Below, piece by piece: positions 1-64,000 of a stretch of 64,000 nucleotides of DNA (positions within the stretch are counted from its first letter, which is position 1; each line of letters opens with the position of its first letter). The notes under the pieces were generated by a model, which had not been told where the DNA came from, made no database searches, and saw only the letters and a program-made list of their open reading frames with translations. Location of the stretch: sequence record PQ310662.1; one strand, written 5' to 3'. Position numbers and translations under genes: made by a program. Source of the stretch: Escherichia phage Mimir124.

Positions 1-86
1 GTGGCTAGGGCTACACCCTTACACTCAACCATCCCCCCCGGTATGTTGACGGTGTAGCCACTACCCTACCCCACCTTACACGTTAC

Positions 87-101
87 ACATGCTCCGCATG
101 T
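87..101 (+). promoter_or_regulatory. Candidate N4-type virion-RNAP early promoter hairpin (stem ACATGC/GCATGT, loop TCC)
   Basis: 6-bp stem with 3-nt loop TCC and inner GC-TCC-GC core, 43 bp upstream of ORF 144; same core recurs at 736 and 4908. Confidence 0.45.
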
Positions 102-143
102 TATGGACATGTCGTCCTATCATCAACTATTGGAGCTATCATC

Positions 144-407
144 ATGACTACTACCGCTTCTGTACGTATGACCGCAGGAACTTTACTTGGTACTGTTAAC
201 TCAGCTGCTACTACTGTTGCAGATACCTTCGGTACTGCAACTAAAGCAGTAGGTATGCTTAATTCATATGTTAGTACTATGGCAGAGAAACAGGCCATCC
301 GTACTAAATTAGAAATGCATACCTTTGTTAATAAACTGGCAGAGGAAACAGCTATGAACGAGACTCTGCGTAAGAAAAGTATCGAAGATTTCTGCAAGGA
401 TTTCTGA
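144..407 (+). CDS. hypothetical early protein (87 aa)
   Basis: ORF with GGAG 9 nt upstream of ATG; followed by a terminator at 476. Confidence 0.5.
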   Translation: MTTTASVRMTAGTLLGTVNSAATTVADTFGTATKAVGMLNSYVSTMAEKQAIRTKLEMHTFVNKLAEETAMNETLRKKSIEDFCKDF

Positions 408-475
408 GAACGCTCGTATCTATAACGCAGAATATTCAAAAGTAATTGACATCCTGACTAAAGACTAAGTCACCT

Positions 476-503
476 AGGAGACTCTTCGGAGTCTCCTGTT
501 TTG
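476..503 (+). terminator. rho-independent terminator
   Basis: aggagactc-ttcg-gagtctcct followed by gtttt. Confidence 0.65.
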
Positions 504-556
504 AACATTAGATAGATAGTCAAAAGTAGATAACTATCTACTTTAGGAGAAGTAAA

Positions 557-730
557 ATGTCCCTGACAGGTTGCAAATCAGATAGTCCTCAGGAAGCTTT
601 GGAAAGATTTGAAGAAGCACTGCGTAATAAGATTTATTCAGATACTTACTATCTAGATTCTACTGAACAAGAGAATAAGTATCAGAAAGCTAAGGCTGAA
701 TTACTAATCTGGTTGTCTTACATTCCTTAA
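557..730 (+). CDS. small hypothetical protein (57 aa, below track cutoff)
   Basis: ATG at 557 preceded by AGGAG (545-549); open to TAA at 728-730. Confidence 0.4.
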   Translation: MSLTGCKSDSPQEALERFEEALRNKIYSDTYYLDSTEQENKYQKAKAELLIWLSYIP

Positions 731-735
731 AAACC

Positions 736-752
736 AAGACGCTCCGCGTCTT
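736..752 (+). promoter_or_regulatory. Candidate N4-type virion-RNAP early promoter hairpin (stem AAGACGC/GCGTCTT, loop TCC)
   Basis: 7-bp stem, 3-nt TCC loop, GC-TCC-GC core; upstream of ORF starting at 859. Confidence 0.45.
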
Positions 753-858
753 ACGGATGATGTAAATGCATCCACTAATCATTGAACTTTTATCCCTTTG
801 TTTGGGTGTTCTCACCGACGAGTTCACCCGTAAATCACATAAATCTGGAGAGTACAAA

Positions 859-1239
859 ATGTCTATTCAAAAATTCACTTTCGGTCAATCTAACGCTGCT
901 GCTACCACTGCTAAAGCTGATAAGCCTAAGGCTCAGTTCTGGCTGAACATTGGTTATGTAGCTAATGAAGGCTCTGAAGAAGAGAAGTTCATCTCTCTGC
1001 CTACCGGTATTCCACTGGATACTCAGGAGCCACTGCCTACTAATAGCAGCAATGCTGACTTCCGTGCTATGCGTTGCGCACAGAATGACTTGCTGGAACA
1101 GTTAATCCAATATGCTCAGAACCTGGAACCAGGTGAAGAAGGTATCATTAACCTGCAAGTTCAGCTTCGTCGTGTGAAAGCAGAGGCTGCTGACATCCCA
1201 GCAGACGAGAATAAATATGCTCGTAAACTGACTTTCTAA
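859..1239 (+). CDS. hypothetical early protein (126 aa)
   Basis: Internal ATG at 859 with GGAG 7 nt upstream (MSIQKFTF...); track ORF begins at 766 but lacks an RBS. Confidence 0.5.
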
Positions 1240-1249
1240 TCAACCACTA

Positions 1250-1277
1250 GACTCCCTTCGGGGAGTCTTTTATTTTT
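1250..1277 (+). terminator. rho-independent terminator
   Basis: gactccc-ttcg-gggagtc followed by ttttattttt. Confidence 0.65.
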
Positions 1278-1382
1278 AACTAGACGATAAGCTATTTCTA
1301 CTTTTTGAGTATCTTTAGACGAAGGGTACTGAAACAGTAACTCAATAGATATAGATTTATATTAGATGAAGGAGTAACCATT

Positions 1383-1568
1383 ATGCGTACAGTATGTAAC
1401 CGTTATAACTCGCAGAAGTTGATTGTTACGTTACAACCATGGGGCAGTAAGATGTCACTAAATGCTCGTTGGCAGGTATCTGTAAAAGATGAGAATGGTC
1501 ACTGCTATGACCACTTCTTTGTAGCTAAACCTACTCGTAAACAAATCCGTAAACTTCATAAGGTGTAA
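1383..1568 (+). CDS. hypothetical small protein (61 aa)
   Basis: ORF with GGAG upstream; tightly spaced with the next ORF. Confidence 0.4.
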   Translation: MRTVCNRYNSQKLIVTLQPWGSKMSLNARWQVSVKDENGHCYDHFFVAKPTRKQIRKLHKV

Positions 1569-1572
1569 GACT

Positions 1573-1791
1573 ATGTTGGACTTCATTGCGTTTGTAATAC
1601 TCTGTTATGTGCTATATCGCCTACGTGGTTACATTCTTAATGGAGCCAAGTGGGTAATTACTAAATTGATACTTATCTGTAAGTTACCGGTTGTATTCGT
1701 CAAGTGTCTGTTTGTTTCTCTCGTAGCTAAAGAGGTACGTAAGCAACTATGGGCTAAAGAAGCAGAAGACTATGCTAAGAGGAACCAGTGA
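1573..1791 (+). CDS. hypothetical small membrane protein (72 aa)
   Basis: Hydrophobic N-terminal half (FIAFVILCYVLY...); stop overlaps next small ORF start. Confidence 0.4.
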   Translation: MLDFIAFVILCYVLYRLRGYILNGAKWVITKLILICKLPVVFVKCLFVSLVAKEVRKQLWAKEAEDYAKRNQ

Positions 1792-2216
1792 TGAATTATT
1801 CAGAATTGTGGCTTAAGTTCTATGAAGATTGGCTTGGTGCTGTATCAGGTAGACGCACCGAAGGTGACGTGAACCGGGCAAAGGAATTTGCAGATAAATG
1901 TATAAAGTCACTGAAGGAATCAGATGATGTTCACTGACATAGAATCTGCTATTGAAGAAGCTATGTATCGTATGACCAGTGGTCCTCAGATAAGACACTA
2001 TGGTCTGGTACAGAAAGGTCACCTTATTGCTGTACGTATTGTACGTAACAGTAACCATCAACGTTTTATGTGGACAACTAAATCATGCGTAAATCATTAA
2101 TCATGGGTACCAAAGAAGACGTTCAAAAGATGAAAGAGCGTCTGGCTGCAAAGAAAAAGACATCTGAACCAGTACGTAAGATTGTTACTTTCAATCATCC
2201 ATGTATCAAATAACAA

Positions 2217-2250
2217 GGAGTCCTCCATTAGGAGGGCTTCTATTTTTTAT
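2217..2250 (+). terminator. rho-independent terminator
   Basis: ggagtcctcc-atta-ggagggcttc hairpin followed by tattttttat. Confidence 0.55.
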
Positions 2251-2291
2251 TCTTGAATAGTTAGATATGTATTTAAATAGGAGAAATTATC

Positions 2292-2600
2292 TTGAATGAA
2301 ATTGTTTGTATACTTCCTCATTCAGCTAAGATAGCTGACCGGAATATACGTATTCACCTACCATTCCCATTAAGTAATCCATTCACTCGTAATGAAAGAA
2401 CCACGGTAGAAGATGTAGAGGTAGCTTATGAAGCTTACCTTCGTAATCGTCTTATTGGTGGTGACAAGCTAATTACAGCAGAGATGGAAAGGATTGCATC
2501 CTTTGTAACAGATAGTACAGGTAAACCAGTAGGCTTAATTGGTACTGAATCTGATGTAAATGTTATTCGTAAAATATTACTGGAGGCTTTAAGCCAATGA
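2292..2600 (+). CDS. hypothetical protein (TTG start in track; true start uncertain)
   Basis: Track ORF begins at a TTG codon; stop overlaps the next ORF start. Confidence 0.3.
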   Translation: MNEIVCILPHSAKIADRNIRIHLPFPLSNPFTRNERTTVEDVEVAYEAYLRNRLIGGDKLITAEMERIASFVTDSTGKPVGLIGTESDVNVIRKILLEALSQ

Positions 2601-2818
2601 TGTATTCAACTGATTATGGTGTTTGCCCTATATGTAACAAACGTAAAGGAGTTGCTAATCATAAGAAGTGTAGTCGTATTCTACAGAAACAAAGGAACAA
2701 AGAAGAATGGGATAGGATACTGAATAATCAGTATAAAGAAGAGAAACAACAGATGGCTGTTAAAGCCTCCACTCAACGTATTCGCCGTATTAACTATATA
2801 CAGGGTTATCAGAAATGA
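2597..2818 (+). CDS. hypothetical protein with Cys-pair motif (CPICNKRK...HKKC)
   Basis: 73-aa ORF; 4-bp overlap with neighbours on both sides (translational coupling). Confidence 0.4.
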   Translation: MMYSTDYGVCPICNKRKGVANHKKCSRILQKQRNKEEWDRILNNQYKEEKQQMAVKASTQRIRRINYIQGYQK

Positions 2819-3171
2819 AACTGATTGTGGCTGGTGGAAGAGACTTCGTAAATACCCAAGTAATGATTACAGTATTAATGGATTTAGTGGAGAAGGGTAA
2901 GATTGACCCTAATCCCGAATTGGTATGTGGCATGGCTCGTGGTGCTGATATGCTTGCATACAGCCTATGGGCTAACCACAATATGAAAATCCATACATTC
3001 CCGGCAGATTGGAAAACTCACCCAAGAAGTGCTGGATATATTCGAAATGCAGAAATGGGTAATTTTGCAGATGTACTTGTTGCCTTCTGGGATGGTAAAT
3101 CCAGAGGAACCAAGCACATGATTGATATCATGCAGAGGCTAAATAAACCTGTATACATCGTGAGGTACTAA
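2815..3171 (+). CDS. SLOG/DprA-like Rossmann-fold protein (DUF2493-like)
   Basis: VAGGRDF...GMARGADMLAY resembles the GG.R / G.ARG.D signature of DprA/Smf-YpsA-type SLOG domains; recalled, not searched. Confidence 0.4.
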   Translation: MKLIVAGGRDFVNTQVMITVLMDLVEKGKIDPNPELVCGMARGADMLAYSLWANHNMKIHTFPADWKTHPRSAGYIRNAEMGNFADVLVAFWDGKSRGTKHMIDIMQRLNKPVYIVRY

Positions 3172-3426
3172 ATGATTATTACATATCCTACAGGCAAAAA
3201 TGTGGAATATATGGGTCATACTATCCAAGTACCACATTGGGTTAAGTATATAGCGTTGTATACTCGACAGTATAAGAGTGCTAATACCTCCTTAATAGGA
3301 TTCTCTAAGAAGCCTAAGCTAACAGAAAACAATATCTGGGTATCCTCTGGGAGACAAGAAGAGATTGGTTTCTGTGATTTGAGTATTGTTGATAATAACA
3401 TCTATGGGACATTGAAAAAGGTATGA
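3172..3426 (+). CDS. hypothetical protein
   Basis: 84-aa ORF in a coupled gene array. Confidence 0.35.
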   Translation: MIITYPTGKNVEYMGHTIQVPHWVKYIALYTRQYKSANTSLIGFSKKPKLTENNIWVSSGRQEEIGFCDLSIVDNNIYGTLKKV

Positions 3427-3737
3427 AAACTATTCTAGTAGTTCATGATTCTACATTTACCGATGTAGATAAGATGATGCGTAATATTGATTATGTATCT
3501 CAGACAAGCCAAGCATTCAATGAAGAGTTTACTCTGTACTGTAATGCTGAATCTCCACTGGTTCCTATCCTTAAGGAATCAGGTCTACCTTTCTCTACAG
3601 AGAACTTCCCGGAAGAACCAGACTATGTAATCTCTTTTATCTATGACTTACATGATGGTTCTGAAACCAGTGAATTAGCTATGAACCAGTGGCGTAGTAA
3701 ACGTCCTGTGTTCGCATTTCAGGTATTAAAACCATGA
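3423..3737 (+). CDS. hypothetical protein
   Basis: 104-aa ORF; 4-bp overlaps with neighbours. Confidence 0.4.
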   Translation: MKTILVVHDSTFTDVDKMMRNIDYVSQTSQAFNEEFTLYCNAESPLVPILKESGLPFSTENFPEEPDYVISFIYDLHDGSETSELAMNQWRSKRPVFAFQVLKP

Positions 3738-4114
3738 AGACTATCTCATTAGGTGATGACACCAATGCTTTAATAGGTGTATCTGCACGTCCAATTAGCA
3801 TTGTTAATAAACATCACGGTAAATCCGGTGAGTATATTGGGCGTGGTTCACCATTAGGCAATCCATTCGTCATTGGTAAACATGGAACCAGAGAGCAAGT
3901 AATTGCTAAGTATAAAGTCTGGCTGCAAGAACAGATTGATAAGGGTAATCCAGTTGTATTGGATGAACTTAATCGTCTTGGTAATAAAGCTATTGATGAG
4001 AAAGGATTAGCCTTACAGTGCTTCTGTTATCCGAAGCCATGTCATGGTGAGGTTATTAAAGAGAAGCTAGTGAAAGCTATGTACAAATATTTTGTGGAGA
4101 ATCCTAATGGATAA
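3734..4114 (+). CDS. DUF4326-family protein
   Basis: YIGRGSPLGNPF...GTREQVIAKYKVWL...CFCYPKPCHG matches the DUF4326 signature as I recall it. Confidence 0.5.
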   Translation: MKTISLGDDTNALIGVSARPISIVNKHHGKSGEYIGRGSPLGNPFVIGKHGTREQVIAKYKVWLQEQIDKGNPVVLDELNRLGNKAIDEKGLALQCFCYPKPCHGEVIKEKLVKAMYKYFVENPNG

Positions 4115-4292
4115 GCAATGCAAATGTGGCAAAGGTTATGTATCCCAATGGGATGGTAAATGTGGTCATTGCCGAACCAAGAAAGAACAACGTGACCATG
4201 AATATGCTCTTACTTATTTAGAAGTAACCCGTCAATACAACAATATGACCACACACGATGCTTATATTTATAATAGAGAGGCTTGTAAATGA
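4107..4292 (+). CDS. small Cys4 zinc-ribbon protein
   Basis: MDKQCKCGKGYVSQWDGKCGHCRTKK: two CxC/CxxC pairs; start moved to ATG at 4107. Confidence 0.4.
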   Translation: MDKQCKCGKGYVSQWDGKCGHCRTKKEQRDHEYALTYLEVTRQYNNMTTHDAYIYNREACK

Positions 4293-4639
4293 AAGAAATC
4301 TTAGTATTCACTACCAATTTACTTGGGCAGCATAATAATGCTGCTGCCAAATTAGCATATAAGAAGCATGGTGCTCGCTGGGGTATGGCCTATGGTCATT
4401 ATGGTAATAGCTTTGCCATTCCAGTAAAGGATGGTTATGGTAACCGGATTAAAGAGGGTGCTATCTATGGCTTCATTGAAGGTTTCATTGCCTATGCATC
4501 TTCTAATCCACAATGGGATTTTAAAGTCATGAATAATGACTATCTGGACCCATACCAATTCATTAACGTAACTGGAAATGTACTGTTACCAGAAGTATGG
4601 CGTAAACACTTAGGCGATGCTTACAACTACTGGAGTTAA
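4289..4639 (+). CDS. hypothetical protein (116 aa)
   Basis: ORF with GMAYGHYGNSFAIP motif; family not recognised. Confidence 0.4.
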   Translation: MKEILVFTTNLLGQHNNAAAKLAYKKHGARWGMAYGHYGNSFAIPVKDGYGNRIKEGAIYGFIEGFIAYASSNPQWDFKVMNNDYLDPYQFINVTGNVLLPEVWRKHLGDAYNYWS

Positions 4640-4641
4640 TA

Positions 4642-4902
4642 ATGACTTATGAAGAATTATGGTCTGCTCAAGTCAGAGCCAGAGCACTTACACGGCATGA
4701 CATCTATTGTGCGTTACAAAACGAACTAAAAGGTCGTACTAAGTTAGGCCACATATCAGGTTTTGTTAATATACCTATGCGTAGTCTGGTGTGGCCTTAT
4801 AAAGAAAAAAGTAATGAATTTAACGGTAATGGTTTATATGTACGTATCAACTACCTTGGCCAAGAGAACAACATTCGTATTGCCTTTTGGACTAAGCGTT
4901 AG
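4642..4902 (+). CDS. hypothetical protein (86 aa)
   Basis: ORF immediately after preceding stop. Confidence 0.4.
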   Translation: MTYEELWSAQVRARALTRHDIYCALQNELKGRTKLGHISGFVNIPMRSLVWPYKEKSNEFNGNGLYVRINYLGQENNIRIAFWTKR

Positions 4903-4907
4903 GTAAT

Positions 4908-4922
4908 AGCTGCTCCGCAGCT
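4908..4922 (+). promoter_or_regulatory. Candidate N4-type virion-RNAP early promoter hairpin (stem AGCTGC/GCAGCT, loop TCC)
   Basis: 6-bp stem, TCC loop, followed by TT then AGGAG and ATG at 4937. Confidence 0.45.
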
Positions 4923-4936
4923 TTAGGAGATTAACT

Positions 4937-5191
4937 ATGGATACAACTGCTGTAAGCATTGGGGAGATTGTAAAAAGAAAACATGAATTAAAATGGAGAG
5001 ATTATCATCTATTAAAACATCTTATTCGTATGACTGTTTCAAGTCCTGCTCTCCAATATTCAGAAGTAAGTGAAATAGGGGCAAGATTATCGATGTTTAC
5101 CCATAGAGAGGTCGTATCAAAGAGTATATTTATAAGCTGCTACTTCGATAAAAGTATTGGCAAATATGAATTCAATTGTTTTATTGAATAA
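4937..5191 (+). CDS. hypothetical early protein (84 aa)
   Basis: ORF with AGGAG RBS directly downstream of hairpin at 4908. Confidence 0.45.
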   Translation: MDTTAVSIGEIVKRKHELKWRDYHLLKHLIRMTVSSPALQYSEVSEIGARLSMFTHREVVSKSIFISCYFDKSIGKYEFNCFIE

Positions 5192-5214
5192 ACTAATTTA
5201 TTAGGAGATATGCG

Positions 5215-6030
5215 ATGTACTCATCAATAGAACATCAGAAGCAACTCGAAGTACTATTCAATAAAAATCAATTACTGCCTCGCATGAGGAAGGAATTCGA
5301 GGACTCCAAAGAAATTGACTTTAAGGCATTCGCTGCCTATTTAGAAATAGATTATAAGCTGCTCATTGATGCAATGGTGCAGATTGCCCTACATAAACGT
5401 GCTGATATCCAGACTATGATTGGCTCTCTCATGAGCCACTCAGATGATGCTCAGTACATCGCTGACTGTCTGTATAAGATGGCAGAGAATGACTGCTTCA
5501 ACTATGACCCTACTATAGACAAGTTCGGTGTTATCTATGAGATTAGTGAAGATGTTCAGATGGAACTGGAAGCATTCCAGTATCCATTGCCTATCGTAAG
5601 TGCTCCTAATCCTGTTAGAACTAACCGGGATACCGGTTATTACCAGACTAAAGGAAGCATTATCCTCAAGAAGAACCATCATGAGATGGACGTCTGCCTT
5701 GACCACATCAACCGTATGAACAATCAACGTCTCTGTATTAACTGGGACGTTGCCAACTATGTAAAAGACTCCCGTCCTAACATGGATAAACCCAAAGATG
5801 GTGAAACCCGTCAGGACTATGAGAAACGAGTTAAAGCCTTTGAGAAGTACAGTCGTACTGCTAAGGAAGTAATGGAGTTAGTGACTCAGGAAGGTAATAA
5901 CTTCTCACTAGCGCATCGTTACGACAAACGAGGCCGCACGTACTGTGCTGGATACCATATATCCTACCAAGGCACTTCATATAACAAAGCTGTCATTGAA
6001 TTTGCCGATAAAGAACTAGTAGAGGACTAA
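5215..6030 (+). CDS. T7-like single-subunit RNA polymerase, N-terminal subunit (N4 RNAP II small-subunit-like)
   Basis: RYDKRGRTYCAGYHISYQG resembles the T7 RNAP D.RGR.Y region; 271 aa; followed by the second RNAP part at 6555. Confidence 0.7.
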   Translation: MYSSIEHQKQLEVLFNKNQLLPRMRKEFEDSKEIDFKAFAAYLEIDYKLLIDAMVQIALHKRADIQTMIGSLMSHSDDAQYIADCLYKMAENDCFNYDPTIDKFGVIYEISEDVQMELEAFQYPLPIVSAPNPVRTNRDTGYYQTKGSIILKKNHHEMDVCLDHINRMNNQRLCINWDVANYVKDSRPNMDKPKDGETRQDYEKRVKAFEKYSRTAKEVMELVTQEGNNFSLAHRYDKRGRTYCAGYHISYQGTSYNKAVIEFADKELVED

Positions 6031-6536
6031 TGAAACCAACTCAAGCAGAGTTGATGGAACTACTCGACTATGACCCAGTGAATGGAACATTTCATTGGAC
6101 TCATAGTCCATTGGTGTACATCAACGTAAGAGGTAAGGAGACTGGCCTAACAGGCTCCAGAGGACATCGCAAGATTGTCATTAATAAGCAAGATTACAAA
6201 GCTCACCATGTGGCTTGGTGCATAATGACTGGCGTATGGCCTGAACAAGTTGACCACAATGATACGAACCGAGCTAATAATCGCTGGGATAATCTACGTG
6301 AGGCAACCCACACACAGAACATGCGCAATAGAACCATGAGCAAGAATAACACTTCTGGATTTAAGGGTGTTCGTATGCGTAATGGTAAGTATCTGGCGCA
6401 GATACAGGTTAATGGCTCTAAAGTAGAATTAGGATCATTTAGTGACCCTGTAGAAGCCGCTAAAGCCTATGATGCCGCTGCAATCAAATACTTTGGTGAG
6501 TTCGCCAAAACAAATAAAGAACTTAACAACTACTAA
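6030..6536 (+). CDS. HNH homing endonuclease with AP2-like DNA-binding domain
   Basis: VDHNDTNRANNRWDNLREATHTQN (HNH) plus SGFKGV...AAKAYDAAAIKYFGEFA (AP2-like); ATG overlaps the stop of the preceding RNAP subunit. Confidence 0.75.
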   Translation: MKPTQAELMELLDYDPVNGTFHWTHSPLVYINVRGKETGLTGSRGHRKIVINKQDYKAHHVAWCIMTGVWPEQVDHNDTNRANNRWDNLREATHTQNMRNRTMSKNNTSGFKGVRMRNGKYLAQIQVNGSKVELGSFSDPVEAAKAYDAAAIKYFGEFAKTNKELNNY

Positions 6537-6554
6537 TCCACTAATGCGAGCCAA

Positions 6555-7799
6555 ATGGCTCAAGACGCTAAGGAATATAGAATGCAACTGTTAACTGCCC
6601 GTGAATACCTGAAAGTAGATATCGCTAATAACTATGGCTTAGATAAGAAGACATGGGATGAACGTATTAGCTGGTTCGATGAGAACGAAACTAACCTGCT
6701 CAATCTGGTAGATGAAGCAGAAGAATCTGCACTGTTCTATGCTGGTGTAAATGCATGGAATGATATGAAAGCAGGTAAGCCTATCGGGTATGCTGTAGCT
6801 CTGGATGCTACATCATCTGGCTTGCAATTACTGGCCTGCCTGACTGGTGACCGCTCTGCTGCTGAACTGTGTAACGTAGTTAACTACATGGGAGAGAATG
6901 GTAAGCCATTACGTCGTGATGCTTATACAGTCATCTATCACAAGATGCTGGACATCCTTGGTGAAGCATCTCGTATTAAACGTAGTGACACTAAGCAGGC
7001 TGTTATGACTGCATTCTACGGTTCTGAAGCCAAACCTAAAGAAGTATTCGGTGAGGGTATTCGTCTCAAGACTTTTGAGAATGTAATGGAAACTGTTGCT
7101 AGTGGTCCTTGGGCACTTAACAAGTTCTTACTGCAATGTGGTAACCCGGATGCCAACCGTTACGTATGGATACTGCCTGACAACTTCCACGCTGTCATTA
7201 AGGTAATGGTTCCTGAAGTACAGACTGTTAACTTCTTAGGTAAGCCATTCGACATCACTCGTATGGTTCAGGGTACTGAAGAAAAGACTCGTATGCTCTC
7301 TGCTAACATCACCCACTCTATTGATGGGATGGTGGTACGTGAGATGCTGCGTCGTTGTAACTTCGACCGTGACTTAGTGGAAGCTGTGCGAGAACTCTGT
7401 GATGAAGGTCCATCAGAATATGGGGAAATTGCAGGTAACCTGGAGAAAGTACAAGAGCTATGGAGCCATTATGAGAAATCTGGCTTCTTATCTTTATCTA
7501 TCCTGGATTATCTTGACCCATGTACTATTGCTTATGTAGACCGTCAGGTAGTGGCAGATATGATTGACACTTTGCCTAAGAAACCTTTCCCTGTAATGAC
7601 TGTGCATGACTGCTTCCGTTGCCATCCTAACTACGGTAATGACCTGCGTCGTCAATACAACCAGATTCTGTCTGACATTGCTAAGAGCGACCTATTGGGA
7701 TTCATCTTGTCTCAGGTACTGGGTCAAGAGTTCTCTGCTGGTAAGCTGGATGACAGCCTCTGGCAGGACATTCTTGAAACAGACTATGCATTAAGTTAA
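6555..7799 (+). CDS. T7-like RNA polymerase, catalytic subunit (N4 RNAP II large-subunit-like)
   Basis: [25 protein letters not shown] parallels T7 [29 protein letters not shown] motif-C-like; 414 aa. Confidence 0.75.
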   Translation: [414 protein letters not shown]

Positions 7800-7806
7800 T
7801 AAACTA

Positions 7807-7841
7807 GCCTCATTCCTTCGGGAATGGGGCTTTTATTTTTT
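7807..7841 (+). terminator. rho-independent terminator
   Basis: gcctcattcc-ttcg-ggaatggggc followed by ttttatttttt. Confidence 0.65.
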
Positions 7842-7843
7842 CT

Positions 7844-8041
7844 TTGGAGGTAGCAACTATGCTAATCACTTTTGAAGTAATCTTTCAGTTAATACTGATA
7901 GTTTTATCTATACTGGCTCTGGCTACGATAGTTCGTGCCCACAAGTCTAAGTTTGCTTACTGCTACTATGGGGCATACTCACTTGGCTGCTTTGTAATGG
8001 CAGGATGGATAGCTTTTGCTCTCTACTGTGTAATCAACTAA
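7844..8041 (+). CDS. small membrane protein (65 aa)
   Basis: Two hydrophobic segments; flanked by terminators at 7807 and 8041. Confidence 0.35.
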   Translation: MEVATMLITFEVIFQLILIVLSILALATIVRAHKSKFAYCYYGAYSLGCFVMAGWIAFALYCVIN

Positions 8042-8068
8042 CCCACCACTAGGTGGGTTTATTTTTTT
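8041..8068 (+). terminator. rho-independent terminator
   Basis: acccacc-acta-ggtgggt followed by ttatttttttac. Confidence 0.6.
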
Positions 8069-8115
8069 ACATGTCATGTATACTAACCCAGCTATTTACT
8101 TATGAGGAAATTGAT

Positions 8116-8949
8116 ATGCCAACTTTGAAAGTAAGTTTTAACAAAACCACTAATGTCGCAACTGTACTGGATGCCAGTGGTTCTATTCCAGGTGGTTCCG
8201 TAGAAGTAGGAACCTTTGTACACCCGGATGCCACTTACCCTGATAGCTTAGTTATCTATCACGGTGTACGTGATCTGCTGTATAGACGCTCTGCTAAAAA
8301 CCCAGCTGAAGCAGGCTTCTGGCCTGACAACATCGTGGATATGCAGGCCATCTCTATTGATATGAAAGCTACTCCACGACTGACTATTGCTACCAAACTG
8401 CCTCGTGTAGTCTCTGCTATCGAAGGTGAAGACATCAACTGGCACATTGATGTAGCAGGTGGTAAAGCACCATTTACTTATAAATGGCAGTTCAAAGCAA
8501 ATACTGCTGGTGCAGCATTCGCTGATATTAGCTCCAGTACTAACCCATCTGCTGCTACTGCAACACTGACTATTAATGGTGTAACAGCTGCTTCTGCTGG
8601 TACTTATAAAGTGATTGTTACTGATGCTAATGGAACCACTGTAGAAGATGAGTCGCTACTGGCTGTAGGCTATTATGAAGCAAGTTCACTAGTAGCTACA
8701 CCTGCTTCACTGTCTCTGTCTGTTGCTGCTGATACTACCGATGGTAAGAACGTAACAATTGCTGCTATACCTGTTGGTTCATCTGCTGGTACTTTGTCTA
8801 TTAAGACTGCTCCGGATTCCGGTCGTGCTACAGCTACCATTTCTGGTAACGTACTGACGGTTAAACCAGTGGCTGCTGGTAAAGCTACTTCTGTTGTAGT
8901 TACAAATGGTACTGTTGATGTAACCATCGCTATTACTGTTGCAGAATAA
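8116..8949 (+). CDS. Ig-like domain protein (N4 gp17 capsid-decoration-like by position)
   Basis: Thr/Ala/Val-rich beta-strand repeats (TATLTINGVTAASAGTYKVIVTDANG); start set to ATG 8116 with AGGAAA upstream; sits just after RNAP II. Confidence 0.5.
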   Translation: MPTLKVSFNKTTNVATVLDASGSIPGGSVEVGTFVHPDATYPDSLVIYHGVRDLLYRRSAKNPAEAGFWPDNIVDMQAISIDMKATPRLTIATKLPRVVSAIEGEDINWHIDVAGGKAPFTYKWQFKANTAGAAFADISSSTNPSAATATLTINGVTAASAGTYKVIVTDANGTTVEDESLLAVGYYEASSLVATPASLSLSVAADTTDGKNVTIAAIPVGSSAGTLSIKTAPDSGRATATISGNVLTVKPVAAGKATSVVVTNGTVDVTIAITVAE

Positions 8950-8999
8950 GGGTATCCCTTATTTGGGGTTATAAACTCTGAGATAAAACCCTCAAGTTT

Positions 9000-9030
9000 G
9001 ACCTCCCTATTGAAGGGAGGTCTTTTTTTT
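9000..9030 (+). terminator. rho-independent terminator
   Basis: gacctccc-tattgaa-gggaggtc followed by tttttttt. Confidence 0.7.
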
Positions 9031-9055
9031 GACTTAAACAAACTGGAGCCAGGAA

Positions 9056-9244
9056 ATGTATAAAGAGATTGCATTCTTCTCGTTCTTGTTAGGTGGGTTA
9101 ATTGGTGCAGGATTTGTAGCTATTTCTAATACCTACTTTGGTTCTACTCCAAACTCTGTAACGCAAACCCTCAAGCATGAATGTGAATTGAATATCCCTC
9201 GTAATCAAAGCTGCGTAATGCAGTTCGTACCGGAGAAGAAATGA
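9056..9244 (+). CDS. small membrane protein (62 aa)
   Basis: N-terminal TM segment (FFSFLLGGLIGAGFVAI). Confidence 0.35.
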   Translation: MYKEIAFFSFLLGGLIGAGFVAISNTYFGSTPNSVTQTLKHECELNIPRNQSCVMQFVPEKK

Positions 9245-9426
9245 AACTTACTCAGTCCCAAGCAATTTTCCTTCGCATGGTTCAAGGTGGTTCTGCCACC
9301 AGCAACCGTAATAACAAAACGGCACAGTCTCTTAAGAAGCTGGGCTTAGTACAGTTCAATGCTGGTCTTGGGTGGTCATTAACCCCTACCGGAGTACTTC
9401 AACTTAACGAATTAAAAGGTAACTAA
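9241..9426 (+). CDS. hypothetical small protein (61 aa)
   Basis: Coupled ORF (4-bp overlap). Confidence 0.35.
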   Translation: MKLTQSQAIFLRMVQGGSATSNRNNKTAQSLKKLGLVQFNAGLGWSLTPTGVLQLNELKGN

Positions 9427-9753
9427 ATGAAAACTTTAATTGCTGTTGTTCTAGTAGCTTTATCAGTTCTTTCATTCGGTGCTCAAGCATCTAGCCGTGC
9501 AACCTTATTGGAAGCTGCTGCTGATTACAAAGCCAATAATGCAAACTTTGTGAATCAGGGTTACTTCATGGGTATGGTTACTATGGGTGTGGAAGCAGGA
9601 AAAAATTGTGTACCTGACGATATGAAATTAGGGCACATTTTTGACAGAGTGGCATCTATTATTCTGTATGACCGAAAGGTTAATGCAGTAAAAGTACCAT
9701 CAGACATGATTTTGTTGGCGATTGATACAGCGTATCCCTGCGTTAAATCTTAA
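9427..9753 (+). CDS. secreted/periplasmic small protein with signal peptide
   Basis: MKTLIAVVLVALSVLSFGAQA-SS: positive n-region, hydrophobic core, AxA cleavage motif. Confidence 0.45.
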   Translation: MKTLIAVVLVALSVLSFGAQASSRATLLEAAADYKANNANFVNQGYFMGMVTMGVEAGKNCVPDDMKLGHIFDRVASIILYDRKVNAVKVPSDMILLAIDTAYPCVKS

Positions 9754-9787
9754 TTAGTAATTCCATTAACTTTAGGAGAGTAAGTAA

Positions 9788-10840
9788 ATGGCGAGCATTG
9801 ACTCCTTGACTGTATGTAATACACGCCAAGCCCGTAACTTTATTATCCGTGCCTTGCAAGCAGGTAACGTGCCGTTCCTGACTTCATCACCAGGCATGGG
9901 TAAGTCTGCAATTATCCGTTCTGTTGCAGATGAATTTGGTATGAAGCTGATTGACCATCGTCTGTCTACTTCTGCCCCAGAAGACTTATCTGGTCTGCCA
10001 TTCCGTAATGGTGACCGCGCAGAGTTTATCCCTTTTGCTGACTTATTCCCTATTGAGGGGGATGAAGTACCTGAAGGTTATAATGGCTGGCTCCTGTTCC
10101 TTGATGAGTTCAACTCAGCTAAGAAAGAAGTAGTAGCTGCTGCATACAAACTGATTCTCGACCGTATGACTGGTCAGAAGAAACTTCACCCTAATGTAAT
10201 GATTGTCTGTGCCGGTAACAAAGCTACTGACCGAGCCATCGTTAACCCACTGGGTACTGCAATGCAGTCCCGTGTTGTCCACTTCGAAATGGAACTTAAC
10301 TTCGACATCTTTGTTGAAGACGTAATGATTCCGCAAGAATGGGATGAGCGTCTGGTTGCATTCTTACATGCTAACCCTGGCTATCTGCACGACTTCGACC
10401 CTGCCCATAAGAACAAAACATTCTGTTGCCCTCGTACCTGGGACTTTGTTAACAAAGACCTTAAGAACCGACCAGAAGGCGCTCTTCCTGATGAAGATTC
10501 TATCTACTATGCAGGTCACGTTACTGCCGGTAAAGCTACAGAGTTTGTTCAGTTCACTCAGGTATACAATCGTATGATTACGATTGAGAAGGTAGTCAAA
10601 GACCCTTTGGGATGTACACTGCCTGAAGATAATAACCTGTGCTGGGCTACCGTTAACCATCTGGCTAACAAGACCACTGAAGATAACTTCGCTGATGTTC
10701 TTCAGTATATTGAACGCTTTAAAACGTTCACTCATAAGATTCTGTACTTCCGTACAGTAGGCAAAGCATTACCAGAAATTCAGGCTACCCCTGAATGGCG
10801 TAAGGCTGCTGCCAATATCTCTCGTTACATTCACGGATAA
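9788..10840 (+). CDS. MoxR-like AAA+ ATPase
   Basis: Walker A SPGMGKSAI, Walker B LLFLDEFN; 350 aa; VWA partner downstream. Confidence 0.7.
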   Translation: MASIDSLTVCNTRQARNFIIRALQAGNVPFLTSSPGMGKSAIIRSVADEFGMKLIDHRLSTSAPEDLSGLPFRNGDRAEFIPFADLFPIEGDEVPEGYNGWLLFLDEFNSAKKEVVAAAYKLILDRMTGQKKLHPNVMIVCAGNKATDRAIVNPLGTAMQSRVVHFEMELNFDIFVEDVMIPQEWDERLVAFLHANPGYLHDFDPAHKNKTFCCPRTWDFVNKDLKNRPEGALPDEDSIYYAGHVTAGKATEFVQFTQVYNRMITIEKVVKDPLGCTLPEDNNLCWATVNHLANKTTEDNFADVLQYIERFKTFTHKILYFRTVGKALPEIQATPEWRKAAANISRYIHG

Positions 10841-10847
10841 TCACATC

Positions 10848-11324
10848 ATGAACTGGAATGACTTGTTCACATACAGCAATGGTGCTCTTTACTGGAAAGT
10901 ATCTAGAGGCCGTGCACTAGCTGGGGCTGTTGCCGGGAGTGTGGACAATAGTGGATACGTTAGAGTCAAATGCTTCAAAAAGATGTACTTGGTTCACCGT
11001 ATAATCTATGAAATGGAAATCGGCCCAATCCCTGATGGCTACCAGGTAGACCATATTGACCATAACAGGTTAAATAACTACCCAAGTAACTTCCGTTTAG
11101 TCACCAATTTAGATAACTGCCGTAACCAAAAGAAAAGGATAACCAATTCTTCTGGTATTACAGGAGTCTATTGGCACTCCAGAGATGAAATATGGGCTGC
11201 TTCCATAAATGATAATGGTAAGCAAATTTATTTAGGAAAATTCCCTAGTAAAGAAGAAGCTGCTAAAGCCAGGAAAGAGGCTGAAAAGCTTATTGGTTAC
11301 CATAAAAATCATGGAGCACCTTAA
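10848..11324 (+). CDS. HNH homing endonuclease with AP2-like domain
   Basis: VDHIDHNRLNNYPSNFRLVTNLDN plus SGITGVYWH...AAKARKEAEKLIGY; paralog of 21725 ORF; inserted between ATPase and VWA genes. Confidence 0.7.
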   Translation: MNWNDLFTYSNGALYWKVSRGRALAGAVAGSVDNSGYVRVKCFKKMYLVHRIIYEMEIGPIPDGYQVDHIDHNRLNNYPSNFRLVTNLDNCRNQKKRITNSSGITGVYWHSRDEIWAASINDNGKQIYLGKFPSKEEAAKARKEAEKLIGYHKNHGAP

Positions 11325-12499
11325 TGAATAACATACCTACACATACCCTTACTGATGAACAGTTAATGAGGGAGTACGACAGGATCCAAGCCAACGCATT
11401 TCTTGGACGCAGCGCAGCGTTTTTTGGTTCATTGCTGTGTAGTCTTAAGTTCTCATGGAAACGTGAGGACTGTCCTACTGCATGTACCGATGGGATAGAA
11501 CTCCATTTCAACCCAGACTTCTTTATCTGGATGTGTCCCGATGCAAGAGAAACAGTGCTAATGCACGAACTCTGGCATGTGGCATATCTGCACGGCATCC
11601 GTTGTGGAAGCCGTGACCCGGAAGTCTGGAACCAGGCATGTGACCACTTCATCAACCTTCAGTTAGAAGAAGATGGTTACAAGTTCACTGGTATCGACAA
11701 AGGCATTTGCAAAGACCCTCAATATAAAGGATGGGTCGAAGAAGACATCTACGATGACCTGATGAAGAACCCTCAGAAAAGGCAGAAGCCGTCAGGGGGT
11801 GCTGGAGCAGGTCTTGCTGGCGACATGAAAGCTCCCTCTTCGGGGCAGTCCCAGGGTGCTGTTGTCAACAACGTAGTACGTGCAATGCAAAGCCAGAAGA
11901 TGGCTGGTGGAATGATGCCCGGTAAAGGTGCTGGTCGTATGGAAGAGGTAATTACCCAATTCCTTAAACCAGTGGTTCCTTGGCAGGAAGTCCTGCTGAA
12001 CTTCTTTACCGACATTGATGACACACACTATACGTGGGCCAGACCTAATCGTCGTTTCACTGACATCTATCTACCTTCTCTGGAAGATGATGAAGGACGC
12101 TTACGACACTTAGCTTACTTTGAGGATGTATCTGGTTCTATTAGTAGTGCTGACTCTCTGCGTTTTAACTCAGAGGTTGCCTACGTTAAGAGCCAGTTCA
12201 ATCCTAAGAAGATGACCCTTATTACCTTCGACGATATTATCCAAGAAGAAATAGACATCACTGAAGAAGATACTTTTGAAGAGATTAAGATTACCGGTCG
12301 TGGTGGTACAAACCTTGAACCAGTGCGTGAATGGATTATTAAGAATAAGCCAACCGCTGCAATCATATTCTCTGATATGTATGTTAAACCAATGGAAGAA
12401 TTACCATTTGATATCCCTATCATCTGGTGTGTTCTGAATAATCCCAATGCTACCGTACCTTTTGGGGAGGTAGTTCATATCCATAAAGGAATGAAATAA
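11324..12499 (+). CDS. VWA-like protein with HExxH motif (partner of AAA+ ATPase)
   Basis: MHELWHVAYLH motif in N-terminal part; C-terminal region with VWA-like alternation; pairing with MoxR-type ATPase. Confidence 0.45.
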   Translation: MNNIPTHTLTDEQLMREYDRIQANAFLGRSAAFFGSLLCSLKFSWKREDCPTACTDGIELHFNPDFFIWMCPDARETVLMHELWHVAYLHGIRCGSRDPEVWNQACDHFINLQLEEDGYKFTGIDKGICKDPQYKGWVEEDIYDDLMKNPQKRQKPSGGAGAGLAGDMKAPSSGQSQGAVVNNVVRAMQSQKMAGGMMPGKGAGRMEEVITQFLKPVVPWQEVLLNFFTDIDDTHYTWARPNRRFTDIYLPSLEDDEGRLRHLAYFEDVSGSISSADSLRFNSEVAYVKSQFNPKKMTLITFDDIIQEEIDITEEDTFEEIKITGRGGTNLEPVREWIIKNKPTAAIIFSDMYVKPMEELPFDIPIIWCVLNNPNATVPFGEVVHIHKGMK

Positions 12500-13005
12500 T
12501 GGTTGTTAACGGTAATTCTCTATATCGTTCGTCTCAATTGCTGGATGTACCAGACCGTAAGGTATCCGAGCATGGTGTAAGTTATGGGCTAGGTGAAGCC
12601 GGTTATGATATTCGTATCAAACAAGACATCACCTTCTATCGCTTATTTGGGTTGATTCCAATGGTGAAAATCGTTGATGGAAAACAAGTATCACGCCATC
12701 TCGGTAAATTCGCATTGGCTTCAGCAATTGAGAAGTTCAATATGTCCCCATCCTGTGTAGCTATCGTTCATGATAAATCCACATGGGCAAGACGTGCATT
12801 ATCAGTATTTAATACCGTAATAGAACCAGGGTGGAAAGGTTGGCTTACTTTAGAGCTTGTCTACCATGGTCGTAAGAAATTGCATATCCCGGCTGGTTCT
12901 GGGATAGCTCAAGTATTATTTCATCTGGTTCAAGAACCTGCTAATTACAATGGCAAGTATATGAACCAGGAAAACAAACCAGTAGCTGCTAGACCTTCAA
13001 AATAA
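12499..13005 (+). CDS. dCTP deaminase/dUTPase-fold protein
   Basis: GYDIRI and VIEPGWKGWLTLELV resemble dCTP deaminase motifs (GYDLR; IDPGfrG.l.lEl). Confidence 0.55.
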   Translation: MVVNGNSLYRSSQLLDVPDRKVSEHGVSYGLGEAGYDIRIKQDITFYRLFGLIPMVKIVDGKQVSRHLGKFALASAIEKFNMSPSCVAIVHDKSTWARRALSVFNTVIEPGWKGWLTLELVYHGRKKLHIPAGSGIAQVLFHLVQEPANYNGKYMNQENKPVAARPSK

Positions 13006-13035
13006 AAGGCTATCCGGCTTAGTCAAGGAAACAAT

Positions 13036-13236
13036 ATGTCAGTATTTCAAGTAACTCCTGTTGGCAGTACTATGCGTAAAACTATTGTTGCAACTAACGT
13101 AGTAGACGTAGATGAAACTCCGGCAGGTGCTGTAATTCGTCTGATTGATGGACGTTCAGTATATGTAGAAGAAAGTTATCGTTCAGTACGTGGTTATATT
13201 CGCAAAGCCATGACTACCGCTTCTGACGCAGAGTAA
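13036..13236 (+). CDS. hypothetical protein (66 aa)
   Basis: ORF with GGAAAC upstream. Confidence 0.4.
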   Translation: MSVFQVTPVGSTMRKTIVATNVVDVDETPAGAVIRLIDGRSVYVEESYRSVRGYIRKAMTTASDAE

Positions 13237-13273
13237 GTAGCTGCCTAAATAGCCCAGCATAATTGGGCTATTT

Positions 13274-13570
13274 GTGAAGAAACTAACTCAACCCTACATA
13301 GGAACCATCATGGAATCTTTAGCAGCAATCCTCGTTCTGTTATTCGCACTAGCTGTATACCTTATCCCTACTATTATTGCTTTTACACGAGGCCATGCCT
13401 CTAAGTGGGGTATTGGTGTACTCAATATCGTATTAGGCTGGTCTTTAGTCTTCTGGGTAGTAGCACTGATTTGGTCACTGTCTAATAAAGGACAGTCTCA
13501 GACTACAATCGTTAACGTTGGTAGTGGTAATCAGTACAACGTGTCTCAAACGAGCCAGTCTGATAAGTAA
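13274..13570 (+). CDS. superinfection-immunity-like small membrane protein
   Basis: IPTIIAFTRGH...LNIVLGWSLVFWVVALIWSL resembles the Imm-type two-TM signature; true start may be the internal M (MESLAA). Confidence 0.4.
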   Translation: MKKLTQPYIGTIMESLAAILVLLFALAVYLIPTIIAFTRGHASKWGIGVLNIVLGWSLVFWVVALIWSLSNKGQSQTTIVNVGSGNQYNVSQTSQSDK

Positions 13571-13645
13571 CTAACCTAAGCATCATTACATAGTGGTGCT
13601 TGCGGAAGTTACTTCCAGCTCATTGCTTATCCATCTCCTAATCCA

Positions 13646-13672
13646 AGCCCACCTAACCCGTGGGCTTTTTTA
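13646..13672 (+). terminator. rho-independent terminator
   Basis: agcccac-ctaaccc-gtgggct followed by tttttaatt. Confidence 0.6.
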
Positions 13673-13687
13673 ATTACAGGTACTCGT

Positions 13688-14077
13688 ATGTCAAACAGAC
13701 GAAATGGTAAGTCTATCTTGCAAGGGATGGACTTCGGTAAGCTGGAACAAACTGCAATGCTTACTTTAGGTAAAACTATGCACGACCTGGTGGAAAAGAA
13801 TGGAATTAACTCTGATGTTTATGCAGCAATGCAGGTTCTTATTCAGAAAGGATGGACTACTAGTAGACCTTTTAGCACCACTTCATACATTCCCCCAGAA
13901 CCTCATCTGAAATCTAAGGTAGACCGAATCATAGATAAGTTCTGGGCATATCCAGGAGAAGGTCACATGTACCTATACTTGGAGCAGTTACGAAAGAATC
14001 CCATTACTCGTGACTTGTTCAAGGGTAAAAGTACTACCCATCACTACCCCTGGTATAGAAGAGGTAGTAAATACTAA
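13688..14077 (+). CDS. hypothetical protein (129 aa)
   Basis: ORF; stop overlaps next start. Confidence 0.4.
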   Translation: MSNRRNGKSILQGMDFGKLEQTAMLTLGKTMHDLVEKNGINSDVYAAMQVLIQKGWTTSRPFSTTSYIPPEPHLKSKVDRIIDKFWAYPGEGHMYLYLEQLRKNPITRDLFKGKSTTHHYPWYRRGSKY

Positions 14078-14520
14078 TGCGTATCCCATTCCTAAGAAAA
14101 AGGGAACGAAATCCTGTTCTTTATAATAAAGGTATAGAGGATGAGTATGAACTCAACCGTAAAGCCCGTTCCTACACAACAAAATTATTTATGGGGACTA
14201 ACAACCCTGATAGATTACTGGACTTTGTTTTTGAACAAGTCTTTATCATATACAGCTTAGCTATGTCTGCTGGTTCACAAGAAGTAAGTGATAAGGCAAG
14301 GGATGCTCTCTGTATGCTCCGTAAAGAGTATGAAGCCCTCCTGTATGAAGACTTGTACTCCTTTAAAAAAGAAACCGCTGTAGCGTGTTCTGTGGCTCTT
14401 ACTGAAGGTATATCAGTATTACAGGAACTACCTCGTAGTGAGTTTAAGCTGGTATATGTTCAGGCCAGGAAGATTACAGAAAACCGTAGTGGTATTACTA
14501 ACTATCTAAGGTCATTCTAA
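14077..14520 (+). CDS. hypothetical protein (147 aa)
   Basis: ORF coupled to neighbours. Confidence 0.4.
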   Translation: MRIPFLRKRERNPVLYNKGIEDEYELNRKARSYTTKLFMGTNNPDRLLDFVFEQVFIIYSLAMSAGSQEVSDKARDALCMLRKEYEALLYEDLYSFKKETAVACSVALTEGISVLQELPRSEFKLVYVQARKITENRSGITNYLRSF

Positions 14521-15464
14521 TGATTAAGGCAACTGTCATTGCAGATTCCGTTCATCATGCAACGGGTACTCGTATTACTACCTTTGAATTGGTCTATCCC
14601 CGATTCATTCACAGTGAGTTTATGACTCACCGTGTGTTCAACCGCAATGCTTCAAGCAGTCGTGCTATCCCCACATCTAAGTTCATCGAACAGGTTCGTA
14701 AGGAACCAGTGATGCCAAGTCACTGGGGCAAGAACCAGAAAGGTATGCAAGCAGATGAAGAACTCACTCCTATGGAGATTGAGGATGCTAAGTTTATCTG
14801 GGATAACGCTGCATCTGCTGCTGCTGTATATGCTGAACAACTCCGTCGTGGACAAGTACATAAGCAGATTGTTAACCGTATTCTGGAACCATTCACGCAT
14901 ATCCGTGTAGTAGTAACTTCAACTAGCTGGGCTAATTTCTATGGCTTGCGTGACCATGAAGACGCTCAACCAGAGATTCGTGAACTGGCCCAAGCAATGC
15001 GTAAGGCTCATAATGAAAGTGTTCCATCAAAACTCATGCAAGGACATTGGCATATGCCATATATCACTGCTAATGATCGTTTTGCTGCTTACGATTTCTG
15101 CAAACATCAACGAATTACTCGTGATGAACCAAGTGGTGCAGAAGTGTATGGACTACTTCTCAAAGTAAGTGCTGCACGTTGTGCCCGTGCTTCTTATAAC
15201 AACTTCGAGGGGCGACCTTCTACTATTGAAGAAGACCTTGGCTTGTTCGCTAAGTTAGTGGAAGACCAGCCTATTCATGCTTCACCAACGGAGCATCAGG
15301 CTACGCCTATGAACCTTGGTGAGAAGTATGTGAATAACATGAACCCAGTTACCTGGGAACAAGGTGTTACATCTATGGATAAAGAAGGAAATCTGTACTC
15401 AGGTAACCTGCTTCACTTTATCCAATTCCGTAAGTTAATTCCTGGTGAGACTATTACTGAATGA
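14520..15464 (+). CDS. flavin-dependent thymidylate synthase (ThyX)-like
   Basis: THRVFNRNASSSRAI fits the ThyX RHR-x7-S-x-R motif with T for the first R; 314 aa. Confidence 0.5.
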   Translation: MIKATVIADSVHHATGTRITTFELVYPRFIHSEFMTHRVFNRNASSSRAIPTSKFIEQVRKEPVMPSHWGKNQKGMQADEELTPMEIEDAKFIWDNAASAAAVYAEQLRRGQVHKQIVNRILEPFTHIRVVVTSTSWANFYGLRDHEDAQPEIRELAQAMRKAHNESVPSKLMQGHWHMPYITANDRFAAYDFCKHQRITRDEPSGAEVYGLLLKVSAARCARASYNNFEGRPSTIEEDLGLFAKLVEDQPIHASPTEHQATPMNLGEKYVNNMNPVTWEQGVTSMDKEGNLYSGNLLHFIQFRKLIPGETITE

Positions 15465-15700
15465 AAAAACTAGCCCTGTATGCAATGCTACTTAGTACCT
15501 TACTCACACTGACCTACGCATACAAAGTCGCCTTTGTCGTAGAAACAGATATGCAGTTCATTCGAGCTAGTATTCTGTTATTTGTAAGTGAGATTGGTTT
15601 GTGGTGTGTTTACTACTTTGCTCGTGACTATGAAGCTATTAAAGAGCATGATGAAGCAAAAGAACGTATGAGACGTTTCGTTGAAGAAAATCGTAAGTAA
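15461..15700 (+). CDS. small membrane protein (79 aa)
   Basis: Two hydrophobic segments; followed by terminator. Confidence 0.4.
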   Translation: MKKLALYAMLLSTLLTLTYAYKVAFVVETDMQFIRASILLFVSEIGLWCVYYFARDYEAIKEHDEAKERMRRFVEENRK

Positions 15701-15705
15701 ACCTA

Positions 15706-15732
15706 AGACCTCCCCCGGGAGGTCTTTTTTTG
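15706..15732 (+). terminator. rho-independent terminator
   Basis: agacctccc-cccg-gggaggtct followed by ttttttt. Confidence 0.7.
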
Positions 15733-15760
15733 GTTTCAATTAACTCTTTTAGGAGGGCAT

Positions 15761-15973
15761 ATGCCTGCTAAATACCGTATCAAAGACACACCACTAATGT
15801 GTGAGGGTGAGAAAGGTGACATTGTATATGCCTGTATCCAAGACGATTTCAATGCTGCTCTGATGTTAACCCAAATGACAAATACACTGCATGTATCAGT
15901 AACACTGGATCCTACCGGTGACTATCCATGCTTCCCTATCCCTGCCCACAACCTGGAGCAAATCCATGATTAA
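15761..15973 (+). CDS. hypothetical protein (70 aa)
   Basis: ORF with AGGAGG upstream. Confidence 0.4.
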   Translation: MPAKYRIKDTPLMCEGEKGDIVYACIQDDFNAALMLTQMTNTLHVSVTLDPTGDYPCFPIPAHNLEQIHD

Positions 15974-16292
15974 TCCTGAAGTTATTCATAGTAAAACTGG
16001 TAAAGCTGTTCCACTCAGTGATATTGCAGTTACCGGTGATATTGCTGCTTGCCCAGCTAACATCGCCTCCCTATGTATGTGCATTGCTGCACTGGCAGAG
16101 GAACGTAAATTATGGCTGGAACCAAGCAAGGAGATGATTCAGGCTGGTTTAGCTGAAGTGCAGAATGTGCTTGATAACTGGGAAGATAACGGTCCGTTAC
16201 CTTATGGTACGGTTAATGACATTACTGATGACATGGCATCAGATATGGCTGTATTCATCCTTCAAGCAATGGCAGGTAAACGTAATGGCTAA
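15966..16292 (+). CDS. hypothetical protein (108 aa)
   Basis: Start moved to ATG 15966 overlapping previous stop (atgattaa); track ORF starts at 15918. Confidence 0.4.
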   Translation: MINPEVIHSKTGKAVPLSDIAVTGDIAACPANIASLCMCIAALAEERKLWLEPSKEMIQAGLAEVQNVLDNWEDNGPLPYGTVNDITDDMASDMAVFILQAMAGKRNG

Positions 16293-16503
16293 TGTAAATA
16301 TCGCCTCAGAGAAAACGTATAGCATTCAGATCAATGGCTTAACAGAATAACAAGTCTTATTCCTAATGAATGCTTTTCAAAACAGTCCATTGGGTCACCA
16401 CCCCAATGATGAACCGCTGGAAGAAGCTGAACTACGTAAAGCTATTTTTGATAAGTGTAAACAAGTACTACTTTAAGCAACATTTAAACTGGAGAATAAA
16501 TAA

Positions 16504-19071
16504 ATGTTAGTTGCAGATACCAATCAATCAGCCACTTCAGCGACACTGGGTGGCAAAGAAACAATTGCCTTTGGCATCTCTGATGACCCGGCATTCTTCC
16601 ATGTATTAAGTACTTCCCTGTATAACAATCCTACTCTGGCAGTAGTCCGTGAGACTATCTGTAACAGTTGGGATGCTCATATTGAAGCAGGTAAGACTGA
16701 TACTCCTATTCGTATCACTATTGATACAGACAACTTTATTACCTTCCGAGACTTCGGTAGCGGTATTCCAGATGAACTCATTGGTTCCATTTATGGTGTC
16801 TATGGTGCATCTACTAAGAAGTCCAACAGTAGTGTTACTGGTGGCTTCGGTCTGGGATGTAAATCCCCATTCGCTTATACAGATAGCTTCCAGGTTACTT
16901 CATGGAACCAAGGAAAGATGTCTGTATATAACGTAGCTAAGGCTGCGATTGAGAATGATGGTAAACCGGGTATTGTTCCTATTGTTACCAATATTCCTAC
17001 TGAGGAATCTGGTCTGGAAGTTAAATTCCAGTTAGGCAAGCATGATGTAAATACCTTCGTGCATTACATCACATCAATTGTGTTTAACGGTGAGATTAAA
17101 GCTGAGCTTAGTATTCCTAAACTCGTTAAAACAGAAGAGGGTAACAGTATTCAGCAGGGTGATTACACTCTACTGAATACACTGGGTATGTCATTTGAAC
17201 CTGGTTCGTATGATATGTCTGATAGATGGTATCAAGGCTATATGGGTAGTAGTAACATATACGTTCGCTACGGTAACGTAATGTACCCAATAGTATCTAG
17301 CCCGGCTAGTGAAGAGGCTGTAGGGCTTATCCTCAACTTCATGAATATTATTGGTGCTTTTAATTTAGTAGTTCAGGCTGCACCAGACACCTTAGCTATT
17401 GCTCCTAGTCGAGAAACACTGTCTAACCAGAAGTTAACTGATGATGGTATTACTACTCTATGCGTAGATTTAGTAGACCGTATGGAGAAAGAGATTAAGG
17501 CTAAGATTCCTGAAGCTATTAAACAGATTGAGGAATATGCCTCTGAATCCTCTACCCGTTTCTGGGAATATCCATCATTCCTACTTGCCGTTACAGACAA
17601 AACTGTTCAACGCTATATGTCCTCTAGTTTGTGGGCTAAGCAACGTAAGCATCATATCAAGCACTGGCGTAACTTATCCAATAAGGCATTATTAGCTCGT
17701 CCTGAATATGCAGGTCTTAAGAAACTGTATGGTAAGGCTATGCGTGCTCTTAAGGATACTCGTGAAGAAAGTACATACTCCCCATTCCATGAATTAGTAT
17801 ATCGTCATCTGCACTTACCCCAGCTTGCTGCTTTAAAAGCTATAGGTATTAAGTGGTCTGGCTACATAGTGAACCAGGGTAACAGTGTTGACTTGGAGAA
17901 AGGTAAACTCGCTGACTACTTTAGAATATTCCATAACTCCCACCAGAGTATTGGCATATTCACTACCAAGAACGTTGTAGTTACTCGACGTTTGTCTGAT
18001 TGTGCTGACTCTTTCTCATACTTCCCTGAATACAACAGAGGTGACTTGGAGCGTACAGCTTTTGTTCACGTCGTTGGACCTAAGAAGGGTGCGGCAGAGG
18101 AAGCTGTAGCTAAGTTCACTGCTATGGGTTATCGGGTAATTGACCTTACTCAATACAATGAGTGGGACAAACCAACTAACTTCCGTAGGGAACAGGCTAA
18201 GATAGCTGCTGAGAAACGAGCTAAGACAATAGCTACCAATAAAACCAAAGCAGGAGGTAAAACTAATGCTCTGATTTCATTGAATGCAGTTAATGGTACT
18301 ACTATTGTACGGGATAAAAATGGTGATTGGTTATCTAAGCCTTATATTCAGAATGAGTTTGCTGACCCAAGCCGCCATGATAAATCTGGTTTCGTTGAAG
18401 TAGAGAAGCCAAAGTACTATGTACTGGCTAATCAGGTTGGTTCAGGTAGCCCAGTAACTGCCAGTATTGGAACCATGTGGAAATGGTATGAGTTATCTGA
18501 TGAGATGAAAGCAGAGACTGTTGTCTGTCGTAATCAAATCGAAGCTAACAAGGCTAAACGACGAGGTGCTATCCACATTGATGATGTTCGCTTTAGTGAA
18601 TTGATGTCAGTTATTACCAGTAAAGGCTTCAAGAAATATGTTACTGAACACCGCATCGGTATTCTGGAATACGTAGGGCTGGATGACAGAGAGTATTGGG
18701 AAATCCTCGACATACTGGGTCTAACATTCAAACCATTACAGAATCTGATTTTTAAACCAGAATATGAATGGGCATATGACTTTCTACGGAATCGCCCACT
18801 CAACAACAAAGAAAAACTTGTTGAAATGGGTTGTATTAAGTCAGTGAATGATTTAAAGCCATATGCAAGGATGGTTAACCCACGTAACCATAAGTACTAT
18901 GAGATACTTAGTAGTTACAAAGAGTTATTCAGCTATAGCTGGAATAAAAATGACATCCTACAGACGCTGGACTTAGGTAGTTTGGTCAAACACCTTAAGA
19001 AGAATCCAGAGGATATTCCTGGGTTTAAGTCCCTCTACCGTAATCGTCTAAATAAACTGAAAGGTAACTAA
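16504..19071 (+). CDS. rIIA-like protein with N-terminal GHKL/histidine-kinase-like ATPase domain
   Basis: ETICNSWDAH...ITFRDFGSGIP...GGFGLGCKSPF match GHKL N, G1 and G2 boxes; 855 aa. Confidence 0.55.
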   Translation: MLVADTNQSATSATLGGKETIAFGISDDPAFFHVLSTSLYNNPTLAVVRETICNSWDAHIEAGKTDTPIRITIDTDNFITFRDFGSGIPDELIGSIYGVYGASTKKSNSSVTGGFGLGCKSPFAYTDSFQVTSWNQGKMSVYNVAKAAIENDGKPGIVPIVTNIPTEESGLEVKFQLGKHDVNTFVHYITSIVFNGEIKAELSIPKLVKTEEGNSIQQGDYTLLNTLGMSFEPGSYDMSDRWYQGYMGSSNIYVRYGNVMYPIVSSPASEEAVGLILNFMNIIGAFNLVVQAAPDTLAIAPSRETLSNQKLTDDGITTLCVDLVDRMEKEIKAKIPEAIKQIEEYASESSTRFWEYPSFLLAVTDKTVQRYMSSSLWAKQRKHHIKHWRNLSNKALLARPEYAGLKKLYGKAMRALKDTREESTYSPFHELVYRHLHLPQLAALKAIGIKWSGYIVNQGNSVDLEKGKLADYFRIFHNSHQSIGIFTTKNVVVTRRLSDCADSFSYFPEYNRGDLERTAFVHVVGPKKGAAEEAVAKFTAMGYRVIDLTQYNEWDKPTNFRREQAKIAAEKRAKTIATNKTKAGGKTNALISLNAVNGTTIVRDKNGDWLSKPYIQNEFADPSRHDKSGFVEVEKPKYYVLANQVGSGSPVTASIGTMWKWYELSDEMKAETVVCRNQIEANKAKRRGAIHIDDVRFSELMSVITSKGFKKYVTEHRIGILEYVGLDDREYWEILDILGLTFKPLQNLIFKPEYEWAYDFLRNRPLNNKEKLVEMGCIKSVNDLKPYARMVNPRNHKYYEILSSYKELFSYSWNKNDILQTLDLGSLVKHLKKNPEDIPGFKSLYRNRLNKLKGN

Positions 19072-19075
19072 TCTG

Positions 19076-21124
19076 ATGAAAATCGAACTGATTTCTATCA
19101 TCGCACTGGCAGTTGACAGTCGAAACCTCACACTGTGGAAGCCAGATGGCTCCACGGTTGTATATCCACAAAGCGACCCACGGGTTGCTCGTATTGTATC
19201 TGAAGCACAGACTAAAGGTCTTGGCACTACCCAGGACCAAATAGAAGTAAACATTGCACCAGAAGTAGAACTTCGTACTGAATATCTGGAAGCAGAGAAG
19301 AACACCAACGGATTCGTCCGTTTCTTCAAGGTAGCTAAGGCTAAGCTAAAAGAGTTCTTCGAGGATGGTACAAGTGTTCAACCAGCCCGTATCATTTCAG
19401 ATATTAAACTGGGTAATCCTACAAAGACTCTGGTGTCTAAAGCTATGGATACCTTCCTGGCTGGCCAGGCAAATGAACCAGAAGTAACGGTGGCAGATGG
19501 TTGTTACGACAAACGTGACAATCTGATGTGGGTTACTGGTTGGGATAAGGACCATAACCATCTTGCACTGGTTCGTTTTATTAATGACGTACTGGGTTGG
19601 GGTTATGACCATACTAATCGCATCCTTGCACGGGAATGGCCTATTGGAATCCGTGCAGTATCCGATGATGAAATGGGTGAGTTTGCTAAACAAGCCAAGC
19701 ACATCAAAGGAGTACACATTGTATTCACCAGCCGTAAACATACCCCACCACCTTACATTGAAGTAGCTAAAACTACGAACCAGGATAAGCTGGCTGCTGC
19801 TTCTGAGAAGTTAGCTGCATTGGGTGCTATTAGTACCGATGACGCTAACTTCCACACTGAAGTGAAAGAAGATGAAGTGGTTGTTGCTGTTACCAACAAT
19901 GGGGTTATCCCTGGAGTTGAGAACCTGCAACGTCACCTACGCCAATCTGCCAAACTGAAAGACTATAAGGGCTTTACTAAGTTCCTTGAGCGTCTGGCTC
20001 CGGTTATTAAAGACCGTTTGCACTCAGTGGAAGACTTGATGAAGTTCATGGAAACTGCTGAACTGCCTATCGCTGATGATGGCTCTATCCTGTTCCTGAA
20101 ACGCCTTAAGTTCCGGGGTACAGAAGACGGTAAACGTGTATTCGTTGACTGTCACTCAGGTAACATCCGTCAGTGGGTAGGCTGTAAAGTACAGGTACGA
20201 GAAGACCTGGTAGACCCTGACCGTCGTCAGGACTGCTCTAATGGCCTACACGTAGCATCCATGAGCTATATCCGTAGCTTCGGTGGTAACGTAACTATCC
20301 TTGGTAAAGTAGCACCGGAAGATGTATTTGCTGTTCCTCAGTACAGCACCAATAAGATGCGTGTATCTGCATATCATATTATTGCTGAACTGCCGGAAGA
20401 AGAACGTAATAACGTTAACAATGGTATCTACCTGTCTAAGACAGAAGTAGGTAAAAAGTTGCTTAATGATGCCATCGTTGGGAACCATAGTTCACCTACC
20501 ACTCTTATTATGGTTGGTGGACATCGTGGTACTAACCTCAAATACACTAATCTTACATCTGGTTCTGTAGAACAATTCCGTACAGTTGCTAGTAAAGAAG
20601 CACTGAACATGGAAGAGTCACTGAATGAAGCCGTAGCTGCTGAACCAGTGAAGGCTACTGACCTTAAACCTGTTATTAAGAAGGCTCCTACTGTGAAAGA
20701 ACAAATCCAGGAACTGGTCAAAGAGTTCCTTAATGCAACAACCCCGGAAGATAAGTTAGCTGCTGCTGACCTTCTGGTAGAACTGCGTTCCAAAGCCAGA
20801 AAGCCTTGGGGTGCATTCGACGTAGGTAGTGATGTAGTAGACGCTATTGCTACTATCCGTAGTACTCGTATTCCTGCACCTAAAGCTGTTAAGCAGGATA
20901 AGACAGTTAAACCTACACGTTCTGCTGCTGCCACTAAAGTAGCTCCGTCTGGTAAACACGCTGATAATCTGCGTAGCATCCTGAACGATACGACGTACTC
21001 CGACTATCAGAAAGGCCATGCTCTGCAAGACTATAAGCGTCATGCTAAGAAGTCATTCACTGCAATGGGTCTGACTGAAGAAGAAGCTAAGTTAGCTACC
21101 AAGCTGGTTAAGGCTGCTAAGTAA
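19076..21124 (+). CDS. rIIB-like protein (assigned by position after rIIA-like)
   Basis: 682-aa ORF immediately after the rIIA-like gene; no diagnostic motif recognised. Confidence 0.3.
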   Translation: MKIELISIIALAVDSRNLTLWKPDGSTVVYPQSDPRVARIVSEAQTKGLGTTQDQIEVNIAPEVELRTEYLEAEKNTNGFVRFFKVAKAKLKEFFEDGTSVQPARIISDIKLGNPTKTLVSKAMDTFLAGQANEPEVTVADGCYDKRDNLMWVTGWDKDHNHLALVRFINDVLGWGYDHTNRILAREWPIGIRAVSDDEMGEFAKQAKHIKGVHIVFTSRKHTPPPYIEVAKTTNQDKLAAASEKLAALGAISTDDANFHTEVKEDEVVVAVTNNGVIPGVENLQRHLRQSAKLKDYKGFTKFLERLAPVIKDRLHSVEDLMKFMETAELPIADDGSILFLKRLKFRGTEDGKRVFVDCHSGNIRQWVGCKVQVREDLVDPDRRQDCSNGLHVASMSYIRSFGGNVTILGKVAPEDVFAVPQYSTNKMRVSAYHIIAELPEEERNNVNNGIYLSKTEVGKKLLNDAIVGNHSSPTTLIMVGGHRGTNLKYTNLTSGSVEQFRTVASKEALNMEESLNEAVAAEPVKATDLKPVIKKAPTVKEQIQELVKEFLNATTPEDKLAAADLLVELRSKARKPWGAFDVGSDVVDAIATIRSTRIPAPKAVKQDKTVKPTRSAAATKVAPSGKHADNLRSILNDTTYSDYQKGHALQDYKRHAKKSFTAMGLTEEEAKLATKLVKAAK

Positions 21125-21303
21125 TGGTTAGCATTGATAAGGTGGATATACGGGAAGTAATCACACCCCTAAAGCAAACCGTTATAAGGATTTGTGTAAA
21201 GTACAACGGACACTTTGGTCAATTCTTTGAAGGCTTGTCTCTAGAAGATGCGATGAAAGAGTTCGGAGAATGGTATAAGAACCAGTCCTAGCCTGTTCAA
21301 AAG

Positions 21304-21334
21304 CCCTCACTTGTAATAAAGTGAGGGTAATTTT
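21304..21334 (+). terminator. probable terminator
   Basis: ccctcactt-gtaata-aagtgaggg hairpin followed by taatttt. Confidence 0.45.
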
Positions 21335-21350
21335 GAGGAGGAAATAAGCT

Positions 21351-21707
21351 ATGTCTAAAGTATTCAGAAGTAATCGCAAAGCAACTGATGAAGACATCAT
21401 TCGCATGAATGCTGTTGGTCTGTCCCTCGCAACTATCGCTAAGACGTTGGGGGTTCACCCCACTACGGTTACACTTCGGCTACGTTCTTTGAATATAGAA
21501 CCTGCGGATACAAGAAGAACCTTTATGGAAAATGTTCTAACTCCACTACCTACACCTATGATTGATTGGTTAGCTGAACAGCTCGGCCCTAAATATGAAA
21601 TTAGGCAGTTTGTAAGGGATTTGCTGATAGATGCCTATAAGAATAGACAAGCAACAGACCTCCCTGCACACATCCGTTACTTACGGGCATATGGGGGGGA
21701 AGAATAA
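21351..21707 (+). CDS. putative HTH DNA-binding protein
   Basis: LSLATIAKTLGVHPTTVTLRL resembles a helix-turn-helix. Confidence 0.4.
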   Translation: MSKVFRSNRKATDEDIIRMNAVGLSLATIAKTLGVHPTTVTLRLRSLNIEPADTRRTFMENVLTPLPTPMIDWLAEQLGPKYEIRQFVRDLLIDAYKNRQATDLPAHIRYLRAYGGEE

Positions 21708-21724
21708 TTTCCATAGAGGTACTA

Positions 21725-22204
21725 ATGCATAATTGGAATGAAATACTTACCTACTCTAACGGTAAGCTGTACTGGGCAATAAAACCGAAACGGGGTACAC
21801 AAATAGGTGACCCCGTGGGAAATCCGAATAAAAACGGGTATTTACGTTTTCAATATAAAGGAAAACATTATTTAGTCCACCGCATTGTGTGGGAAATGCA
21901 CTATGGAGAAATACCCATGGGAATGCAGGTAGACCACATATGGCATAACAAGCTAGATAATAGGATAGAGAATCTTAGGTTAGTGACTCCTCTGGATAAC
22001 CAGAGAAACAGAAGTAAAGCTCCAAAAAATACATCAGGAGTTACAGGTGTATGTTGGAGCAAACCAAGTGCTAAGTGGTTAGCGAGTATAACTGTTAAGG
22101 GTATTCGTAAACACTTAGGAATGTTTGACAATATAGAGGATGCTGCAAAAGCCCGTAAGCAAGCAGAATTGCTTTACGGATTCCATCCTAATCACGGTAA
22201 ATAA
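21725..22204 (+). CDS. HNH homing endonuclease with AP2-like domain
   Basis: VDHIWHNKLDNRIENLRLVTPLDNQRN plus SGVTGVCW...AAKARKQAELLYGF; N-terminus parallels the 10848 ORF. Confidence 0.7.
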   Translation: MHNWNEILTYSNGKLYWAIKPKRGTQIGDPVGNPNKNGYLRFQYKGKHYLVHRIVWEMHYGEIPMGMQVDHIWHNKLDNRIENLRLVTPLDNQRNRSKAPKNTSGVTGVCWSKPSAKWLASITVKGIRKHLGMFDNIEDAAKARKQAELLYGFHPNHGK

Positions 22205-22206
22205 CT

Positions 22207-22659
22207 ATGAGTAATTCTTTAAACGATACGCTGGAAAACACACGGCAATGGTTTGAAATCGCAGTAGCGAATCCGACGAGTAAGAACATTAGTACCCAGA
22301 TTGGTTGTCATCTGGAAGAAGTAGCTGAAATGCTGGAGACAATTAGTAGTATCTATAAAGATGACGCTAAAATACTTGCTTCCTTACACGATGCTATTAA
22401 CTACGTAGCAGACCGTATTAAACAAAACGGTGGTATTGTTGTGAAAGACCCTATAGGACTTTTGGACAGCATTGCTGATCAGATTGTTACAGCAACTGGC
22501 GTCGGTACTTTCCTTGGGATGAATGTCCCTGGAGCATTGGCTGAAGTCAATCGCTCAAACTATTCCAAGTTCGAAGATGGGGAACCTATCTTCAACGAGA
22601 ACAAGAAAGTCATGAAAGGGAAAGACTACACTCCCCCCGATTTATCACCTTACATCTAA
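22207..22659 (+). CDS. MazG-like nucleotide pyrophosphohydrolase (putative)
   Basis: HLEEVAEMLE and DSIADQIV resemble MazG-type EE..E / D..D metal-binding helices. Confidence 0.4.
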   Translation: MSNSLNDTLENTRQWFEIAVANPTSKNISTQIGCHLEEVAEMLETISSIYKDDAKILASLHDAINYVADRIKQNGGIVVKDPIGLLDSIADQIVTATGVGTFLGMNVPGALAEVNRSNYSKFEDGEPIFNENKKVMKGKDYTPPDLSPYI

Positions 22660-22680
22660 CCCTCTACGGAGGGTTTTTTA
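22660..22680 (+). terminator. rho-independent terminator
   Basis: ccctc-tacg-gaggg followed by tttttt. Confidence 0.6.
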
Positions 22681-22692
22681 CTGGAGATTTAA

Positions 22693-24003
22693 ATGTTTTC
22701 CAAACCTACCAAAGCCCCATTGAACCAGGGGCAAGAAGCGGTTGCGAAGGAGTTCTTCGACTTCCTGCTCGACCCTAATGCCACAGAGTTCGGAATCAGT
22801 GGACCTGGAGGAACTGGTAAGACATTCCTGATGTCGCACCTGATTGATGACACTATGCCTGCATATATGGAAACCTGTTCTTTGATGGGAACCAAGCCTC
22901 TGTATAACGAAGTTGTCATGACAGCGACCACGAACAAAGCTGCTGAAGTTCTGGCTCAAGCTACGGGGCGTCCAACCTCTACCTATCATTCCTTCCAGGG
23001 ACTGATTGTTAAGAATGACTTTAAGACGGGTGAGGCTAATGTCGTACCTTCTAAATCATTCACTATTAAGAAGAACAAGATTATCTTCGTAGATGAAGCA
23101 TCCATGATTGACCGTCAGTTACTTAAGTATGCTCGTGAAGGTACTCACCAGTGCAAACTGGTATTCGTAGGTGATGCTTCTCAGCTTCTGCCTGTTAAAG
23201 AGAGTAAGTCTCCAGTGTATGCAGGTAATATCCCAACACACTATCTGACCGAACAGATGCGTACTGATACACCAGAACTCAAAGCATTGCACCAGCAATT
23301 GCGTGATACGGTGGAAGGTAAGACAGGCTTCCTGCCTATTAAATGTATTCCAGGCATTATTGACTGGGTGCAGGGAGAAGAGATGGAGAAACTGGTTCTC
23401 AGTCACTTCACTCAGCCTACCAATAGCCGTATTGTTGCTTACACAAATGACCAGGTTATTAATTACAATAACTACATACGTGAAGCTAACGGATATGTGG
23501 GTGAATACTCCATTGGCGAACAGTTAGTCTCTAACTCAGCCGTTCGCTTGGGCGTGGATGACCGTCTGTCTATCGAGCAGGACGTAAAACTCATTGACCA
23601 GGATAGCAGTACTCGCATGATTAAAGTTACAGGTGACCTGGAACTGGAAGTCCGTGACAGTACTCTAGACCTTGGCTATGGTGGTATTGTAAGTGAAGTA
23701 CCAGTTCCTACCGACCCAGACTACTTCAACCGTTTAGTTAAGTGGTTAGGTAAAGAGAAGAACTGGGAACCTTACTTCCGTCTTAAAGAAACCATTCCAG
23801 ACCTTCGTGCTACCCATGCATGTACTGTTCATAAATCACAAGGCTCTACTTACGACACAATCTTTATTGATGCAAATGACCTCTCAAGCTGTCGCCAACC
23901 TGATATGGTTGCCCGTCTGCTTTACGTCGCTGTGTCTCGTGCACGTAAGCGTGTAGTGTTCTATGGAAATCTCGCCAGTAAGTACGGTGGTCTAACTTTC
24001 TAA
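22693..24003 (+). CDS. Dda/RecD-like superfamily 1 DNA helicase
   Basis: Walker A GPGGTGKTF, FVDEASM (Walker B), GDASQLLPV, TVHKSQGSTYD, AVSRARKRV. Confidence 0.75.
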   Translation: MFSKPTKAPLNQGQEAVAKEFFDFLLDPNATEFGISGPGGTGKTFLMSHLIDDTMPAYMETCSLMGTKPLYNEVVMTATTNKAAEVLAQATGRPTSTYHSFQGLIVKNDFKTGEANVVPSKSFTIKKNKIIFVDEASMIDRQLLKYAREGTHQCKLVFVGDASQLLPVKESKSPVYAGNIPTHYLTEQMRTDTPELKALHQQLRDTVEGKTGFLPIKCIPGIIDWVQGEEMEKLVLSHFTQPTNSRIVAYTNDQVINYNNYIREANGYVGEYSIGEQLVSNSAVRLGVDDRLSIEQDVKLIDQDSSTRMIKVTGDLELEVRDSTLDLGYGGIVSEVPVPTDPDYFNRLVKWLGKEKNWEPYFRLKETIPDLRATHACTVHKSQGSTYDTIFIDANDLSSCRQPDMVARLLYVAVSRARKRVVFYGNLASKYGGLTF

Positions 24004-24013
24004 GGGAGGGTAT

Positions 24014-24544
24014 ATGCCTCAGATTGGTTCAGCGACTATTGGTCAGGTTGCCAATAGTAGTGAGATAGTCAAGCACCTGTTCTTAGCAGAACTAGTTCGT
24101 CTTGATGGTGTGTTAAACGGTATCATTGATAAGAATGACTGTATCAATGGTGTAGATGTATCGGCTGGCTTCCTTCACCAAGGGGAGTTCTATCAGCGTT
24201 CCAACGCTACCAGACCCCCAACCTATGGAGAACGATTAACACTTAATCCAGAACTTTGGCCTGCAATGGACAAGTATCTGAAAGCCTCCAGTCGTCTGAT
24301 TATGGAAGTACACCTTGTGAACCAGACTGTATATCGACTGGTTCGTGGTTGTATGTCCTATCAGGATGTACGTGATGCTTTACCTGAATGTCTGGTAGCA
24401 CAAGACCAGACTGGTCAGTACAAAGAGCTACCACGTACTCGTGAAGCAGCTTGGACTCTTGCTGGTGATGCTATGGCAATCAAACAGTATGAGAAGATTT
24501 TACCTTCTATTGAATACTATGCAGCTTCACATCTGATTTTCTAA
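24014..24544 (+). CDS. hypothetical protein (176 aa)
   Basis: ORF with GGGAGGG RBS. Confidence 0.45.
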   Translation: MPQIGSATIGQVANSSEIVKHLFLAELVRLDGVLNGIIDKNDCINGVDVSAGFLHQGEFYQRSNATRPPTYGERLTLNPELWPAMDKYLKASSRLIMEVHLVNQTVYRLVRGCMSYQDVRDALPECLVAQDQTGQYKELPRTREAAWTLAGDAMAIKQYEKILPSIEYYAASHLIF

Positions 24545-24553
24545 GGTAAAGCT

Positions 24554-27133
24554 ATGCGTTACATCACCTCTCAGGATACTGGTAAGTATCCTATTGCTAT
24601 CCTCGGTCATCAAATCCGAAGGGAGGAGATGATTAAAACCTACCTGCTGCCTTATGACCTAAGCATGGAAGATTTCATCTTCCTTGAACTTCATTCTGCC
24701 CCTGGCAAGAAGAAAACTCCTGCAAGGGAGATTAAAGAGTTCATTCAGCAGGAACTACAACAAGTACTGGATGATGCAGAGACTCAGTACATTATCTGTA
24801 CCGACTCTGACTACTTCAAAATACTGACTAAAGAAGCTAAAGCAGAGGCTAACCTCGGCTATGTTTGCGACTCAGTATGGGGTAAACAGAAGGTTATCTA
24901 TACACCTAGCTACAGGCAGGTCTTTTATGACCCACCTGTGGTAAAAGCCAAGATTGCTCAGGGTATGGATGCATTACTTAACCACATTCGTGGGCAGTAT
25001 GCTGAACCAGGTCAGGGAATCATTGAGTTTGAAGCCTATCCAGATACACCCGAAAAGATTAAAGCCTGGCTAGACCAGTTGCTTGAGATGAATAAGCCTC
25101 TGGCTATAGACATCGAATCATTCGGTTTAAAGCACTATAACGCAGGCATAGGAACGATTACGTTCTGTTGGAGCAAGACACAAGGCATAGCCTTTAATGT
25201 GGACTACGAGCCAATTAAGGGGGCTACTGAGGCTCCTTATGGGCGTATTAACAGGAATGATGTTGTTCGTAACCTGTTGCGTGAGTTCTTCATTAAGTAC
25301 ACTCAACGGCAGATGTATCACAACATTAGCTATGACGTGTACATACTTATCTATCAGTTATTCATGGATAACCTGATTGATACGGAAGGCTTACTACATG
25401 GCATGGATATCATGCTACGTAATTGGGACTGTACTAAGTTAATCACCTACCTGGCTACTAACAGTTGTGCTGGCAATCACCTTAGTCTGAAAGAACAGGC
25501 CCAAGAGTATGCTGGTAACTACGCTCAGGATGATATTAAAGACATTCGTCTTATTCCTAATGAGCAACTGCTACGCTACAACCTCATTGATGGTTTGTGT
25601 ACGTGGTACACCTACGAGAAGCACTGGGATACTCTCATTGCTGATGACCAACTGGATGTTTACAACAACATCTTTAAACCAGCCTGTGAAGACATTATTC
25701 AGATGCAGTTAACCGGTATGCCCATGAATATGGAAACCGTTAACCAAGTAGCTGAAGAGATGGAAACTGACAGGAACCAGGCTCTGAAAACTATTCGTGA
25801 GTCTAAGCTCATGAAGAATTTCACCCTGATGCTTCGTCAGGAATGGGTAGATGATAAGAATGCTAAGCTCAAGAAGAAACAAGTAACACTTGCTGACTGT
25901 GACATCGAGTTTAACCCAAACTCTGGTCCACAATTACAAAAACTGTTATTTGATTATATTGGCTTACCAGTTCTTGGTCTTACTAAGAGCAAGCAACCTG
26001 CTACTGACGGTGACACTATTAAAGCACTGCGTACACATACGCAGAGTGAAGATGTTAAGGAACTGCTCAATGCACTTATCGACTATAAGCTCGTGGATAA
26101 GATTATCACTAGCTTCATCCCGGCTTTTAGAAATGCCCAACCTGGGCCAGATGGTTGGCACTACCTATTCGGCAACCTCAATTTGGGGGGAACAGTTTCT
26201 GGTAGATTATCTGCCTCTGAGCCAAACCTGCAAACCATACCGTCTGGTTCTAAGTATGCCAAGAAGATTAAGAAATGCTTCGAAGCACCACCAGGTTGGA
26301 TATTTTGTGGACTGGACTTTGCGAGCCTTGAAGACCGTATCTCAGCTTTAACTACTAAAGACCCACAGAAGCTTAAGGTATATACCGATGGCTACGATGG
26401 TCACAGTCTCCGTGCATATGCTTACTTCGGTGAGCAGATGCCAGACATAGTAGATACTGTAGAATCCATTAACTCCATTCAGCATAAGTACAAATCCTTA
26501 CGTAGTGACTCGAAGGCTCCAACCTTCCTACTTACCTATGGTGGTACATATATGGGCTTAATGAAAAACTGTGGCTTCTCTGAAGAGAAGGCTAAGACTA
26601 CAGAGAAGCGTTATCACGACCTCTATGTGGTAAGTGATATGTGGGTTCAGGCTAAGCTAGACGAAGCTGCCAAAACTGGTTATGTTACTGCTGCATTTGG
26701 TTTGAGAGTGCGTACTCCTTTACTGGCTCAGGTATTACGTGGGACATGTAAGACTCCATATGAAGCAGAAGCTGAAGGCAGAACTGCTGGCAATGCCTTG
26801 GGGCAAAGCTGGTGTCTACTGAATAACCGTGCTGGTTCAGAGTTTATGCGTAAAGTCAGAGCCAGTGAGTTCAGGCTAGATATACGCCCTAGTATTCACA
26901 TTCATGATGCACAGTACTTCATGATTCGTGACAACATGGATACCTTGCAGTACACGAACAAGCATTTGGTTGAAGCCGTTAACTGGCAAGACCATCCTGA
27001 TATTGCTCATCCAGAAGTTGGTTTGGGCGGGGAACTATCCTTGTTCTACCCAACGTGGGCTAACGAGATTGAGATTCCAAATCACGCTACCCCAGAAGAA
27101 GTTCATCAAATAATTCAAAAGGCATTCGCATGA
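24554..27133 (+). CDS. family A DNA polymerase with 3'-5' exonuclease domain
   Basis: IDIESFGL (exo I), RLSASEPNLQTIP (motif A region), KAPTFLLTYGGTYMG (motif B), IHIHDAQYF (motif C); 859 aa. Confidence 0.85.
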   Translation: MRYITSQDTGKYPIAILGHQIRREEMIKTYLLPYDLSMEDFIFLELHSAPGKKKTPAREIKEFIQQELQQVLDDAETQYIICTDSDYFKILTKEAKAEANLGYVCDSVWGKQKVIYTPSYRQVFYDPPVVKAKIAQGMDALLNHIRGQYAEPGQGIIEFEAYPDTPEKIKAWLDQLLEMNKPLAIDIESFGLKHYNAGIGTITFCWSKTQGIAFNVDYEPIKGATEAPYGRINRNDVVRNLLREFFIKYTQRQMYHNISYDVYILIYQLFMDNLIDTEGLLHGMDIMLRNWDCTKLITYLATNSCAGNHLSLKEQAQEYAGNYAQDDIKDIRLIPNEQLLRYNLIDGLCTWYTYEKHWDTLIADDQLDVYNNIFKPACEDIIQMQLTGMPMNMETVNQVAEEMETDRNQALKTIRESKLMKNFTLMLRQEWVDDKNAKLKKKQVTLADCDIEFNPNSGPQLQKLLFDYIGLPVLGLTKSKQPATDGDTIKALRTHTQSEDVKELLNALIDYKLVDKIITSFIPAFRNAQPGPDGWHYLFGNLNLGGTVSGRLSASEPNLQTIPSGSKYAKKIKKCFEAPPGWIFCGLDFASLEDRISALTTKDPQKLKVYTDGYDGHSLRAYAYFGEQMPDIVDTVESINSIQHKYKSLRSDSKAPTFLLTYGGTYMGLMKNCGFSEEKAKTTEKRYHDLYVVSDMWVQAKLDEAAKTGYVTAAFGLRVRTPLLAQVLRGTCKTPYEAEAEGRTAGNALGQSWCLLNNRAGSEFMRKVRASEFRLDIRPSIHIHDAQYFMIRDNMDTLQYTNKHLVEAVNWQDHPDIAHPEVGLGGELSLFYPTWANEIEIPNHATPEEVHQIIQKAFA

Positions 27134-27435
27134 CTAAAAGTACTAAAGAAACCGTCGTCAAAAAATATCATTGGATGGTGGCAGCACAGGTAATCTTCCA
27201 GCTTCCTAAAGCCGATGATGGTTCCCTGCTTACCATGAACACAATGCTGCTCACTGACGAACCTCATGTGACGTATAAAGATTTGGCCCGTGTCAATCAC
27301 TCTCTGAAGATTAGTCTGGACCAGCGTTTTGATACTTCGGTTGACCTGAAAGACATTGTTTATCTGTCCATCAATAACCTGGGTCTGATGTCTGAACCAG
27401 AGTTCCAGGCAAACATGATTCCCAAGGGGGAATAA
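27130..27435 (+). CDS. hypothetical protein (101 aa)
   Basis: ORF overlapping the DNA polymerase stop by 4 bp. Confidence 0.4.
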   Translation: MTKSTKETVVKKYHWMVAAQVIFQLPKADDGSLLTMNTMLLTDEPHVTYKDLARVNHSLKISLDQRFDTSVDLKDIVYLSINNLGLMSEPEFQANMIPKGE

Positions 27436-27908
27436 TGACTAAGCTCTCCGGCGGATTGAATAACTGGTATGTAGTACCAATTAAGAACCCCCAACGGAAA
27501 GAGCAAGAGCCATACCAAGCAGAGTGTGAGGATATTATCCAAGCACTGGGCATGACCTTTGATGAAGGTTGTGCCTTTAAAGCTCTATGGCGAAACGCTG
27601 CTGCCCGTATGGGTAATGGTAAACCTGGAAACACTACAGTGTATGATTGTGAGAAGCTAGTTCATTATGCTAATCGTCTACTTGCTAAAGCTTACCTTGA
27701 TTCTAGGGATAGTGGTGAAGTAGTTAAGTTGGAAGAATCCTGTACCGATTGGGTTTACAGTAATGAAAGACCTTCCTTCATGCGTAAGTGGAAGAAGATT
27801 GAGTATGAGTACAAAAACCATTGTAAAACATACACATGCTTTTCGGGAGAACCACAGTTCCAGTCTATCAATTGGGCAGATATTTACCGTTATAGGATTT
27901 TCTACTAA
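27435..27908 (+). CDS. hypothetical protein (157 aa)
   Basis: ORF coupled to preceding gene. Confidence 0.4.
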   Translation: MTKLSGGLNNWYVVPIKNPQRKEQEPYQAECEDIIQALGMTFDEGCAFKALWRNAAARMGNGKPGNTTVYDCEKLVHYANRLLAKAYLDSRDSGEVVKLEESCTDWVYSNERPSFMRKWKKIEYEYKNHCKTYTCFSGEPQFQSINWADIYRYRIFY

Positions 27909-27979
27909 TGAAAATAACCAACAACCATGATGTCTCACTGGCCCTGGCTGTATGGCTATTGCATGACGAGTAACTAATT

Positions 27980-28477
27980 ATGAAACAGAGGATTGCCCAT
28001 GACAGGCTTTTACAGCTTGTTAGTTATGACCCTATTTCCGGGATTTTTACTCGTAGGAATACCGGAAAGGTATCCGGTTACCTAATGAAGAGTGGCTACA
28101 TTCAACTTCGTGTGGATAGCGTGTTGTACTATGGGCATATCCTTGCATGGTTTTATGTGCACGGTGTATGGCCTACGGATAGGATTGACCATAAGGACAA
28201 TATACGCCATCACAACTGGATAGATAACCTCAGAGAAGCGACCCACAAGCAGAATAACCAGAGTGCTGTTTTATCTAAAACAAACACATCTGGGTTTAAG
28301 GGTGTCTCCTTTTCAAAGAGTATGGGTAAGTACAGAGCAACTATTTGGGTTAATAGCAAACCAATTACATTAGGTTACACAGATAACCCAATAGAGGCTG
28401 CTGTTCTCTACGATGAAGCTGCTGTAACTCATTATGGTGAGTTTGCCAAAACCAACAAACAATTAGGACTGTTATGA
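27980..28477 (+). CDS. HNH homing endonuclease with AP2-like domain
   Basis: IDHKDNIRHHNWIDNLREATHKQN plus SGFKGV...YGEFAKTNKQL; close paralog of 6030 ORF. Confidence 0.7.
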   Translation: MKQRIAHDRLLQLVSYDPISGIFTRRNTGKVSGYLMKSGYIQLRVDSVLYYGHILAWFYVHGVWPTDRIDHKDNIRHHNWIDNLREATHKQNNQSAVLSKTNTSGFKGVSFSKSMGKYRATIWVNSKPITLGYTDNPIEAAVLYDEAAVTHYGEFAKTNKQLGLL

Positions 28478-29454
28478 AACTTACTAACAATCATGATGTT
28501 AGTCTTGCACTAGCTGTTTGGCTTGTTACAGATGATTATGATTACGTAGACAATCCTAAGTACCTGTCTGCTACTACATTGCTTAAACCTATTAAGCAAA
28601 TCGTCATGAAGCATCGTGTAGATTTTAGTGACCAGTCAATTGATGTTATGGATTTCGTATCCACATCAATGGGTACTGGCTTACATGACTCTATAGAGAA
28701 AGCCTGGAAGCTAGGTCATAAGACTGCATTGAAGAAGTTGGGTTACCCTCAACGAGTAATTGATGCAGTAGTCATTAACCCAACCAAAGCAGACTTTGCT
28801 ACTAATCCTGACCTTATCCCAATCTACATTGAACAACGTGGAACCAAGCAGGTTAAGGGATGGACTATTGGTGGTAAATTCGACATCGTAACAGAAGGTC
28901 TGTTACAAGACTTCAAGTCTACCTCAACCTATTCTTGGGTTGCTGGTTCCCGTGATGATGAACACAAGATGCAAGGCAGCTTGTACCGTTGGATTCACAA
29001 CGACATCATTACTGAGGATGTAATTCGTATTAACTACATCTTCACTGACTTCATGAAACACATGGCTAACAGCAATCCGAACTATCCTGCTAATCGTATT
29101 ATGCATAAGGATATACCGTTGCTGTCTGTCGAGAAGACTGAGCGTTGGGTGGAAGAGAAGATTCACTTAATCGAAAAGTACTGGGATGCACCTGAAGAGG
29201 AAATCCCTGAATGTACTGACGAGGAGTTGTGGCGAACAGAGCCACAGTTCAAATACTTCTCTGATGCTTCTAAGGTAGATGTACCTGGAGCCAGAAGTAC
29301 CAAAAACTTTGACGATATGGCATCTGCCCGTATCTTCATGGCTGAAAAGGGTGGCAAGGGTGCTATCAAGGTCGTGGAGGGACAGGTTAAAAGATGTCTT
29401 TACTGCCCTGTCGCTTCTATTTGCAAACAAAGAGAGAGATATTTTCCATCATGA
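28474..29454 (+). CDS. PD-(D/E)XK-family nuclease (RecB/Cas4-like, putative)
   Basis: GKFDIVTEGLLQDFKSTSTY (D..E.K-like core) and C-terminal CLYCPVASIC cysteine cluster. Confidence 0.4.
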   Translation: MKLTNNHDVSLALAVWLVTDDYDYVDNPKYLSATTLLKPIKQIVMKHRVDFSDQSIDVMDFVSTSMGTGLHDSIEKAWKLGHKTALKKLGYPQRVIDAVVINPTKADFATNPDLIPIYIEQRGTKQVKGWTIGGKFDIVTEGLLQDFKSTSTYSWVAGSRDDEHKMQGSLYRWIHNDIITEDVIRINYIFTDFMKHMANSNPNYPANRIMHKDIPLLSVEKTERWVEEKIHLIEKYWDAPEEEIPECTDEELWRTEPQFKYFSDASKVDVPGARSTKNFDDMASARIFMAEKGGKGAIKVVEGQVKRCLYCPVASICKQRERYFPS

Positions 29455-31604
29455 GTATTGACCTTACCGGAGTAGTGCACCATCCAGCGATTGAAGAAAT
29501 CGTAGATGTGCTCTGCAATAAAACCCAGAATAATGACCGGGGATTCTTCCGTGTCGAAGTAGCCTACTTCTTGGCTAAAATGGCATCCTGCATGGGTGCA
29601 ACCATCGTAACTAAAGACCGTGGTGACCTGCCGGTAAACATCTACGCTATGGCGTTGGCTACATCTGGTTTCGGTAAAGGTCACTCGGTAAATATTATTG
29701 AAGACGGGTTCATGACTGGATTCCGTAAGCGATTTATGGAAGACACCATGCCCGTCATTGCAAATGACCGATTATGGAAGATTGCTAACGAACGTGCTGC
29801 TCGTCAGGGTACGGACCAGAATGATGAGTTCGACAAAGTTGAAGCAGAGTATAAACGTGCTGGGGCATTCCCATTCACGTTCGACTCTGGTACAGCACCT
29901 GCTGTAAAACAACTTCGACACAAGCTGCTTATGGCTGGTTGCGGTGCTATTAACTTACAGATTGATGAGATTGGTTCCAACCTCATTGCCAACGTTGAAG
30001 TACTTAACCTGTTCCTTGAGTTGTATGACCAGGGGAAAGTAAAACAGAAGTTAACCAAGAACACTGCTGAAAGTATTCGTGGCGAAGAACTGGATGGTAA
30101 GACTCCTGCTAACCTGCTGCTGTTCGGTACTCCGAGTAAGCTGCTGGATGGTGGTCAGACTGAAGACCAGTTCTATGACTTCCTTGATACAGGGTATGCA
30201 CGTCGTTGTCTGTTTGCCATTGGGCATTTAGACAAGCGAGCACATGCAACGATGACCCCGGAAGAAATCTACCGTAACCTGATTAAGCAGGATAACGTTC
30301 AGTCTCTTGGTAAGTGGGCTAACCACTTCCATAGTCTGGCTGACCCAAACCTGTTTGGCTTTAAGATGATTGTGGAAGATGCAGTGGGTATTGCTCTGAT
30401 TACTTACAAAATTGATTGTGAGAAAAAAGCAGAAGCTATGGCTGACCACGAAGAAATTCGTAAGGCTGAAATATCCCACCGTTACTTCAAGGCTCTTAAG
30501 CTGGCAGGTGCACTGGCGTTTGTTGATCAGAGTTCATTCATTGAGATGTCTCACCTTAAACAAGCAATCTTGCTCGTAGAAGAATCTGGGGCAGCATTCC
30601 AGGGTATTCTCAATCGTGAGAAAGCCTATGTGAAGCTGGCTAAGTACATTGCCTCCGTAGGCAAAGAGGTTACTCATGCTGACTTGCTGGAGTCATTACC
30701 TTTCTATAAGAGTGGCAATGCGGCTCGTAATGAGATGATGACTCTTGCTACAGCATGGGGTTACAAACAGCACATCATTATTAAGAAGACCTTCAATGAG
30801 GGTATTGAGTTCTTCCGTGGTGAGACTCTGAAAGAGACTGACACCAATGAGATGATAGTGGCATATAGTGATAGCTTTGCTTATGACTATGTTGGTGAAC
30901 GTGTACCGTTTGACCAGCTACATGTATTAACCCAAGCTCCCGGTATGCACTGGGTGAACCATCATATGAAGAATGGACATCGTTCTGAAGAGAACGTTAT
31001 CCCAGGATTTAACATGATTGTTATTGACTGTGATGGTGGAGTACCACTGCATACGTGCCATGAACTGATGAAGGAATATAAGTTCATGACCTATACCACT
31101 AAGCGTCATACCGACGAAGAGAACCGCTTCCGTCTGATTATTCCAATGAACTATGAGCTACACCTCGACACTGAGGAATACAAAGAGTTCATGAATAACG
31201 TTATGGCTTGGCTACCATTCGAAACGGATGAGTCTGCTAACCAACGAGCCAAGAAGTGGATGTCCTGTGAGACTGGTTCCTATCATTACAACCTTGATGC
31301 GAATCTGTTGGATGTACGTGACTTTATTCCTCGTACCAGTAAGAACGAGCAGTTCCAGAACCAGATGAAGGAAGTACAGTCGCTGGACAATCTGGAGCGT
31401 TGGTTCGCTGGTCGTATTGCCTCCGGTAATCGTAATAATCAAATGATTAAGTACGCACTGGCATTAGTAGACAGTGGTTGGGACTTTGCTCAAGTACAGC
31501 AAGCCGTCTATTCATTCAATAAGAAACTGGCTAATCCATTGCCAGATGATGAATTGAATTCAACCGTAATGGTCACCGTGGCTAAACGCTTCGCTGGCAA
31601 GTAA
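29451..31604 (+). CDS. putative DNA primase/replication initiation protein
   Basis: MIVIDCDGG (hhhDhD) ... TKRH ... RFRLII resemble archaeo-eukaryotic primase motifs; 717 aa from ATG 29451 (track start 29394). Confidence 0.4.
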   Translation: MSIDLTGVVHHPAIEEIVDVLCNKTQNNDRGFFRVEVAYFLAKMASCMGATIVTKDRGDLPVNIYAMALATSGFGKGHSVNIIEDGFMTGFRKRFMEDTMPVIANDRLWKIANERAARQGTDQNDEFDKVEAEYKRAGAFPFTFDSGTAPAVKQLRHKLLMAGCGAINLQIDEIGSNLIANVEVLNLFLELYDQGKVKQKLTKNTAESIRGEELDGKTPANLLLFGTPSKLLDGGQTEDQFYDFLDTGYARRCLFAIGHLDKRAHATMTPEEIYRNLIKQDNVQSLGKWANHFHSLADPNLFGFKMIVEDAVGIALITYKIDCEKKAEAMADHEEIRKAEISHRYFKALKLAGALAFVDQSSFIEMSHLKQAILLVEESGAAFQGILNREKAYVKLAKYIASVGKEVTHADLLESLPFYKSGNAARNEMMTLATAWGYKQHIIIKKTFNEGIEFFRGETLKETDTNEMIVAYSDSFAYDYVGERVPFDQLHVLTQAPGMHWVNHHMKNGHRSEENVIPGFNMIVIDCDGGVPLHTCHELMKEYKFMTYTTKRHTDEENRFRLIIPMNYELHLDTEEYKEFMNNVMAWLPFETDESANQRAKKWMSCETGSYHYNLDANLLDVRDFIPRTSKNEQFQNQMKEVQSLDNLERWFAGRIASGNRNNQMIKYALALVDSGWDFAQVQQAVYSFNKKLANPLPDDELNSTVMVTVAKRFAGK

Positions 31605-31660
31605 GAAAACAGGAGTCTTTCTTTGGTTTGAAGGACTCCTAAACTAAACGAGGAAAAATA

Positions 31661-32413
31661 ATGTCCGAAGAAATCTCCAATGATATGAACACTCAGCTAA
31701 TCCTGATTGCAGGATTCTCAGCGAGTGGTAAATCAGCATCACTGCGTAATATCCGGAACCAGGAACGCTGGTTGTATCTGAATACAGAAGCAGGTAAGCG
31801 TCTACCTTTCCGTAATAAGTTCAACACCTACAACATTGAAGACCCATATCAGATTTGGGAAGCATTTGATGTTGCATCTCCAGGGGGTGAAATGGCAGAC
31901 GATGTTGATGGTATCATTATCGACTCTGCCACCTTCATGATGGACATGCTGGAATCCCAGTATGTATTGCCATCTGCTAATACCCAGAAAGCCTGGGGGG
32001 ACTTTGCACAGTTCTTTAAAATACTGCTGCAACAGAAAGTCGTTAAGTTTGGTAAGCCAGTAATCATTACTGCCCATGCTAAAGATGAACTCGACGAAGC
32101 TGCTGGTGTGATGAAAACATTCATCCCAGTGAAAGGCTCCCTGAAGAATAATGGCCTTGAGGCTTACTTCTCTACAGTGGTTTACGCAGAACGCGTAGAT
32201 ATTAAGGAACTGGAGAAGTATGGCAACAAGATGCTTGATATTACGGAAGAAGAACGTGACTTAGGCTATAAGCACGTATTCCAGACACGTCCAACCAAGA
32301 AGTCTGTTGGTAAACGTCTTCGCTCACCGATGGGTATGTTCGATAAGTCTCAGACTTACATTGATAATGATGCCCAGAAACTCTTAGACCATCTGGCTGA
32401 ATACTACGCTTAA
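31661..32413 (+). CDS. RecA-fold ATPase (Sak4-like, putative recombination/replication)
   Basis: Walker A GFSASGKS, Walker B IIIDSAT; 250 aa. Confidence 0.5.
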   Translation: MSEEISNDMNTQLILIAGFSASGKSASLRNIRNQERWLYLNTEAGKRLPFRNKFNTYNIEDPYQIWEAFDVASPGGEMADDVDGIIIDSATFMMDMLESQYVLPSANTQKAWGDFAQFFKILLQQKVVKFGKPVIITAHAKDELDEAAGVMKTFIPVKGSLKNNGLEAYFSTVVYAERVDIKELEKYGNKMLDITEEERDLGYKHVFQTRPTKKSVGKRLRSPMGMFDKSQTYIDNDAQKLLDHLAEYYA

Positions 32414-32453
32414 GCGTTTGCCTGGTTGTTAATCACTTATTAGGAAAAATATT

Positions 32454-33257
32454 ATGTCACTGTTCGGTAACTTGAAAGAAAAGACCAAAAACGTTGAAGC
32501 TGCAAAAGACACTCTTGGTGGTGGTGGCTTCGGTGCAAAAGAATCTGATATCTACACCGGTACTGTAAAAGTAGCTTACGTAGGTAAAGCTGATTCTGGT
32601 GCAGACTGGATGCAGTTAATCATTGAAAACCTGAAAGGTTCTGATGGCAATGATGCTGGTGAGTTCCGTGCCCAGGTATACTTCACTTCCGGTAATGCTA
32701 AAGGCAATAAGCCGACTTACGAGAAGAATGGTAAAGAGTACTTCCTGCCTGGTTACACTGTCATTAATGACATGATGCTGATGGCTACTGGTTGTGAACT
32801 GCCAGATGCAGACTTCGAAGAGAAGATTGTTAAAGTCTATGACTTCGACCTGAAAGCAGAAACCAATAAGTCTGTCATGGTTCCAGTTGATCTGGTGGGC
32901 CAGACTGTTACCTTCGCTCTGGAAAAGGTTCTGGAAGCTAAGCAGGTTAAGGGTGATAACGGTTACGTTGACTCCGGAGAAACTCGCGAAGTAAACGAGA
33001 TTCAGAAAGTGTTTCACCCGGAACTGCTGGTTACAGTCGTCGAGGCTCAGGAAGCAGAGAAGGCTGAGAAAGAACTGACCCCAGAACTGGCTGTATTCTA
33101 TACAGCATGGTTGGAAAAGAACAAAGGTAAAACCCGTGATAAGACCAAGGGTTCTGCTGGTGGTAATGGTAAAGGTGGCTTACCTCCTAAACCAGGTGCA
33201 GGTGCTGGCACAGGTACTACTCCTGCTGGGGGTAAATCTCTGTTCGGTAAGCGTTAA
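32454..33257 (+). CDS. single-stranded DNA-binding protein (N4 SSB-like by size/position)
   Basis: 267 aa with Gly-rich C-terminal tail (GSAGGNGKGGLPPKPGAGAGTG); position between ATPase and resolvase. Confidence 0.5.
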   Translation: MSLFGNLKEKTKNVEAAKDTLGGGGFGAKESDIYTGTVKVAYVGKADSGADWMQLIIENLKGSDGNDAGEFRAQVYFTSGNAKGNKPTYEKNGKEYFLPGYTVINDMMLMATGCELPDADFEEKIVKVYDFDLKAETNKSVMVPVDLVGQTVTFALEKVLEAKQVKGDNGYVDSGETREVNEIQKVFHPELLVTVVEAQEAEKAEKELTPELAVFYTAWLEKNKGKTRDKTKGSAGGNGKGGLPPKPGAGAGTGTTPAGGKSLFGKR

Positions 33258-33811
33258 TGAAAATCCCAATTGTCGGTGCAGATATTAGTCTCCGCAATTG
33301 GGGATTAGCTCGTGGGATGCTGGACATTGAGTCCGGTGTCTTCGAGCAGGTCGAACTTAAACTGGTTCAAACTGAAGTTGACCACAACAAACAAGTTCGA
33401 ACCAACTCCAAAGATATACAAGCTGCCCATGATTTGTTTCTTGGTTGCAAAGAATGGTTACGGTCTGCTAAAGCAGTGTTTGTAGAAGTACCAGTAGGCT
33501 CTCAGTCTGCTAACGGTATGAAGTCCTATGGTGTATGCGTAGGATTAATCGGTGCATTCCGTGCATTGGGTTGCCCAATCTTTGAAGTATCCCCAATTGA
33601 AAACAAACTTGCACTGGTCGGTGATAAAACTGCATCCAAAGACACGATGATTCGTGCTGCTCATGCCATCTATCCCGAAGCCAACTGGCTCACGGATAAG
33701 AAAGGTAAACTCCTGAATAAGAATGAGCACTTAGCTGATGCAATCGGTGCAATCCACGCTGGGGTAAATCTACCAGCTTTCCAGAATCTCATTAAATTAA
33801 TAAAGGCATAA
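33257..33811 (+). CDS. RuvC-like Holliday junction resolvase
   Basis: VGADISLRNWGLA (G.D.S.r..G.A) and C-terminal HLADAIGAIHAG resemble RuvC motifs. Confidence 0.55.
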   Translation: MKIPIVGADISLRNWGLARGMLDIESGVFEQVELKLVQTEVDHNKQVRTNSKDIQAAHDLFLGCKEWLRSAKAVFVEVPVGSQSANGMKSYGVCVGLIGAFRALGCPIFEVSPIENKLALVGDKTASKDTMIRAAHAIYPEANWLTDKKGKLLNKNEHLADAIGAIHAGVNLPAFQNLIKLIKA

Positions 33812-33812
33812 T

Positions 33813-34262
33813 ATGCAAATCGTTCTGAACCAGTCTGAAGTAGAAGCTGCTATTGAAGCTTATGTAAATGAACAAGTTAATCTTGCCGGGGACATTAATA
33901 TCCTGGTGAATGCAGATGGTACTGCCACTATTGGTATCAATGAAGAGGTCGGTCATAGTGATGACACTCCCCCCGTGGTAGAGAAGAAGACTCGCCGTCC
34001 TCGTAAGAACCCACAAGAAGCCAAACACCGTCCGGTAGAACCGGAACCGGTTGTTGAGGATGAAGCTGAAGAAGAGGTAAAGGAAGAAGAAACCCAGACC
34101 TCTACTGGTGGACCGAACGGGAGTTCTACGCCGGAACCTGAAGAAGCAGTAGCTGAACCAGAAGCACAAGAAGAAGTTGTGCAGGAGGAAGTTAAGGCAG
34201 AAGAACCAGCAGAGAAACCTGCTGCGAAGCCTTCACTGTTCGCTGGCCTAAAACGTAGTTAA
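33813..34262 (+). CDS. acidic low-complexity protein (149 aa)
   Basis: E/P-rich C-terminal half (EPEPVVEDEAEEEVKEEE...). Confidence 0.45.
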   Translation: MQIVLNQSEVEAAIEAYVNEQVNLAGDINILVNADGTATIGINEEVGHSDDTPPVVEKKTRRPRKNPQEAKHRPVEPEPVVEDEAEEEVKEEETQTSTGGPNGSSTPEPEEAVAEPEAQEEVVQEEVKAEEPAEKPAAKPSLFAGLKRS

Positions 34263-34493
34263 TCTGGTAGGTGGCTCAGAAGCTGCTGCTAGGTGTGGTA
34301 GTGTTTATAGTCCTGATGCTACTACTGGTCAGAATTATAGACGTGTCGGCTCCATACATAGCTTTTATCATCACTGTCATTATCCTGTGGAAATGCAGTG
34401 GTAAACACGGTGGTGACAAGCCGCCAGAATAACAACAACCGAACCAGTGGATTGGAATACTCTCCCCAGTCCATTGGTTCAACCGGGGTTAAT

Positions 34494-34664
34494 ATGAACA
34501 AATTTACTATTCACTGGCTCAATGGAAAGGTTAGTTCTTTCATGGGTGAAGAACCTGCTGAAGGAAACAAAGCATTCCACATTGATTCAGAAGGCTGCAA
34601 AATCTTAATACCTTATGCTTGGTATAAAGATGGTGAAGTTGAAGCATTGAAAAAGAGTAGTTAA
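34494..34664 (+). CDS. hypothetical small protein (56 aa)
   Basis: ATG at 34494 within track ORF 34398..34664. Confidence 0.3.
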   Translation: MNKFTIHWLNGKVSSFMGEEPAEGNKAFHIDSEGCKILIPYAWYKDGEVEALKKSS

Positions 34665-35441
34665 TATCGTGAAGGGTTCTGTCAGAATCCTTTGAGATAG
34701 GAACTCCTATCATAACCTTTCTTAACTTAATCTTTGCCGTATGGCACTGACGCTAGGGGTGGCCCCCCATCCGTCAGACAGACTATTTTAAGAATGGGTT
34801 ATCTCAGAAAATGTAAAGCAACATTCGGGTTAATCAATGGCCTCTCCTATAGGGGCCATTTCTGAGTCTTAGGCTATATCCCAAAGGTTAGTATCTTTGG
34901 GATAAGGCTTCAGATCCCTTATCAAACTAGCTGCTCAATGTTGAGCATATTAATCAACCAAGCCCAATAAGGGGGCGGGAGTTTAATGCCGGTAAGCATA
35001 AGCCTATCCGTCTACAACATCGAACTGTTAGATCTTACATGCAATATAGGGTATAAAGGGAGGACTCGTCCCCTCCCTCCTATTATGAACTATCGGAGAG
35101 TGCATTAGTTGATTAGCTGTGGAAGGTAGGCCGATGTCCACGAGCATGGCCCAGAGCTAGTGTACTCCCCGATAGTTTTCGTAGCGATTATGCGGTTTTT
35201 TAGAAACGAACCAATAACATAAATGCAAACGAAGAAGCGTATCTGATGGTCGCCTAACAGCGTAACCTCAGTCAGGAGTGAGTCGTCCTGATTATCAAAC
35301 GACCGTGGAGTTCTCCCGTCCATGTATTAGAAACGGGGGACCAATTACCAGTTGCACGAGATGGCTTGACATGTTCAAGTTTGGACTAAGTGTGACACCG
35401 CTAGATTGGAGGGCTGCTGCGGTAAGCTATAGACTCCAACC

Positions 35442-35469
35442 GGAGGTTCGAATCCTTCACTGGTAACCA
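35442..35469 (+). ncRNA. tRNA 3' module (canonical T-arm GGAGG-TTCGAAT-CCTTC, acceptor 3' strand, discriminator A, encoded CCA); 5' half not resolved
   Basis: Exact GGTTCGAATCC T-loop motif; the only complementary 5' acceptor strand (taccagt) lies 121 nt upstream at 35346. Confidence 0.4.
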
Positions 35470-35545
35470 ATTCAAAGTAGCACTGTATCTTTAAATGTTT
35501 CCCGGCATTCAAAGAACCCACCGTGACAGTGCTACTCTGAATTGG
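35467..35545. repeat. 20-bp inverted repeat (19/20) flanking a 39-nt spacer
   Basis: ccaattcaaagtagcactgt (35467-35486) versus acagtgctactctgaattgg (35526-35545). Confidence 0.7.
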
Positions 35546-35642
35546 AAGAATTAAGACGGGTCTGGTTGAAGTAGATGGGGTTCGATTACCTCCGGTGGAG
35601 TAATCCACTAGCGTGCTTGGTGCACGAATAAGACTTAGTACT

Positions 35643-35667
35643 GGTGGTTCGATTCCATCCCCCGTTA
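35643..35667 (+). ncRNA. tRNA 3' module (T-arm GGTGG-TTCGATT-CCATC + acceptor 3' strand ccccgtt); candidate 5' strand gatgggg at 35574 (94-nt span)
   Basis: Canonical T-arm geometry; no standard D/anticodon arms found by hand in the intervening sequence. Confidence 0.35.
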
Positions 35668-35861
35668 CCTGAAGTCGCCAGGTACTTATGGCAAACGGGT
35701 AGTAACGAACTAGTCATTCGTCAAACGCCCACCCAATTATGAGTCAGCAAGAACGCCTTCACTTAAACTTAAACAAAAAAGCTTAACGCAATAATTATGT
35801 AGGGGTATGTAAGGATTGCGAAGAAGGAGCCAGTTAGAGCCTGGCATGACTCACCTATTAT

Positions 35862-35935
35862 GTCCACTTAGCTTAGACTGGGAAAGCAACCGACTAATAA
35901 TCGGAAGGTCACTGGTTCAAATCCAGTAGTGGATA
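35862..35935 (+). tRNA. tRNA (74 nt, canonical cloverleaf; anticodon loop CTAATAA, anticodon reads AAT in standard register)
   Basis: Acceptor gtccact/agtggat (7 bp), U8, D-stem gctt/aagc with GG in D-loop, anticodon stem ccga/tcgg, 5-nt variable loop, T-arm actgg-ttcaaat-ccagt, discriminator A. Confidence 0.6.
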
Positions 35936-36166
35936 CTTATTCAGCAGTAACATAGTCCTGATTGCATAGCACTCTAAAGACAACACTGGTAAGACAGTCC
36001 AGTGGCTGCTAATGTATTGTTATTCCCCTCGACGGGAATTTCGCTAGTGAAGGTAACACTTAAAAATCCAAACCTACGTCTTACTACTATCGGGCTATCA
36101 ACCCACGGTCGCTTAACCCTGTAGTGATAGTAGTTTGACGGCCTGCCTCGTTGACTGCGTTAAAGT

Positions 36167-36207
36167 CACTAAGTCCCTCGGAGCCGTCACTCTGGGGGAC
36201 TTTTTTA
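36167..36207 (+). terminator. rho-independent terminator closing the non-coding island
   Basis: aagtccc...gggggactt hairpin followed by tttttattt. Confidence 0.5.
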
Positions 36208-36208
36208 T

Positions 36209-36394
36209 TTGAGAACTGTTTATTGGACGATTCATATGATTGACCTAATCTTAACCCCGTATGCCTATGAGGTAACGGATAACCGAGGACGTAAGTCTTT
36301 GGTGTTTGCAGGTAGCGTAGCCTATAACAACGCAGTCATGTTTAAATACAAACTTAAACCACTTTATGAGGCTAATAATGGCAACAGTAAGTAA
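36209..36394 (+). CDS. hypothetical small protein (61 aa)
   Basis: ORF starting right after the terminator. Confidence 0.35.
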   Translation: MRTVYWTIHMIDLILTPYAYEVTDNRGRKSLVFAGSVAYNNAVMFKYKLKPLYEANNGNSK

Positions 36395-36758
36395 AGAATC
36401 AATCGAAGCTAAGATTAAGAGCGTTTACTATTTCAATGGTGCTGATGCAGTAAAGACTGCATTCGTTAACCCTTCTGCACTTCCGGCAGACGATTTGGCT
36501 AACCTGAGCCTGGTAACCTACTGTATTATCATCCTGGAAAACGGATTCAAAGTTGAAGGTGTATCTGCCTGTATTGACCCAACCATCTATGATGAACAAA
36601 AAGGCCGTCAGTATGCATATGAAAATGCATTCAATAAGATTTGGGAAATAGAGGGTTACCTGCTACGTCAGGCATTGCATGAGAAAGAGGAGACTACTAA
36701 GGCTCTGGCTTCCTTTGCAGAAAACAACACCTGTGATGGTGGTGGTTGCACCATTTAA
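36378..36758 (+). CDS. N4 gp49/Sf6 gene 66-like family protein
   Basis: LSLVTYCIIILENGFKVEGVSACIDPTIYDEQKGRQYAYENAFNKIWEIEGYLLRQ resembles the gp49-like family signature as I recall it; start set to ATG 36378. Confidence 0.45.
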   Translation: MATVSKESIEAKIKSVYYFNGADAVKTAFVNPSALPADDLANLSLVTYCIIILENGFKVEGVSACIDPTIYDEQKGRQYAYENAFNKIWEIEGYLLRQALHEKEETTKALASFAENNTCDGGGCTI

Positions 36759-36849
36759 CAAACAGGTGTAAGGTAGTTTTTACCGAAAGGTACTGAACTA
36801 CCCAACATGTGGTAAGGCTCTAGAAGCCAAAACAAAACAAGCCCTCCTA

Positions 36850-37365
36850 GTGAGGGCTTTATCATTTGAGGTAGTTATGTCCGAAGAAATTAAAATTCAC
36901 TTCACCAACTACATTGGAACCAAGTGTGTAAATGGTTTCAAGATGAACAAGGAAACATATTGCAAACTTCGTGGCTGGGATGTGCCTGCTAATGAAGACC
37001 CATTAGAAGAAGGTTACTTAGTAGAGTACCCAGACTCTAAACCTAACCATGAGCAATTCCGTGGTTATATTAGCTGGTCACCAAAAGCTGCATTTGAGGC
37101 TGCATATTGTGACGTAACTAAGGGTTGTACTTTTGGTCACGCAGTAGAACTTTTGAAGTCTGGTTTTAGACTGTCCCGTAAAGGCTGGAATGGAAAAGGA
37201 ATGTATATCACCTTGGTACCGGGTAAATATTGGTCCATGGCTAAACATGAGAACTCCATTTGTGAGAAACGGGATTGGTTGGGCATCAAAACTGTTGATG
37301 ACCAGTTTATGCCTTGGGTTCCATCCCAATCGGATGTATTAGCTGAAGACTGGGTAATTCTGTAG
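36850..37365 (+). CDS. DUF2829-domain protein (Tad2-like C-terminal domain fused to an N-terminal domain)
   Basis: C-terminal FGHAVELLKSGFRLSRKGWNGKGMYITLVP...WVPSQSDVLAEDWVIL matches the DUF2829 signature (GWNGKxM...SQ.D.LAEDW). Confidence 0.5.
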   Translation: MRALSFEVVMSEEIKIHFTNYIGTKCVNGFKMNKETYCKLRGWDVPANEDPLEEGYLVEYPDSKPNHEQFRGYISWSPKAAFEAAYCDVTKGCTFGHAVELLKSGFRLSRKGWNGKGMYITLVPGKYWSMAKHENSICEKRDWLGIKTVDDQFMPWVPSQSDVLAEDWVIL

Positions 37366-37374
37366 GAAACTATT

Positions 37375-37605
37375 ATGACACAAGTATCTATTACCTCTGT
37401 TGTTCGTGAATCCATTCTCAACAATACTGTCCGTACATATTCATTCGATGAAATCGCAGAGAAGCTGGGAGTAACTCGTTACGTAGCTAAAAAACTCTAC
37501 TTCACATTCCTGTGGTTCCCTACGGAGGAAACATTACGGAAGATTAAAGAGACTGGTAAATTTCCAAGTGAAGGACGTAAGCCTAAAATGTGGAAAACAC
37601 CCTGA
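37375..37605 (+). CDS. hypothetical protein (76 aa)
   Basis: Last plus-strand ORF before the convergent terminator. Confidence 0.4.
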   Translation: MTQVSITSVVRESILNNTVRTYSFDEIAEKLGVTRYVAKKLYFTFLWFPTEETLRKIKETGKFPSEGRKPKMWKTP

Positions 37606-37617
37606 CTTCTAAAAGCA

Positions 37618-37646
37618 AAGCCCCTCTAATGAGGGGCTTTTTTATT
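37618..37646. terminator. bidirectional terminator between convergent plus-strand genes and the minus-strand vRNAP gene
   Basis: aaagcccctc-taat-gaggggcttt flanked by an A-run upstream and ttttttatttt downstream. Confidence 0.7.
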
Positions 37647-40600
37647 TTAATTTACCAGGTTCATCCAAGGGTTAAGGTTGTGAGCACGAAGCCCCTGACC
37701 AAAGCCCCATGAGTAATCCAGACTACCCTTAGCAGCAATGCTAAAGATGTTGTCCTGAATAGGTAAGCCAACGTTACCAAACATGGTAGGAGTTGGAGCC
37801 AACATAGCCATAGCAGCATGCACTGGGTTATTACGAATCATGGACACTGCAACTTTTGCAGAACGAATCTTAAAGTTGTAGAACCACATTAAACCAACAC
37901 TTTCCATATACCCACGGAAGCGACCAGGTAAACGATCATAGTTAATGAACTCTTCCGTTACACGTCCTAGTGCTTCTTCACGAGTCTTACCTTTACGCTG
38001 GGTCAATTCATCATAGATGATTGCTTTAGCGATAAAGTCAGAGTACTCAACGGTCTTCTGGATACCCTGGAATAAAGCAGTATCCTTAGTGATAAGTGCA
38101 TAACGTCCGGCAGTACGTACTGACTTAGGTAGCTTATCTGCCAATTTACTCATGTACTCTTGAAGTTTACCTTCGGTAATAAGGATGTCATCACGACCGA
38201 TACCAGCGTCTGCAATTGAAGAGAACTCACCAGCTTCTAACAGAGGCCAGATACTCATACGCTTATGGCTATCAGTAATGGACTGAATCTCAGCCTTAAG
38301 TTTACGAATCTGGTTCGGGTTAGTAGCTGCACGTAATTCTGCTTCTGCATCTACCTGACGCAGACGAGACTTCAGGTACTGGTTAATCTCAGCAGTTTTC
38401 TGTGGAATGCTCTTAGCAATGTTCTTAACCGGTACGCCACGGGCAACCATCTGGTAAAGGTTAGCCAAGAAGTTAACAGCAGGTACGACTACTGACTTAA
38501 CTACAATCAGAGTCTTGGCTTCTTTAACTAAGTTCTGAACCAGGTTCTCACCACCCATAGTGTACTTATAAGCACGGTTGCCAAATACACCCAGCATAGC
38601 TTTCTTGAAGGTATCCAGGGTTTCCGGGGACCAACGAGAATTACCAGACCAGGCATCACCAACAGAAGCTGCACGATAACCAAGTGCATCATTCAGCATG
38701 TCACGACGCACCCACAGTTCGCCATCACCAAACAGGCTTTCTGCTTTCCGTCGAGTTTCACTGTTCATCAGCTTAAGTGCATCAGCAGTTACTGGGTCCA
38801 GTTTAGAACCAAGAAGGTTCACATACTGGGACTTGTTAGAGGCAGACATCTTTATGTCGTTCTCATACATACTATGCAGGTTCTCAATCAGCATATCGTT
38901 GAAACGCTGTGCCTTAGCCTCTTCCACCTGACGCCCACGCCATACACCAATTGCACGTGCAAGATGGTTCTCACCTTCAATATGCTTCAGCATGTTAGGG
39001 TCAATGGATTGCTCATAAGCAACTACATTACCTTTATCATCATATACAGGCAGGAGTGGTTCATTACCACGTTCACCACGAGCCAGTGCTTTAGTGATAC
39101 GGTCTACGGAAGGCTTGTCAGTGATACGACCTGCTACCATGGAACCCATCGTAAAGCCTGTACCCAGGTCTACACCACCAGCAGTATTACGAACGTTCTG
39201 TAGGATACCCTGTGAGAATGGAGCCTGTGCCTGTACTGGTGCAAAGTAATAACTACGTGCCGGACCACGGTTAGCAGAACTACCTTGATAAGTACCCAGA
39301 CGTACATAGGACTTCTCAATCAAATCAGCAAACTGACTATCTTCAGCAACAATCAGATTAACGCCCTGTTTAGTCTCACTAGGGATATGCCCTTTGTACT
39401 GGTTCAGGGTTGCACGCATATCAGATTTGGCTTTAGCCATTTCATCTTTACGCTGACCAACCAGATAAGAAGTAGCAAAGTCCATTCCCTCAACTTCTGA
39501 TTGAGCCAGTGAAGATAACATCTCACGGTCGGACTTATTCATTGCTTCCAGTGCATACAGGGTAATCAGTTTATCCAGTTGAGCTACATCTACAGTAGAA
39601 CGAGCAGCCTGACGTTCACCCAGCATACGAGAGATTGCAGTAGCATTACGCAGCAGGTTATTACCGACTGTACCATTAATCATGTACTGAGCCAGTTGCT
39701 TAGATTTACGACTAATAAGAGGCCAGTTACGACCAGCTTGTTTTTGCAAATCTGCTTCCAGCTTATTCACTTCACGGTCAACAATCTTCTGGTCAGTCAG
39801 CAGGTCACGGATTTCAGCCAGAGACATAGTGTCACGCAGAACAGCTAAGTCAGTTTTACCCATACCAGTGTGCATTGCTTTCCACTCATCTTTAGTCAGC
39901 TTACGGCTGAACTTAGATGCGATAGTGGTGGGCAGGTGTTCACGAAATTGTTGACGGTCTGCTTGTACCTGTGCACGAACTGCTTTAATTAAATCATATA
40001 CAGAAGCATTACTCTTAGTACGACCAGTTAGGTCATTAACTAAGTCATGGAAAGGTTGCCATACCTTGCCTTGGTTCATTGCAGCCATAACACCTTCAGC
40101 TACGATTACACCATTCTTCTCTGTAGCAATGGCAGCTACCAGTTGTGCAGCATGAGCAGCACCTTTAACCAACGGGTTCTTGGTATTAGCTGCAACTTCA
40201 CGAGCACTTTCTAAAGCACGGGTGGACAGTGCATCAATAGAATCCACCAGATACTGGTTAGCACGGTCGATAGCATTACCACTAGGTATAGCAACGGAAT
40301 CATAAAATGACTGTGCATTGAGGCTGGTCTGCATGATTGTCTGAGCCAGTGCATCCGTCCCTTCCTGCACATTGGTGGCTTTGGTATCACCTGTTACACG
40401 AGCATTCAGGCTAGACATTGCAGCAGTACCGATGTTAGTCAGCATTGCATCAATGGTATTACCAGATTTCTTATCTGCTTTCATAACAGGAATGTTAGCC
40501 AGTACATTACGTACTTCTTCACTAACCATTGCCAGACCAACAAAGGTAGGCAATAAGGAAGAACGACCCTGTGCATCAAACTCAATGTTGTTAGCACCCA

Positions 40601-43600
40601 TGATGGTATCAAACTTCTGTTGAGCATAGTAACGGTCAGCAGGGTTAGTGCTATCAGGGTCAGCCATGAATGCTTCAACGGTCAGGTTCTTAGTGACGTG
40701 TGCGTAGTATTCCTGTGCACGAGAAAGAGCAGCCGGACTAATAGCAGCTTCAGTAGCCAAAGCAGCAACAATGTTAGTGAACAGTCGCTGTTCCTGCATA
40801 TTCATAGTGAAGCCATGAGCCTGAACATCACGAGTTACTTTAGTTGCATTCACTACTGCATCAGAGAACTTACCCTTACGAATTACTTGCTGTACCGGTT
40901 CTGAACCAATGTAGTTAGTAATCAGCTTATCAAAGGTCTGCCCCAACTCTTCCAGACGGGTATTGTCACCGTATGCTTTGTTATGGAACAGAGTAGTGTC
41001 TTTGGCTACAGCAGCAGTAGGAGCCTGCCCACGCATAACTACAGAAGAGTTAAACAGTAAGCCAGAGAACATATCATCTGCGTTAGCAGGGGCTTTCTTA
41101 CGACCAAATACCAGACGTTTGATTGCTTCATATACAGCCTGAACCATGGCCTTAAGTGCAGTGGTTTTCTTCTGCTTACCAATCAATTCACGGTTGGTTA
41201 AACCCCATGCCATGTACTCATTCAGTGCAGCAGCTTTAGCCATTGCTGGTTCAATAAAGCCATTAGACAAGTGACCATTAATGGTATTGAGTGCATCAGC
41301 ATATGCTTCACGTACTGCCGGGGATTCATCCTTAACATCCAGAGTACGGAACTGGTTCATCAGGTCTTCAATATTCTGGACTGCTTCATTAGAAGTACCT
41401 TCATAGTGAGCCAGTACAGATTCAAAAGTAGAAGCATGTACCAATTCATGAACCAGAGTCTCTAAGGAAGGAGTAACTAAGTAGATGGTCTTATCTTCAA
41501 AGTTAGTCCAGCCATATGCATTACCAGCTTCAGCAGCTTCAATATCTTCCGGTGCTGGGCGAGTAATGTTCTTCTCAATAGCATAAGCATCCAGTTGAGC
41601 AGGAGTACCATAAACAACCTTGTAGTCTTTAGCAGCAAGGGATTTCTGTACTTCTTTCAATACTGCTTGCTGTTCTGGGGACATCTCTTTAGCCAGCTTA
41701 GTGATAGCAGTATTGGACAGCAGACGTACACCGGACTTCAGTACACGACCTACCTTCTCCATTGCTGGTACTTCTTTCACTGGTTCTGCTTTAGCAGCAC
41801 GTACTGCATCACGACGCTTATTTAATTCAGCATCAAACAGCTCGTTCAGCTTAGCTACTTGTTGGTCTACAGTCAGACCTTCCAGAGAAATTTTACCGTT
41901 GTTCACATAAGGAGCACCTACAGCAGCCATCTGGTCAACAGTAGTCTGTACCTGGTTCATTACTTTGTGGCGAATATCTACACCCAGAGCAATGTTACGC
42001 AGATTACGTTCAATCTGTTCAGCACCAATACGTAACAGGTCATCAGTAGCACCTTCACGTTGGTCATATTCCAGAGCAGATTTAGCGATAGCCTGTTTGG
42101 TTTCATCAGACAGTTTGCTGAAGTCTACGTTCTTCATGAACTTAGCGAAGGAGTCATAAACATTCTTGATAGGGTTTCCTTGCCAAGAAGTATATACAGC
42201 CTCGTTAGCTTTACGACTTGCATCAGTAATGTCATTAATACCAATGTTCATACCATCAAAGATTTTCAGGGTATTCTTCGGAGCACCCTTCATAGTAGAA
42301 AGAGTCTGCATCATCATGCCATCACCAGTACCGATGGTCATAAATGGAATACCTGCAACACCTGCCTGTGAAGGAGCATAGATGCTCATTGGCACACGCA
42401 TACGGTCATCTAAGTTGGTAGCCAGTACTTGGTTAGCAACATCAGTGTTCTCACTACCAGCAATGTAGAAAGTCTGTGAGCCAGTCTCAATCATTGGAGC
42501 CAGCGGAGATAAGCTATTCTGAATTTCATTCAGTTCTTTCTGCGTTAAGAAATCACCTTTCTTCCATGTTGAGTCTTTTTCTTTTTCTGCAAGTTTAGCC
42601 TGTACTGCCTGTTGGAACATATCCTGCAATACCAGAGACTGAATCTGGGTAGCCTTCTGTAAGTTCTCAGTAGAATGCATCAGACCTTCACCAACAGTAT
42701 TTCGAATACCAGTACGCATTGGTTCAACGAACAGGTGAAGCATGTTCTCTTGTAAGTTCTTCAGGGCATTACCAGATACAGTAAACTTCTGTGGGTCTAA
42801 CTTACCAGTCAGAGCACCTTCTACCTGCTGAATAGATAACTCACCCTTACGCATAACTGGAACATTGCCAGTCAGTGCTTCCATAGAAGTAAGGAAAGTA
42901 TCCAGCATAGCCTGAGCATCAGCCTCAGATGCAGCCTCCTTACCAAACATTGCCATAGCCGGGGAAATACTAGGGTCAGCAGCACGAGCTTGCAGAACGT
43001 CGCTGAAGCGTTCGTAGATGGTATCAGTAATTGCACTAACCATCTTGCCAGCAATACCACGAGCACCAGAACCATAGATGGTAATGGTTAGTGGGTTTTT
43101 AGCGATACCACGTTTCAGGTCCAGTGTACCGTCTTCATTCAGGTTAAAGTCTTTGATGAACAGGTCCATTAACTTCTGGAGATGATTCATCTGGCTCATA
43201 ACAGGAACGTTGTTACGGTAAGTACTACGTAATTCACCAAGTGCTTGTTGCAGACCATTAGTAGATGCTTCATACAGGTCAACACTGTCATCCTGTGAGC
43301 GATGCTCGTTCATAGTCTTACCAGCTTTACCGAAGAACAAACCACCCTTAGCAGTATTCTTAATCCAGTCTGGAGTGAACTTACCACCGGTCATTAATAC
43401 CATTGCGTTGATTGGGCCATTGGTTACACCATCAGCTTCAACGTACAGTGGGGTATTAAAATTGGCACGGTCATCGCTATTCAGGTAACGGGCATATTCC
43501 ATCAGAGCCATGAGAGCTACGAATGATTTATCACCACCCAAAGAGGTCTTAAGAATATCCACTGCATCAACTGGTAAGTAACCAGACTTATCAAACTCAA

Positions 43601-46600
43601 CCATCATATCAACAGCAGGTTTCAGGTTACCTTCCAGAGCTTTGGTCAGCTTTTCAGACATAGCTTCACGGGACATGTTATGTACCTTGATGCCTAATGC
43701 CTGAGCCAGACCTAACTGAAAGTCAGAGAACGCTTGGCTGTTTTCATTACTCAAGTCAATAGTAGAGAAGGTTGGCAGAATTGCTTCACGAACCAGCTTA
43801 CTGGATTGTGGGTTATTCTTACCAAGCATCTGCATACGACCTACACGGGTCATGTTGTAACCATAGTGAATAGGAGTATCCAGTCCATTCTCCTGTTCCT
43901 GAACCTGATTGATTACCCCAAACAAGGAATCGTATGCCATAGACACGGACAGGTTCTTACATTCCAATGATTTAGCAGTGTTTACGTTCAGTAGTTCAGG
44001 ATTAATCGTACCAGCACCCATCAGTTCCAGAATGTTGTCACGACCCAATGCTTCATAGAAATTAACCATCGGCATGTGTACACGGAACTCAGTAGCCTGT
44101 TCTGCTTTAAGAGCAGCTTTCTGTTCTGGAGTATTCTTGACAGCCGGGTTACGTAACTGAGTTTGAGCCACGGAAGGAATATCATCCCCGAAGTACATTT
44201 TCTCTTCCGGTTCTACGAGGACAGCTTCCTCAATAGCAGTAGGGAAATTGTTAATGGCATCGTTATCATCCAGCTTCTCAATGGTGTACAGACCTACAGT
44301 CTTATTGGAGGCTGGGTCAATTTCAGACACATCCAGCATAGACTCTTTAACTTCACCCATCTCAATAAAGGAAGACAGAATCTCTGTAGCCATTGCCATT
44401 GGGATACCCTTGGTATAACCCAGTGGTGCATTAGGATTACGATTCAAACCCCAATAGGATTCAATCTTTTGAGCCAGTGAGTTAGTAGCTTCAACCAGGG
44501 TCTGAGCATTCTCGAAGTCAGCCAGAATACCTTCAGGTAACAGGGATGCTTCTACACCAGTAATAGCAGCTACATCTTTCATGTCTTTAATGGCAGCATT
44601 CTGTGTAGCAGTCAGTCGCCATTGCAAACCAGCAAGTACAGCAGTCTCTAGCAACTGGTCATTGAACTTAAAGGTGTCACCATCCTTCTCAACGATATTC
44701 AGCAGTTTACCACCCACCCAACGGTTAGCTTCAGTACCTTCTGCAAAACGTTTACCAACATTCTTGTTAGCAAGGAACTTAGCTAGACGGTCAGAAAGAG
44801 TAGTCTTCAGGGTTTCACCAAAATCAAACAAGTCCTGATAACGCTTAATCACATCACTTGTGAGAGCGTTATTTTCTTTTTGAGTAAATGCTTCAAAACG
44901 AGCAACAGAAGACAGTGCTTTCTTAACATCAGTCAAAGGAGACTCAGAACCAATGGTACGAGACTTAGGTTCTTCCGGTAGGGTAAATGCTTTCAGGAAC
45001 TGGTTCGGTGTCTTTTCATTGTTATAGACAGGGAACACTGTTTCCATTTCTGTTTTGGTTTCGACTACTTCCTGGGTAGTATCTACTGTTTCAGACTTAG
45101 TAGTAGAGACTTCTTCTGTTTTTGGGCTAGTCTCCATAGTAGGAGCAGTCTTATTTTCTACCACTGGTTTAGCTTTAGGCTGTACAGTAGTAGTGTCCTC
45201 TTGCACTGGTGCAGGAGTTTCATCAACCTGATTCACTGGTTCATTGGTCTGTTGGGATTGAGCAGCGTCAAGATTGCCCTGACGGAACTCTTTAACTACC
45301 TGGGCAGCAGGCTTGTCCAGACGTGAATCCAATGGGGTAACTTTCACATGAGAAACATTAAGCTCCGGGTAAGCCGTAGCAAGTGCGTTAGCAATATCAG
45401 CTACGGTTTTGGCCTCCAGTCCTACTTGCTGGGCAAACTTAACAGACTTGGTATCGTAAGGATTGACACCGAGTCCAGTACGACTACGTACCCATTCACG
45501 GGAAGGCGAGAGAGCCTGATAATGAACAGACTTATTCTTATCCGCATTCCCAGAAATCAGATGCTCATTCAACGCTCCGACCTTATTCTGCATGTGCTGG
45601 GCGAACTTCATAAAGTCGCTCAGATAAGCGGAGGCCAAATCGAAGTTACCAGAGTTATACGCAGAACGAATGCGTTTCGCATGTTGCAACGCAGAGTACT
45701 GTCCTTCGTTAGAACGAGACTCATCGGTTTTAATTTGTTTACTAACAATGTCTTGAGGACGTAAGCCCAGTTCTTCTGCTTTAGCGTCGAACTCACGTGC
45801 ACCCTGTAACAAGGCAGCAGCAGATTGCAGGGCAGCACGTTGATGATTCCCCAGTGTAATCTTACCTTCACTTGCATGTTTCAGAACCATGTTCACTGAA
45901 TCTGCATCCAGTACTTCTGGGGATACATCAGCAGCCATAGCAATGTTGTTTGCTTGGGCTTGATTAGCTTCTTCAGTAGCTTTCAGCTTACCTGCTTCAG
46001 CCTGTTCCTGAATCATGGAATGGATAGCACGGTATGCACGGAGTACTTTAGGTGTATTCTGTACGTTAGCCATCAGGCCAGAGAACTGGTCTACGATAGT
46101 AGCAGCAGGGGAACCTTGTTCCAGATTAGCCAGAGCACCTGGGTCACGGTTAATGAAGCTATCCATAGACATAATGTTGTCATACATCTGGATTGCAGCT
46201 TCCATTTGAACGTTAGGATCTTCAGCAGTATTAACCAGGTCAGCCATCTTCTGAATAGCTTCTACACGGTTAGTGGAACCAGAAACAGCTTCACGGATTA
46301 CCAGGTTAGCTTGTTCCAACTCTACTGGGTCGAACTTCATTGCCTGAGTTAAGTCAGCAGCATACTGAGTAGCAGCAGCTTTCTCTTCTGGAGTGATATC
46401 CATTGCATCTACTGCTTCCTGTACAGTTGCTTGTGCCTGCTCTGCCTGAGCAGCAGCTTCCTGTGCAGCAGCGTTAACCGTAGCATCAGCTACAGGGGAT
46501 GCTTGTTCATTACGCTTAGCAACTTCTTCCCCACGTTGAACCAGGATGTTAGTAAGAGGAGATGCAGCTTTTGCTAATGTTTTACCAACCAGAGAAGCAC

Positions 46601-47996
46601 CAGCCAGAGTAGTACGTAGAGCAGGACCAGCAGAAGCACCAACTGCTTTAACAGTTGCACCTGGAGCTTGAGCAACCCCAGCACTACCGAAGCCATAAAG
46701 TGCACCAAGACCTGCTTGCTCACCAACCCCTTTGAGAGTGTCACGGGATGCATCAACATTTTCCTTGATTGCACGGTTCTGGGCATACTGACCGAAGCCG
46801 GATTGAATACCCTCTTCTACAGTTTCACGGAGCATGTTAGAACCAGCACCAGCCAGTGAACCTACCTTAAGTGGGTTAAGTTCAAAACGAGATACCAGTG
46901 GGCCGGTAGCAGCAGCAACTGGAGCAGTTAAGCCAGCAGCAATAATACCTGTTTCAGATGCAGTCTGACGACGTGCTTCATCAGGGGATAATCCATCAGC
47001 AATATGTTGTTGGTAAACAGGAGACTTACTTGCCAAATCTTGATGGGACATCTTCATGATTTCAGAAGCAGTCTGTTGGTATGCACCACCAGCTTCCATA
47101 CCACCAATTGCAATAGCAGGTGCAGCAACACGACCAGCAGACAATGCAACCTGTGCAGGGCGTGAACCTAACTCAGCAGCTAAGGTAATACCCTTAACAG
47201 CTTTATCACCACCTACCATTACTTTACCAAGTGCAGATACACCACGGATAAGTGGACCACCAGTAAAGAGGGAACCAACACCTTCACTCAGTCCGTCGGA
47301 AGCAGCCATACCATTATCAAGTGTATTAGCAACAGAATCGAAAGCATCACGACCAATGCGAGACAAGGAGGCAACCAAATCGCTCTCCCCATTTTTGACG
47401 TCTTGTTCATAGAGTTTCTGGTTCTTTTGAGCAGAAATCTGGTTCTGATTCTGAACAACTTTACGGGTAGCATTCAGTGCATCAGATTGTAAATTGTGTA
47501 CACCTTCATTCAACCAATCCATCCCGGAAGCAATGGATGCCCCGGCATTATCATTGACCAGACCTGTGCCAAGAGCAGCAATGCCCCCAAGGGTATTAGC
47601 AACACCAAGACCAACACCAGAAAGAGTATCGCCAAATGCTTCTGCGTTAGTACGTTGTTTAGATAAGTCCTGACGTACAACATCAGCAGCATTAGCTCGG
47701 CTATTAAGAATTTGTAGACCTTGCTCATTACCGTACTTATTAATGATTTCTAATGGAGAGGCTTGAGTGAAATCTGCCTGAAGTGAACCCGGTTCGAATG
47801 CACCGATTCCAAGATTACCTACTCGTCCAGTCTGGAGATTGTAAGCGTTCTCTGGGGTTAATTGGAAAGGGCTTTGCCCTTGTGCAGCTTGCTTCTGAGA
47901 GGTTGCAGTAGAGACATCGACTTGCTTAGCAGTAGTGATGCTGTCTGCGAAACCTGCCAGACGGTCAAATGTTGACATAGCATGTTTCCTGTTCAA
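37647..47996 (-). CDS. virion-encapsidated giant RNA polymerase (N4 vRNAP-like)
   Basis: Single 3449-aa ORF (N4 vRNAP is about 3500 aa); first gene of the leftward late module; co-occurs with a split RNAP II. Confidence 0.75.
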   Translation of the reverse strand: MNRKHAMSTFDRLAGFADSITTAKQVDVSTATSQKQAAQGQSPFQLTPENAYNLQTGRVGNLGIGAFEPGSLQADFTQASPLEIINKYGNEQGLQILNSRANAADVVRQDLSKQRTNAEAFGDTLSGVGLGVANTLGGIAALGTGLVNDNAGASIASGMDWLNEGVHNLQSDALNATRKVVQNQNQISAQKNQKLYEQDVKNGESDLVASLSRIGRDAFDSVANTLDNGMAASDGLSEGVGSLFTGGPLIRGVSALGKVMVGGDKAVKGITLAAELGSRPAQVALSAGRVAAPAIAIGGMEAGGAYQQTASEIMKMSHQDLASKSPVYQQHIADGLSPDEARRQTASETGIIAAGLTAPVAAATGPLVSRFELNPLKVGSLAGAGSNMLRETVEEGIQSGFGQYAQNRAIKENVDASRDTLKGVGEQAGLGALYGFGSAGVAQAPGATVKAVGASAGPALRTTLAGASLVGKTLAKAASPLTNILVQRGEEVAKRNEQASPVADATVNAAAQEAAAQAEQAQATVQEAVDAMDITPEEKAAATQYAADLTQAMKFDPVELEQANLVIREAVSGSTNRVEAIQKMADLVNTAEDPNVQMEAAIQMYDNIMSMDSFINRDPGALANLEQGSPAATIVDQFSGLMANVQNTPKVLRAYRAIHSMIQEQAEAGKLKATEEANQAQANNIAMAADVSPEVLDADSVNMVLKHASEGKITLGNHQRAALQSAAALLQGAREFDAKAEELGLRPQDIVSKQIKTDESRSNEGQYSALQHAKRIRSAYNSGNFDLASAYLSDFMKFAQHMQNKVGALNEHLISGNADKNKSVHYQALSPSREWVRSRTGLGVNPYDTKSVKFAQQVGLEAKTVADIANALATAYPELNVSHVKVTPLDSRLDKPAAQVVKEFRQGNLDAAQSQQTNEPVNQVDETPAPVQEDTTTVQPKAKPVVENKTAPTMETSPKTEEVSTTKSETVDTTQEVVETKTEMETVFPVYNNEKTPNQFLKAFTLPEEPKSRTIGSESPLTDVKKALSSVARFEAFTQKENNALTSDVIKRYQDLFDFGETLKTTLSDRLAKFLANKNVGKRFAEGTEANRWVGGKLLNIVEKDGDTFKFNDQLLETAVLAGLQWRLTATQNAAIKDMKDVAAITGVEASLLPEGILADFENAQTLVEATNSLAQKIESYWGLNRNPNAPLGYTKGIPMAMATEILSSFIEMGEVKESMLDVSEIDPASNKTVGLYTIEKLDDNDAINNFPTAIEEAVLVEPEEKMYFGDDIPSVAQTQLRNPAVKNTPEQKAALKAEQATEFRVHMPMVNFYEALGRDNILELMGAGTINPELLNVNTAKSLECKNLSVSMAYDSLFGVINQVQEQENGLDTPIHYGYNMTRVGRMQMLGKNNPQSSKLVREAILPTFSTIDLSNENSQAFSDFQLGLAQALGIKVHNMSREAMSEKLTKALEGNLKPAVDMMVEFDKSGYLPVDAVDILKTSLGGDKSFVALMALMEYARYLNSDDRANFNTPLYVEADGVTNGPINAMVLMTGGKFTPDWIKNTAKGGLFFGKAGKTMNEHRSQDDSVDLYEASTNGLQQALGELRSTYRNNVPVMSQMNHLQKLMDLFIKDFNLNEDGTLDLKRGIAKNPLTITIYGSGARGIAGKMVSAITDTIYERFSDVLQARAADPSISPAMAMFGKEAASEADAQAMLDTFLTSMEALTGNVPVMRKGELSIQQVEGALTGKLDPQKFTVSGNALKNLQENMLHLFVEPMRTGIRNTVGEGLMHSTENLQKATQIQSLVLQDMFQQAVQAKLAEKEKDSTWKKGDFLTQKELNEIQNSLSPLAPMIETGSQTFYIAGSENTDVANQVLATNLDDRMRVPMSIYAPSQAGVAGIPFMTIGTGDGMMMQTLSTMKGAPKNTLKIFDGMNIGINDITDASRKANEAVYTSWQGNPIKNVYDSFAKFMKNVDFSKLSDETKQAIAKSALEYDQREGATDDLLRIGAEQIERNLRNIALGVDIRHKVMNQVQTTVDQMAAVGAPYVNNGKISLEGLTVDQQVAKLNELFDAELNKRRDAVRAAKAEPVKEVPAMEKVGRVLKSGVRLLSNTAITKLAKEMSPEQQAVLKEVQKSLAAKDYKVVYGTPAQLDAYAIEKNITRPAPEDIEAAEAGNAYGWTNFEDKTIYLVTPSLETLVHELVHASTFESVLAHYEGTSNEAVQNIEDLMNQFRTLDVKDESPAVREAYADALNTINGHLSNGFIEPAMAKAAALNEYMAWGLTNRELIGKQKKTTALKAMVQAVYEAIKRLVFGRKKAPANADDMFSGLLFNSSVVMRGQAPTAAVAKDTTLFHNKAYGDNTRLEELGQTFDKLITNYIGSEPVQQVIRKGKFSDAVVNATKVTRDVQAHGFTMNMQEQRLFTNIVAALATEAAISPAALSRAQEYYAHVTKNLTVEAFMADPDSTNPADRYYAQQKFDTIMGANNIEFDAQGRSSLLPTFVGLAMVSEEVRNVLANIPVMKADKKSGNTIDAMLTNIGTAAMSSLNARVTGDTKATNVQEGTDALAQTIMQTSLNAQSFYDSVAIPSGNAIDRANQYLVDSIDALSTRALESAREVAANTKNPLVKGAAHAAQLVAAIATEKNGVIVAEGVMAAMNQGKVWQPFHDLVNDLTGRTKSNASVYDLIKAVRAQVQADRQQFREHLPTTIASKFSRKLTKDEWKAMHTGMGKTDLAVLRDTMSLAEIRDLLTDQKIVDREVNKLEADLQKQAGRNWPLISRKSKQLAQYMINGTVGNNLLRNATAISRMLGERQAARSTVDVAQLDKLITLYALEAMNKSDREMLSSLAQSEVEGMDFATSYLVGQRKDEMAKAKSDMRATLNQYKGHIPSETKQGVNLIVAEDSQFADLIEKSYVRLGTYQGSSANRGPARSYYFAPVQAQAPFSQGILQNVRNTAGGVDLGTGFTMGSMVAGRITDKPSVDRITKALARGERGNEPLLPVYDDKGNVVAYEQSIDPNMLKHIEGENHLARAIGVWRGRQVEEAKAQRFNDMLIENLHSMYENDIKMSASNKSQYVNLLGSKLDPVTADALKLMNSETRRKAESLFGDGELWVRRDMLNDALGYRAASVGDAWSGNSRWSPETLDTFKKAMLGVFGNRAYKYTMGGENLVQNLVKEAKTLIVVKSVVVPAVNFLANLYQMVARGVPVKNIAKSIPQKTAEINQYLKSRLRQVDAEAELRAATNPNQIRKLKAEIQSITDSHKRMSIWPLLEAGEFSSIADAGIGRDDILITEGKLQEYMSKLADKLPKSVRTAGRYALITKDTALFQGIQKTVEYSDFIAKAIIYDELTQRKGKTREEALGRVTEEFINYDRLPGRFRGYMESVGLMWFYNFKIRSAKVAVSMIRNNPVHAAMAMLAPTPTMFGNVGLPIQDNIFSIAAKGSLDYSWGFGQGLRAHNLNPWMNLVN

Positions 47997-48048
47997 ACTT
48001 ATATCGTATATAGGTAACTTACTCTACAGTAAGCCAGTTAAAGAAAAA

Positions 48049-48062
48049 AGCCCCGTAGGGCT
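48049..48062. terminator. hairpin terminator between 579-aa virion gene and vRNAP gene
   Basis: agccc-cgta-gggct flanked by A-run and T-run (works on either strand). Confidence 0.5.
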
Positions 48063-48072
48063 TTTATTAGTA

Positions 48073-49812
48073 TTACCGATTTTGCCTTGGTTGCATATAC
48101 TCAGGCAGTCCCTGTGCCTGACGTAAGTACCTTGCAGCACGCTCTTCGTCTTCCTTAGCTCGTGCTCTATCCACACTAGCCTGTGACCGGAAACCCCTTG
48201 GAGCCAGGTTAGCTGGGTCAGCTTGAACCTGTGCCTGTGCAGCTTGGAGCATTGCAGCAGCTTTAGTAACAGCCTCCTGACGTGCAGGTAAAAGAGCAGT
48301 AAGACCACTTTGTCCGGTGTTAATCTTGTTCTGGGTATTTGCCAGTGCAGCTACAGCAGCATCATACGCAGTCTGTGCTGCCTGAATATTCTGCATAGCC
48401 TGAGCACGACCTAGGTTACGAACACTACCTTCCAGTGGTTCTCCCCGTTTCACACCCTCAATTAACTGTTCTACCTGACGGTCATTAAGACGCATACCAT
48501 TACCGGCTTCATTGGTAATGAATGGGTTAACTGCATCAATAGCACGACTAATATAACCTTCCGGTACACCAGTCTGTGCACGCTGCATAACAGCAGCAGC
48601 CATAGCTGGTGACATATTCCCACGCTGGGAAATATCATTCAGTCGGTTCAGTACCCAGTTACGGTCAGCACCTTTAAAATCACCTTCCAACAAACGGTTA
48701 GCAATCTCACCTACTGGGGTATTATCAGTGACAGTACCGAGGAAGTCAGTATTAAGACTACCGGTGTTATCCTGCATAGAACGAGTACCAATCATACCCT
48801 GAGCCAGAGTAGATACTGCCTGATTGCCCTGATTATTCTGAACCATAGCAAGTGGGTCAGCCCCTACTTCAGCTTGGGCAATAACAGGTTTAATCTCTTC
48901 CCATGTCATATCCTTATAAGCACCAGGGGTAGAGTTAGGCAGTGCAGCCCAAGTATCTTTAAGGTTGCCATTCTTACGAGATTCGAAGATAGCCTTACCA
49001 ATCTTATCCTGGTTCTCAGGAGAAAGGGGCTGGCTTTGCCAATCTGAACCAAGAACTTTGGGAGCGAAGTCTTTCAGTGTAGCTTGGTTAATCTGGAACG
49101 CACCAACAGGTGAAGCACCCTGGTTAGACTTCATACCATCCTGGTGTTTAATTACATCACCAATACTCATTTGAGTAATAGGAGTAGATGTACCAGCAAA
49201 CTGGTAAGTAACATCGTAAGGGGAACCCTGACGAGTACCAGCAGTACCAGGAGCAGATGCAGCACCTACGCCATTGCCATATACACCCGGGTAAGCATTA
49301 GCCAGTAATCCCTGCAAGCGTGCCTGTGCAACTGGGGACAGGTTCTTACTATATGCTTCTGCCAACAGACGGGCATCGTTGGGGTTCTCAGCACCACGGG
49401 TAATCTGTGACATTACACCCATAGCTGCCTGACTATCGGCATCATTACGTTGAGCAACACCCAAATCAAAACGGTTCTGTGCTTGACTAATAGCCTGACC
49501 TTGTTGAGTCAGAAGTGTACCTGCTCTCTCATCCAGATTCTGGAGAGTACGCTGGTTTACCAGAGAAGGGTCAACTCCCTGAAACAATGCACCTGATGCC
49601 AAAGCATTACGATACTCAGTTGGGTCTTGATATTGCATAGCATTCATCATGACGGCATTGCCAGCCTCCTGCTTGGCAGCGTTCTGGAAATTACCCAGTG
49701 CATCACTTAAGCCGGAGGTGGCGTTACCAATCATGCTACCAAATGTGCGAATGCTGTCACCAACTCCAGAGAAGTTAGGTGCATCAACATTACGCCATGT
49801 TATCTGACTCAT
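48073..49812 (-). CDS. virion structural protein (579 aa)
   Basis: Gln/Ala/Asn-rich protein in late module upstream of vRNAP. Confidence 0.5.
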   Translation of the reverse strand: MSQITWRNVDAPNFSGVGDSIRTFGSMIGNATSGLSDALGNFQNAAKQEAGNAVMMNAMQYQDPTEYRNALASGALFQGVDPSLVNQRTLQNLDERAGTLLTQQGQAISQAQNRFDLGVAQRNDADSQAAMGVMSQITRGAENPNDARLLAEAYSKNLSPVAQARLQGLLANAYPGVYGNGVGAASAPGTAGTRQGSPYDVTYQFAGTSTPITQMSIGDVIKHQDGMKSNQGASPVGAFQINQATLKDFAPKVLGSDWQSQPLSPENQDKIGKAIFESRKNGNLKDTWAALPNSTPGAYKDMTWEEIKPVIAQAEVGADPLAMVQNNQGNQAVSTLAQGMIGTRSMQDNTGSLNTDFLGTVTDNTPVGEIANRLLEGDFKGADRNWVLNRLNDISQRGNMSPAMAAAVMQRAQTGVPEGYISRAIDAVNPFITNEAGNGMRLNDRQVEQLIEGVKRGEPLEGSVRNLGRAQAMQNIQAAQTAYDAAVAALANTQNKINTGQSGLTALLPARQEAVTKAAAMLQAAQAQVQADPANLAPRGFRSQASVDRARAKEDEERAARYLRQAQGLPEYMQPRQNR

Positions 49813-49824
49813 GATGGTTTCCTA

Positions 49825-50289
49825 TTAACGAGTTAGTTTATTGGCTGCAATGTAAGCATCAGCCGAAGACTGGTCACGGTTCTCTGCCGTAGCACGACTA
49901 CGAGCACGGTCTTCCAGTGCAGTGTTATAAGACTTAATCTGGTTATTCAGGTTAGTGTTAGTAACACTCTTAGTAAAGTTCAACTGGTCTTTGGCTAACT
50001 TATTAGCCTGGAAACCACTGTAAATATTAGCTAATGAACCAAGTGCACCTAATCCTAGTTGGAAGGTAGGTACGTTCATGCCCAACTGATTAGCTGAACC
50101 AGACAGGAAAGAAGTAGGGGAAGCTACTCCCGAACCTGCCCCCATACCAATAGCAGCACCTGGGTTGTAGTTCATAGCCGGGGTATTAAAGTTCTGATTG
50201 TTATTAGACATCCAAGACATAGCCGCTGGCTGTGGGGCTTGGTTACCTGTTAAGAATGACAAATCCATGAGGATTCTCCTGTTAAGCAA
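49825..50289 (-). CDS. virion-associated protein (154 aa)
   Basis: Gly/Ala/Asn-rich ORF; 8-bp overlap with upstream gene. Confidence 0.45.
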   Translation of the reverse strand: MLNRRILMDLSFLTGNQAPQPAAMSWMSNNNQNFNTPAMNYNPGAAIGMGAGSGVASPTSFLSGSANQLGMNVPTFQLGLGALGSLANIYSGFQANKLAKDQLNFTKSVTNTNLNNQIKSYNTALEDRARSRATAENRDQSSADAYIAANKLTR

Positions 50290-52924
50290 GGTCAGTATTA
50301 AGGGTCATGTCAGAGTAGCTGCCAATCATGTTTAAAGACAAGTCAGCTATATCCGAACCAGTCATAAGAGTACGTGATAAGAAAGAATCCATCGACTCCA
50401 TTGACACGAATTGCATAGGGTCAATTACACCCTGCCCAGCAGTACCAAACATTTCTTCATACTGCTTATTGATTGCCATCATATCAGTATTGTACTGCTG
50501 CATTACACTCTCTGCTTTCTGAATAGTAGCAGCCGTGGATGCATTAATATACTGACTAATACCATTACCTACTGAGCTGGTAAGCTGCATGATGTTTTGG
50601 GCATTCATCATTTCACCTGCTAAGGTAGATAATGATGTACCAGTAGACAAAGCAGTACCAACATTCATAGCTACCATTGAAGCAATAGCAGCAACGATAA
50701 AGCCTAGTTTATCTCCAAACAGTGAAGTGGATACTTTTGTGACAAGGGATACCAGAATCATTCCAGCAATGGCATTTGCTACAGCACCAACTATTACAGC
50801 AGCTAATCCAACAAAACCTAGTGATGCACCAACTGCACCATATGCCCCAAGTATACCTGCACCACCAGCACCAGCAGTAAATACCGATACAACGACAGCA
50901 ACCACAACAACTACAATCTTAAAGGCAGAAGACTGATACCACTTTTTCTTAACCTTTTTATATGAGTTCATTACTAAGTAAGAACAGGCAGTAGATAACT
51001 GAGTACTACGAACCAGTGACATTGAACGGTAGATGTTAGTGTGTAGTGGAATGATGAAACCACTCTCTTCTGCATCACTCATTGCTTCAGCAACATCAAT
51101 GTTTACTGATTTATTTTTATATACCCTGTTATTGTGGTGTAGACCCAGTACTCTAAGTTTACGGTAAGAGTTATTACCATCCTGCCAAAGTAATTCATAC
51201 TCCTGCATAGAGTAAAACGTGGGGGTAATCTCTAGTTTTTTGCTATCACTTGTACGTATGTTCTTGCGAGTAAGAGTTATATCTCCTGCATACCTGGCTC
51301 GTAGTTGTCCCTGTTTAGCACCAGCCCATGCTTGTCCTGAGTGGGTAGTTTCAGATGCGTAGTTCCAGCCAATAGTCATGTCGTATTTGTAATGTTTACT
51401 ACTATGCACCCTAAACTCACGCTTAGGTATGACTGGGTATTCCGGTAGCGATGGAGGTGTTCCAACAATCTGGCCTTCCTGCCTGTTCCACCATGCTACA
51501 TAGTCATCAACTGCATCATTAGCTGCCTGATAACCTGCAATGACTGCCTCCAAAGTAGGATAAGTTGGGTCGGGTGGGAATGCTTCAGTAGCCATCTGAA
51601 AGAAACGGTAGATGTATTCCTTAGCAGTATCCTCTGGTGTATTAAGAGATACACCGAATGAGCCACAGATGTATTGAATATCCCCAATGTCATCATTCTT
51701 CTTAAGCTCTGATGTTACTTTATTGAGTTTTCCTCCAGTAGCTTTATAAAGAGCCTTCTTGCAGTGAGGGTAGATTGGGTCATTCTCTACCCATTGTTTA
51801 TCGTTCCTTATTGGGATGAATGGGTAGAACCGGTTATCAGTAGCCTCAGTTTCAAACAGTGAGTCTAGTGCAACGTTACCAGAGTTCTGTTTATAGATAA
51901 GCATCTTAGGTGTACCAGCAGCAGCCATTTCTGTATCAGTACGAGTAGTCTGTGATGAATACTTGCGAACCAGTGACTCTGTAGTTGTAGTAATTGTGTC
52001 GGTGCGAGTAACACCACCACCTATATCAACTACATTGGTAGTTACAGCAGTACTGGATTGAATCTCACCAAACTTTGTATGAGTCATTACTCTGTCAGAT
52101 ACAACTACAGTCACATCATCAGGTTTCTCAGTGAATCCTCTACGATAAACCTTAACGTAAGAGTTCCAGTTATCCACACTTGGTTCTGTGACAGTGCTGT
52201 CTTCATCCGGCCTACCATCAGAGTATACAGAATGAGTCTGTATAGTCTTGGTAAGGTTAGTTGTATTAGCAGTCATATCACTTGAGATGGTAGTCCATAG
52301 CAAAGTGGAGGGTAAGTCATCCTCATCATCATAGACAGTAGTCGGACCTTCTACTGGTGGATTGGTAGTAGGTGACTTATAGAATGTGTAGTCAGCATAG
52401 AGATACAAAGCACCTGGTTCAAAGTTAGTAGGTGTGAATGTAATAGTAGAGCCTCCATCTAAGGAGGTCATAGTAATTTCATTGGTATCTTCATCAATGT
52501 CTATGTCGAATCGTTCCATGATTCGACTTGGGGCATTCTCATAAAGATACTGGTCACACCATTGTTCAAAGTCAGCAAAGCCAATCTCTGCTGCCTGAAC
52601 ATAGACAGATTCCCCAGCAGGTGGAGTAATTTGACCCTCTATAACAGTAGGGTCAATCTTAGCCAGTACGCCTAATGAAGAGCCTGCCATACCAACTTCT
52701 GAATCATAGTGGTTCTTACTCCAGCTGGAGAACAGTCGCATACGAATACCTGGTCCATTCAGATAACTATCAGAGATAGTATCTGCCATAGTGAATCCTG
52801 TATTGGAAATAATGTTGCCAATGACTACAGTCTTCATATAGTTAGGACGTTTATGTATATCCCCTGCCATGTTATAGACAGAGGATGCTACGTATACTTT
52901 GGTCTTCCCACTGAATAAGCCCAT
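50282..52924 (-). CDS. large virion protein with C-terminal multi-TM Gly/Ala-rich region (putative ejection/channel protein)
   Basis: 880 aa; C-terminal FKIVVVVVAVVVSVFTAGAGGAGILGAYGAVGASLGFVGLAAVIVGAVANAIAGMILVSLV indicates several membrane helices. Confidence 0.5.
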   Translation of the reverse strand: MGLFSGKTKVYVASSVYNMAGDIHKRPNYMKTVVIGNIISNTGFTMADTISDSYLNGPGIRMRLFSSWSKNHYDSEVGMAGSSLGVLAKIDPTVIEGQITPPAGESVYVQAAEIGFADFEQWCDQYLYENAPSRIMERFDIDIDEDTNEITMTSLDGGSTITFTPTNFEPGALYLYADYTFYKSPTTNPPVEGPTTVYDDEDDLPSTLLWTTISSDMTANTTNLTKTIQTHSVYSDGRPDEDSTVTEPSVDNWNSYVKVYRRGFTEKPDDVTVVVSDRVMTHTKFGEIQSSTAVTTNVVDIGGGVTRTDTITTTTESLVRKYSSQTTRTDTEMAAAGTPKMLIYKQNSGNVALDSLFETEATDNRFYPFIPIRNDKQWVENDPIYPHCKKALYKATGGKLNKVTSELKKNDDIGDIQYICGSFGVSLNTPEDTAKEYIYRFFQMATEAFPPDPTYPTLEAVIAGYQAANDAVDDYVAWWNRQEGQIVGTPPSLPEYPVIPKREFRVHSSKHYKYDMTIGWNYASETTHSGQAWAGAKQGQLRARYAGDITLTRKNIRTSDSKKLEITPTFYSMQEYELLWQDGNNSYRKLRVLGLHHNNRVYKNKSVNIDVAEAMSDAEESGFIIPLHTNIYRSMSLVRSTQLSTACSYLVMNSYKKVKKKWYQSSAFKIVVVVVAVVVSVFTAGAGGAGILGAYGAVGASLGFVGLAAVIVGAVANAIAGMILVSLVTKVSTSLFGDKLGFIVAAIASMVAMNVGTALSTGTSLSTLAGEMMNAQNIMQLTSSVGNGISQYINASTAATIQKAESVMQQYNTDMMAINKQYEEMFGTAGQGVIDPMQFVSMESMDSFLSRTLMTGSDIADLSLNMIGSYSDMTLNTDLA

Positions 52925-52925
52925 A

Positions 52926-53768
52926 TTAGTTCAGCCCGTTGTTAGACTTCAGCTTGGTCAAAATGGTATCAATACTTGCGTTAGTGAAACCATTTGGTGG
53001 ATTCAAGCCTTCATCAATAGTCTTCTGAGTAATCCATGCATCAGTAAACAATTTAGATGCTTTAACTTCTGCATCACGTTGATATGAAGTAATCTGCTGG
53101 TCATACAACTCCTTCTGCTTACCAATACTACCTTTGATTGGTAAAGAGTCAGAACGTGTTTCCATAGTCTGTGCACGTTGTACTTCATACTGCTCTTGCA
53201 GTAAACGCCCCTGAGCTGGAAGAATCTCATCCATATTGAACTTTGCAGCACAGTAATTCTGGCCCTCAATAGAGAGTTTCATCTTAGTTAAGGCATACTC
53301 AGACTTAGTAGACAGTGCCTGTACCTTAGCAAGTACAAACTGAGCCTTAGCTGTTGCCAAACCAACACGTGCAGTAACTGCCTGAATCTGTGCCAGTGCT
53401 GCCTGGAAGTAAGCAGAGTCACGACCCAGAAGGAATTGAACAGCGTTACCCATACATGCTTCCAAGGTAGCAATATAGGCTTTAGTGTACTCACCACCTG
53501 TAATTCGGTTTTCTTTAAACTCAGCTTTAAGGTGCTTACTAGCAGATTCCATTAATGCATCAAATACACCAGAGCCGCCTACTTCACGAGTAGTAAGGGA
53601 TTCGTTAGTGATTCGGGGTACTTCTGCAAAGATTGGTGAATTATCCCCACCAGGGATATCCCATTCAGGTCCAGTCATATCAATGTTGGGAAGGGTAAAA
53701 TCATCACCCTTGGTTAACTCTTCTAGGAGTCGGTTAGCTTCTACCTCAGCAGAACAAGACATAATCAT
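52926..53768 (-). CDS. virion protein (280 aa)
   Basis: Late-module ORF abutting the 880-aa gene. Confidence 0.45.
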
Positions 53769-53838
53769 TCCTCTTGGTTCAAAAAGAAACGGCCCACGGA
53801 GTTACCCCAGTGAGCCGTGTTGAACTGTAGCTTATACG

Positions 53839-54480
53839 TTAATCGTTCAGGCTACCAGCAGCAATCTGTGCTTGAGCCAGTTGAGCCAATTCTGCTTCAG
53901 TCAACGGAGGCAATACTTCAATGGAGAACTCACGTGCTTCAGTTGCACGGATATCCGGTAAGCCATTCTTACCTTTACGAGTAGTAATGTTGATGAACTT
54001 ACGTTCTTTAAGGAACTCGTAGATACAGTACGGGATATGATAACCATTGTCGGTTACTTCACCGAACGGAACAAACTTACGTACAGTACCCATATATTCA
54101 TTAGCTACGGTGATAATCTCACCTGGCAGGTCTTTCTTCTTAGGGTCAAGGTTCTGGATACGTACACGAATCAGCCGAGTCTGTTCTGCACGAATCTTCT
54201 GACCCAGGGTCATCTTCTTAACACCTGCTTCTTGTTTAGCACCCAGTGGGTTAACAGCATCTTCTTCTACTTCTGGTTCATCGCTTGCTTGTGCAGCTTC
54301 AATCTTCTCACGAAGTTTCTCAACGGAGATGTTGTTAGAGAACTTAATATTCATCAACGTTGCACGTTGCTTAAGAACTTCAAGTTCACTAGGCATTGCA
54401 ATATCGTTAACGGTATCTTCGTTGCCCTGTACGTTCAGTTCTACGTCAGTGGTCGGTTTATCGTTAATGCTCATGTTCAT
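53839..54480 (-). CDS. hypothetical late protein (213 aa)
   Basis: ORF with GGAAAT RBS; directly downstream of capsid gene. Confidence 0.45.
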   Translation of the reverse strand: MNMSINDKPTTDVELNVQGNEDTVNDIAMPSELEVLKQRATLMNIKFSNNISVEKLREKIEAAQASDEPEVEEDAVNPLGAKQEAGVKKMTLGQKIRAEQTRLIRVRIQNLDPKKKDLPGEIITVANEYMGTVRKFVPFGEVTDNGYHIPYCIYEFLKERKFINITTRKGKNGLPDIRATEAREFSIEVLPPLTEAELAQLAQAQIAAGSLND

Positions 54481-54510
54481 ATTTCCTGTGGTTCATTTAG
54501 TTTTATTAAG

Positions 54511-54530
54511 AGGGGGACTAATGTCCCCCT
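54511..54530 (-). promoter_or_regulatory. strong hairpin immediately downstream of the major capsid gene (attenuator/stability element)
   Basis: agggggac-taat-gtccccct (8-bp GC-rich stem); on the minus-strand mRNA it is not followed by a U-run. Confidence 0.4.
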
Positions 54531-54547
54531 TGTTTTATTTCGGACTA

Positions 54548-55750
54548 TTACAGAGGAGCAACAGTCTTAATCAGAGCCAGACGTTCTGGGCGTTTAACCA
54601 GAATACCGTAGTACCACTTGATAGAACTGAAACCAGTCTCACCATACGGGTCATTACGGTCAGCAGTTTCTTTACCTGGCATCTTAGTCATGATGGTGAA
54701 CTTAACAGACTTACCATCAGTCTGGAAGCCAATGGTAGAGAAGGAGTCATCACCAACTACCAGCATCGGGAATACGTCGTAGTGTTCTTCACCACTAACC
54801 ATAGAAGAACGATAACCCGGGTTAGTAGTAACCTGAGCACCAGCACCTGCCCAATGCAGCATCTCAGGAACCTGGATAATACGGAACTTGTCGATACAAC
54901 CAATCTCACCATTCATCAGAGTACCAGCATCAGCATAGTGCTGAACCTCGATGAATGCTTTGTTACCGAACAGGTCTTTCATCGCTTTCAGTTCTGGAAC
55001 CAGCTCAGAACCTACGTACATTACACGAGTACCACCAAGTACTTTGGTATCAGTAAGTTTAGAACCAGTGATGATAGTAGTCTGGGTCGGAGTACGGTTC
55101 TCAGTAAGAATCTGGTCAAGACGCATCAGGTTCTTATAAGAAACTACAGACGGGGTAGCACCTTCACCAGTGATGGTAGCATCAGAGGTAGCAGCACCTG
55201 CATACAGTACAGTACCAGCAGCAGCCAACAGGTCTTTCTGGAGAACAGCTTCAGTCAACTGTACAGCACCGTTCATCAGTTCACGAGACAGGTGTTCTTT
55301 CAGTTGGTCATCAGAATCAAAGTCCAGGGACTCTTGAGTAAATTCATAGAAGAAACCGAACTTATGAATGGAACCTTCACGAGACAGACGAGTAAAGCCT
55401 ACACGGTTAACACGACCACCATTCTCTGTCAGCAGAGGCAGTTTAGAGGTGATGTTACCAACGTCTCTGGAAGAGCCATACAGGTTACCATTAACGATGG
55501 TAGCTCCATTAGCATCAATACCCTGGTCGTTGATGTTCTTATCATCAAGCAATGGAACGTACTCATACACCTTAACAGTCTTACCGTAGTTCTTCGGCAT
55601 GTTAATGGTGTTAGCCAGTGGCATGAAATACTGGTCTTTACGGGACTGAATAATAGCTTTCTTCAGCCAGTAATAGGTATTCATCTGGTCGGAACCAGCA
55701 CCATCAATGCTAGATTTCTGACCGTCAATTGGGGCGTTATAGTTTAACAT
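54548..55750 (-). CDS. major capsid protein (N4 gp56-like)
   Basis: 400 aa (N4 MCP is about 401 aa); position between scaffold-like acidic protein and virion genes; hairpin downstream. Confidence 0.65.
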
Positions 55751-55766
55751 ATCATCTTATTCCTGT

Positions 55767-56987
55767 TTAAAGACTACCCGGTACTGGGAGTTTAGCGAAA
55801 TCTTCATCACTCATAGCGAGTGGGTTTACAATAGGTGTTGCTTTACGTGTAGCAGCCCGATTGAGGGAAGCTGCTTTAGCTTGCTCACTGTTAGCCAGAG
55901 TCTGCTTAGGTTGTGCTACACGCACTACCGGCTGAACCACTGGCTTAACTGCTTGTACCGGTTCTGGCTTAGCTACTCGGTTAAATGCCCCTTGCTGTGC
56001 AAGGAGGTTACCGACGTGGTTATAAGCCTGAATGAACGGAGTACCTACCGGAATCTGGCCTAACATCTGAAGACGGTTCACTTCGTTTGCAATGGTGTCA
56101 TAAATACCATTCTCACGTTGTTCGTGAATAGTCTGGAGTAGGCCACGATTCTGGTAAAGAGCATCTTTACTGGCAGCATCCCATGTCGAGCCGATAACAC
56201 CTAATGTAGCTTGTCCTTCTTGAGTAGACTTTAAGTCGTCAATTTCGGTTGCAAAATCTGCTTCGGTGTCGGTAACACGGTGATTGCCACCCTGGTAATT
56301 AATTTCCTCATCTGGGTTAAAGTCCAGAGGATCTGTACCAGAGTCTTTGAGCAACTTCTTAATGGCTTCAGGATTCTTTTTATCCAGGTCAATCAGGAAA
56401 GAAAGTTTATCCTCATCCATTAAACCGTTGTTCTGTAACATCAGCATTACCTTACGGTAAGGCTTTAGTTCTTGCATCTTACGAGTATAGTTAGCACCCA
56501 TCTGCATCAGGCTAATGGCCTCCTCCGGTGAACGGGGAGTAATCACTTTGCCGTTAGCTTTAAAAGGAGCCATCAACTTTTCGTAACTTTCCTTATAGTT
56601 GAAGTCAGCAGGCAGACCTTCAGACTGTTTGCCTTCTTCTTCCTGTTCCTGGCCTGGTTCAGCAGTAGAAGGTTCAGCTTTAGTAATCGGCTCGCCGTTA
56701 CTATCAACTTCTGTGTCAACAACTTTATCATCAACTTTATCAGAAGTTAAAGGATTTGCTGAATCTTCTTCATCTAGTTCGACTTCAGGGGAGGTTTCTT
56801 CGGTTGGTAGGTCTTCAACAGCAGGGGTGTCAACTTCTTCTTCAGGAGTCTGTACGCCGTTGGTTTCTGGGTTGTTCTGAGTGGAAGTATCTTCCTCAGC
56901 AATAATTGCTGGGGCTTCCATATTCAGAATCTCATCATCCGACATTGCGAGAATGTCGGAAGCTGTGGTTGCAGCTTCCGTAGTCAT
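55767..56987 (-). CDS. putative scaffolding protein
   Basis: Strongly acidic, low-complexity N-terminal third (EEDTSTQNNPETNGVQTPEEEVDTPAVEDLPTEETSPE); located between portal and capsid genes. Confidence 0.4.
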   Translation of the reverse strand: MTTEAATTASDILAMSDDEILNMEAPAIIAEEDTSTQNNPETNGVQTPEEEVDTPAVEDLPTEETSPEVELDEEDSANPLTSDKVDDKVVDTEVDSNGEPITKAEPSTAEPGQEQEEEGKQSEGLPADFNYKESYEKLMAPFKANGKVITPRSPEEAISLMQMGANYTRKMQELKPYRKVMLMLQNNGLMDEDKLSFLIDLDKKNPEAIKKLLKDSGTDPLDFNPDEEINYQGGNHRVTDTEADFATEIDDLKSTQEGQATLGVIGSTWDAASKDALYQNRGLLQTIHEQRENGIYDTIANEVNRLQMLGQIPVGTPFIQAYNHVGNLLAQQGAFNRVAKPEPVQAVKPVVQPVVRVAQPKQTLANSEQAKAASLNRAATRKATPIVNPLAMSDEDFAKLPVPGSL

Positions 56988-57006
56988 AGGAAATATCTCC
57001 GGTTAA

Positions 57007-57351
57007 TTATTCGTCTTCAGGTTCAGCACGAACTGCGTCGAGTTCTTCTTCTACCTGTAGAATAACGTCAGCTTCGTTTTCGCCCATACGAATAGCGAGG
57101 TCAAGCCAACGACGTAAGTGACCAGCAGCTTGAGCCATGTTCAATGCATCTGCACGGTTATTAGCTTCAAGCAGTGGGTCACCAGACTCTTGCACGTAAC
57201 GTGCACAATCTTCCGTACAGAACTGGCGAAGGATTACTTTACGGAACAGTGGATTCTCCAGAAGTTTACGTACATCTTCTGCATGTGCAACTGCACCTTT
57301 AGCAGCTTCCAGTCGATGTTCCAGTCCAGCGATTGTTGATTCTTTACTCAT
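57007..57351 (-). CDS. hypothetical late protein (114 aa)
   Basis: ORF between portal and scaffold-like genes. Confidence 0.45.
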   Translation of the reverse strand: MSKESTIAGLEHRLEAAKGAVAHAEDVRKLLENPLFRKVILRQFCTEDCARYVQESGDPLLEANNRADALNMAQAAGHLRRWLDLAIRMGENEADVILQVEEELDAVRAEPEDE

Positions 57352-57364
57352 GTGAAGGTCTGCC

Positions 57365-59635
57365 TTACAGGTTCATGCCAAGAGCCGATGCTGGGTCTTG
57401 GCTAGGGTCATAGAATTGGGAACTAAGTGAATAAGCCGGGTCTTGCTGAGCAGCTATATCACGTTCTGGTATAGAGTTCCCATCAGTCAAAGTATTATAT
57501 CCAACAGCAGCAGATATGTTGGGGGTAGTTTCCCCTTCTTTAATAGGTGTTGTCAATGCCTTAGTTATCTGAAGGTTCTGGTTTCCTTGAGACTGTGCTT
57601 TTTGTTTTTCCATATCACGAGCATGTTTAGTACCAGATTCCTGTTCCAGATAATCCAAGTCTTTAAGGTCACCAGCAGAAGCAGCCTCTTTAGCCTTAGC
57701 CATATTGAGTGCAATCTTACTCTGCAACTCTTCATTCTCAAGCTGTGCTTTCTGAATTGCCAATTGCTTAAGCTGTTCTTCCATAGGGTCTGGTTGTGGT
57801 TGCCAAGTACGTAATTCATGAGCCAGGTCAGGCATACGTTTAAGTTCTGCAATCTTAGCTACGAGAGATAACGTAATAGTCTGGTCAACCGTATTACCCA
57901 ATGTTTGAACCATGAAGCTCAAATCCTGAGACTTCTGGTTATCAATTTCAGCAGTGTTAATATCAACCTCAATGTCGAAGTTACCTTTAAGGTCTTCACG
58001 GTTAATCTCTACATACTGCTCGTTAGTAATACGTACTACTTCTTTCTCAGATAAGAACACAGCATTCATTGCACAAATCTTAGTACCAATGTCTGCCATA
58101 CCCTTAGCTAATCGACGAAGGATTGCCATCTCTCGTTTAGATGCTGCATCAAGTGCACCACGAATACCAGCAGCCACGTCCCCATAAGCTGAGCCAGTTA
58201 CACCACCAGAGAATGCTTTAACACCAGTTAGGGATTCTGCTTCCTGGTTTTGCATCTGGGTCATTACTATTGCCGACTGAGGTAACTCTGGGAACTTATG
58301 TTCCATAATGGCCTGACTAGGATTACCCTGCATTGGGTTATATTCATAGTCTTGCCCATCGTCATATCGACGTCGGTTCAGTGTATCCAGCATCCCTTTA
58401 GGGTAGCCACGTTGACCATTTGCACTTCGACCTAACAGGTCAATCATCCCACGCATAGTTGCACCAAGAATTGCTTGGTTATCCCCTAATAGTTCAGCAT
58501 CAGCTTCACCAAAGAGTTCGCGTTTACGTGGCATGTAAGGAACAACTACTAAAGGTAACTTACCATCCGGGAATGGGTTCTTCTCCATACGAATAAGAGT
58601 AGAACCAATCCAGGTAGCAACAATTGGTTCCAGAGAACCATCATCGTTGATGTCGTAAAATCCCCAGTACTCATAAGCAACAACTTTCTTACGAAGTGCA
58701 TCCTTAAACTGGAAGTCACTAGGAGTTTTACTTTCATGGTCTGGGTCAGTCATAGGGCTGGAGCTTTCCCAATCAATCTTATCCAGGTTGTGATAACGGT
58801 CTTTGTTCTTCATGAGGTCTGCTTTGCATGTCTCGAATGAAATGACTGCATAAAGAGCCTTATCCAAATCACCATTACAGCTTGGGTCAATAACTACGTT
58901 ATTAGGGTTAAGCATTTCAACGGTAGGTCTGTTAACCAGTGCTTTCTCTACCTCTACCTCAGTAACTCCAGTCTGGATTGCATAAGTAGCTTCACCAGTT
59001 TCATTAAAGTAGTTAACAGCTTCCTTAATATCTTCAGACATTGTTTCATCATACTCACGAGGATTCTCAGCCTGAAGTTGTAAAGCCTGTTGAAGAACAT
59101 CTGCCTGTTCCTGTTTCTCAATGGGATACAGCTGGAAGACTGGGGTTTCTGTTTTAATCTTAACAGTCTTACGTTCCCAACCGATACGAGCAATACCAGT
59201 ACCATCGTCTACGATACTATGCACGTAATCATCCACCAGTTTTACTTTATTAAGCTGGGTACGGAATTGGTAGTTAAGAACTAACTCATTCTGACGTGCA
59301 GCTAACTCATCTTCAAAAGTAACAGGTGTTAGCTTAAAGAGTTTACTGGATGAGAGGAATGGTTCAGATAATGGTGCATAACGCCACTCCGCCTGACGGC
59401 GAACCAGTCTAGGCTGGACTTGTGAACGTCCCTTAATCTTTGGGGGTTTAGCTTTACCCTTGACTTCCATTAGGTCATTCCACTCACGAATCTGAGACAT
59501 GATTGCATCATGAGCAGGTTTAGCAGATTCCAAATCACCCTTCAGTAATTGGATACTTGGTTCCTTCTTCCAGTCCGTTAACTTCTCTGATTGAGTCGGG
59601 TCTGGTAAAGGCTTAAAAGAGTCTTGGTGTTCCAT
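57365..59635 (-). CDS. portal protein (N4 gp59-like)
   Basis: 756 aa; position upstream of scaffold and capsid genes; size matches N4 portal as I recall it. Confidence 0.6.
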
Positions 59636-59643
59636 AGTTATTC

Positions 59644-60144
59644 CTATTCAAAAAGTTTACGGTCAGCCTGAATTTGTTTACCCAACTCAATTAGTTGGTT
59701 GTCACGGAGTCTAACAGTTGCCCGGAGTTCTTCAACCAAACGTCTGCCTTCTTCAAGACTATTGTCGAGTCTGGCTGCATGGCTTGCAAGACTTCTGCAC
59801 TCAAAGGCTCCGGCTTCGGCTTGACGTTTATATACCGATGCTCGTCTTTCAGACTGTTGCATCCGGCTGTCATAATCACTGCTAACGCGAGCAAGCTCGC
59901 TTGCGTAATTACTCTCAGCCGTCTGCAACCGGGAAGTGAGTAACCCGACTTCATAACTATGGTTTCTTTGGAGAGCATTGTATTTGTCCTGTAATTTTTG
60001 TGTTGCCTTAAGGTCTTCGACCTTTTGGTCATCCCACTTCTTTTGAACAGTAGACTGTCCATTGGAATTACCCCAAAAGTAAATGGTGGCCCCAAGGACC
60101 ACCACCAGAAGATAAGGCCAACCTTTAGAGATTAGCATCTTCAT
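59644..60144 (-). CDS. i-spanin (Rz-like)
   Basis: N-terminal TM ([16 protein letters not shown]) followed by charged coiled-coil region; immediately downstream of endolysin; start set to internal M (MKMLISKG). Confidence 0.5.
59691..59954 (-). CDS. candidate embedded o-spanin (Rz1-like lipoprotein)
   Basis: Alternate frame inside Rz; [32 protein letters not shown] has charged n-region, hydrophobic core and a lipobox-like TAGC; Pro-containing mature part. Confidence 0.35.
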   Translation of the reverse strand: MKSGYSLPGCRRLRVITQASLLALAVIMTAGCNSLKDEHRYINVKPKPEPLSAEVLQAMQPDSTIVLKKADVWLKNSGQLLDSVTTN

Positions 60145-60760
60145 TACATGCCTCCAGTGGCACATTGCCTATTCGGTTAGCTACCCAACCATACGTAAAG
60201 TCTGGCATGTTTAATGAGGTGTAGTGGTTCAGTTGTTTGGCATCTAGTAACTTAATTATTACCTGACATGCTGCAACTTTGCCTCTTTTTTTCTGTAATG
60301 CTTTATATGCATTAACAGTACCTGCACCGACTTTACCATCAACCTGTATTTTAGGGTAGTCTTTGCCATCACGGGACATTTCATTAAGAGATAGCTGCAA
60401 CCACTTAGCCGGACGGGATACACCAGTGTTAACACCAGCATCAACCAGTTTGTGCGTTATAGCAGGAGATATATCAGCGAAGGCTACGAAGTTAGGCTTA
60501 AGTACGTAGTCATCAATGTATATCTCAGCAGCCATCTCTTTAGATAAACCTTTCATAGAACCATCCCAACCATACTCAGTAGCCAGAACTTCTTTATGGG
60601 TCTTAGCTACTGATTGGGTAATACCATGATTAGTTTCCCCACCTGGGTCGCGAGGATTGTTTACGTACCCTCCTTCCATATAGAACACTGCCCCCAGAAT
60701 AGCAGCGACAACTCCTCCCACTGCACCCCCTTTTGCAGCGAGTTTCTGTTTAGCTTTCAT
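60125..60760 (-). CDS. SAR endolysin, GH108 N-acetylmuramidase with peptidoglycan-binding domain
   Basis: MEGGYVNNPRDPGGETNHGITQ matches the GH108 EGGY..DP.D.GG.T..GIT motif; preceded by Gly/Ala-rich weakly hydrophobic N-terminus (GGAVGGVVAAILGAVFY). Confidence 0.75.
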   Translation of the reverse strand: MKAKQKLAAKGGAVGGVVAAILGAVFYMEGGYVNNPRDPGGETNHGITQSVAKTHKEVLATEYGWDGSMKGLSKEMAAEIYIDDYVLKPNFVAFADISPAITHKLVDAGVNTGVSRPAKWLQLSLNEMSRDGKDYPKIQVDGKVGAGTVNAYKALQKKRGKVAACQVIIKLLDAKQLNHYTSLNMPDFTYGWVANRIGNVPLEACNEDANL

Positions 60761-61010
60761 GAGATTTTTCCTTCGGTTGGAATCGTATTAATCTGCCTAC
60801 AATGTTTAGGGCAAACAGTGCGATTGTAATACTGGAGCCATGTGGAATATCTTCCAGAATGTGACGAGGTAGTCCTGTTAGCATTGGTTGGATAATATCT
60901 ACAGCAGAAAATAGTATTAACCCAAACGTACTAATCTGAACAGATGCCCACTTCCAGGACTTCTTCCAGTTAGGTACTAACTCAATCTTTCTTTTTAGCC
61001 TGCGAACCAT
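60750..61010 (-). CDS. holin-like two-TM membrane protein (possible pinholin)
   Basis: Two hydrophobic helices (ISTFGLILFSAVDIIQPML; ITIALFALNIVGRLI); overlaps endolysin start; start set to internal MVRRLKRK. Confidence 0.4.
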   Translation of the reverse strand: MVRRLKRKIELVPNWKKSWKWASVQISTFGLILFSAVDIIQPMLTGLPRHILEDIPHGSSITIALFALNIVGRLIRFQPKEKSHES

Positions 61011-61360
61011 GCGAATATCTCCCGTCTTGCAGCAGCCAATACACCAATAATTGCACCTGCTCCTGCCCATACCCACTTACCGAAGATACCAGCACCAACC
61101 ACTTTGTGCTTAATGGTAATAAACTCTTCAATGGTGGGTTCCGACTTAGCAAGGCTATCCTCTACGTTTTTAAGTCTGCCTTCCATTTGCTGAACAGACT
61201 CCTTCAAACCAGATAAGGTTTGTTCCAGTTTATCCTTAGAACGTTCCTCCTTTTCTTGGTTCTTAAATAATGTTTCCAGTCTTTCCTCCAATCGGGCAAG
61301 AAGAACCGAAGTCGATTCATCGCTCATGAGAAAGTCCTTATTGTTTGTAGTGACACCCAT
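60995..61360 (-). CDS. coiled-coil protein with C-terminal TM segment (lysis-associated?)
   Basis: N-terminal heptad-like charged region, C-terminal VVGAGIFGKWVWAGAGAIIGVLAAA. Confidence 0.35.
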   Translation of the reverse strand: MGVTTNNKDFLMSDESTSVLLARLEERLETLFKNQEKEERSKDKLEQTLSGLKESVQQMEGRLKNVEDSLAKSEPTIEEFITIKHKVVGAGIFGKWVWAGAGAIIGVLAAARREIFAWFAG

Positions 61361-61428
61361 ACGGGACGTATCAGAAGAGTCTGACTGAAAGATAATACTG
61401 ATTTAGGTTTGTAGAGGGAAGTGAGAAA

Positions 61429-61448
61429 AGCCTCCCGCATGGGAGGCT
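61429..61448 (-). terminator. rho-independent terminator (minus strand)
   Basis: agcctccc-gcat-gggaggct; on the minus strand followed by tttt. Confidence 0.6.
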
Positions 61449-61452
61449 TATT

Positions 61453-61713
61453 TTAAACAGACTGTTTTAGTGCAGCTTCTGCTTCTGCAATGGGATTACC
61501 AGAACCAGAATAGGTAAAGGGGAATCGGTTAGCACTACCCTGCTTACCGTCTATGGTAACAAGGTACTCTGCTACACCATCATTACCAAATAAGCTGACA
61601 ATACCCTTAACATCAAAAGTTGCCGTAACTTGTTCCATGACAGAGTCAGAGATTACATTGTACTCTGGGTAAGAACTTTTTTTACTAGTATTAATTTGCT
61701 TAGTAAAAGACAT
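61453..61713 (-). CDS. hypothetical late protein (86 aa)
   Basis: ORF between tailspike gene and terminator. Confidence 0.45.
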   Translation of the reverse strand: MSFTKQINTSKKSSYPEYNVISDSVMEQVTATFDVKGIVSLFGNDGVAEYLVTIDGKQGSANRFPFTYSGSGNPIAEAEAALKQSV

Positions 61714-61721
61714 AAATAACC

Positions 61722-63968
61722 TTAGCTGGATGCCAGCACTTTATTTGCTATAAGAGAAGCAATCAACGCATTAACGGCCACAGAAGCTGGGTCAGTACCT
61801 GTACTTGGAGTTACTGCTGCTCCCTTAGTGACAGGACCTACTACTATGACACCAGACGGATTATCTGATGTTGGTTTGTTAGAGGACAGCCTCAAGTAAC
61901 CATCAGAACCTACCCAGCAATAATACCCATTAAGGATGATATAGCCATCACGATAATCCCCAACGTAAGCAGTTCCTCCCTTCTGCCTTGACCCAATCCA
62001 ACCCGAACCAGCAGACATAGTTTTACGGAGTTGGTTACCCTGCATACAAGGGTTGGTCACATTAGAAGATAGGACCACAGACTGAGATACAGTAGGTCTA
62101 TCCATACAGCCTGCCCCAACTATTGGGTAGTCTTCCTGAGACAGCTGCATAGTAATGGCATCCGTAGATGTAGACAACCCATTAATATTATAGAGATTAT
62201 TGCTACCAATAGTCTGAGCTGCACCTGTAACGGGGTTAGTGGTCCCAGCACCTGTACGGAAAGCGATGTTTATACTACTACCAGTACCTACACCTGTGCA
62301 GGTAATATTGTACGTAGAATCAGAACCACCCAATTTCAGGCCAGACTTACATACGGCAGTTACGATACAACCAACCAAATCTCTCAGCTCTATTGCATAT
62401 TTAGCTATACTAATTCCAGAGAACACAGTAGTAGAGCAACCTTGTAGAAAAGTCTGTCCACCAATTAACCCATCTACAACAGAATCACGCAATCCGTATA
62501 ACCAGATACTACGAAGCACCGTAGACCGAGATGGTTCCACCCGAATTCCCTGTATAACCATATTTCTATTGGGTACATAGTAAGGAGTAAAGATGGCATC
62601 TACGTAGAAACCGTAGTTACCCTGAGAACCAGTGGCATTCGCATCTTTGGTTGAGATTTTACCAATCACCAGACCGGGGGAACTCATTACCTTGAATACA
62701 GCATTATCGGTAGTAGAGCTAGAACCAGATAAAGTCACACTATCTATAATTGAGTGACCGAATACATAAGTAGTATTCATACTGGATGGTTCATACGCAC
62801 CTAACACATTATTGTTAGTAAAATGAAAGTTATATAAGAAGCTGTTAACAGATCGCCCAATAGTAACACCATCTACCTTAACCCCAGCAGATTGTCTAAT
62901 CTCCAATCGTTTTATATAACCAGCCCCTACGATTGAGACATTTTCAATGTAACCAACTTTAGCAATCCAAGGGTTAACATGAGTAAATTCCAACCGCTTA
63001 TCCAGAACAATACTGGTAGACGTAATGGACTTAACTCGAACCACTTCGAAGTAGGCAGACTTGGCCTCTACCCCATCAGTACCATCAGTGTTCTCAATAC
63101 GCAGTAAATCATTTACTGCGAATAGGGCTGTATAATCCCCCGGTATAGTATAACCATCTGATGACAGAGTACCTGTGTACTTGACGGCAGACTTGAGAAT
63201 GGAGATTACAGGTTTCTGGTAAGGGTAACGAAGACCGGAACTCAAGGTAAGAGATGAGCTGGACGCAGCAGCTACAGTAGCAATATCAGAGCCAATTTCA
63301 TTACCCTGAGAGGCACTACCTCCGTCAGTATCGTTAAGACGTACTACAACAGTGTCTCCTACGTTAAAATCCAGAGCATTACCCTGAGAGGCACTACCTC
63401 CGTCAGTATCGTTAAGACGTACTACAACAGTGTCTCCTACGTTAAATCCAGAGAAGTCACCAGATAATACTGTGGTTCCTGCTGGGATATCTGACCATGC
63501 AGCGTCACTGTTTACTGTCCTTGTAGTGGAGAAGTACTCGCCTTTAACAATTACAGAGAACTGTAAGTTAGCATTCTGATTCAGCTGGATACTAACGCTT
63601 TTGTCAATGTTAAGTGTGTTACCTATGTAATTACCAGCTGGGAAAACCAGAGGCCACTTTTTAGATATTGCAGCATTGGCAGCTAATAGTATTGCAGCAG
63701 TATCGTCAGTAACACCATCCCCTTTAGCCCCATACATTTGAGGAGTAACGTAGTTAAGACCACCGATAAGGGATGTTCCTGTCAGAGAAGACAGAGCATC
63801 TGCTAACCAACCCCCAGGTTGAGCCTTGGTTAGTGTAAATTGTCCAACATCTGTAGTAAGAATCAGGGAATCAGACGATACTGACCATGCTACAGGAGTA
63901 CCTGTGGCGTTACCCGTAAACCAACAGGTTTCAGTAATTGGGTCATACAAAACTGTATACCCATTCAC
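61722..63968 (-). CDS. tailspike/tail fibre with pectate-lyase-like beta-helix (putative depolymerase)
   Basis: QMYGAKGDGVTDDTAAI matches the pectate lyase superfamily N-terminal motif common in phage tailspikes; 748 aa; internal 26-aa tandem repeat. Confidence 0.6.
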   Translation of the reverse strand: MNGYTVLYDPITETCWFTGNATGTPVAWSVSSDSLILTTDVGQFTLTKAQPGGWLADALSSLTGTSLIGGLNYVTPQMYGAKGDGVTDDTAAILLAANAAISKKWPLVFPAGNYIGNTLNIDKSVSIQLNQNANLQFSVIVKGEYFSTTRTVNSDAAWSDIPAGTTVLSGDFSGFNVGDTVVVRLNDTDGGSASQGNALDFNVGDTVVVRLNDTDGGSASQGNEIGSDIATVAAASSSSLTLSSGLRYPYQKPVISILKSAVKYTGTLSSDGYTIPGDYTALFAVNDLLRIENTDGTDGVEAKSAYFEVVRVKSITSTSIVLDKRLEFTHVNPWIAKVGYIENVSIVGAGYIKRLEIRQSAGVKVDGVTIGRSVNSFLYNFHFTNNNVLGAYEPSSMNTTYVFGHSIIDSVTLSGSSSTTDNAVFKVMSSPGLVIGKISTKDANATGSQGNYGFYVDAIFTPYYVPNRNMVIQGIRVEPSRSTVLRSIWLYGLRDSVVDGLIGGQTFLQGCSTTVFSGISIAKYAIELRDLVGCIVTAVCKSGLKLGGSDSTYNITCTGVGTGSSINIAFRTGAGTTNPVTGAAQTIGSNNLYNINGLSTSTDAITMQLSQEDYPIVGAGCMDRPTVSQSVVLSSNVTNPCMQGNQLRKTMSAGSGWIGSRQKGGTAYVGDYRDGYIILNGYYCWVGSDGYLRLSSNKPTSDNPSGVIVVGPVTKGAAVTPSTGTDPASVAVNALIASLIANKVLASS
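63301..63446. repeat. 78-bp tandem duplication (2 units, 68 bp identical) inside the tailspike gene
   Basis: ttaccctgagaggcactacctccgtcagtatcgttaagacgtactacaacagtgtctcctacgttaaa occurs at 63301 and 63379; encodes NVGDTVVVRLNDTDGGSASQGN twice. Confidence 0.85.
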
Positions 63969-64000
63969 AGGTGAATGCTTATTTATATAACCAACAGCAG

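What the first reader, a model, noticed from the sequence alone, without database searches (positions are those of the whole stretch)
9788..12499. MoxR-like AAA+ ATPase and VWA/HExxH protein pair interrupted by a homing endonuclease
AAA+ plus VWA pairs are a conserved two-component module of unclear role in N4-like phages. Here the partner carries an HExxH-like motif (MHELWHVAYLH), suggesting a metal-dependent activity, and the pair has been split by an HNH gene. The function of this module during infection is not settled.
Basis: partly seen in the sequence, partly recalled or inferred. Interest (0 to 1): 0.4.

Follow-up and report, generated by a model that had tools for sequence, protein, structure and literature searches.

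The report
Phage ATPase and metalloprotease-VWA gene pair
This is the already-catalogued core gene pair of N4-like phages (gp24 AAA+ ATPase plus gp25 zinc-protease/VWA protein) with a selfish homing-endonuclease gene slotted between them; the annotation is right and the pair's job in infection is still unknown, but nothing here is new in kind.

Summary
The window is a G7C-like coliphage (Gamaleyavirus, Schitoviridae). ORFs 9788-10840, 10848-11324 and 11324-12499 are orthologues of N4 gp24, G7C gp24.1 and N4 gp25.

- gp24 is an intact AAA+ ATPase. Its nearest structural relatives are dynein, Midasin, CbbQ and NorQ.
- gp25 combines an N-terminal zincin domain (Pfam DUF2201_N, 2e-54) with a compact VWA domain (DUF2201). 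HExxH, D107 and a full MIDAS (DxSGS, T, D) are invariant down to 23% identity across six phage lineages.
- The HNH-AP2 gene is a free-standing homing endonuclease sitting in the 7-nt gp24-gp25 spacer. It breaks neither gene and is absent from most close relatives. It is flanked on one side by a mostly synonymous divergence patch in the first ~95 nt of gp25.

The pair was already listed among N4-like core genes. The architecture (MoxR ATPase plus metallopeptidase-vWA) was described for jumbo phages in 2021.

The most likely mechanism, which is inferred, is a MoxR/VWA-type remodelling machine whose adaptor carries a protease. The client is unknown.

Useful extras: inteins at the invariant ACD motif and a probable intron at Walker B in relatives, and a widespread "HNH endonuclease" mislabel on gp25 homologues. 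Interest is low to moderate.

The parts
9000..9022 (+). Intrinsic-terminator-like hairpin that closes the upstream gp17 unit. No comparably strong terminator-like site (only two weak pattern matches inside gp25) follows until after 13236, so gp17.1 through gp27 form one packed co-directional block.
   Evidence: 9-bp stem, 6 GC pairs, T8 tail. Equivalent sites are annotated as stem_loop or terminator in G7C, PhAPEC7 and SP5M.
9788..10840 (+). gp24 orthologue: a single-module AAA+ ATPase of the dynein/midasin/MoxR clade (350 aa) with a helical C-terminal region.
9890..9907 (+). Walker A (P-loop), residues 35-40 PGMGKS.
   Evidence: Alignment A3: P35, G38, K39 and S40 are invariant.
9950..10087 (+). 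Conserved segment between strand 2 and the Walker B strand (residues ~55-100, IDHRLSTSAPEDLSGLP...F.PF..LFP). This is the position of the helix-2 insert that defines the MoxR clade.
   Evidence: D56, H57, R58, T61, S62, P64, D66, G69 and P71 are invariant. The segment aligns to the equivalent region of Midasin AAA modules. The same motif is present in jumbo-phage and archaeal-MAG homologues. It is poorly modelled, with pLDDT below 50 at residues 64-79.
10103..10108 (+). Walker B D106-E107. In phage U1G this is the exact site of an ~880-nt intron-like insertion.
   Evidence: Invariant in A3. For the U1G split at LFL|DEF.
10841..10847 (+). 7-nt spacer TCACATC. This is the original gp24-gp25 spacer and start context, now serving the HNH ORF.
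   Evidence: Junction alignment with PhAPEC7: TAA-TCACAAC-ATGAAC there begins gp25, while TAA-TCACATC-ATGAAC here begins the HNH ORF.
10848..11324 (+). Free-standing HNH-AP2 homing endonuclease gene (158 aa, G7C gp24.1 type). Its TAA stop overlaps the gp25 ATG (TAATG), and its 3' end supplies a GGAG Shine-Dalgarno sequence 7 nt upstream of that ATG.
   Evidence: Pfam HNH_3 at 9e-19 and AP2 at 9e-9. PADLOC 'HEase' at 4e-11. It is absent from SP5M and PhAPEC7 and from most of the 58 related records. Its nearest alleles are only 81.5% (UE phages) and 77% (G7C) identical at the protein level.
11324..12499 (+). gp25 orthologue: a zincin-VWA protein (391 aa). Its stop overlaps the dCTP deaminase ATG (TAATG).
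   Evidence: ORF. Pfam DUF2201_N plus DUF2201 in 38/38 homologues. Annotated as an N4 gp25 homologue in G7C and PhAPEC7.
11324..11420 (+). Divergence patch adjacent to the HNH gene. This is the probable homing-endonuclease target or co-conversion tract.
   Evidence: Codons 1-40 differ from SP5M at 31 of 120 nt (15 synonymous and 5 non-synonymous codon changes). The remaining 351 codons differ at 31 of 1053 nt. The last 120 nt of gp24 differ at only 1-2 positions.
11372..12082 (+). N-terminal zincin-like metallopeptidase domain (aa 17-253). It includes a low-complexity Gly/Ala/Ser linker (~aa 150-180) and an invariant but poorly modelled W-x-R-P-N-R-R...Y-L-P segment (aa 238-251).
   Evidence: Pfam DUF2201_N at 2.1e-54. 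An N-domain-only profile hits only zincins in the PDB: MJ1213 minigluzincin at 0.005, HtpX at 0.02, then BepA, projannalysin and an M48 peptidase. In the model there are three strands, then helix 72-87 carrying HExxH, then helix 99-116 carrying D107.
11564..11578 (+). HExxH motif (H81-E82-L-W-H85).
   Evidence: Invariant in A2 (38 sequences), A4 (8 sequences at 23-46% identity) and A5 (11 sequences).
11636..11644 (+). A105-C106-D107 motif on the helix after the HExxH helix. D107 is a candidate third metal ligand or catalytic residue. Inteins sit at A105|C106 in two metagenomic homologues.
   Evidence: A105 and D107 are invariant in A2, A4 and A5. Inteins are seen in P0250 and P0244.
12110..12481 (+). 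Compact VWA domain (aa 263-386) with a complete MIDAS: D268-x-S270-G-S272 (nt 12125-12139), T329 and D351.

Best explanation
gp24 and gp25 are the two halves of a MoxR/VWA-type protein-remodelling machine in which the VWA adaptor also carries a zinc metalloprotease. The HNH gene between them is an unrelated selfish insertion.

Shown here:
- gp24 is an AAA+ ATPase of the dynein/midasin/MoxR branch, with every catalytic motif conserved.
- gp25 is a minimal zincin (M48/minigluzincin-like) fused to a VWA domain.
- HExxH, an ACD motif and a full MIDAS are invariant across very distant phages.
- The two genes co-occur, and are usually adjacent, in at least seven viral lineages.

Inferred by analogy with NorQ/NorD, CbbQ/CbbO and Midasin:
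- A gp24 hexamer binds one gp25 through its VWA domain.
- The MIDAS metal grips an acidic residue or extended peptide of a client protein.
- ATP hydrolysis remodels or partly unfolds the client.
- The tethered zincin domain cuts it.

The pair sits in the middle-gene block, next to dCTP deaminase and ThyX and a few kb from the RNAP II subunit gene, rather than in the late structural module. I therefore favour a non-virion client (host-takeover or replication-phase processing) over head maturation, but the client is unknown.

The HNH-AP2 ORF is a free-standing homing endonuclease. It landed exactly on gp25's start codon and uses gp25's former ribosome-binding context. It hands translation back to gp25 through a TAATG overlap with its own GGAG. 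It probably cleaves HNH-less alleles within the first ~95 nt of gp25.
For: Domain identities:
- Pfam.
- An N-domain profile hits only zincins in the PDB.

Motif invariance:
- gp24: Walker A, Walker B, sensor 1, R162 and R216.
- gp25: HExxH, D107 and DxSGS-T-D in 38 close and 7 very distant homologues.

Independent marks of functional importance:
- Both genes are N4-like core genes.
- Inteins sit at the ACD motif.
- An intron-like insert sits at Walker B in U1G.

Linkage:
- gp25-like proteins occur in 693 phage records and gp24-like in 830, across the same taxa.
- The genes are directly adjacent in Gamaleyavirus, a Vibrio schitovirus, a 121Q-like jumbo phage and an archaeal-MAG contig.
- One ORF separates them in Litunavirus and Baltimorevirus.
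- They lie ~3.6 kb apart in rV5-like phages.

Mechanistic precedent:
- NorQD forms a 6:1 ring with a VWA plug, and its MIDAS binds target carboxylates.
- Definition of the MoxR-vWA couple.
- ATV p618/p892 interact, and p892 stimulates the ATPase.

HNH:
- Presence/absence polymorphism.
- Exact junction.
- One-sided, mostly synonymous divergence patch.
- A second HNH lineage (57% aa identity) occupies the same site in PD38 and Bp4.

Middle-gene timing:
- PMC4193335.
- The PEV2 annotation notes early RNA-seq transcription of neighbouring genes.
Against: - No experiment on any member of this family was found. Peptidase activity, ATPase activity, complex formation and essentiality are all untested.
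- Searches of the two recent phage Tn-seq preprints for N4-like terms found nothing relevant.
- The third zinc ligand is unresolved (H90 or D107).
- The helix-2 insert region is modelled at low confidence.
- The inter-domain arrangement of gp25 is uncertain (pTM 0.55).
- Adjacency is not universal (rV5-like phages).
- Genomic position is weak evidence for the client class. The virion decoration gene gp17 lies in the same region, and the jumbo-phage copy is flanked by structural genes.
Confidence: 0.6

Rival explanations
1. Virion-morphogenesis chaperone/protease. The pair folds, assembles and proteolytically processes structural or ejected proteins (for example the giant virion RNA polymerase or tail components). 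Iyer et al. proposed this for the same architecture in jumbo phages, by analogy with ATV p618/p892.
For: - The proposal is published for MoxR plus metallopeptidase-vWA in group 2.2 jumbo phages (PMC7824862).
- ATV p618/p892 interact and are tied to tail development.
- The 121Q-like copy is flanked by genes annotated as structural.
- gp17, a decoration protein, lies just upstream in this window.
- BFVD finds the same two-domain protein in PBS1/AR9-type phages, which to my knowledge (not checked here), like N4, package an RNA polymerase, and a metallopeptidase-domain protein (260 aa) in a crAss-like virus.
Against: - In Schitoviridae the pair always sits in the middle or replication block (dCTP deaminase, ThyX, helicase, DNA polymerase), not with the portal, capsid and terminase genes.
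- N4 gp24 and gp25 are described as middle transcripts.
- They do not appear among the virion proteins listed in PMC4193335.
- rV5-like and 121Q-like phages have the pair, and I know of no virion RNA polymerase in them (my knowledge, not checked here).
Confidence: 0.22
2. Metal-cofactor insertion or enzyme activation without proteolysis. The pair would act like NorQ/NorD, CoxD/CoxE, CbbQ/CbbO or CobS/CobT and activate a phage or host metalloenzyme. The HExxH domain would be only a target-binding or metal-handling module.
For: - Several well-characterised bacterial MoxR/VWA pairs (NorQ/NorD, CbbQ/CbbO, CoxD/CoxE, chelatases) are maturation or activation factors.
- Seven homologues also touch Pfam VWA_CoxE.
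- BFVD lists a 'cobalamin biosynthesis protein' phage hit at 8e-5.
- A cyanophage homologue of gp24 is annotated as a MoxR-like ATPase.
- The neighbours are nucleotide-metabolism enzymes.
Against: - None of the characterised chelatase or activase adaptors considered here is known to me to carry an HExxH zincin domain.
- Absolute invariance of H-E-x-x-H, including the catalytic Glu, across 23-95% identity argues for catalysis rather than mere binding.
- No consistent metalloenzyme neighbour is shared across lineages.
Confidence: 0.1
3. The HNH protein is a working third subunit of the module (for example a nuclease recruited by the ATPase), not a selfish element.
For: - It is translationally coupled to gp25 and sits inside the operon.
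- A nuclease-like ORF also lies just upstream of the gp25-like gene in the unrelated jumbo phage MIJ3.
- Other lineages have a small ORF at the same position.
Against: - It is absent from the closest relatives (SP5M at 95% nt identity, and PhAPEC7) and from most Gamaleyavirus records, where gp24 and gp25 are separated by 7 nt.
- The family occurs in 2,107 phage records at many unrelated loci, often in several copies.
- A 51% paralogue lies elsewhere in this window.
- The intervening ORFs of PEV2 and DFL12phi1 are neither HNH proteins nor related to each other.
- The flanking synonymous divergence patch is a homing signature.
Confidence: 0.03

Closest known systems
Escherichia phage N4 gp24 / gp25, and G7C gp24 / gp24.1 / gp25
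   Same: These are orthologues. The gene order is the same (RNAP2, gp17, small ORFs, gp24, gp25, dCTP deaminase, ThyX). Nucleotide identity to G7C is 91%, including an HNH gene at the same site. Protein identity to an N4-type Enquatrovirus (AlfredRasser) is about 61%. Both genes are listed among the core genes of N4-like phages.
   Different: The HNH allele is only 77-81.5% identical at the protein level to the known ones, whereas the flanks are closest (95% nt) to the HNH-less phage SP5M. There is no functional difference to report, since none of these proteins has been characterised.
MoxR AAA+ plus metallopeptidase-vWA 'chaperone-cochaperone' pair of group 2.2 jumbo phages (Iyer, Anantharaman, Krishnan, Burroughs, Aravind 2021; PMC7824862)
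   Same: It has the same two-gene architecture and the same families. The 121Q-like phage Ecwhy_1 has a gp24 homologue (hhalign 99.9%) directly upstream of a DUF2201_N+DUF2201 protein. HExxH and MIDAS are conserved.
   Different: The jumbo-phage proteins are longer (442 and 469 aa), only about 25-30% identical, and flanked by genes annotated as structural. That paper did not discuss N4-like phages as far as the passages I read show.
NorQ/NorD and CbbQ/CbbO (bacterial MoxR/VWA remodelling pairs)
   Different: Their adaptors have no peptidase domain and they activate metalloenzymes. The VWA of gp25 is much smaller (~125 aa). gp24 has a ~170-aa helical C-terminal extension. Sequence similarity is undetectable by HMMER.
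Acidianus two-tailed virus p618 (MoxR) / p892 (VWA)
   Same: It is a viral MoxR/VWA pair with demonstrated interaction and ATPase stimulation. ORF892 is a Foldseek hit of gp25 through the VWA domain (E 2e-5).
   Different: p618 is a major virion protein and p892 has no zincin domain. It is an archaeal virus and the function is tied to extracellular tail growth.
M48 peptidases and minigluzincins (HtpX, BepA, selecase/MJ1213, projannalysin)
   Same: These are the only solved structures hit by the gp25 N-domain profile. The alignment runs through the strand plus loop plus 'xxVLxHExxH' active-site helix. A PA5oct-like homologue also touches Pfam Peptidase_M48.
   Different: E-values are marginal (0.005-0.3) and coverage is about 40 residues. 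The downstream ACD/N111 helix and the W-x-RPNRR segment have no counterpart in those hits.
Free-standing HNH-AP2 homing endonucleases of T1-like, T5-like and other phages (G7C annotates its copy as similar to EndZ of phage TLS)
   Same: It has the HNH_3 plus AP2 architecture and an intergenic position between conserved genes, with sporadic distribution and multiple copies per genome.
   Different: The target is presumed to be the gp25 5' end. Cleavage specificity is untested.

Membership tests
MoxR clade of AAA+ ATPases (dynein-midasin / MoxR / YifB / chelatase; definition quoted from Kaur et al. 2020) | Complete AAA+ catalytic set: Walker A, Walker B, sensor 1, arginine finger and sensor 2 | tested here: met
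   G38-K39-S40, D106-E107, N144, R162 and R216 are invariant in 36 homologues at 50-97% identity.
MoxR clade of AAA+ ATPases (dynein-midasin / MoxR / YifB / chelatase; definition quoted from Kaur et al. 2020) | Distinctive insert in helix 2 of the AAA+ core | tested here: inconclusive
   A ~42-residue, extremely conserved segment lies between strand 2 and the Walker B strand. phmmer aligns it to the same region of Midasin modules, and the motif recurs in distant homologues. However, the model there has pLDDT below 50 and only two 2-residue strands, so a hairpin insert is plausible but not demonstrated.
MoxR clade of AAA+ ATPases (dynein-midasin / MoxR / YifB / chelatase; definition quoted from Kaur et al. 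2020) | Nearest sequence and structure relatives lie inside the clade | tested here: met
MoxR clade of AAA+ ATPases (dynein-midasin / MoxR / YifB / chelatase; definition quoted from Kaur et al. 2020) | Genomic association with a VWA-domain partner | tested here: met
   The genes are adjacent or near-adjacent in Gamaleyavirus, Litunavirus, Pariacacavirus, Baltimorevirus, Asteriusvirus and an archaeal-MAG contig. They lie within 3.6 kb in Vequintavirus.
MoxR clade of AAA+ ATPases (dynein-midasin / MoxR / YifB / chelatase; definition quoted from Kaur et al. 2020) | Hexameric ring with ATPase activity modulated by the VWA partner | not testable with these tools
   This needs biochemistry or a multimer prediction. 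Both structure-prediction slots were used for the monomers.
VWA / MIDAS domain | Rossmann-like VWA fold | tested here: met
VWA / MIDAS domain | MIDAS motif DxSxS ... T ... D | tested here: met
   D268, S270, S272, T329 and D351 are invariant in A2 (38 sequences) and A4 (8 sequences down to 23% identity).
VWA / MIDAS domain | Metal-dependent binding of an acidic ligand | not testable with these tools
   Not tested.
Zincin metallopeptidase (Pfam DUF2201_N; M48/minigluzincin-like) | HExxH on an alpha-helix | tested here: met
   H81-E82-x-x-H85 lies within predicted helix 72-87, where pLDDT is about 90. The motif is invariant in all alignments.
Zincin metallopeptidase (Pfam DUF2201_N; M48/minigluzincin-like) | Third zinc ligand on a downstream element | tested here: inconclusive
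   There are two candidates. H90 is nearly invariant (D in a few sequences). D107 is invariant, lies on the next long helix 99-116, and sits next to the intein insertion site. I had no access to coordinates to measure geometry.
Zincin metallopeptidase (Pfam DUF2201_N; M48/minigluzincin-like) | Zincin fold (mixed sheet plus active-site helix) recognisable against solved peptidases | tested here: inconclusive
Zincin metallopeptidase (Pfam DUF2201_N; M48/minigluzincin-like) | Peptidase activity | not testable with these tools
   No experimental paper on DUF2201 proteins was found.
Free-standing HNH homing endonuclease | HNH nuclease core plus a DNA-binding module | tested here: met
   HNH_3 at 9e-19 (aa 47-90) and AP2 at 9e-9 (aa 102-141). 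PADLOC HEase at 4e-11.
Free-standing HNH homing endonuclease | Presence/absence polymorphism at one locus among close relatives | tested here: met
   It is present in G7C and four UE phages. A 57%-identical lineage occupies the same site in PD38 and Bp4. It is absent in SP5M, PhAPEC7 and most of the 58 records.
Free-standing HNH homing endonuclease | Sequence divergence of the presumed target next to the insertion in endonuclease-carrying genomes | tested here: met
   Nucleotide divergence is 26% in gp25 codons 1-40 (3:1 synonymous) versus 2.9% in the rest of the gene, and about 1-2% in the last 120 nt of gp24.
Free-standing HNH homing endonuclease | Site-specific cleavage and super-Mendelian inheritance | not testable with these tools
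   Not tested.
MoxR-vWA ternary conflict (defence) systems of Kaur et al. 2020 | A third conserved component (VMAP, iSTAND, FtsH or beta-propeller) and effector domains | tested here: not met
   The Pfam bpMoxR hit is far below its cutoff (13.4 vs 27 bits). No defence-system model in PADLOC matches gp24 or gp25 with any confidence (only a 12.5-bit DolB match to gp24, E 0.016; the HNH ORF matches the generic 'HEase' models). No conserved third gene exists: the intervening ORFs differ between lineages.

The most novel reading that the evidence does not exclude
gp24 and gp25 constitute a distinct, essential class of two-component AAA+ protease: a MoxR ring plus a detachable MIDAS-targeted zincin adaptor. 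This machine would cut one specific client early or midway through infection, for example a host replication or transcription factor, or the injected virion RNA polymerase once early transcription is done. It would be widespread, with about 22,000 protein clusters at 50% identity in public data. Three kinds of selfish elements (free-standing HNH, intron at Walker B, inteins at the ACD motif) home into it, which would mark it as indispensable.
Probability: 0.3. Interest if true: 0.6.

Novelty: already known. Interest (0 to 1): 0.25.

Why it matters
gp24 and gp25 are two of the roughly fourteen genes shared by all N4-like phages. The same pair recurs in rV5-like, 121Q-like, PA5oct-like, PBS1-like and cyanophage genomes, and the family holds about 22,000 clusters at 50% identity. 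Yet no experiment addresses its role.

Showing that it is an ATP-driven, MIDAS-targeted protease, and finding its client, would fill one of the last blanks in the N4 core genome. It would also add a new architecture to the AAA+ protease repertoire.

In practical terms, the analysis shows that the common database label 'HNH endonuclease' on gp25 homologues is wrong and should be replaced by 'zincin-VWA protein (N4 gp25-like)'.

For this particular window nothing is new in kind. It is a well-annotated locus in a new G7C-like isolate or contig.

Tried and rejected
- Full-length sequence and profile searches of both proteins against the PDB gave only marginal hits: Midasin, PspF and the integrin I domain.
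- The AFDB50 library was not available, and no prediction slot remained for the isolated N-domain.
- NCBIfam had no model for gp24 or gp25. PADLOC returned only a marginal DolB match for gp24 (12.5 bits, E 0.016) and nothing for gp25.
- Rfam found no RNA element in 9000-13500 apart from a terminator-like suhB fragment, so the HNH here is not intron-borne.
- The genome-collection scan meant to find cellular homologues returned mainly ~70-75 kb phage contigs binned into MAGs. Whether bona fide cellular DUF2201 proteins pair with MoxR ATPases was therefore not established.
- I first assumed that the 'anti-sigma factor' next to the rV5-like zincin-VWA gene was the ATPase. hhalign rejected this (probability 0.2%). 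The real gp24 homologue is 3.6 kb away.
- I asked whether the small ORFs between gp24 and gp25 in Litunavirus and Baltimorevirus were a lost third subunit. They have no HNH domain and no mutual similarity.
- Searches of the two recent phage Tn-seq preprints for N4-like/Schitoviridae terms found nothing relevant.
- A full-text search for DUF2201 found only incidental mentions.
- A SprT/Wss1-like DNA-protein-crosslink protease reading was considered because of the replication-gene neighbourhood. Nothing supports it: the profile hits are M48/minigluzincin, and no DNA-binding domain was found.

Full report
**What is there**

The window is a G7C-like coliphage (Gamaleyavirus, Schitoviridae). Region 9700-12600 is 91% identical to G7C over its whole length. 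It is 94-95% identical to SP5M, E20 and PhAPEC7 over about 84% of its length.

Three co-directional ORFs occupy exactly the stated coordinates:
- 9788-10840 (350 aa)
- 10848-11324 (158 aa)
- 11324-12499 (391 aa)

In the G7C record they are gp24 ('similar to N4 gp24'), gp24.1 (HNH homing endonuclease, 'similar to EndZ of TLS') and gp25 ('similar to N4 gp25'). They lie in one tightly packed block. The block starts after a strong terminator at 9000-9022 and runs through dCTP deaminase (12499-13005) without a credible terminator. Several stop/start overlaps of the TAATG type occur in it.

**The ATPase (gp24)**

Family hits:
- Pfam gives only a generic AAA hit above threshold, with sub-threshold AAA_5 and bpMoxR hits.
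- PHROG 1297 'ATPase' matches at 3e-134.

In 36 homologues at 50-97% identity, Walker A (G38-K39-S40), Walker B (D106-E107), sensor 1 (N144), R162 and R216 are invariant. So is a long segment between strand 2 and the Walker B strand, IDHRLSTSAPEDLSGLP...F.PF.

More distant homologues pass the Pfam AAA_5 cutoff (PEV2 gp33; the archaeal-MAG contig L011). Some sources annotate homologues as 'MoxR-like ATPase'.

I therefore accept 'MoxR-like' in the clade sense of Kaur et al. 2020. Two caveats apply:
- The clade-defining helix-2 insert is only plausibly present, because that region is modelled at low confidence.

**The partner (gp25)**

Pfam assigns aa 17-253 to DUF2201_N ('putative metallopeptidase', 2e-54) and aa 263-386 to DUF2201 ('VWA-like', 1.6e-34). 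All 38 aligned homologues have both domains.

Invariant residues in that alignment (48-95% identity) include the following:
- H81, E82 and H85, with H90 nearly invariant
- A105 and D107, with C106 nearly invariant
- W238, R243 and R244
- the full MIDAS set: D268-x-S270-G271-S272, T329 and D351

I then aligned homologues at 23-46% identity. They came from Litunavirus (PEV2), Pariacacavirus (a Vibrio phage), Baltimorevirus (DFL12phi1), Asteriusvirus (a 121Q-like jumbo phage), Wroclawvirus (a PA5oct-like jumbo phage), Vequintavirus (rV5-like) and an N4-like block on a Mesorhizobium contig. H81, E82, H85, A105, D107, N111, R243, D268, S270, S272, G328, T329 and D351 remain invariant.

The model (pLDDT 76; N-domain about 90, VWA about 80) has three parts:
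- three short strands followed by helix 72-87 carrying HExxH and helix 99-116 carrying D107
- a low-complexity linker
- a compact alpha/beta domain

As a substitute I built an N-domain-only profile from 11 divergent homologues. All 11 PDB hits were zincin peptidases: the minigluzincin MJ1213 (0.005), HtpX (0.02), BepA, projannalysin and an M48 peptidase. The alignments run through the strand-loop-'VLxHExxH' element. These hits are weak but consistent.

The third metal ligand (H90 or D107) is unresolved.

**Independent marks of importance**

The exhaustive search counts 22,326 cluster representatives (50% identity) at E <= 1e-3, and 5,701 at <= 1e-30.

Two of the best hits are much longer than gp25. 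Both contain inteins inserted at exactly the same place, WNxA|C[...]HN|CDxxINN, which is between A105 and C106 of the invariant ACD motif.

In phage U1G the gp24 gene is split precisely at Walker B (GWLLFL | DEFNSA) by about 880 nt that encode another HNH protein. That insert gives a sub-threshold but full-length Rfam group I intron match, including the GAUAUAGUC core (23.7 bits, E 0.0015).

Inteins and introns characteristically sit in the most conserved, functionally critical codons of important genes. This agrees with both genes being listed among the ~14 core genes of N4-like phages (PMC4193335, PMC7650795).

**Linkage of the two genes**

tblastn finds gp25-like genes in 693 phage records and gp24-like genes in 830, in the same groups of phages. 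The arrangement by lineage is:

| Lineage | Arrangement |
|---|---|
| HNH-less Gamaleyavirus | 7-nt spacer |
| Vibrio schitovirus | directly adjacent |
| 121Q-like jumbo phage (partner ATPase is a true gp24 homologue, hhalign 99.9%) | directly adjacent |
| Marine archaeal-MAG contig of non-N4 type (hhalign 99.7%, AAA_5 above cutoff) | directly adjacent |
| Litunavirus and Baltimorevirus (intervening ORFs unrelated, not HNH) | separated by one ORF |
| rV5-like phages | ~3.6 kb apart on opposite strands |

For rV5-like phages, my initial guess that the adjacent 'anti-sigma factor' was the ATPase was wrong.

BFVD shows the same two-domain protein in cyanophage S-TIM5, Bacillus phage PBS1, roseophages and many uncultured phages. 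It also hits a metallopeptidase-domain protein (260 aa) of a crAss-like virus, and ATV ORF892 through the VWA domain.

**The HNH gene**

The ORF has HNH_3 plus AP2 domains. The junction alignment shows how it sits:
- In HNH-less phages, gp24's TAA is followed by TCACAAC and then the ATGAAC of gp25.
- In this window the same TAA-TCACATC-ATGAAC begins the HNH ORF.
- gp25 restarts 476 nt later from a TAATG overlap preceded by GGAG.

Neither flanking gene is altered in length.

The element is polymorphic:
- It is present in G7C and four UE phages, at 77-81.5% protein identity to this allele.
- A 57%-identical lineage occupies the same site in PD38 and, as an apparently frameshifted copy, in Bp4.
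- It is absent from SP5M, PhAPEC7 and most other relatives.

The flanks tell the usual homing story. The last 120 nt of gp24 differ from HNH-less relatives at 1-2 positions. The first 40 codons of gp25 differ at 25-31 of 120 nt, with about 3:1 synonymous to non-synonymous codon changes. The remaining 351 codons differ at about 3%. The likely reading is that the endonuclease recognises the 5' end of gp25 in naive genomes, and that carriers are protected, or were co-converted, across roughly nt 11324-11420.

The family is abundant (2,107 phage records, often several copies per genome). A 51% paralogue sits at 21725-22204 in this window.

**How it most likely works**

Shown here are the domain identities, the motif conservation, the linkage and the mobile-element behaviour. 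The rest is inferred.

The inference rests on three precedents:
- In NorQ/NorD, a MoxR hexamer binds one adaptor whose VWA domain plugs the pore. The MIDAS binds carboxylates on the target, and the N-terminal domain gives specificity (PMC9976466).
- The general MoxR-vWA couple.
- ATV p618/p892.

On that basis I propose that a gp24 ring drives a gp25 adaptor. The MIDAS of gp25 captures an acidic residue or peptide of a client, and its N-terminal zincin then cleaves the client. The invariant, low-confidence W-x-RPNRR...YLP segment just before the VWA domain is a candidate ring-engaging element. This last point is speculative.

Which client is cut is unknown. Iyer et al. (PMC7824862) proposed virion assembly and processing for the same architecture in jumbo phages. 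In Schitoviridae the genes sit with middle-phase nucleotide-metabolism and replication genes and are described as middle transcripts. That tilts me towards a non-virion client, but only weakly.

**Comparison and novelty**

The locus is orthologous to an already annotated one (G7C gp24, gp24.1, gp25). The core-gene status is published, the domain families exist in Pfam, and the MoxR plus metallopeptidase-vWA pairing has been described for phages. It is not a member of the MoxR-vWA ternary defence systems: there is no third component and no meaningful PADLOC match to gp24 or gp25. I rate it 'already known'.

The residual value lies in four points:
- the documented invariance of the catalytic and MIDAS residues across very distant phages
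- the intein, intron and homing-endonuclease targeting
- the mapping of the probable homing target
- the recognition that many database records call gp25 homologues 'HNH endonuclease', a label inherited from PHROG 1314, although they contain no HNH domain

**Limits**

- No experiment exists for this family.
- Complex formation, ATPase and peptidase activity, and essentiality could not be tested.
- The zincin fold and the helix-2 insert are supported but not proven.
- Cellular (non-viral) contexts of DUF2201 proteins were not resolved.

Noticed in passing
L016:2649-3824 (SP5M PP763_gp29); L017:2432-3658 (PEV2); L018:2474-3604; L019:2390-3634; PHROG 1314: gp25 homologues are labelled 'HNH endonuclease' in many RefSeq and GenBank phage records and in PHROG 1314. 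They contain only DUF2201_N and DUF2201 (zincin plus VWA) and no HNH domain. This is probably an annotation error propagated from genomes where a real HNH gene sits next door.
   Followed up: partly
L003:2589-4523 (Escherichia phage U1G): The gp24 ATPase gene is split exactly at Walker B (GWLLFL | DEFNSA) by about 880 nt carrying a different HNH ORF. The Rfam group I intron model matches full length at 23.7 bits (E 0.0015, below the gathering score of 50), including the GAUAUAGUC core. This is likely a self-splicing intron in a core gene.
   Followed up: partly
P0250 (701 aa) and P0244 (519 aa), metagenomic gp25 homologues: Both carry inteins (Pfam Intein_splicing / Vint) inserted at the identical position between A105 and C106 of the invariant WNxA|CD motif. 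C106 serves as the +1 nucleophile.
   Followed up: partly
L007:4854-12279 (Mesorhizobium yinganensis, 727-kb contig) and L006 (Roseococcus MAG, 297-kb contig): An N4-like gene block (gp24-like, gp25-like, dCTP deaminase, then thymidylate synthase) lies inside a large Mesorhizobium contig; the Roseococcus contig carries a gp25-like match whose neighbours were not annotated. This is either an integrated or carried N4-like element, which is unusual for a group regarded as strictly lytic, or an assembly chimera.
   Followed up: partly
window 9427-9753 (+): A 108-aa ORF with an N-terminal signal peptide sits immediately upstream of gp24. It has a weak Pfam Rap1a hit (T6SS amidase immunity; 18.3 bits, below the cutoff of 27.7). 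Homologues in the UE phages and Moonfish are annotated Tai4/Rap1a. A phage-borne T6SS immunity protein would be interesting if real.
   Followed up: partly
window 21725-22204 (+): A second HNH_3 endonuclease ORF (159 aa), 51% identical to the gp24.1-type HNH. It lies between a 118-aa ORF and a 150-aa ORF, just upstream of a RecD/PIF1-like helicase (22693-24003).
   Followed up: partly
L004:2556-5265 (Escherichia phage Bp4): The record shows frameshift-split gp24, a split HNH (57% lineage) and a split gp25 within 3 kb. This is more likely sequencing error than triple pseudogenisation.
   Followed up: no
L014:1919-3415 (Pseudomonas phage MIJ3, PA5oct-like): A 498-aa ORF annotated 'HNH homing endonuclease III' (only weak MTES_1575/Vsr-type nuclease hits) lies directly upstream of the gp25-like gene, with the AAA ATPase four genes further up. 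This is another mobile-nuclease-like insertion next to this module in an unrelated phage.
   Followed up: partly
L020:1834-8131 (Escherichia phage MaxBurger, rV5-like): The gp24-like 'MoxR ATPase' and the zincin-VWA gene are about 3.6 kb apart on opposite strands, near rIIA/rIIB. The 'anti-sigma factor' adjacent to the zincin-VWA gene is not an AAA+ protein (hhalign probability 0.2%) and its label is unverified.
   Followed up: partly
window 13274-13570 (+): A 98-aa membrane ORF matches Pfam Imm_superinfect (1.2e-16), the T4 Imm-type superinfection immunity protein. It is also annotated in G7C as gp27.1.
   Followed up: no

What the first reader, a model, noticed from the sequence alone, without database searches (positions are those of the whole stretch)
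12499..22659. Nucleotide-pool remodelling set: dCTP deaminase-like, ThyX-like and MazG-like genes
Together these would raise dUMP/dTMP supply and hydrolyse non-canonical or alarmone nucleotides. The ThyX-like protein is unusually long (314 aa) and has T in place of the first motif arginine. The assignments rest on short motifs only.
Basis: partly seen in the sequence, partly recalled or inferred. Interest (0 to 1): 0.35.

Follow-up and report, generated by a model that had tools for sequence, protein, structure and literature searches.

The report
N4-type phage dCTP-to-dTMP gene trio
Three scattered genes of an N4-like coliphage most likely turn dCTP into dTMP; the set is already annotated in related phages, but its thymidylate synthase belongs to a large ThyX branch with a rearranged chain order.

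Summary
The window is most of a Gamaleyavirus-type (N4-like) coliphage. ORFs 12499-13005, 14520-15464 and 22207-22659 are homologues of N4 gp26, gp30 and gp36. Relatives about 90% identical in DNA already carry the names dCTP deaminase, FAD-dependent thymidylate synthase and NTP pyrophosphohydrolase.

Profile support exists for the first two (Pfam DCD 58.7 bits, Thy1 51.9 bits). The third has no Pfam hit. It matches PHROG 671, and by profile-profile comparison it matches the DR2231 family (98.5%), whose founder is reported to hydrolyse only dUTP.

The ThyX-like length (314 aa) and the Thr replacing the first Arg of RHR are normal for its family, which has more than 2,800 50%-identity clusters and T in 144 of 151 representatives. 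The extra length arises because the helical segment that is N-terminal in canonical ThyX sits near the C-terminus here.

Best model: dCTP to dUTP (gp26-like), dUTP to dUMP (gp36-like, inferred), dUMP to dTMP (gp30-like). This would feed a 43% GC genome.

The alarmone reading has no support. The three genes are not contiguous. This is an ordinary, known kind of gene set, with a modestly interesting enzyme variant.

The parts
12499..13005 (+). dCTP deaminase-like gene (168 aa), homologue of N4 gp26. Its start overlaps the stop of the upstream vWA/metallopeptidase gene (TAATG).
   Evidence: Pfam DCD 9.6e-16 and PHROG 1663 7.7e-57. TIGR02274 scores 76.2 bits, below its 92.8 cutoff. The best solved relatives are the short-type Dcd 3km3 and 4dhk, at about 1e-10. 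S94-x3-R98 (nt 12778-12792) and E119 in 'TLE' (nt 12853-12855) align to the same residues of those Dcd chains. N4 gp26 is annotated as dCTP deaminase.
13645..13667 (+). Terminator-like hairpin with a T run, upstream of the four-gene unit that holds the ThyX-like gene.
   Evidence: Consensus scan. This is a pattern match only.
13688..14520 (+). Two unknown genes (129 aa, N4 gp28-like; 147 aa, N4 gp29-like), translationally coupled to each other and to the ThyX-like gene through TAATG overlaps at 14077 and 14520.
   Evidence: ORF list. PHROG 12812 and 9867 are both 'unknown function', and there is no Pfam hit. Junction sequences were read. The same order holds in N4, Bas96 and IME11. Whether they act with ThyX was not tested.
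14520..15464 (+). ThyX-like flavin-dependent thymidylate synthase homologue (314 aa), homologue of N4 gp30.
14625..14666 (+). Variant ThyX signature: T36-H37-R38 ... S46-S47-R48-A49, where T. maritima ThyX has R78-H79-R80 ... S88-G89-R90-Y91.
   Evidence: hhalign residue mapping. Family counts over 151 representatives: T36 144, H37 150, R38 142, S46 149, R48 150, A49 150. Translation checked.
15129..15305 (+). Relocated module (residues 204-262). It holds the two helices and the H253-A-S-P-T-E258-H259 motif, which correspond to residues about 19-63 at the N-terminus of canonical ThyX (S30, H53, T55, E58).
   Evidence: The family profile against PDB sequences gives order-swapped matches to T. 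maritima ThyX. hhalign of this segment alone against Tm ThyX 21-59 gives P 8e-6. A profile of the C-terminal part alone has Tm ThyX N-terminal residues as its 10 best PDB hits. Re-inserting the segment after residue 14 extends the Pfam match to profile positions 9-13 and adds 4-6 bits in 5 of 6 family members tested.
15461..15700 (+). 79-aa hydrophobic protein (N4 gp31-like). Its ATG overlaps the ThyX-like stop codon (ATGA).
   Evidence: PHROG 12633 is of unknown function.
15705..15726 (+). Strong terminator-like hairpin (9 pairs, then TTTTT) that closes the four-gene unit.
   Evidence: This is a pattern match only.
22207..22659 (+). All-alpha NTP pyrophosphohydrolase-like gene (150 aa), 79% identical to N4 gp36. 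It is the candidate dUTP pyrophosphatase. Motifs: E37-E38-x-x-E41 (nt 22315-22329), D87-x3-D91 (nt 22465-22479), E113-V-N-R-S-N118-x-S-K121 (nt 22543-22569).
   Evidence: N4 gp36 identity. PHROG 671 1.4e-34, with weaker PHROG 2144 and 12019 'MazG-like' hits. Invariant residues come from a 32-sequence alignment. hhalign against the DR2231 family gives 98.5% and E 3.7e-15 over 73 columns. There is no Pfam or NCBIfam hit.
22658..22675 (+). Terminator-like hairpin immediately after the MazG-like stop codon.
   Evidence: This is a pattern match only.

Best explanation
These are the N4 gp26, gp30 and gp36 homologues of a Gamaleyavirus-type coliphage. They lie in the replication-gene block and together form a phage-encoded route from dCTP to dTMP.

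Step 1: the gp26-like enzyme deaminates dCTP to dUTP. This is inferred from homology and from the conserved Ser/Arg/Glu residues.

Step 2: the gp36-like all-alpha pyrophosphohydrolase cleaves dUTP to dUMP and PPi. This is inferred from homology to the dUTP-specific DR2231 family and from pathway logic. It is the weakest step, and host Dut could also do it.

Step 3: the gp30-like enzyme is a flavin-dependent thymidylate synthase that methylates dUMP to dTMP, using methylene-tetrahydrofolate and reduced flavin. This is inferred from the fold and from conserved catalytic residues. Host kinases would then make dTTP.

The net effect is to shift pyrimidine deoxynucleotides from C to T for a 43% GC genome replicating in a host of about 51% GC.

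The gp30-like protein is a normal member of a very large branch of ThyX. In that branch the helical segment carrying the flavin- and folate-contacting residues (canonical S30, H53, T55, E58) is encoded near the C-terminus instead of the N-terminus. In the same branch three canonical contact residues are replaced: the first Arg of RHR by Thr, the 'lid' Tyr by Ala, and a second flavin-phosphate Arg by Thr.
For: Identity of the locus:
- The region is 88-91% identical in DNA to IME11, Bas96, ECBP1, St11Ph5 and others, with the same gene names in those records.
- Gene order matches N4 gp24 to gp39.

Dcd-like: profile hits and conserved K-S-T-W-A-R and T-L-E motifs, as in the solved short-type Dcd chains.

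ThyX-like:
- The only significant fold matches are ThyX or PolB.
- The residues equivalent to T. maritima H79, R80, N85, S88, R90, R147, N169, R174, S30, H53, T55 and E58 are kept in 139-151 of 151 cluster representatives.
- In homologues, inteins sit beside the THR motif and inside the HxSPxEH motif, as inteins typically do at conserved catalytic sites (that tendency is from general knowledge).
- The family is also chromosomal in Verrucomicrobiota, Kiritimatiellia and Lentisphaerae genomes, in a conserved non-phage neighbourhood of epimerase, GHL10-like hydrolase and sigma-54. That argues for a housekeeping enzyme.
- Partners that supply or consume dU or dT nucleotides recur with it: Dcd plus a gp36-like gene within 5 kb in a Roseococcus contig, a dNMP kinase next to it in an Erythrobacter chromosome, and dCMP deaminase in roseophages (PMC2784036).

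gp36-like:
- hhalign gives 98.5% to the DR2231 family.
- DR2231 is reported as 'exclusive activity on dUTP' (title cited in PMC10014863).
- JGI gives the same name to members of both families.
- No trimeric dUTPase, RNR, dNMP kinase or DHFR is annotated in the whole genome of the relative IME11.

The C-to-T rationale is already published for N4-like roseophages (PMC11981692).
Against: - No member of the gp30 branch or of the gp36 family has, to my knowledge or in the searchable library, been assayed.
- The first RHR arginine contacts both the flavin ring and dUMP in canonical ThyX, and the Tyr shields the reacting atoms (PMC6514825). Their family-wide replacement could mean altered chemistry or substrate.
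- Both the Dcd-like and the ThyX-like protein score below NCBIfam equivalog cutoffs.
- Only the C-terminal half of the gp36 family aligns to DR2231, and the second metal motif is DxxxD rather than ExxD. Substrate specificity in this superfamily is not predictable from sequence.
- E. coli already has Dcd, Dut and ThyA, so none of the steps is strictly needed.
- The three genes lie in different terminator-bounded units.
Confidence: 0.6

Rival explanations
1. The gp36-like protein is not a dUTPase. It is instead a pool-sanitising or pool-biasing pyrophosphohydrolase with another preference, for example dGTP/dCTP as described for a cyanophage MazG (from my memory), or damaged dNTPs. Host Dut would then supply the dUMP.
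For: There is no Pfam or NCBIfam assignment. Only the C-terminal 73 columns align to the DR2231 family. The N-terminal invariant residues W15, Q31, C34 and H35 are specific to the gp36 family. tblastn also links the C-terminal half to actinophage and cyanophage 'MazG-like' genes. PMC5122711 describes the Deinococcus enzyme as promiscuous rather than specific.
Against: The only characterised relative reachable by profile comparison is later reported as dUTP-exclusive. The gene travels with Dcd and the ThyX-like gene in N4-type genomes, compactly so in L098. No other dUTPase is annotated in the phage.
Confidence: 0.35
2. The gp26-like enzyme is a bifunctional dCTP deaminase-dUTPase, or mainly a dUTPase. 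It would give dUMP directly, so gp36 would be unrelated to this pathway.
For: The protein also hits bifunctional M. tuberculosis DCD-DUT chains (2qxx, 4a6a) and a Sulfolobus 'hypothetical dUTPase' (2yzj). It gives weak dUTPase profile hits. PMC5122711 notes archaeal 'Dcd' proteins that are really dUTPases.
Against: The Dcd profiles score far better than the dUTPase profiles: 58.7 against 25.2 bits in Pfam, and 76.2 against 25.9 bits in NCBIfam. The closest solved chains are the short proteobacterial-type Dcd. Nothing in the sequence separates mono- from bifunctional enzymes with the tools used here.
Confidence: 0.15
3. The gp30 branch has changed reaction or substrate. It could act on a nucleotide other than dUMP, as PolB acts on UMP, or release a hydroxymethyl or other C5 product as a precursor of modified DNA.
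For: Residues that contact flavin and dUMP or shield C5/N5 are replaced family-wide: R78 to T, Y91 to A, R165 to T, E86 to A (residue roles from PMC6514825). The branch has its own invariant insertions: W69-G-x-N-x-x-G75-M-Q77, H114-K115, W177-H178-x-P180, Q302-x-R304. PolB, a UMP/dUMP methylase, is among the closest folds. A dCTP deaminase plus dUTPase plus TS-homologue trio is also the known route to 5-hmdUTP in T-modified phages (bioRxiv 10.1101/2025.03.26.645540).
Against: The uracil- and phosphate-binding residues R48, R120 and R144, and S46, are invariant. Chromosomal copies in PVC bacteria sit in housekeeping contexts. No aGPT-PPlase, kinase or glycosyltransferase genes typical of thymidine hypermodification are annotated in the relatives. 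From my own knowledge, N4 DNA is regarded as unmodified and these phages sequence and digest normally.
Confidence: 0.1
4. The MazG-like protein hydrolyses (p)ppGpp to reprogramme the host stringent response (part of the first reader's suggestion).
For: Only the generic superfamily membership and the old hypothesis for phage MazG proteins, repeated in PMC8265664.
Against: There is no detectable similarity to E. coli-type MazG profiles (PF03819 is absent at E<=10 in all 20 members). The nearest family is DR2231 / PRA-PH-like. The gene sits in the replication module next to the helicase and polymerase genes.
Confidence: 0.05

Closest known systems
N4 gp26 / gp30 / gp36 and their annotated homologues in Gamaleyavirus phages (IME11, Bas96, ECBP1, St11Ph5, PhAPEC7)
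   Same: Same gene order and same lengths. DNA identity is about 88-91%. The best database homologues of the ThyX-like and gp36-like proteins, including one from Gamaleyavirus phage vB_EcoP_PhAPEC5, are 92-94% identical. Against N4 itself the gp36-like protein is 79% identical and the closest N4-type ThyX-like homologue listed is about 70%. The public records use the names dCTP deaminase, FAD-dependent thymidylate synthase and NTP pyrophosphohydrolase.
   Different: This window has an extra HNH endonuclease wedged between the gp35-like and gp36-like genes, and another before the vWA gene. The exact ThyX-like and gp36-like sequences are not in the 15-billion-protein collection.
Canonical flavin-dependent thymidylate synthase ThyX (T. 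maritima TM0449, M. tuberculosis Rv2754c, H. pylori, PBCV-1 A674R)
   Different: About 90 residues longer. The helical segment that is N-terminal in canonical ThyX is encoded at residues 204-262. THR replaces RHR, Ala replaces the lid Tyr, and Thr replaces the second flavin-phosphate Arg. There are branch-specific insertions. It scores below the TIGR02170 cutoff.
DR2231 of Deinococcus radiodurans (MazG-like all-alpha pyrophosphohydrolase, reported as dUTP-specific; PDB 2yeu, 5i0m and others)
   Same: Profile-profile match of 98.5% over the C-terminal 73 columns. Shared residues include the Asp of helix 3, E-V-x-R-x-N-x-S-K and G-K-x-x-K. Both families carry an EExxE motif.
   Different: The N-terminal halves do not align. 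The gp36 family has DxxxD where DR2231 has ExxD, Asn where DR2231 has an invariant His, and its own invariant W15, Q31, C34 and H35. The activity of the phage protein is untested.
Short proteobacterial-type dCTP deaminase (PDB 4dhk Burkholderia, 3km3 Anaplasma) and E. coli Dcd
   Same: Same family by profile. The KST(Y/W)AR and (V/L)TLE motifs are conserved.
   Different: About 20 residues shorter at the N-terminus than the 188-206-aa bacterial enzymes. It scores below the TIGR02274 cutoff. Whether it is mono- or bifunctional is unknown.
dCTP deaminase / dUTPase / thymidylate-synthase-homologue trio of T-hypermodifying phages (SP-15, YerA41 type)
   Same: The same three enzyme classes in one phage.
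   Different: Those phages use the trio to make 5-hmdUTP, and they also encode aGPT-PPlase and other tailoring enzymes. No such genes are annotated in the close relatives. According to that preprint, the N4-type polymerase has an inactive UDG-like domain.

Membership tests
dCTP deaminase (Pfam PF22769 DCD / NCBIfam TIGR02274) | Profile match above the curated threshold | tested here: inconclusive
   Pfam DCD scores 58.7 bits, above its cutoff of 27. TIGR02274 scores 76.2 bits, below its equivalog cutoff of 92.8.
dCTP deaminase (Pfam PF22769 DCD / NCBIfam TIGR02274) | Conserved Ser-x3-Arg loop and the Glu of the 'TLE' strand. From my knowledge these correspond to E. coli S111, R115 and E138. 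| tested here: met
   S94, R98 and E119 align to the same residues in 3km3, 4dhk and 4xjc.
dCTP deaminase (Pfam PF22769 DCD / NCBIfam TIGR02274) | Deamination of dCTP to dUTP, inhibited by dTTP | not testable with these tools
   This needs an enzyme assay.
ThyX flavin-dependent thymidylate synthase (Pfam PF02511 / TIGR02170) | Profile match above the curated threshold and over the whole domain | tested here: inconclusive
   Pfam scores 51.9 bits, above its cutoff of 24.8, but covers only profile positions 60-190 of 191. TIGR02170 scores 54.1 bits, below its cutoff of 87.9.
ThyX flavin-dependent thymidylate synthase (Pfam PF02511 / TIGR02170) | ThyX signature RHRxxxxxxxS(x)R | tested here: not met
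   The protein reads T36-H37-R38 ... S46-S47-R48. The first Arg is Thr here and in 144 of 151 family representatives.
ThyX flavin-dependent thymidylate synthase (Pfam PF02511 / TIGR02170) | ThyX fold | tested here: met
ThyX flavin-dependent thymidylate synthase (Pfam PF02511 / TIGR02170) | Canonical order of segments: N-terminal helices with S30, H53 and E58 come before the RHR strand | tested here: not met
   The equivalent segment lies at residues 204-262, after the core.
ThyX flavin-dependent thymidylate synthase (Pfam PF02511 / TIGR02170) | Remaining flavin, folate and dUMP contact residues | tested here: met
   H37, R38, N43, S46, R48, R120, N139, R144, S225, H253, S255 and E258 are conserved in 139-151 of 151 representatives. 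The lid Tyr and a second flavin-phosphate Arg are replaced.
ThyX flavin-dependent thymidylate synthase (Pfam PF02511 / TIGR02170) | FAD-bound homotetramer making dTMP from dUMP; complements thyA | not testable with these tools
   No assay of any member of this branch was found in the library.
All-alpha NTP pyrophosphohydrolase superfamily (MazG / HisE / dimeric dUTPase), DR2231-like branch | Match to a curated superfamily profile (PF03819 MazG, PF01503 PRA-PH) | tested here: not met
   There is no hit for the window protein. PRA-PH appears at E 0.03 in only 2 of 20 close homologues.
All-alpha NTP pyrophosphohydrolase superfamily (MazG / HisE / dimeric dUTPase), DR2231-like branch | Homology to a member family shown by profile-profile comparison | tested here: met
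   hhalign of A3 against A4 (the DR2231 family, whose members are all PF01503) gives 98.5% and E 3.7e-15.
All-alpha NTP pyrophosphohydrolase superfamily (MazG / HisE / dimeric dUTPase), DR2231-like branch | Metal-binding EExxE ... ExxD motifs | tested here: inconclusive
   E37-E38-x-x-E41 is invariant. The second motif reads D87-x3-D91 instead of ExxD.
All-alpha NTP pyrophosphohydrolase superfamily (MazG / HisE / dimeric dUTPase), DR2231-like branch | Four-helix-bundle fold | tested here: inconclusive
   The AlphaFold2 model predicts four helices but has pLDDT 51. Its Foldseek matches are meaningless.
All-alpha NTP pyrophosphohydrolase superfamily (MazG / HisE / dimeric dUTPase), DR2231-like branch | dUTP-specific hydrolysis to dUMP and PPi | not testable with these tools
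   This needs a substrate panel.
N4-like phages (Schitoviridae, Enquatrovirinae, Gamaleyavirus) | Synteny and high identity with N4-type genomes, including the giant virion RNA polymerase | tested here: met
   50 records cover at least 80% of the 11-kb query at 60-95% identity. Gene order is as in N4 gp24-gp39. A 3,449-aa ORF lies at 37647-47996 on the minus strand.

The most novel reading that the evidence does not exclude
The gp30 branch of ThyX is found in thousands of phage lineages and, as a chromosomal gene, in PVC-group bacteria. It may be a mechanistically distinct flavin enzyme. Its chain is rearranged, and three canonical active-site residues (the first RHR Arg, the lid Tyr and a flavin-phosphate Arg) are replaced by small residues and presumably substituted by branch-specific insertions. 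If so, it might bind flavin or nucleotide differently, or accept a different substrate or give a different C5 product than dUMP to dTMP. Inhibitors designed against canonical ThyX might then not apply to it.
Probability: 0.12. Interest if true: 0.6.

Novelty: new member of a known kind. Interest (0 to 1): 0.27.

Why it matters
As a gene set it matters little. It is the standard pyrimidine-conversion complement of N4-like phages, and it is already named in GenBank and discussed in the literature.

Two by-products may be useful.

First, annotators should know that about 300-aa 'ThyX' proteins with a THR motif are a coherent, very large branch. Their partial Pfam match results from a relocated segment, not from degeneration.

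Second, N4 gp36-type proteins, mostly labelled 'hypothetical', are DR2231-like. They are therefore the obvious candidate for the missing dUTPase step between the phage Dcd and ThyX.

Both points can be tested with simple enzymology. The first is relevant to ThyX mechanism and inhibitor work.

Tried and rejected
- A single-sequence search of the gp36-like protein against PDB sequences returned only designed coiled coils and noise. Profiles of close and of diverse homologues placed DR2231 only at E 0.3-0.9. The link became significant only with profile-profile comparison.
- The AlphaFold2 model of the gp36-like protein was poor (pLDDT 51). Its Foldseek search gave only meaningless helical-bundle hits, which I discarded.
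- The afdb50 library was not available.
- A simple circular permutation of the ThyX-like protein, cut at residue 170, did not extend the Pfam match (variant 1). Only inserting residues 204-262 after the first strand did. I therefore describe a relocated segment, not a clean circular permutation.
- The isolated C-terminal part gives no Pfam hit on its own (variant 4). It does not align to M. tuberculosis ThyX as a single sequence.
- Long homologues of 520-650 aa were checked for informative domain fusions. They carry inteins with HNH or LAGLIDADG endonucleases, not metabolic domains.
- Literature searches for a permuted or variant-motif ThyX in N4-like phages found nothing specific. The DR2231 papers and Liu & Yang 2004 ('distinctive ThyX motifs' in Trichodesmium) are not held, and the genome scan did not return Trichodesmium. 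Whether that complemented enzyme belongs to this branch remains open.
- Flanks of gp36-like genes in viral contigs rarely contain a ThyX-like gene within 3 kb (4 of about 75 loci) and never contain a Dcd-like gene. Tight linkage is therefore not general.

Full report
WHAT THE WINDOW IS.
The 64-kb window is 43.3% GC. It carries a 3,449-aa ORF on the minus strand, rIIA- and rIIB-like genes, a Dda-like helicase and an 859-aa ORF at the position of the DNA polymerase gene. The 11 kb around the finding is 88-91% identical to many E. coli N4-like phages of the genus Gamaleyavirus, including IME11, Bas96, ECBP1, St11Ph5 and PhAPEC7. Fifty records cover at least 80% of it. Gene order equals that of N4 gp24 to gp39. 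The three ORFs of the finding are therefore the homologues of N4 gp26 (12499-13005), gp30 (14520-15464) and gp36 (22207-22659). In the relatives they are already named dCTP deaminase, (FAD-dependent) thymidylate synthase and nucleotide pyrophosphohydrolase. N4 gp30 was called a putative thymidylate synthase in 2009 (PMC2784036).

CHECK OF THE OBSERVATION.
The ORFs and their lengths are as stated.

dCTP deaminase-like gene:
- Pfam DCD scores 58.7 bits (cutoff 27) and PHROG 1663 gives 7.7e-57.
- TIGR02274 scores 76.2 bits, below its equivalog cutoff of 92.8.
- The best solved relatives are the short proteobacterial-type Dcd chains 4dhk and 3km3. Against them the K-S-T-W-A-R loop (S94, R98) and the T-L-E strand (E119) are conserved.

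ThyX-like gene:
- Pfam Thy1 scores 51.9 bits (cutoff 24.8) but covers only profile positions 60-190.
- PHROG 85 gives 1.5e-112.
- TIGR02170 scores 54.1 bits, below its cutoff of 87.9.
- T36-H37-R38 is confirmed.

MazG-like gene:
- There is no Pfam or NCBIfam hit, even at E<=10 across 20 homologues.
- PHROG 671 'nucleotide pyrophosphohydrolase' gives 1.4e-34.
- The protein is 79% identical to N4 gp36.

The three genes are not a cassette. About 20 other genes lie in the span, including rIIA, rIIB, an immunity protein, an HNH endonuclease and small unknowns. Terminator-like hairpins at 13645, 15705 and 22658 place the three genes in different units.

THE THYX-LIKE PROTEIN.
Its length and its Thr are family traits. 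A search of 1.84 billion cluster representatives found 5,228 relatives at E<=0.001 and 2,819 at E<=1e-30. Most are 270-340 aa long and match along the whole query. Among 151 representatives at no more than 50% mutual identity, T36 occurs in 144 and Arg in one.

The reason for the partial match is a rearranged chain order.
- The family profile hits T. maritima ThyX in two pieces whose order is swapped. Query 93-171 matches chain 133-213, and query 210-263 matches chain 31-79, which is the N-terminal 'SAVRAARVSF ... HETPFEH' segment.
- hhalign of residues 200-265 alone against Tm ThyX aligns to residues 21-59 with P 8e-6.
- A profile of the C-terminal 142 residues alone, searched against 177,635 PDB sequences, has the N-terminus of Tm ThyX as its ten best hits (E about 0.1 each, effectively one protein).
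- When residues 204-262 are moved in silico to follow residue 14, the Pfam match extends from profile positions 60-190 to 9-13 through 190 and gains 4-6 bits. This holds in the window protein and in four of five other members. The fifth has no Pfam hit in either form.
- A plain circular permutation does not have this effect.

In the model the N-terminal hairpin (strands 3-12 and 18-27) runs straight into the THR helix. Helices 206-223 and 236-248 plus H253-A-S-P-T-E258-H259 follow the core.

Residue mapping and family counts show which residues are kept and which are replaced.
- Kept, with the T. maritima equivalent in brackets: H37 (H79), R38 (R80), N43 (N85), S46 (S88), R48 (R90), R120 (R147), N139 (N169), R144 (R174), S225 (S30), H253 (H53), S255 (T55), E258 (E58).
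- Replaced family-wide: R78 to T36, E86 to A44, Y91 to A49 (150 of 151), N163 to T133, R165 to T135, H178 to D148.

According to a review of FDTS structures, the first RHR arginine contacts the isoalloxazine ring and dUMP. M. tuberculosis R190 (H. pylori R165), a second Arg, binds the flavin phosphates, and I map it to T. maritima R165. The Tyr forms a lid over C5 and N5 (PMC6514825). The branch also has its own invariant insertions: W69-G-x-N-x-x-G75-M-Q77, H114-K115, W177-H178-x-P180 and Q302-x-R304. These may take over the roles of the replaced residues. That last point is inference.

EVIDENCE THAT THE BRANCH IS A WORKING ENZYME.
- In longer homologues the extra length is inteins. They sit between FIH and (C)EFMTHR, directly after THR, and between H253 and the following SP-x-EH. 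These are sites of the conserved-motif kind that inteins favour (that tendency is from general knowledge).
- A scan of one genome per bacterial and archaeal species found 66 loci. Some are N4-type contigs or prophages, for example L080. L098 has vWA, Dcd, ThyX-like, gp35, gp36-like, helicase and polymerase genes within 10 kb.
- About 22 of the loci are Verrucomicrobiota, Kiritimatiellia or Lentisphaerae genomes. There the gene lies in a neighbourhood conserved between species, with an NAD-dependent epimerase and a GHL10-like glycosidase, and with sigma-54 or succinyl-CoA-ligase-like genes nearby. That is a chromosomal, housekeeping-like context.
- In an Erythrobacter chromosome the neighbour is a deoxynucleotide monophosphate kinase.
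- In N4-like roseophages the partner is a dCMP deaminase (PMC2784036).

All of this fits a dUMP-consuming, dTMP-producing enzyme. None of it is an assay, and I found no assay of this branch in the library.

THE GP36-LIKE PROTEIN.
I collected diverse homologues (30-50% identity) from viral contigs. The invariant residues are W15, G33, E37, E38, E41, K72, D91, V94, T95, G98, V114, S117, N118, K121, K134, K137 and L146.

The profile puts DR2231 of Deinococcus among the top PDB sequences, but without significance (E 0.3-0.9). I then built an alignment of the DR2231 family, whose members are all Pfam PRA-PH. JGI names these 'predicted HAD superfamily Cof-like phosphohydrolase', the same name it gives one gp36 homologue. 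Profile-profile comparison gives 98.5% probability and E 3.7e-15 over the C-terminal 73 columns. Both families carry an EExxE motif in the unaligned N-terminal half.

DR2231 is described as a MazG-like enzyme and, in a later title, as having 'exclusive activity on dUTP' (cited in PMC10014863). An earlier review calls it promiscuous (PMC5122711). The original papers are not held.

The structure model of the phage protein was too poor to use. tblastn also links the C-terminal half to 'MazG-like' genes of actinophages and cyanophages.

MECHANISM PROPOSED.
The proposed steps are dCTP to dUTP (gp26-like), dUTP to dUMP plus PPi (gp36-like), and dUMP to dTMP (gp30-like). Host kinases would then make dTTP.

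The whole genome of the relative IME11 has no other annotated nucleotide-metabolism gene: no trimeric dUTPase, RNR, dNMP kinase or DHFR. The trio would therefore be the phage's entire contribution, and gp36 is the only candidate for the middle step. The purpose is plausibly to bias pyrimidine pools toward T for a 43% GC genome, as argued for N4-like roseophages (PMC11981692).

My confidence by step is as follows:
- family assignments, about 0.9;
- Dcd activity, about 0.75;
- thymidylate synthase activity of the gp30 branch, about 0.8;
- dUTP specificity of gp36, about 0.45;
- the whole chain, about 0.6.

RIVALS.
- gp36 as a pyrophosphohydrolase with another preference.
- gp26 as a bifunctional Dcd-dUTPase.
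- gp30 with altered substrate or product. The same enzyme trio makes 5-hmdUTP in T-hypermodifying phages, but no tailoring genes are annotated in the relatives.
- ppGpp hydrolysis, which has no specific support.

VERDICT.
It is the known, already annotated pyrimidine module of N4-like phages, here in a new close relative. The exact ThyX-like and gp36-like sequences are not in the 15-billion-protein collection.

They are explained by a relocated segment in a large ThyX branch, which I could not find described in the searchable literature. The gp36-DR2231 link gives a concrete, testable candidate for the dUTPase step.

Noticed in passing
Homologues P0312, P0323, P0258, P0288, P0261, P0363, P0364 of window 14520-15464: Long members (550-650 aa) of the ThyX-like family carry inteins with LAGLIDADG or HNH endonuclease domains at three sites: before (C)EFMTHR, right after THR, and between H253 and SPxEH. 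So both motif regions are intein homing sites.
   Followed up: partly
L101, L106-L127, L134, L143 (Verrucomicrobiota, Kiritimatiellia and Lentisphaerae genome contigs): The THR-type ThyX is a chromosomal gene in about 22 PVC-group species. Its non-phage neighbourhood is conserved between species: NAD-dependent epimerase and GHL10-like glycosidase, with sigma-54 nearby. Whether these genomes lack thyA and canonical thyX could not be checked.
   Followed up: partly
window 10848-11324 and 21725-22204 (+): These are two paralogous HNH homing-endonuclease ORFs (PHROG 99, 2e-63 and 5e-68) that are absent from these positions in N4 and IME11. The second is wedged between the gp35-like and gp36-like genes, which overlap by 77 nt in N4. 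Bas96 has a different HNH insertion, right after its Dcd gene.
   Followed up: partly
window 13688-15700 (+), bounded by hairpins at 13645-13667 and 15705-15726: The ThyX-like gene is the third of four genes with overlapping stop and start codons (TAATG, TAATG, ATGA). The partners are two unknown proteins (129 and 147 aa, N4 gp28/gp29-like) and a 79-aa hydrophobic protein. Dcd is likewise coupled to the upstream vWA/metallopeptidase gene (TAATG at 12499).
   Followed up: no
window 22207-22659; IME11 record 40697-41035: Many database homologues of the gp36-like protein are annotated as 109-112-aa proteins and lack the N-terminal 40 residues that hold the EExxE motif. Examples are IME11_33 and clusters P0176 and P0184-P0238. 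This looks like start-codon miscalling in those records, or a real truncation in that sub-lineage.
   Followed up: no
window 9500-24500: Sigma-70-like promoter matches are depleted: 18 found against 32.7 +/- 4.8 in shuffles. Terminator-like hairpins are enriched: 19 against 10.4 +/- 3.4. This is consistent with middle genes read by the phage's own RNA polymerase II.
   Followed up: no
window 35862-35936 (+): A single tRNA-Ile gene with anticodon AAT is the only tRNA found in the window.
   Followed up: no
L098 (Roseococcus sp. MAG contig, 296 kb), locus positions 788-10900: This is a compact N4-type replication module inside a large bacterial contig: vWA, Dcd, ThyX-like, gp35-like, gp36-like, helicase, gp38-like and DNA polymerase, with no rIIA/rIIB between them. 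It may be an integrated or mis-binned N4-like element.
   Followed up: no
L137 (Erythrobacter sp. chromosome), locus positions 4417-4989: A deoxynucleotide monophosphate kinase gene (Pfam DNMK, 1.8e-11) lies directly upstream of a ThyX-like gene, with a Dda-like helicase-sized ORF before it. The context looks prophage-like.
   Followed up: no

What the first reader, a model, noticed from the sequence alone, without database searches (positions are those of the whole stretch)
13274..13570. Superinfection-immunity-like two-TM membrane protein in the middle region
The IPTIIAFTRGH...LGWSLVFWVVALIWS pattern resembles small Imm-type membrane proteins that block DNA entry of superinfecting phages. 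A lytic N4-like phage carrying one would be an exclusion function worth testing.
Basis: partly seen in the sequence, partly recalled or inferred. Interest (0 to 1): 0.4.

Follow-up and report, generated by a model that had tools for sequence, protein, structure and literature searches.

The report
T4-type Imm gene in N4-like phage
This small membrane-protein gene is a true relative of phage T4's superinfection-immunity gene imm; it sits in a G7C-type N4-like coliphage, where databases have labelled it that way since 2013, so the finding is correct but ordinary.

Summary
The ORF is real. Its likely start is ATG 13310, not GTG 13274, which gives an 86-aa protein. It has two hydrophobic helices (about residues 2-26 and 32-58), a short basic loop (RGHASK) and a polar tail predicted to be disordered. 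It scores 60.8 bits against Pfam PF14373 Imm_superinfect (cut-off 27.9), and T4 Imm itself scores 58.2. It aligns end to end with T4 Imm (32% identity, E 2e-10). It is 49% identical to the Imm of Citrobacter phage Merlin, whose gene lies at the T4 imm position. dN/dS of 0.04-0.25 against orthologues shows purifying selection. The window is a Gamaleyavirus (Schitoviridae). Orthologues up to 98% identical are already annotated 'superinfection/membrane immunity protein' (E20, PhAPEC7, IME11, EC1-UPM 2013). N4 itself lacks the gene: the cassette sits between two hairpins that lie about 50 nt apart in N4. The exclusion phenotype is inferred only. I found no test in any N4-like phage, and the 42-residue domain is also a widespread membrane module (12,876 clusters, some fused to cellular domains).

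The parts
13310..13570 (+). imm-like CDS. 86 aa plus stop: TM1 about residues 2-26, basic loop R27-G-H-A-S-K32, TM2 about residues 32-58, polar C-terminal tail 59-86.
   Evidence: ORF. Pfam PF14373 at 60.8 bits. PHROG 1039. Homology to T4 and Merlin Imm. Hydropathy. AF2 helices. dN/dS 0.04-0.25.
13300..13303 (+). Shine-Dalgarno AGGA, 6 nt upstream of ATG 13310.
   Evidence: Read from the sequence. Conserved in E20, L009 and ECBP1 (alignment A2).
13246..13274 (+). Upstream hairpin: 12-bp stem and 5-nt loop, directly after the stop of the gp27-like gene. It may be a weak terminator or an RNA-stabilising hairpin.
   Evidence: Fold -18.2 kcal/mol, z -3.58. A hairpin lies at the same position after N4 gp27. 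The strict terminator scan did not call it.
13571..13644 (+). 3' untranslated stretch carried with imm. It contains two further hairpins (13578-13601 and 13604-13616) and is absent from N4.
   Evidence: Fold of 13571-13690: -31.9 kcal/mol, z -3.94. Nearly invariant among Gamaleyaviruses and missing in N4. No Rfam match.
13645..13673 (+). Intrinsic terminator: 8-bp G+C-rich stem, 7-nt loop and a T6 run, closing the imm unit just before the next gene (ATG 13688).
   Evidence: Terminator scan. Fold -12.5 kcal/mol, z -5.2. The 3' arm and T-run are invariant, including in N4.

Best explanation
The gene encodes an orthologue of the phage T4 immunity protein Imm, carried by a virulent G7C-type N4-like podovirus (genus Gamaleyavirus). 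Shown here: it is an 86-aa protein under purifying selection. It has two transmembrane helices joined by a short positively charged loop, followed by a polar tail. It is homologous along its whole length to T4 Imm and to T-even-type Imm proteins. Inferred: it is made from the + strand replication and nucleotide-metabolism block, which corresponds to the N4 middle region. It inserts in the inner membrane as a helical hairpin; the positive-inside rule would put the loop in the cytoplasm and both ends in the periplasm. As described for T4 Imm, it would alter the inner-membrane entry site so that the genome of a later-arriving related phage is not translocated and stays outside the cytoplasm. That would protect the ongoing infection from competitors and from envelope damage caused by secondary adsorption. 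The variable C-terminal tail may tune specificity. The gene looks like a self-contained cassette, with its own RBS, a 3' untranslated stretch and a terminator. It is inserted between two hairpins that are adjacent in N4, which lacks the gene.
For: Family membership: PF14373 at 60.8 bits against a cut-off of 27.9; T4 Imm scores 58.2 and Merlin Imm 62.4 on the same model. PHROG 1039 matches at E 1.3e-34. BLASTP gives 32% identity over 69 columns to T4 Imm, E 2e-10, starting at Met1 of both. BLASTP to Merlin Imm gives 49% identity, E 4e-21; that gene lies between the gp43 and gp42 homologues, exactly as T4 imm does. The alignment has invariant Y17, P20, R27, G28, S31, W49, I54 and W55, including in T4. 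Two TM helices are supported. dN/dS is 0.04-0.25. The gene is conserved in the genus: 58 phage records match the region, and there are 83 protein clusters, many on contigs of about 70-74 kb. The T4 record describes the mechanism for Imm as 'mediates a membrane change such that the DNA of superinfecting phage is left in the periplasm'. Reviews name Imm together with Spackle as the T4 exclusion factors (PMC7677548; PMC6832632).
Against: No experiment on any N4-like Imm was found. T4 Imm is known to act on T-even phages, whose contractile-tail entry differs from N4-like entry, in which a 3,500-aa virion RNA polymerase is ejected with the DNA. The Pfam domain is only 42 residues. The family is huge: 12,876 clusters at 50% identity with E<=1e-3. 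Some members are fused to cellular domains (TPM/LemA, SHOCT, zinc ribbon), so the module is not in itself diagnostic of exclusion. N4 does without the gene. The mechanism of T4 Imm is itself poorly understood (PMC6832632). PADLOC and NCBIfam give no hit.
Confidence: 0.6

Rival explanations
1. The protein protects the envelope or modulates lysis timing rather than blocking DNA entry. It would stabilise the inner membrane of the infected cell against damage from secondary adsorptions (resistance to lysis from without). It might also contribute to superinfection-triggered lysis inhibition together with the rIIA/rIIB genes 3 kb downstream.
For: [quoted passage not shown] The window encodes rIIA (16504..19071) and rIIB (19076..21124). 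N4-type phages show superinfection-linked lysis inhibition (bioRxiv 10.1101/2025.11.12.688109).
Against: N4 shows lysis inhibition but has no imm homologue, so Imm is not required for it in this phage group. In T4 these phenotypes are usually read as consequences of failed exclusion rather than as a separate activity.
Confidence: 0.2
2. It is a generic two-TM membrane module doing a different job, for example binding or inhibiting a host inner-membrane protein or defence system. On this reading the 'superinfection immunity' name is only inherited from the family's single characterised member.
For: The family has 12,876 clusters of 57-348 aa, with fusions to TPM/LemA, SHOCT and zinc-ribbon domains. 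Only T4 Imm has been characterised, to my knowledge. The gene is dispensable in N4.
Against: The resemblance to phage Imm goes beyond the 42-residue domain. The proteins share size, start (M-E), loop motif R-G-(H/S)-x-S-K and a short V/I-rich stretch after TM2. The closest relatives outside the genus are standalone proteins of virulent phages (Acinetobacter myoviruses 62-71% identity, T4-like phages 46-52%).
Confidence: 0.15
3. It is a holin- or antiholin-like lysis protein.
For: It is small with two TM segments, and T4 Imm 'reportedly molecularly resembles a holin' (PMC6832632).
Against: It is not in a lysis cassette. By N4 gene order, the spanin, endolysin and holin genes (gp60-63) lie on the opposite strand in the late region, which corresponds to about 59.6-61.4 kb in the window. 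The gene lies among + strand nucleotide-metabolism genes. No holin family is hit. The tail is polar and uncharged rather than highly charged.
Confidence: 0.03
4. It is a chance ORF, not a gene.
Against: dN/dS is 0.04-0.25. It has an RBS. It matches profiles at E 1e-16 to 1e-34. It is conserved across the genus.
Confidence: 0.01

Closest known systems
Phage T4 Imm (gene imm, NP_049660, 83 aa; Pfam PF14373 / InterPro IPR016410)
   Same: Homologous end to end: 32% identity, E 2e-10. Same Pfam score range. Both have two hydrophobic segments with an R-G-x-x-S-(K/T) loop, a W-rich second helix ending in I-W-S, and a short polar tail with a V/I-rich stretch. Both are carried by virulent coliphages. 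Both lie next to pyrimidine-metabolism genes: T4 gene 42, and here dCTP deaminase and ThyX.
   Different: The host phage is a podovirus that ejects a giant virion RNA polymerase with its DNA, not a contractile-tail myovirus. The tail is longer and Q/S/N-rich, and it occurs in several allelic forms. No Spackle homologue was specifically searched for. The exclusion phenotype is untested here.
Imm of T4-like phages outside Tequatrovirus (e.g. Citrobacter phage Merlin CPT_Merlin45, Klebsiella KP15-like phages)
   Same: Merlin Imm is 49% identical over 69 residues, and the Klebsiella T4-like phages are 47% identical over residues 20-70. The loop RGH(A/G)SKW and the IWSL motif are shared. Merlin's gene sits at the T4 imm position.
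   Different: The genomic context differs: T4-type replication module versus N4-type middle region. The C-terminal tail also differs.
Orthologues already annotated in Gamaleyavirus genomes (E20 'membrane immunity protein', PhAPEC7 and Bas96 'superinfection immunity protein', EC1-UPM AGC31537)
   Same: 85-98% protein identity, with the same position between the gp27-like and gp28-like genes.
   Different: Only point substitutions and the choice of C-terminal tail allele differ.
Standalone Imm-family proteins of Acinetobacter Obolenskvirus (AP22-like) myoviruses
   Same: They are the closest relatives outside the genus: 62-71% identity over residues 20-69/75. A superinfection immunity protein is listed in the core genome of that group (PMC5795418).
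   Different: Different phage family and host. They are also untested.

Membership tests
Imm_superinfect (Pfam PF14373 / T4 Imm family) | Profile match above the curated gathering score over the whole domain | tested here: met
   60.8 bits against a cut-off of 27.9, E 1.2e-16, profile positions 1-42 of 42. T4 Imm scores 58.2 on the same model.
Imm_superinfect (Pfam PF14373 / T4 Imm family) | Direct pairwise homology to the founding member, T4 Imm | tested here: met
   BLASTP 32% identity, 57% positives, E 2e-10, from Met1 to residue 63. Ten columns are invariant across 22 sequences including T4.
Imm_superinfect (Pfam PF14373 / T4 Imm family) | Small standalone protein with two hydrophobic membrane segments separated by a short basic loop | tested here: met
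   Kyte-Doolittle peaks of 2.78 and 2.26. The loop TRGHASKWG has 2 K/R plus 1 H and no acidic residue. AF2 gives helices 2-26 and 32-58.
Imm_superinfect (Pfam PF14373 / T4 Imm family) | Location in the inner (plasma) membrane | not testable with these tools
   Predicted only. For T4 it is reported by Lu, Stierhof and Henning 1993, cited in PMC6832632; the original paper is not held.
Imm_superinfect (Pfam PF14373 / T4 Imm family) | Expression before progeny release (early or middle gene) | tested here: inconclusive
   The gene lies on the + strand between the dCTP deaminase and ThyX genes, collinear with the N4 gp26-gp30 block. By established N4 biology (my knowledge) that block is transcribed by N4 RNAP II. 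No promoter was identified, and the motif after the hairpin does not recur.
Imm_superinfect (Pfam PF14373 / T4 Imm family) | Exclusion phenotype: the genome of a superinfecting phage is not translocated into the cytoplasm | not testable with these tools
   This needs plating, DNA-fate or ion-efflux assays. No published test for N4-like phages was found.
Holins (class II, two TM) | Encoded in a lysis cassette next to the endolysin and spanin genes; charged C-terminal tail; match to a holin family | tested here: not met
   By N4 homology the lysis genes are in the late region on the - strand. No holin profile is hit. The tail has 2 K, 1 D and many Q/S/N/T.
Known anti-phage defence proteins (PADLOC-DB) | Match to any PADLOC model | tested here: not met
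   0 families at E<=0.1.

The most novel reading that the evidence does not exclude
The most novel reading not excluded is that Imm acts on a host inner-membrane step shared by very different entry machines: the T4 tail tube, and N4-like ejection of DNA with the virion RNA polymerase. The Gamaleyavirus protein would then give heterotypic exclusion across phage families. The allelic C-terminal tails (at least three forms within the genus) would set which competitors are excluded, as an arms-race specificity determinant. The cassette between two conserved hairpins would be a mobile unit exchanged between phage families.
Probability: 0.15. Interest if true: 0.5.

Novelty: already known. Interest (0 to 1): 0.15.

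Why it matters
The finding changes little. The gene is a routine, already annotated accessory gene of G7C-like phages. It has some practical relevance for phage cocktails. An Imm-type exclusion gene in a therapeutic-candidate coliphage could interfere with co-administered related phages. A test in an N4-like phage would show whether Imm-family proteins work beyond T-even phages. That in turn would help pin down the still poorly understood mechanism of T4 Imm.

Tried and rejected
- **Start codon:** GTG 13274 is rejected in favour of ATG 13310, on the hairpin overlap, the RBS and the homologue starts.
- **Structured RNA:** an Rfam scan of 13000-13800 at E<=1 found nothing.
- **Other profile libraries:** PADLOC and NCBIfam gave no hit.
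- **Solved structures:** a PDB profile search found no real relative. The only hit at E 1e-5 is a de novo designed repeat protein (8erw) matched over 23 hydrophobic residues, which I treat as spurious. I ran no fold search, because a two-helix hairpin at pLDDT 66 would give meaningless matches.
- **Promoter:** there is no convincing sigma-70 promoter in front of the gene. The sequence after the upstream hairpin (ATTTGTGAAGAAAC) does not recur beyond chance: 10 matches against 8.9 expected. I make no promoter claim.
- **Imm in N4:** I searched for an Imm homologue by tblastn and by profile over all six-frame ORFs and found none.
- **Primary T4 Imm papers:** PMC237878 and PMC250924 are not held. 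T4 topology details are therefore not verified here.

Full report
**What is there**

The window carries an ORF at 13274..13570 on the + strand, 98 aa from a GTG, with the two quoted motifs. The GTG is not a credible start. Its G at 13274 is the last paired base of a 12-bp hairpin (13246-13274, -18.2 kcal/mol, z -3.6), and no ribosome-binding site precedes it. ATG 13310 has AGGA six bases upstream. The E20 orthologue is annotated from that ATG. All 20 database homologues aligned start at the corresponding Met, and homologue lengths are 67-86 aa. The gene is therefore 13310..13570, encoding 86 aa:

MESLAAILVLLFALAVYLIPTIIAFTRGHASKWGIGVLNIVLGWSLVFWVVALIWSLSNKGQSQTTIVNVGSGNQYNVSQTSQSDK

**It is a real gene**

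- Against eight orthologues, Nei-Gojobori dN/dS over codons 1-62 is 0.04-0.25, with dS up to 0.34.
- The large protein database holds 83 homologous clusters, many on contigs of about 70-74 kb.

**Anatomy**

- Kyte-Doolittle 19-residue means peak at 2.78 (centre residue 16) and 2.26 (centres 44-45).
- The intervening loop TRGHASKWG carries two K/R plus one H and no acidic residue. The 29-residue tail is rich in Q, S, N and T.
- AlphaFold2 on a 24-sequence alignment gives two helices (2-26 and 32-58) and a disordered tail, with mean pLDDT 66.
- By the positive-inside rule (established knowledge; inference here), the loop would face the cytoplasm and both termini the periplasm.

**Context**

The window is a Gamaleyavirus, a G7C-like N4-like phage of the Schitoviridae. 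The 2.2-kb region is 88-92% identical to 58 phage records, and the first 25 kb is about 90-92% identical to the same group. Gene order on the + strand is:

- DUF2201 metallopeptidase/VWA protein (11324..12499)
- dCTP deaminase (12499..13005)
- a 66-aa gp27-like protein (13036..13236)
- imm
- two genes of unknown function (13688..14520)
- ThyX (14520..15464)
- rIIA/rIIB (16504..21124)

The order is collinear with N4 gp25-gp34.

**Identity**

- Pfam PF14373 Imm_superinfect matches at 60.8 bits against a gathering score of 27.9, over the full 42 positions.
- PHROG 1039 'immunity to superinfection' matches at E 1.3e-34.
- I fetched T4 imm itself (NC_000866 26373-26624). It scores 58.2 bits on the same model. 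It aligns with the window protein from Met1 at 32% identity, E 2e-10.
- The Imm of Citrobacter phage Merlin lies between the gp43 and gp42 homologues exactly as T4 imm does. It is 49% identical, E 4e-21.
- In a 22-sequence alignment that includes both, Y17, P20, R27, G28, S31, W49, I54 and W55 are invariant.
- Homology to the T4 Imm family is therefore established, and it extends beyond the 42-residue domain. The proteins share overall size, the M-E start, the loop motif, and a short V/I-rich stretch after TM2.

**Already annotated**

Orthologues are labelled 'superinfection immunity protein', 'membrane immunity protein' or 'immunity to superinfection' in E20, PhAPEC7, IME11, ECBP1, Bas96, PBM-2/3 and others. 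The 2013 EC1-UPM genome paper lists a 'putative membrane immunity protein' (IPR016410) conserved among these phages (PMC3853248).

**Cassette structure**

- N4 has no homologue. There is no tblastn hit at E<=1, and the best profile E-value over all six-frame ORFs of at least 30 aa is 0.25.
- Aligning the gp27-gp28 junction shows that N4 keeps both flanking hairpins about 50 nt apart. One lies right after gp27. The other is a G+C-rich stem plus T6 right before gp28.
- In the window and its relatives the same two hairpins (13246-13274 and 13645-13667) are about 370 nt apart. They bracket imm, its RBS and a 74-nt 3' untranslated stretch with two more hairpins.
- This is the anatomy of a self-contained accessory ('moron'-like) insertion in Gamaleyavirus, or a clean loss in N4.
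- The nearest relatives outside the genus are standalone proteins of Acinetobacter AP22-like myoviruses (62-71% identity over the core) and of T4-like phages (46-52%).

**How it probably works**

For T4 the record states that Imm 'mediates a membrane change such that the DNA of superinfecting phage is left in the periplasm'. Reviews name Imm and Spackle as the two exclusion factors (PMC7677548; PMC6832632). By homology, I infer three things. The protein inserts as a helical hairpin in the inner membrane during the middle phase of infection. It blocks translocation of the genome of later-arriving related phages. It thereby also limits envelope damage from secondary adsorption. This step is inferred, not shown.

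**Caveats**

- I found no experiment on an N4-like Imm.
- N4-like entry differs greatly from T4 entry.
- A profile search of 1.84 billion representatives finds 12,876 clusters at E<=1e-3 and 1,090 at E<=1e-10, ranging from 57 to 348 aa. Some are fused to TPM/LemA, SHOCT or zinc-ribbon domains. The two-TM module is therefore a general membrane element, and family membership alone does not prove exclusion.
- The mechanism of T4 Imm is itself unclear.

**Rivals**

- A role in envelope protection or lysis inhibition is plausible from T4 genetics and from the neighbouring rIIA/rIIB genes. However, N4 shows lysis inhibition without imm.
- A holin role is unlikely. The gene is far from the lysis genes, which are in the late region on the - strand by N4 homology. 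It also matches no holin family.
- A chance ORF is excluded.

**Verdict**

The function is inferred, with confidence about 0.6. The gene is already known and annotated, so interest is low. The only mildly new points are the cassette structure relative to N4 and the allelic C-terminal tails.

Noticed in passing
window 13246-13274 and 13645-13673; N4 NC_008720 13034-13146 (L004): The two hairpins flanking imm are both present in N4 but only about 50 nt apart with no ORF between them. imm plus its 3' untranslated stretch therefore looks like a cassette inserted between two conserved hairpins (or cleanly lost in N4).
   Followed up: yes
window 13496-13567 (residues 63-86 of Imm); L009-L012 3001-3243: The C-terminal tail occurs in at least three allelic forms among Gamaleyaviruses: ...TTIVNVGSGNQYNVSQTSQSDK, the same with ...SSKAE, and a shorter VTNVTVVQTNGGSKAE. 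Phage Bp4 has a truncated 67-aa form. The two-TM core stays 85-98% identical. The tail may set specificity or may be dispensable.
   Followed up: partly
window 13578-13601 and 13604-13616: Two additional hairpins lie in the imm 3' untranslated region. They are nearly invariant among Gamaleyaviruses, absent from N4 and have no Rfam match. Their function is unknown; they could stabilise the mRNA or be a phage RNA polymerase signal.
   Followed up: partly
window 5000-24000: Sigma-70-like promoter matches are depleted (19 against 40.9 expected). Terminator-like hairpins are enriched (28 against 11.9), with strong ones in + strand intergenic gaps at 7806, 8040, 9000, 13645, 15705 and 22658. This fits a region transcribed by phage-encoded RNA polymerases in short units.
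   Followed up: no
window 7844..8041, 9056..9244, 9427..9753 (+): Three other small membrane or secreted ORFs of unknown function lie in the same + strand region: a 65-aa two-TM-like protein (PHROG 12530), a 62-aa one-TM protein (PHROG 7508), and a 108-aa protein with a signal-peptide-like N terminus (PHROG 11132). N4 annotates a P22 gp17-like 'superinfection exclusion' gp18 and a membrane protein gp19 in the corresponding area.
   Followed up: partly
window 13688..14077 (+) versus N4 gp28 (L004 13147-13389): The 129-aa protein downstream of imm shares only its C-terminal part (…FKGKSTTHHYPWYRRGSKY) with the 80-aa N4 gp28, so the N-terminal half differs between the genera.
   Followed up: no
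phage records PP175015 and PP301342 (UE-S5a, UE-M3), region matching window 12400-14600: In the records for these close relatives, one gene in this 2.2-kb block is labelled 'methyl-accepting/DNA response regulator' and none is labelled as an immunity protein. I did not check which gene carries that label; if it is the imm orthologue it is probably a mis-annotation.
   Followed up: no
L013 3001-3207 (IMGVR_UViG_638276350_000001, 38-kb contig): A 68-aa Imm-family protein (39% identity) sits next to a lysozyme-like gene, small membrane ORFs and a large tailspike-like gene in an unrelated, smaller phage genome. The module therefore travels between very different phages.
   Followed up: no
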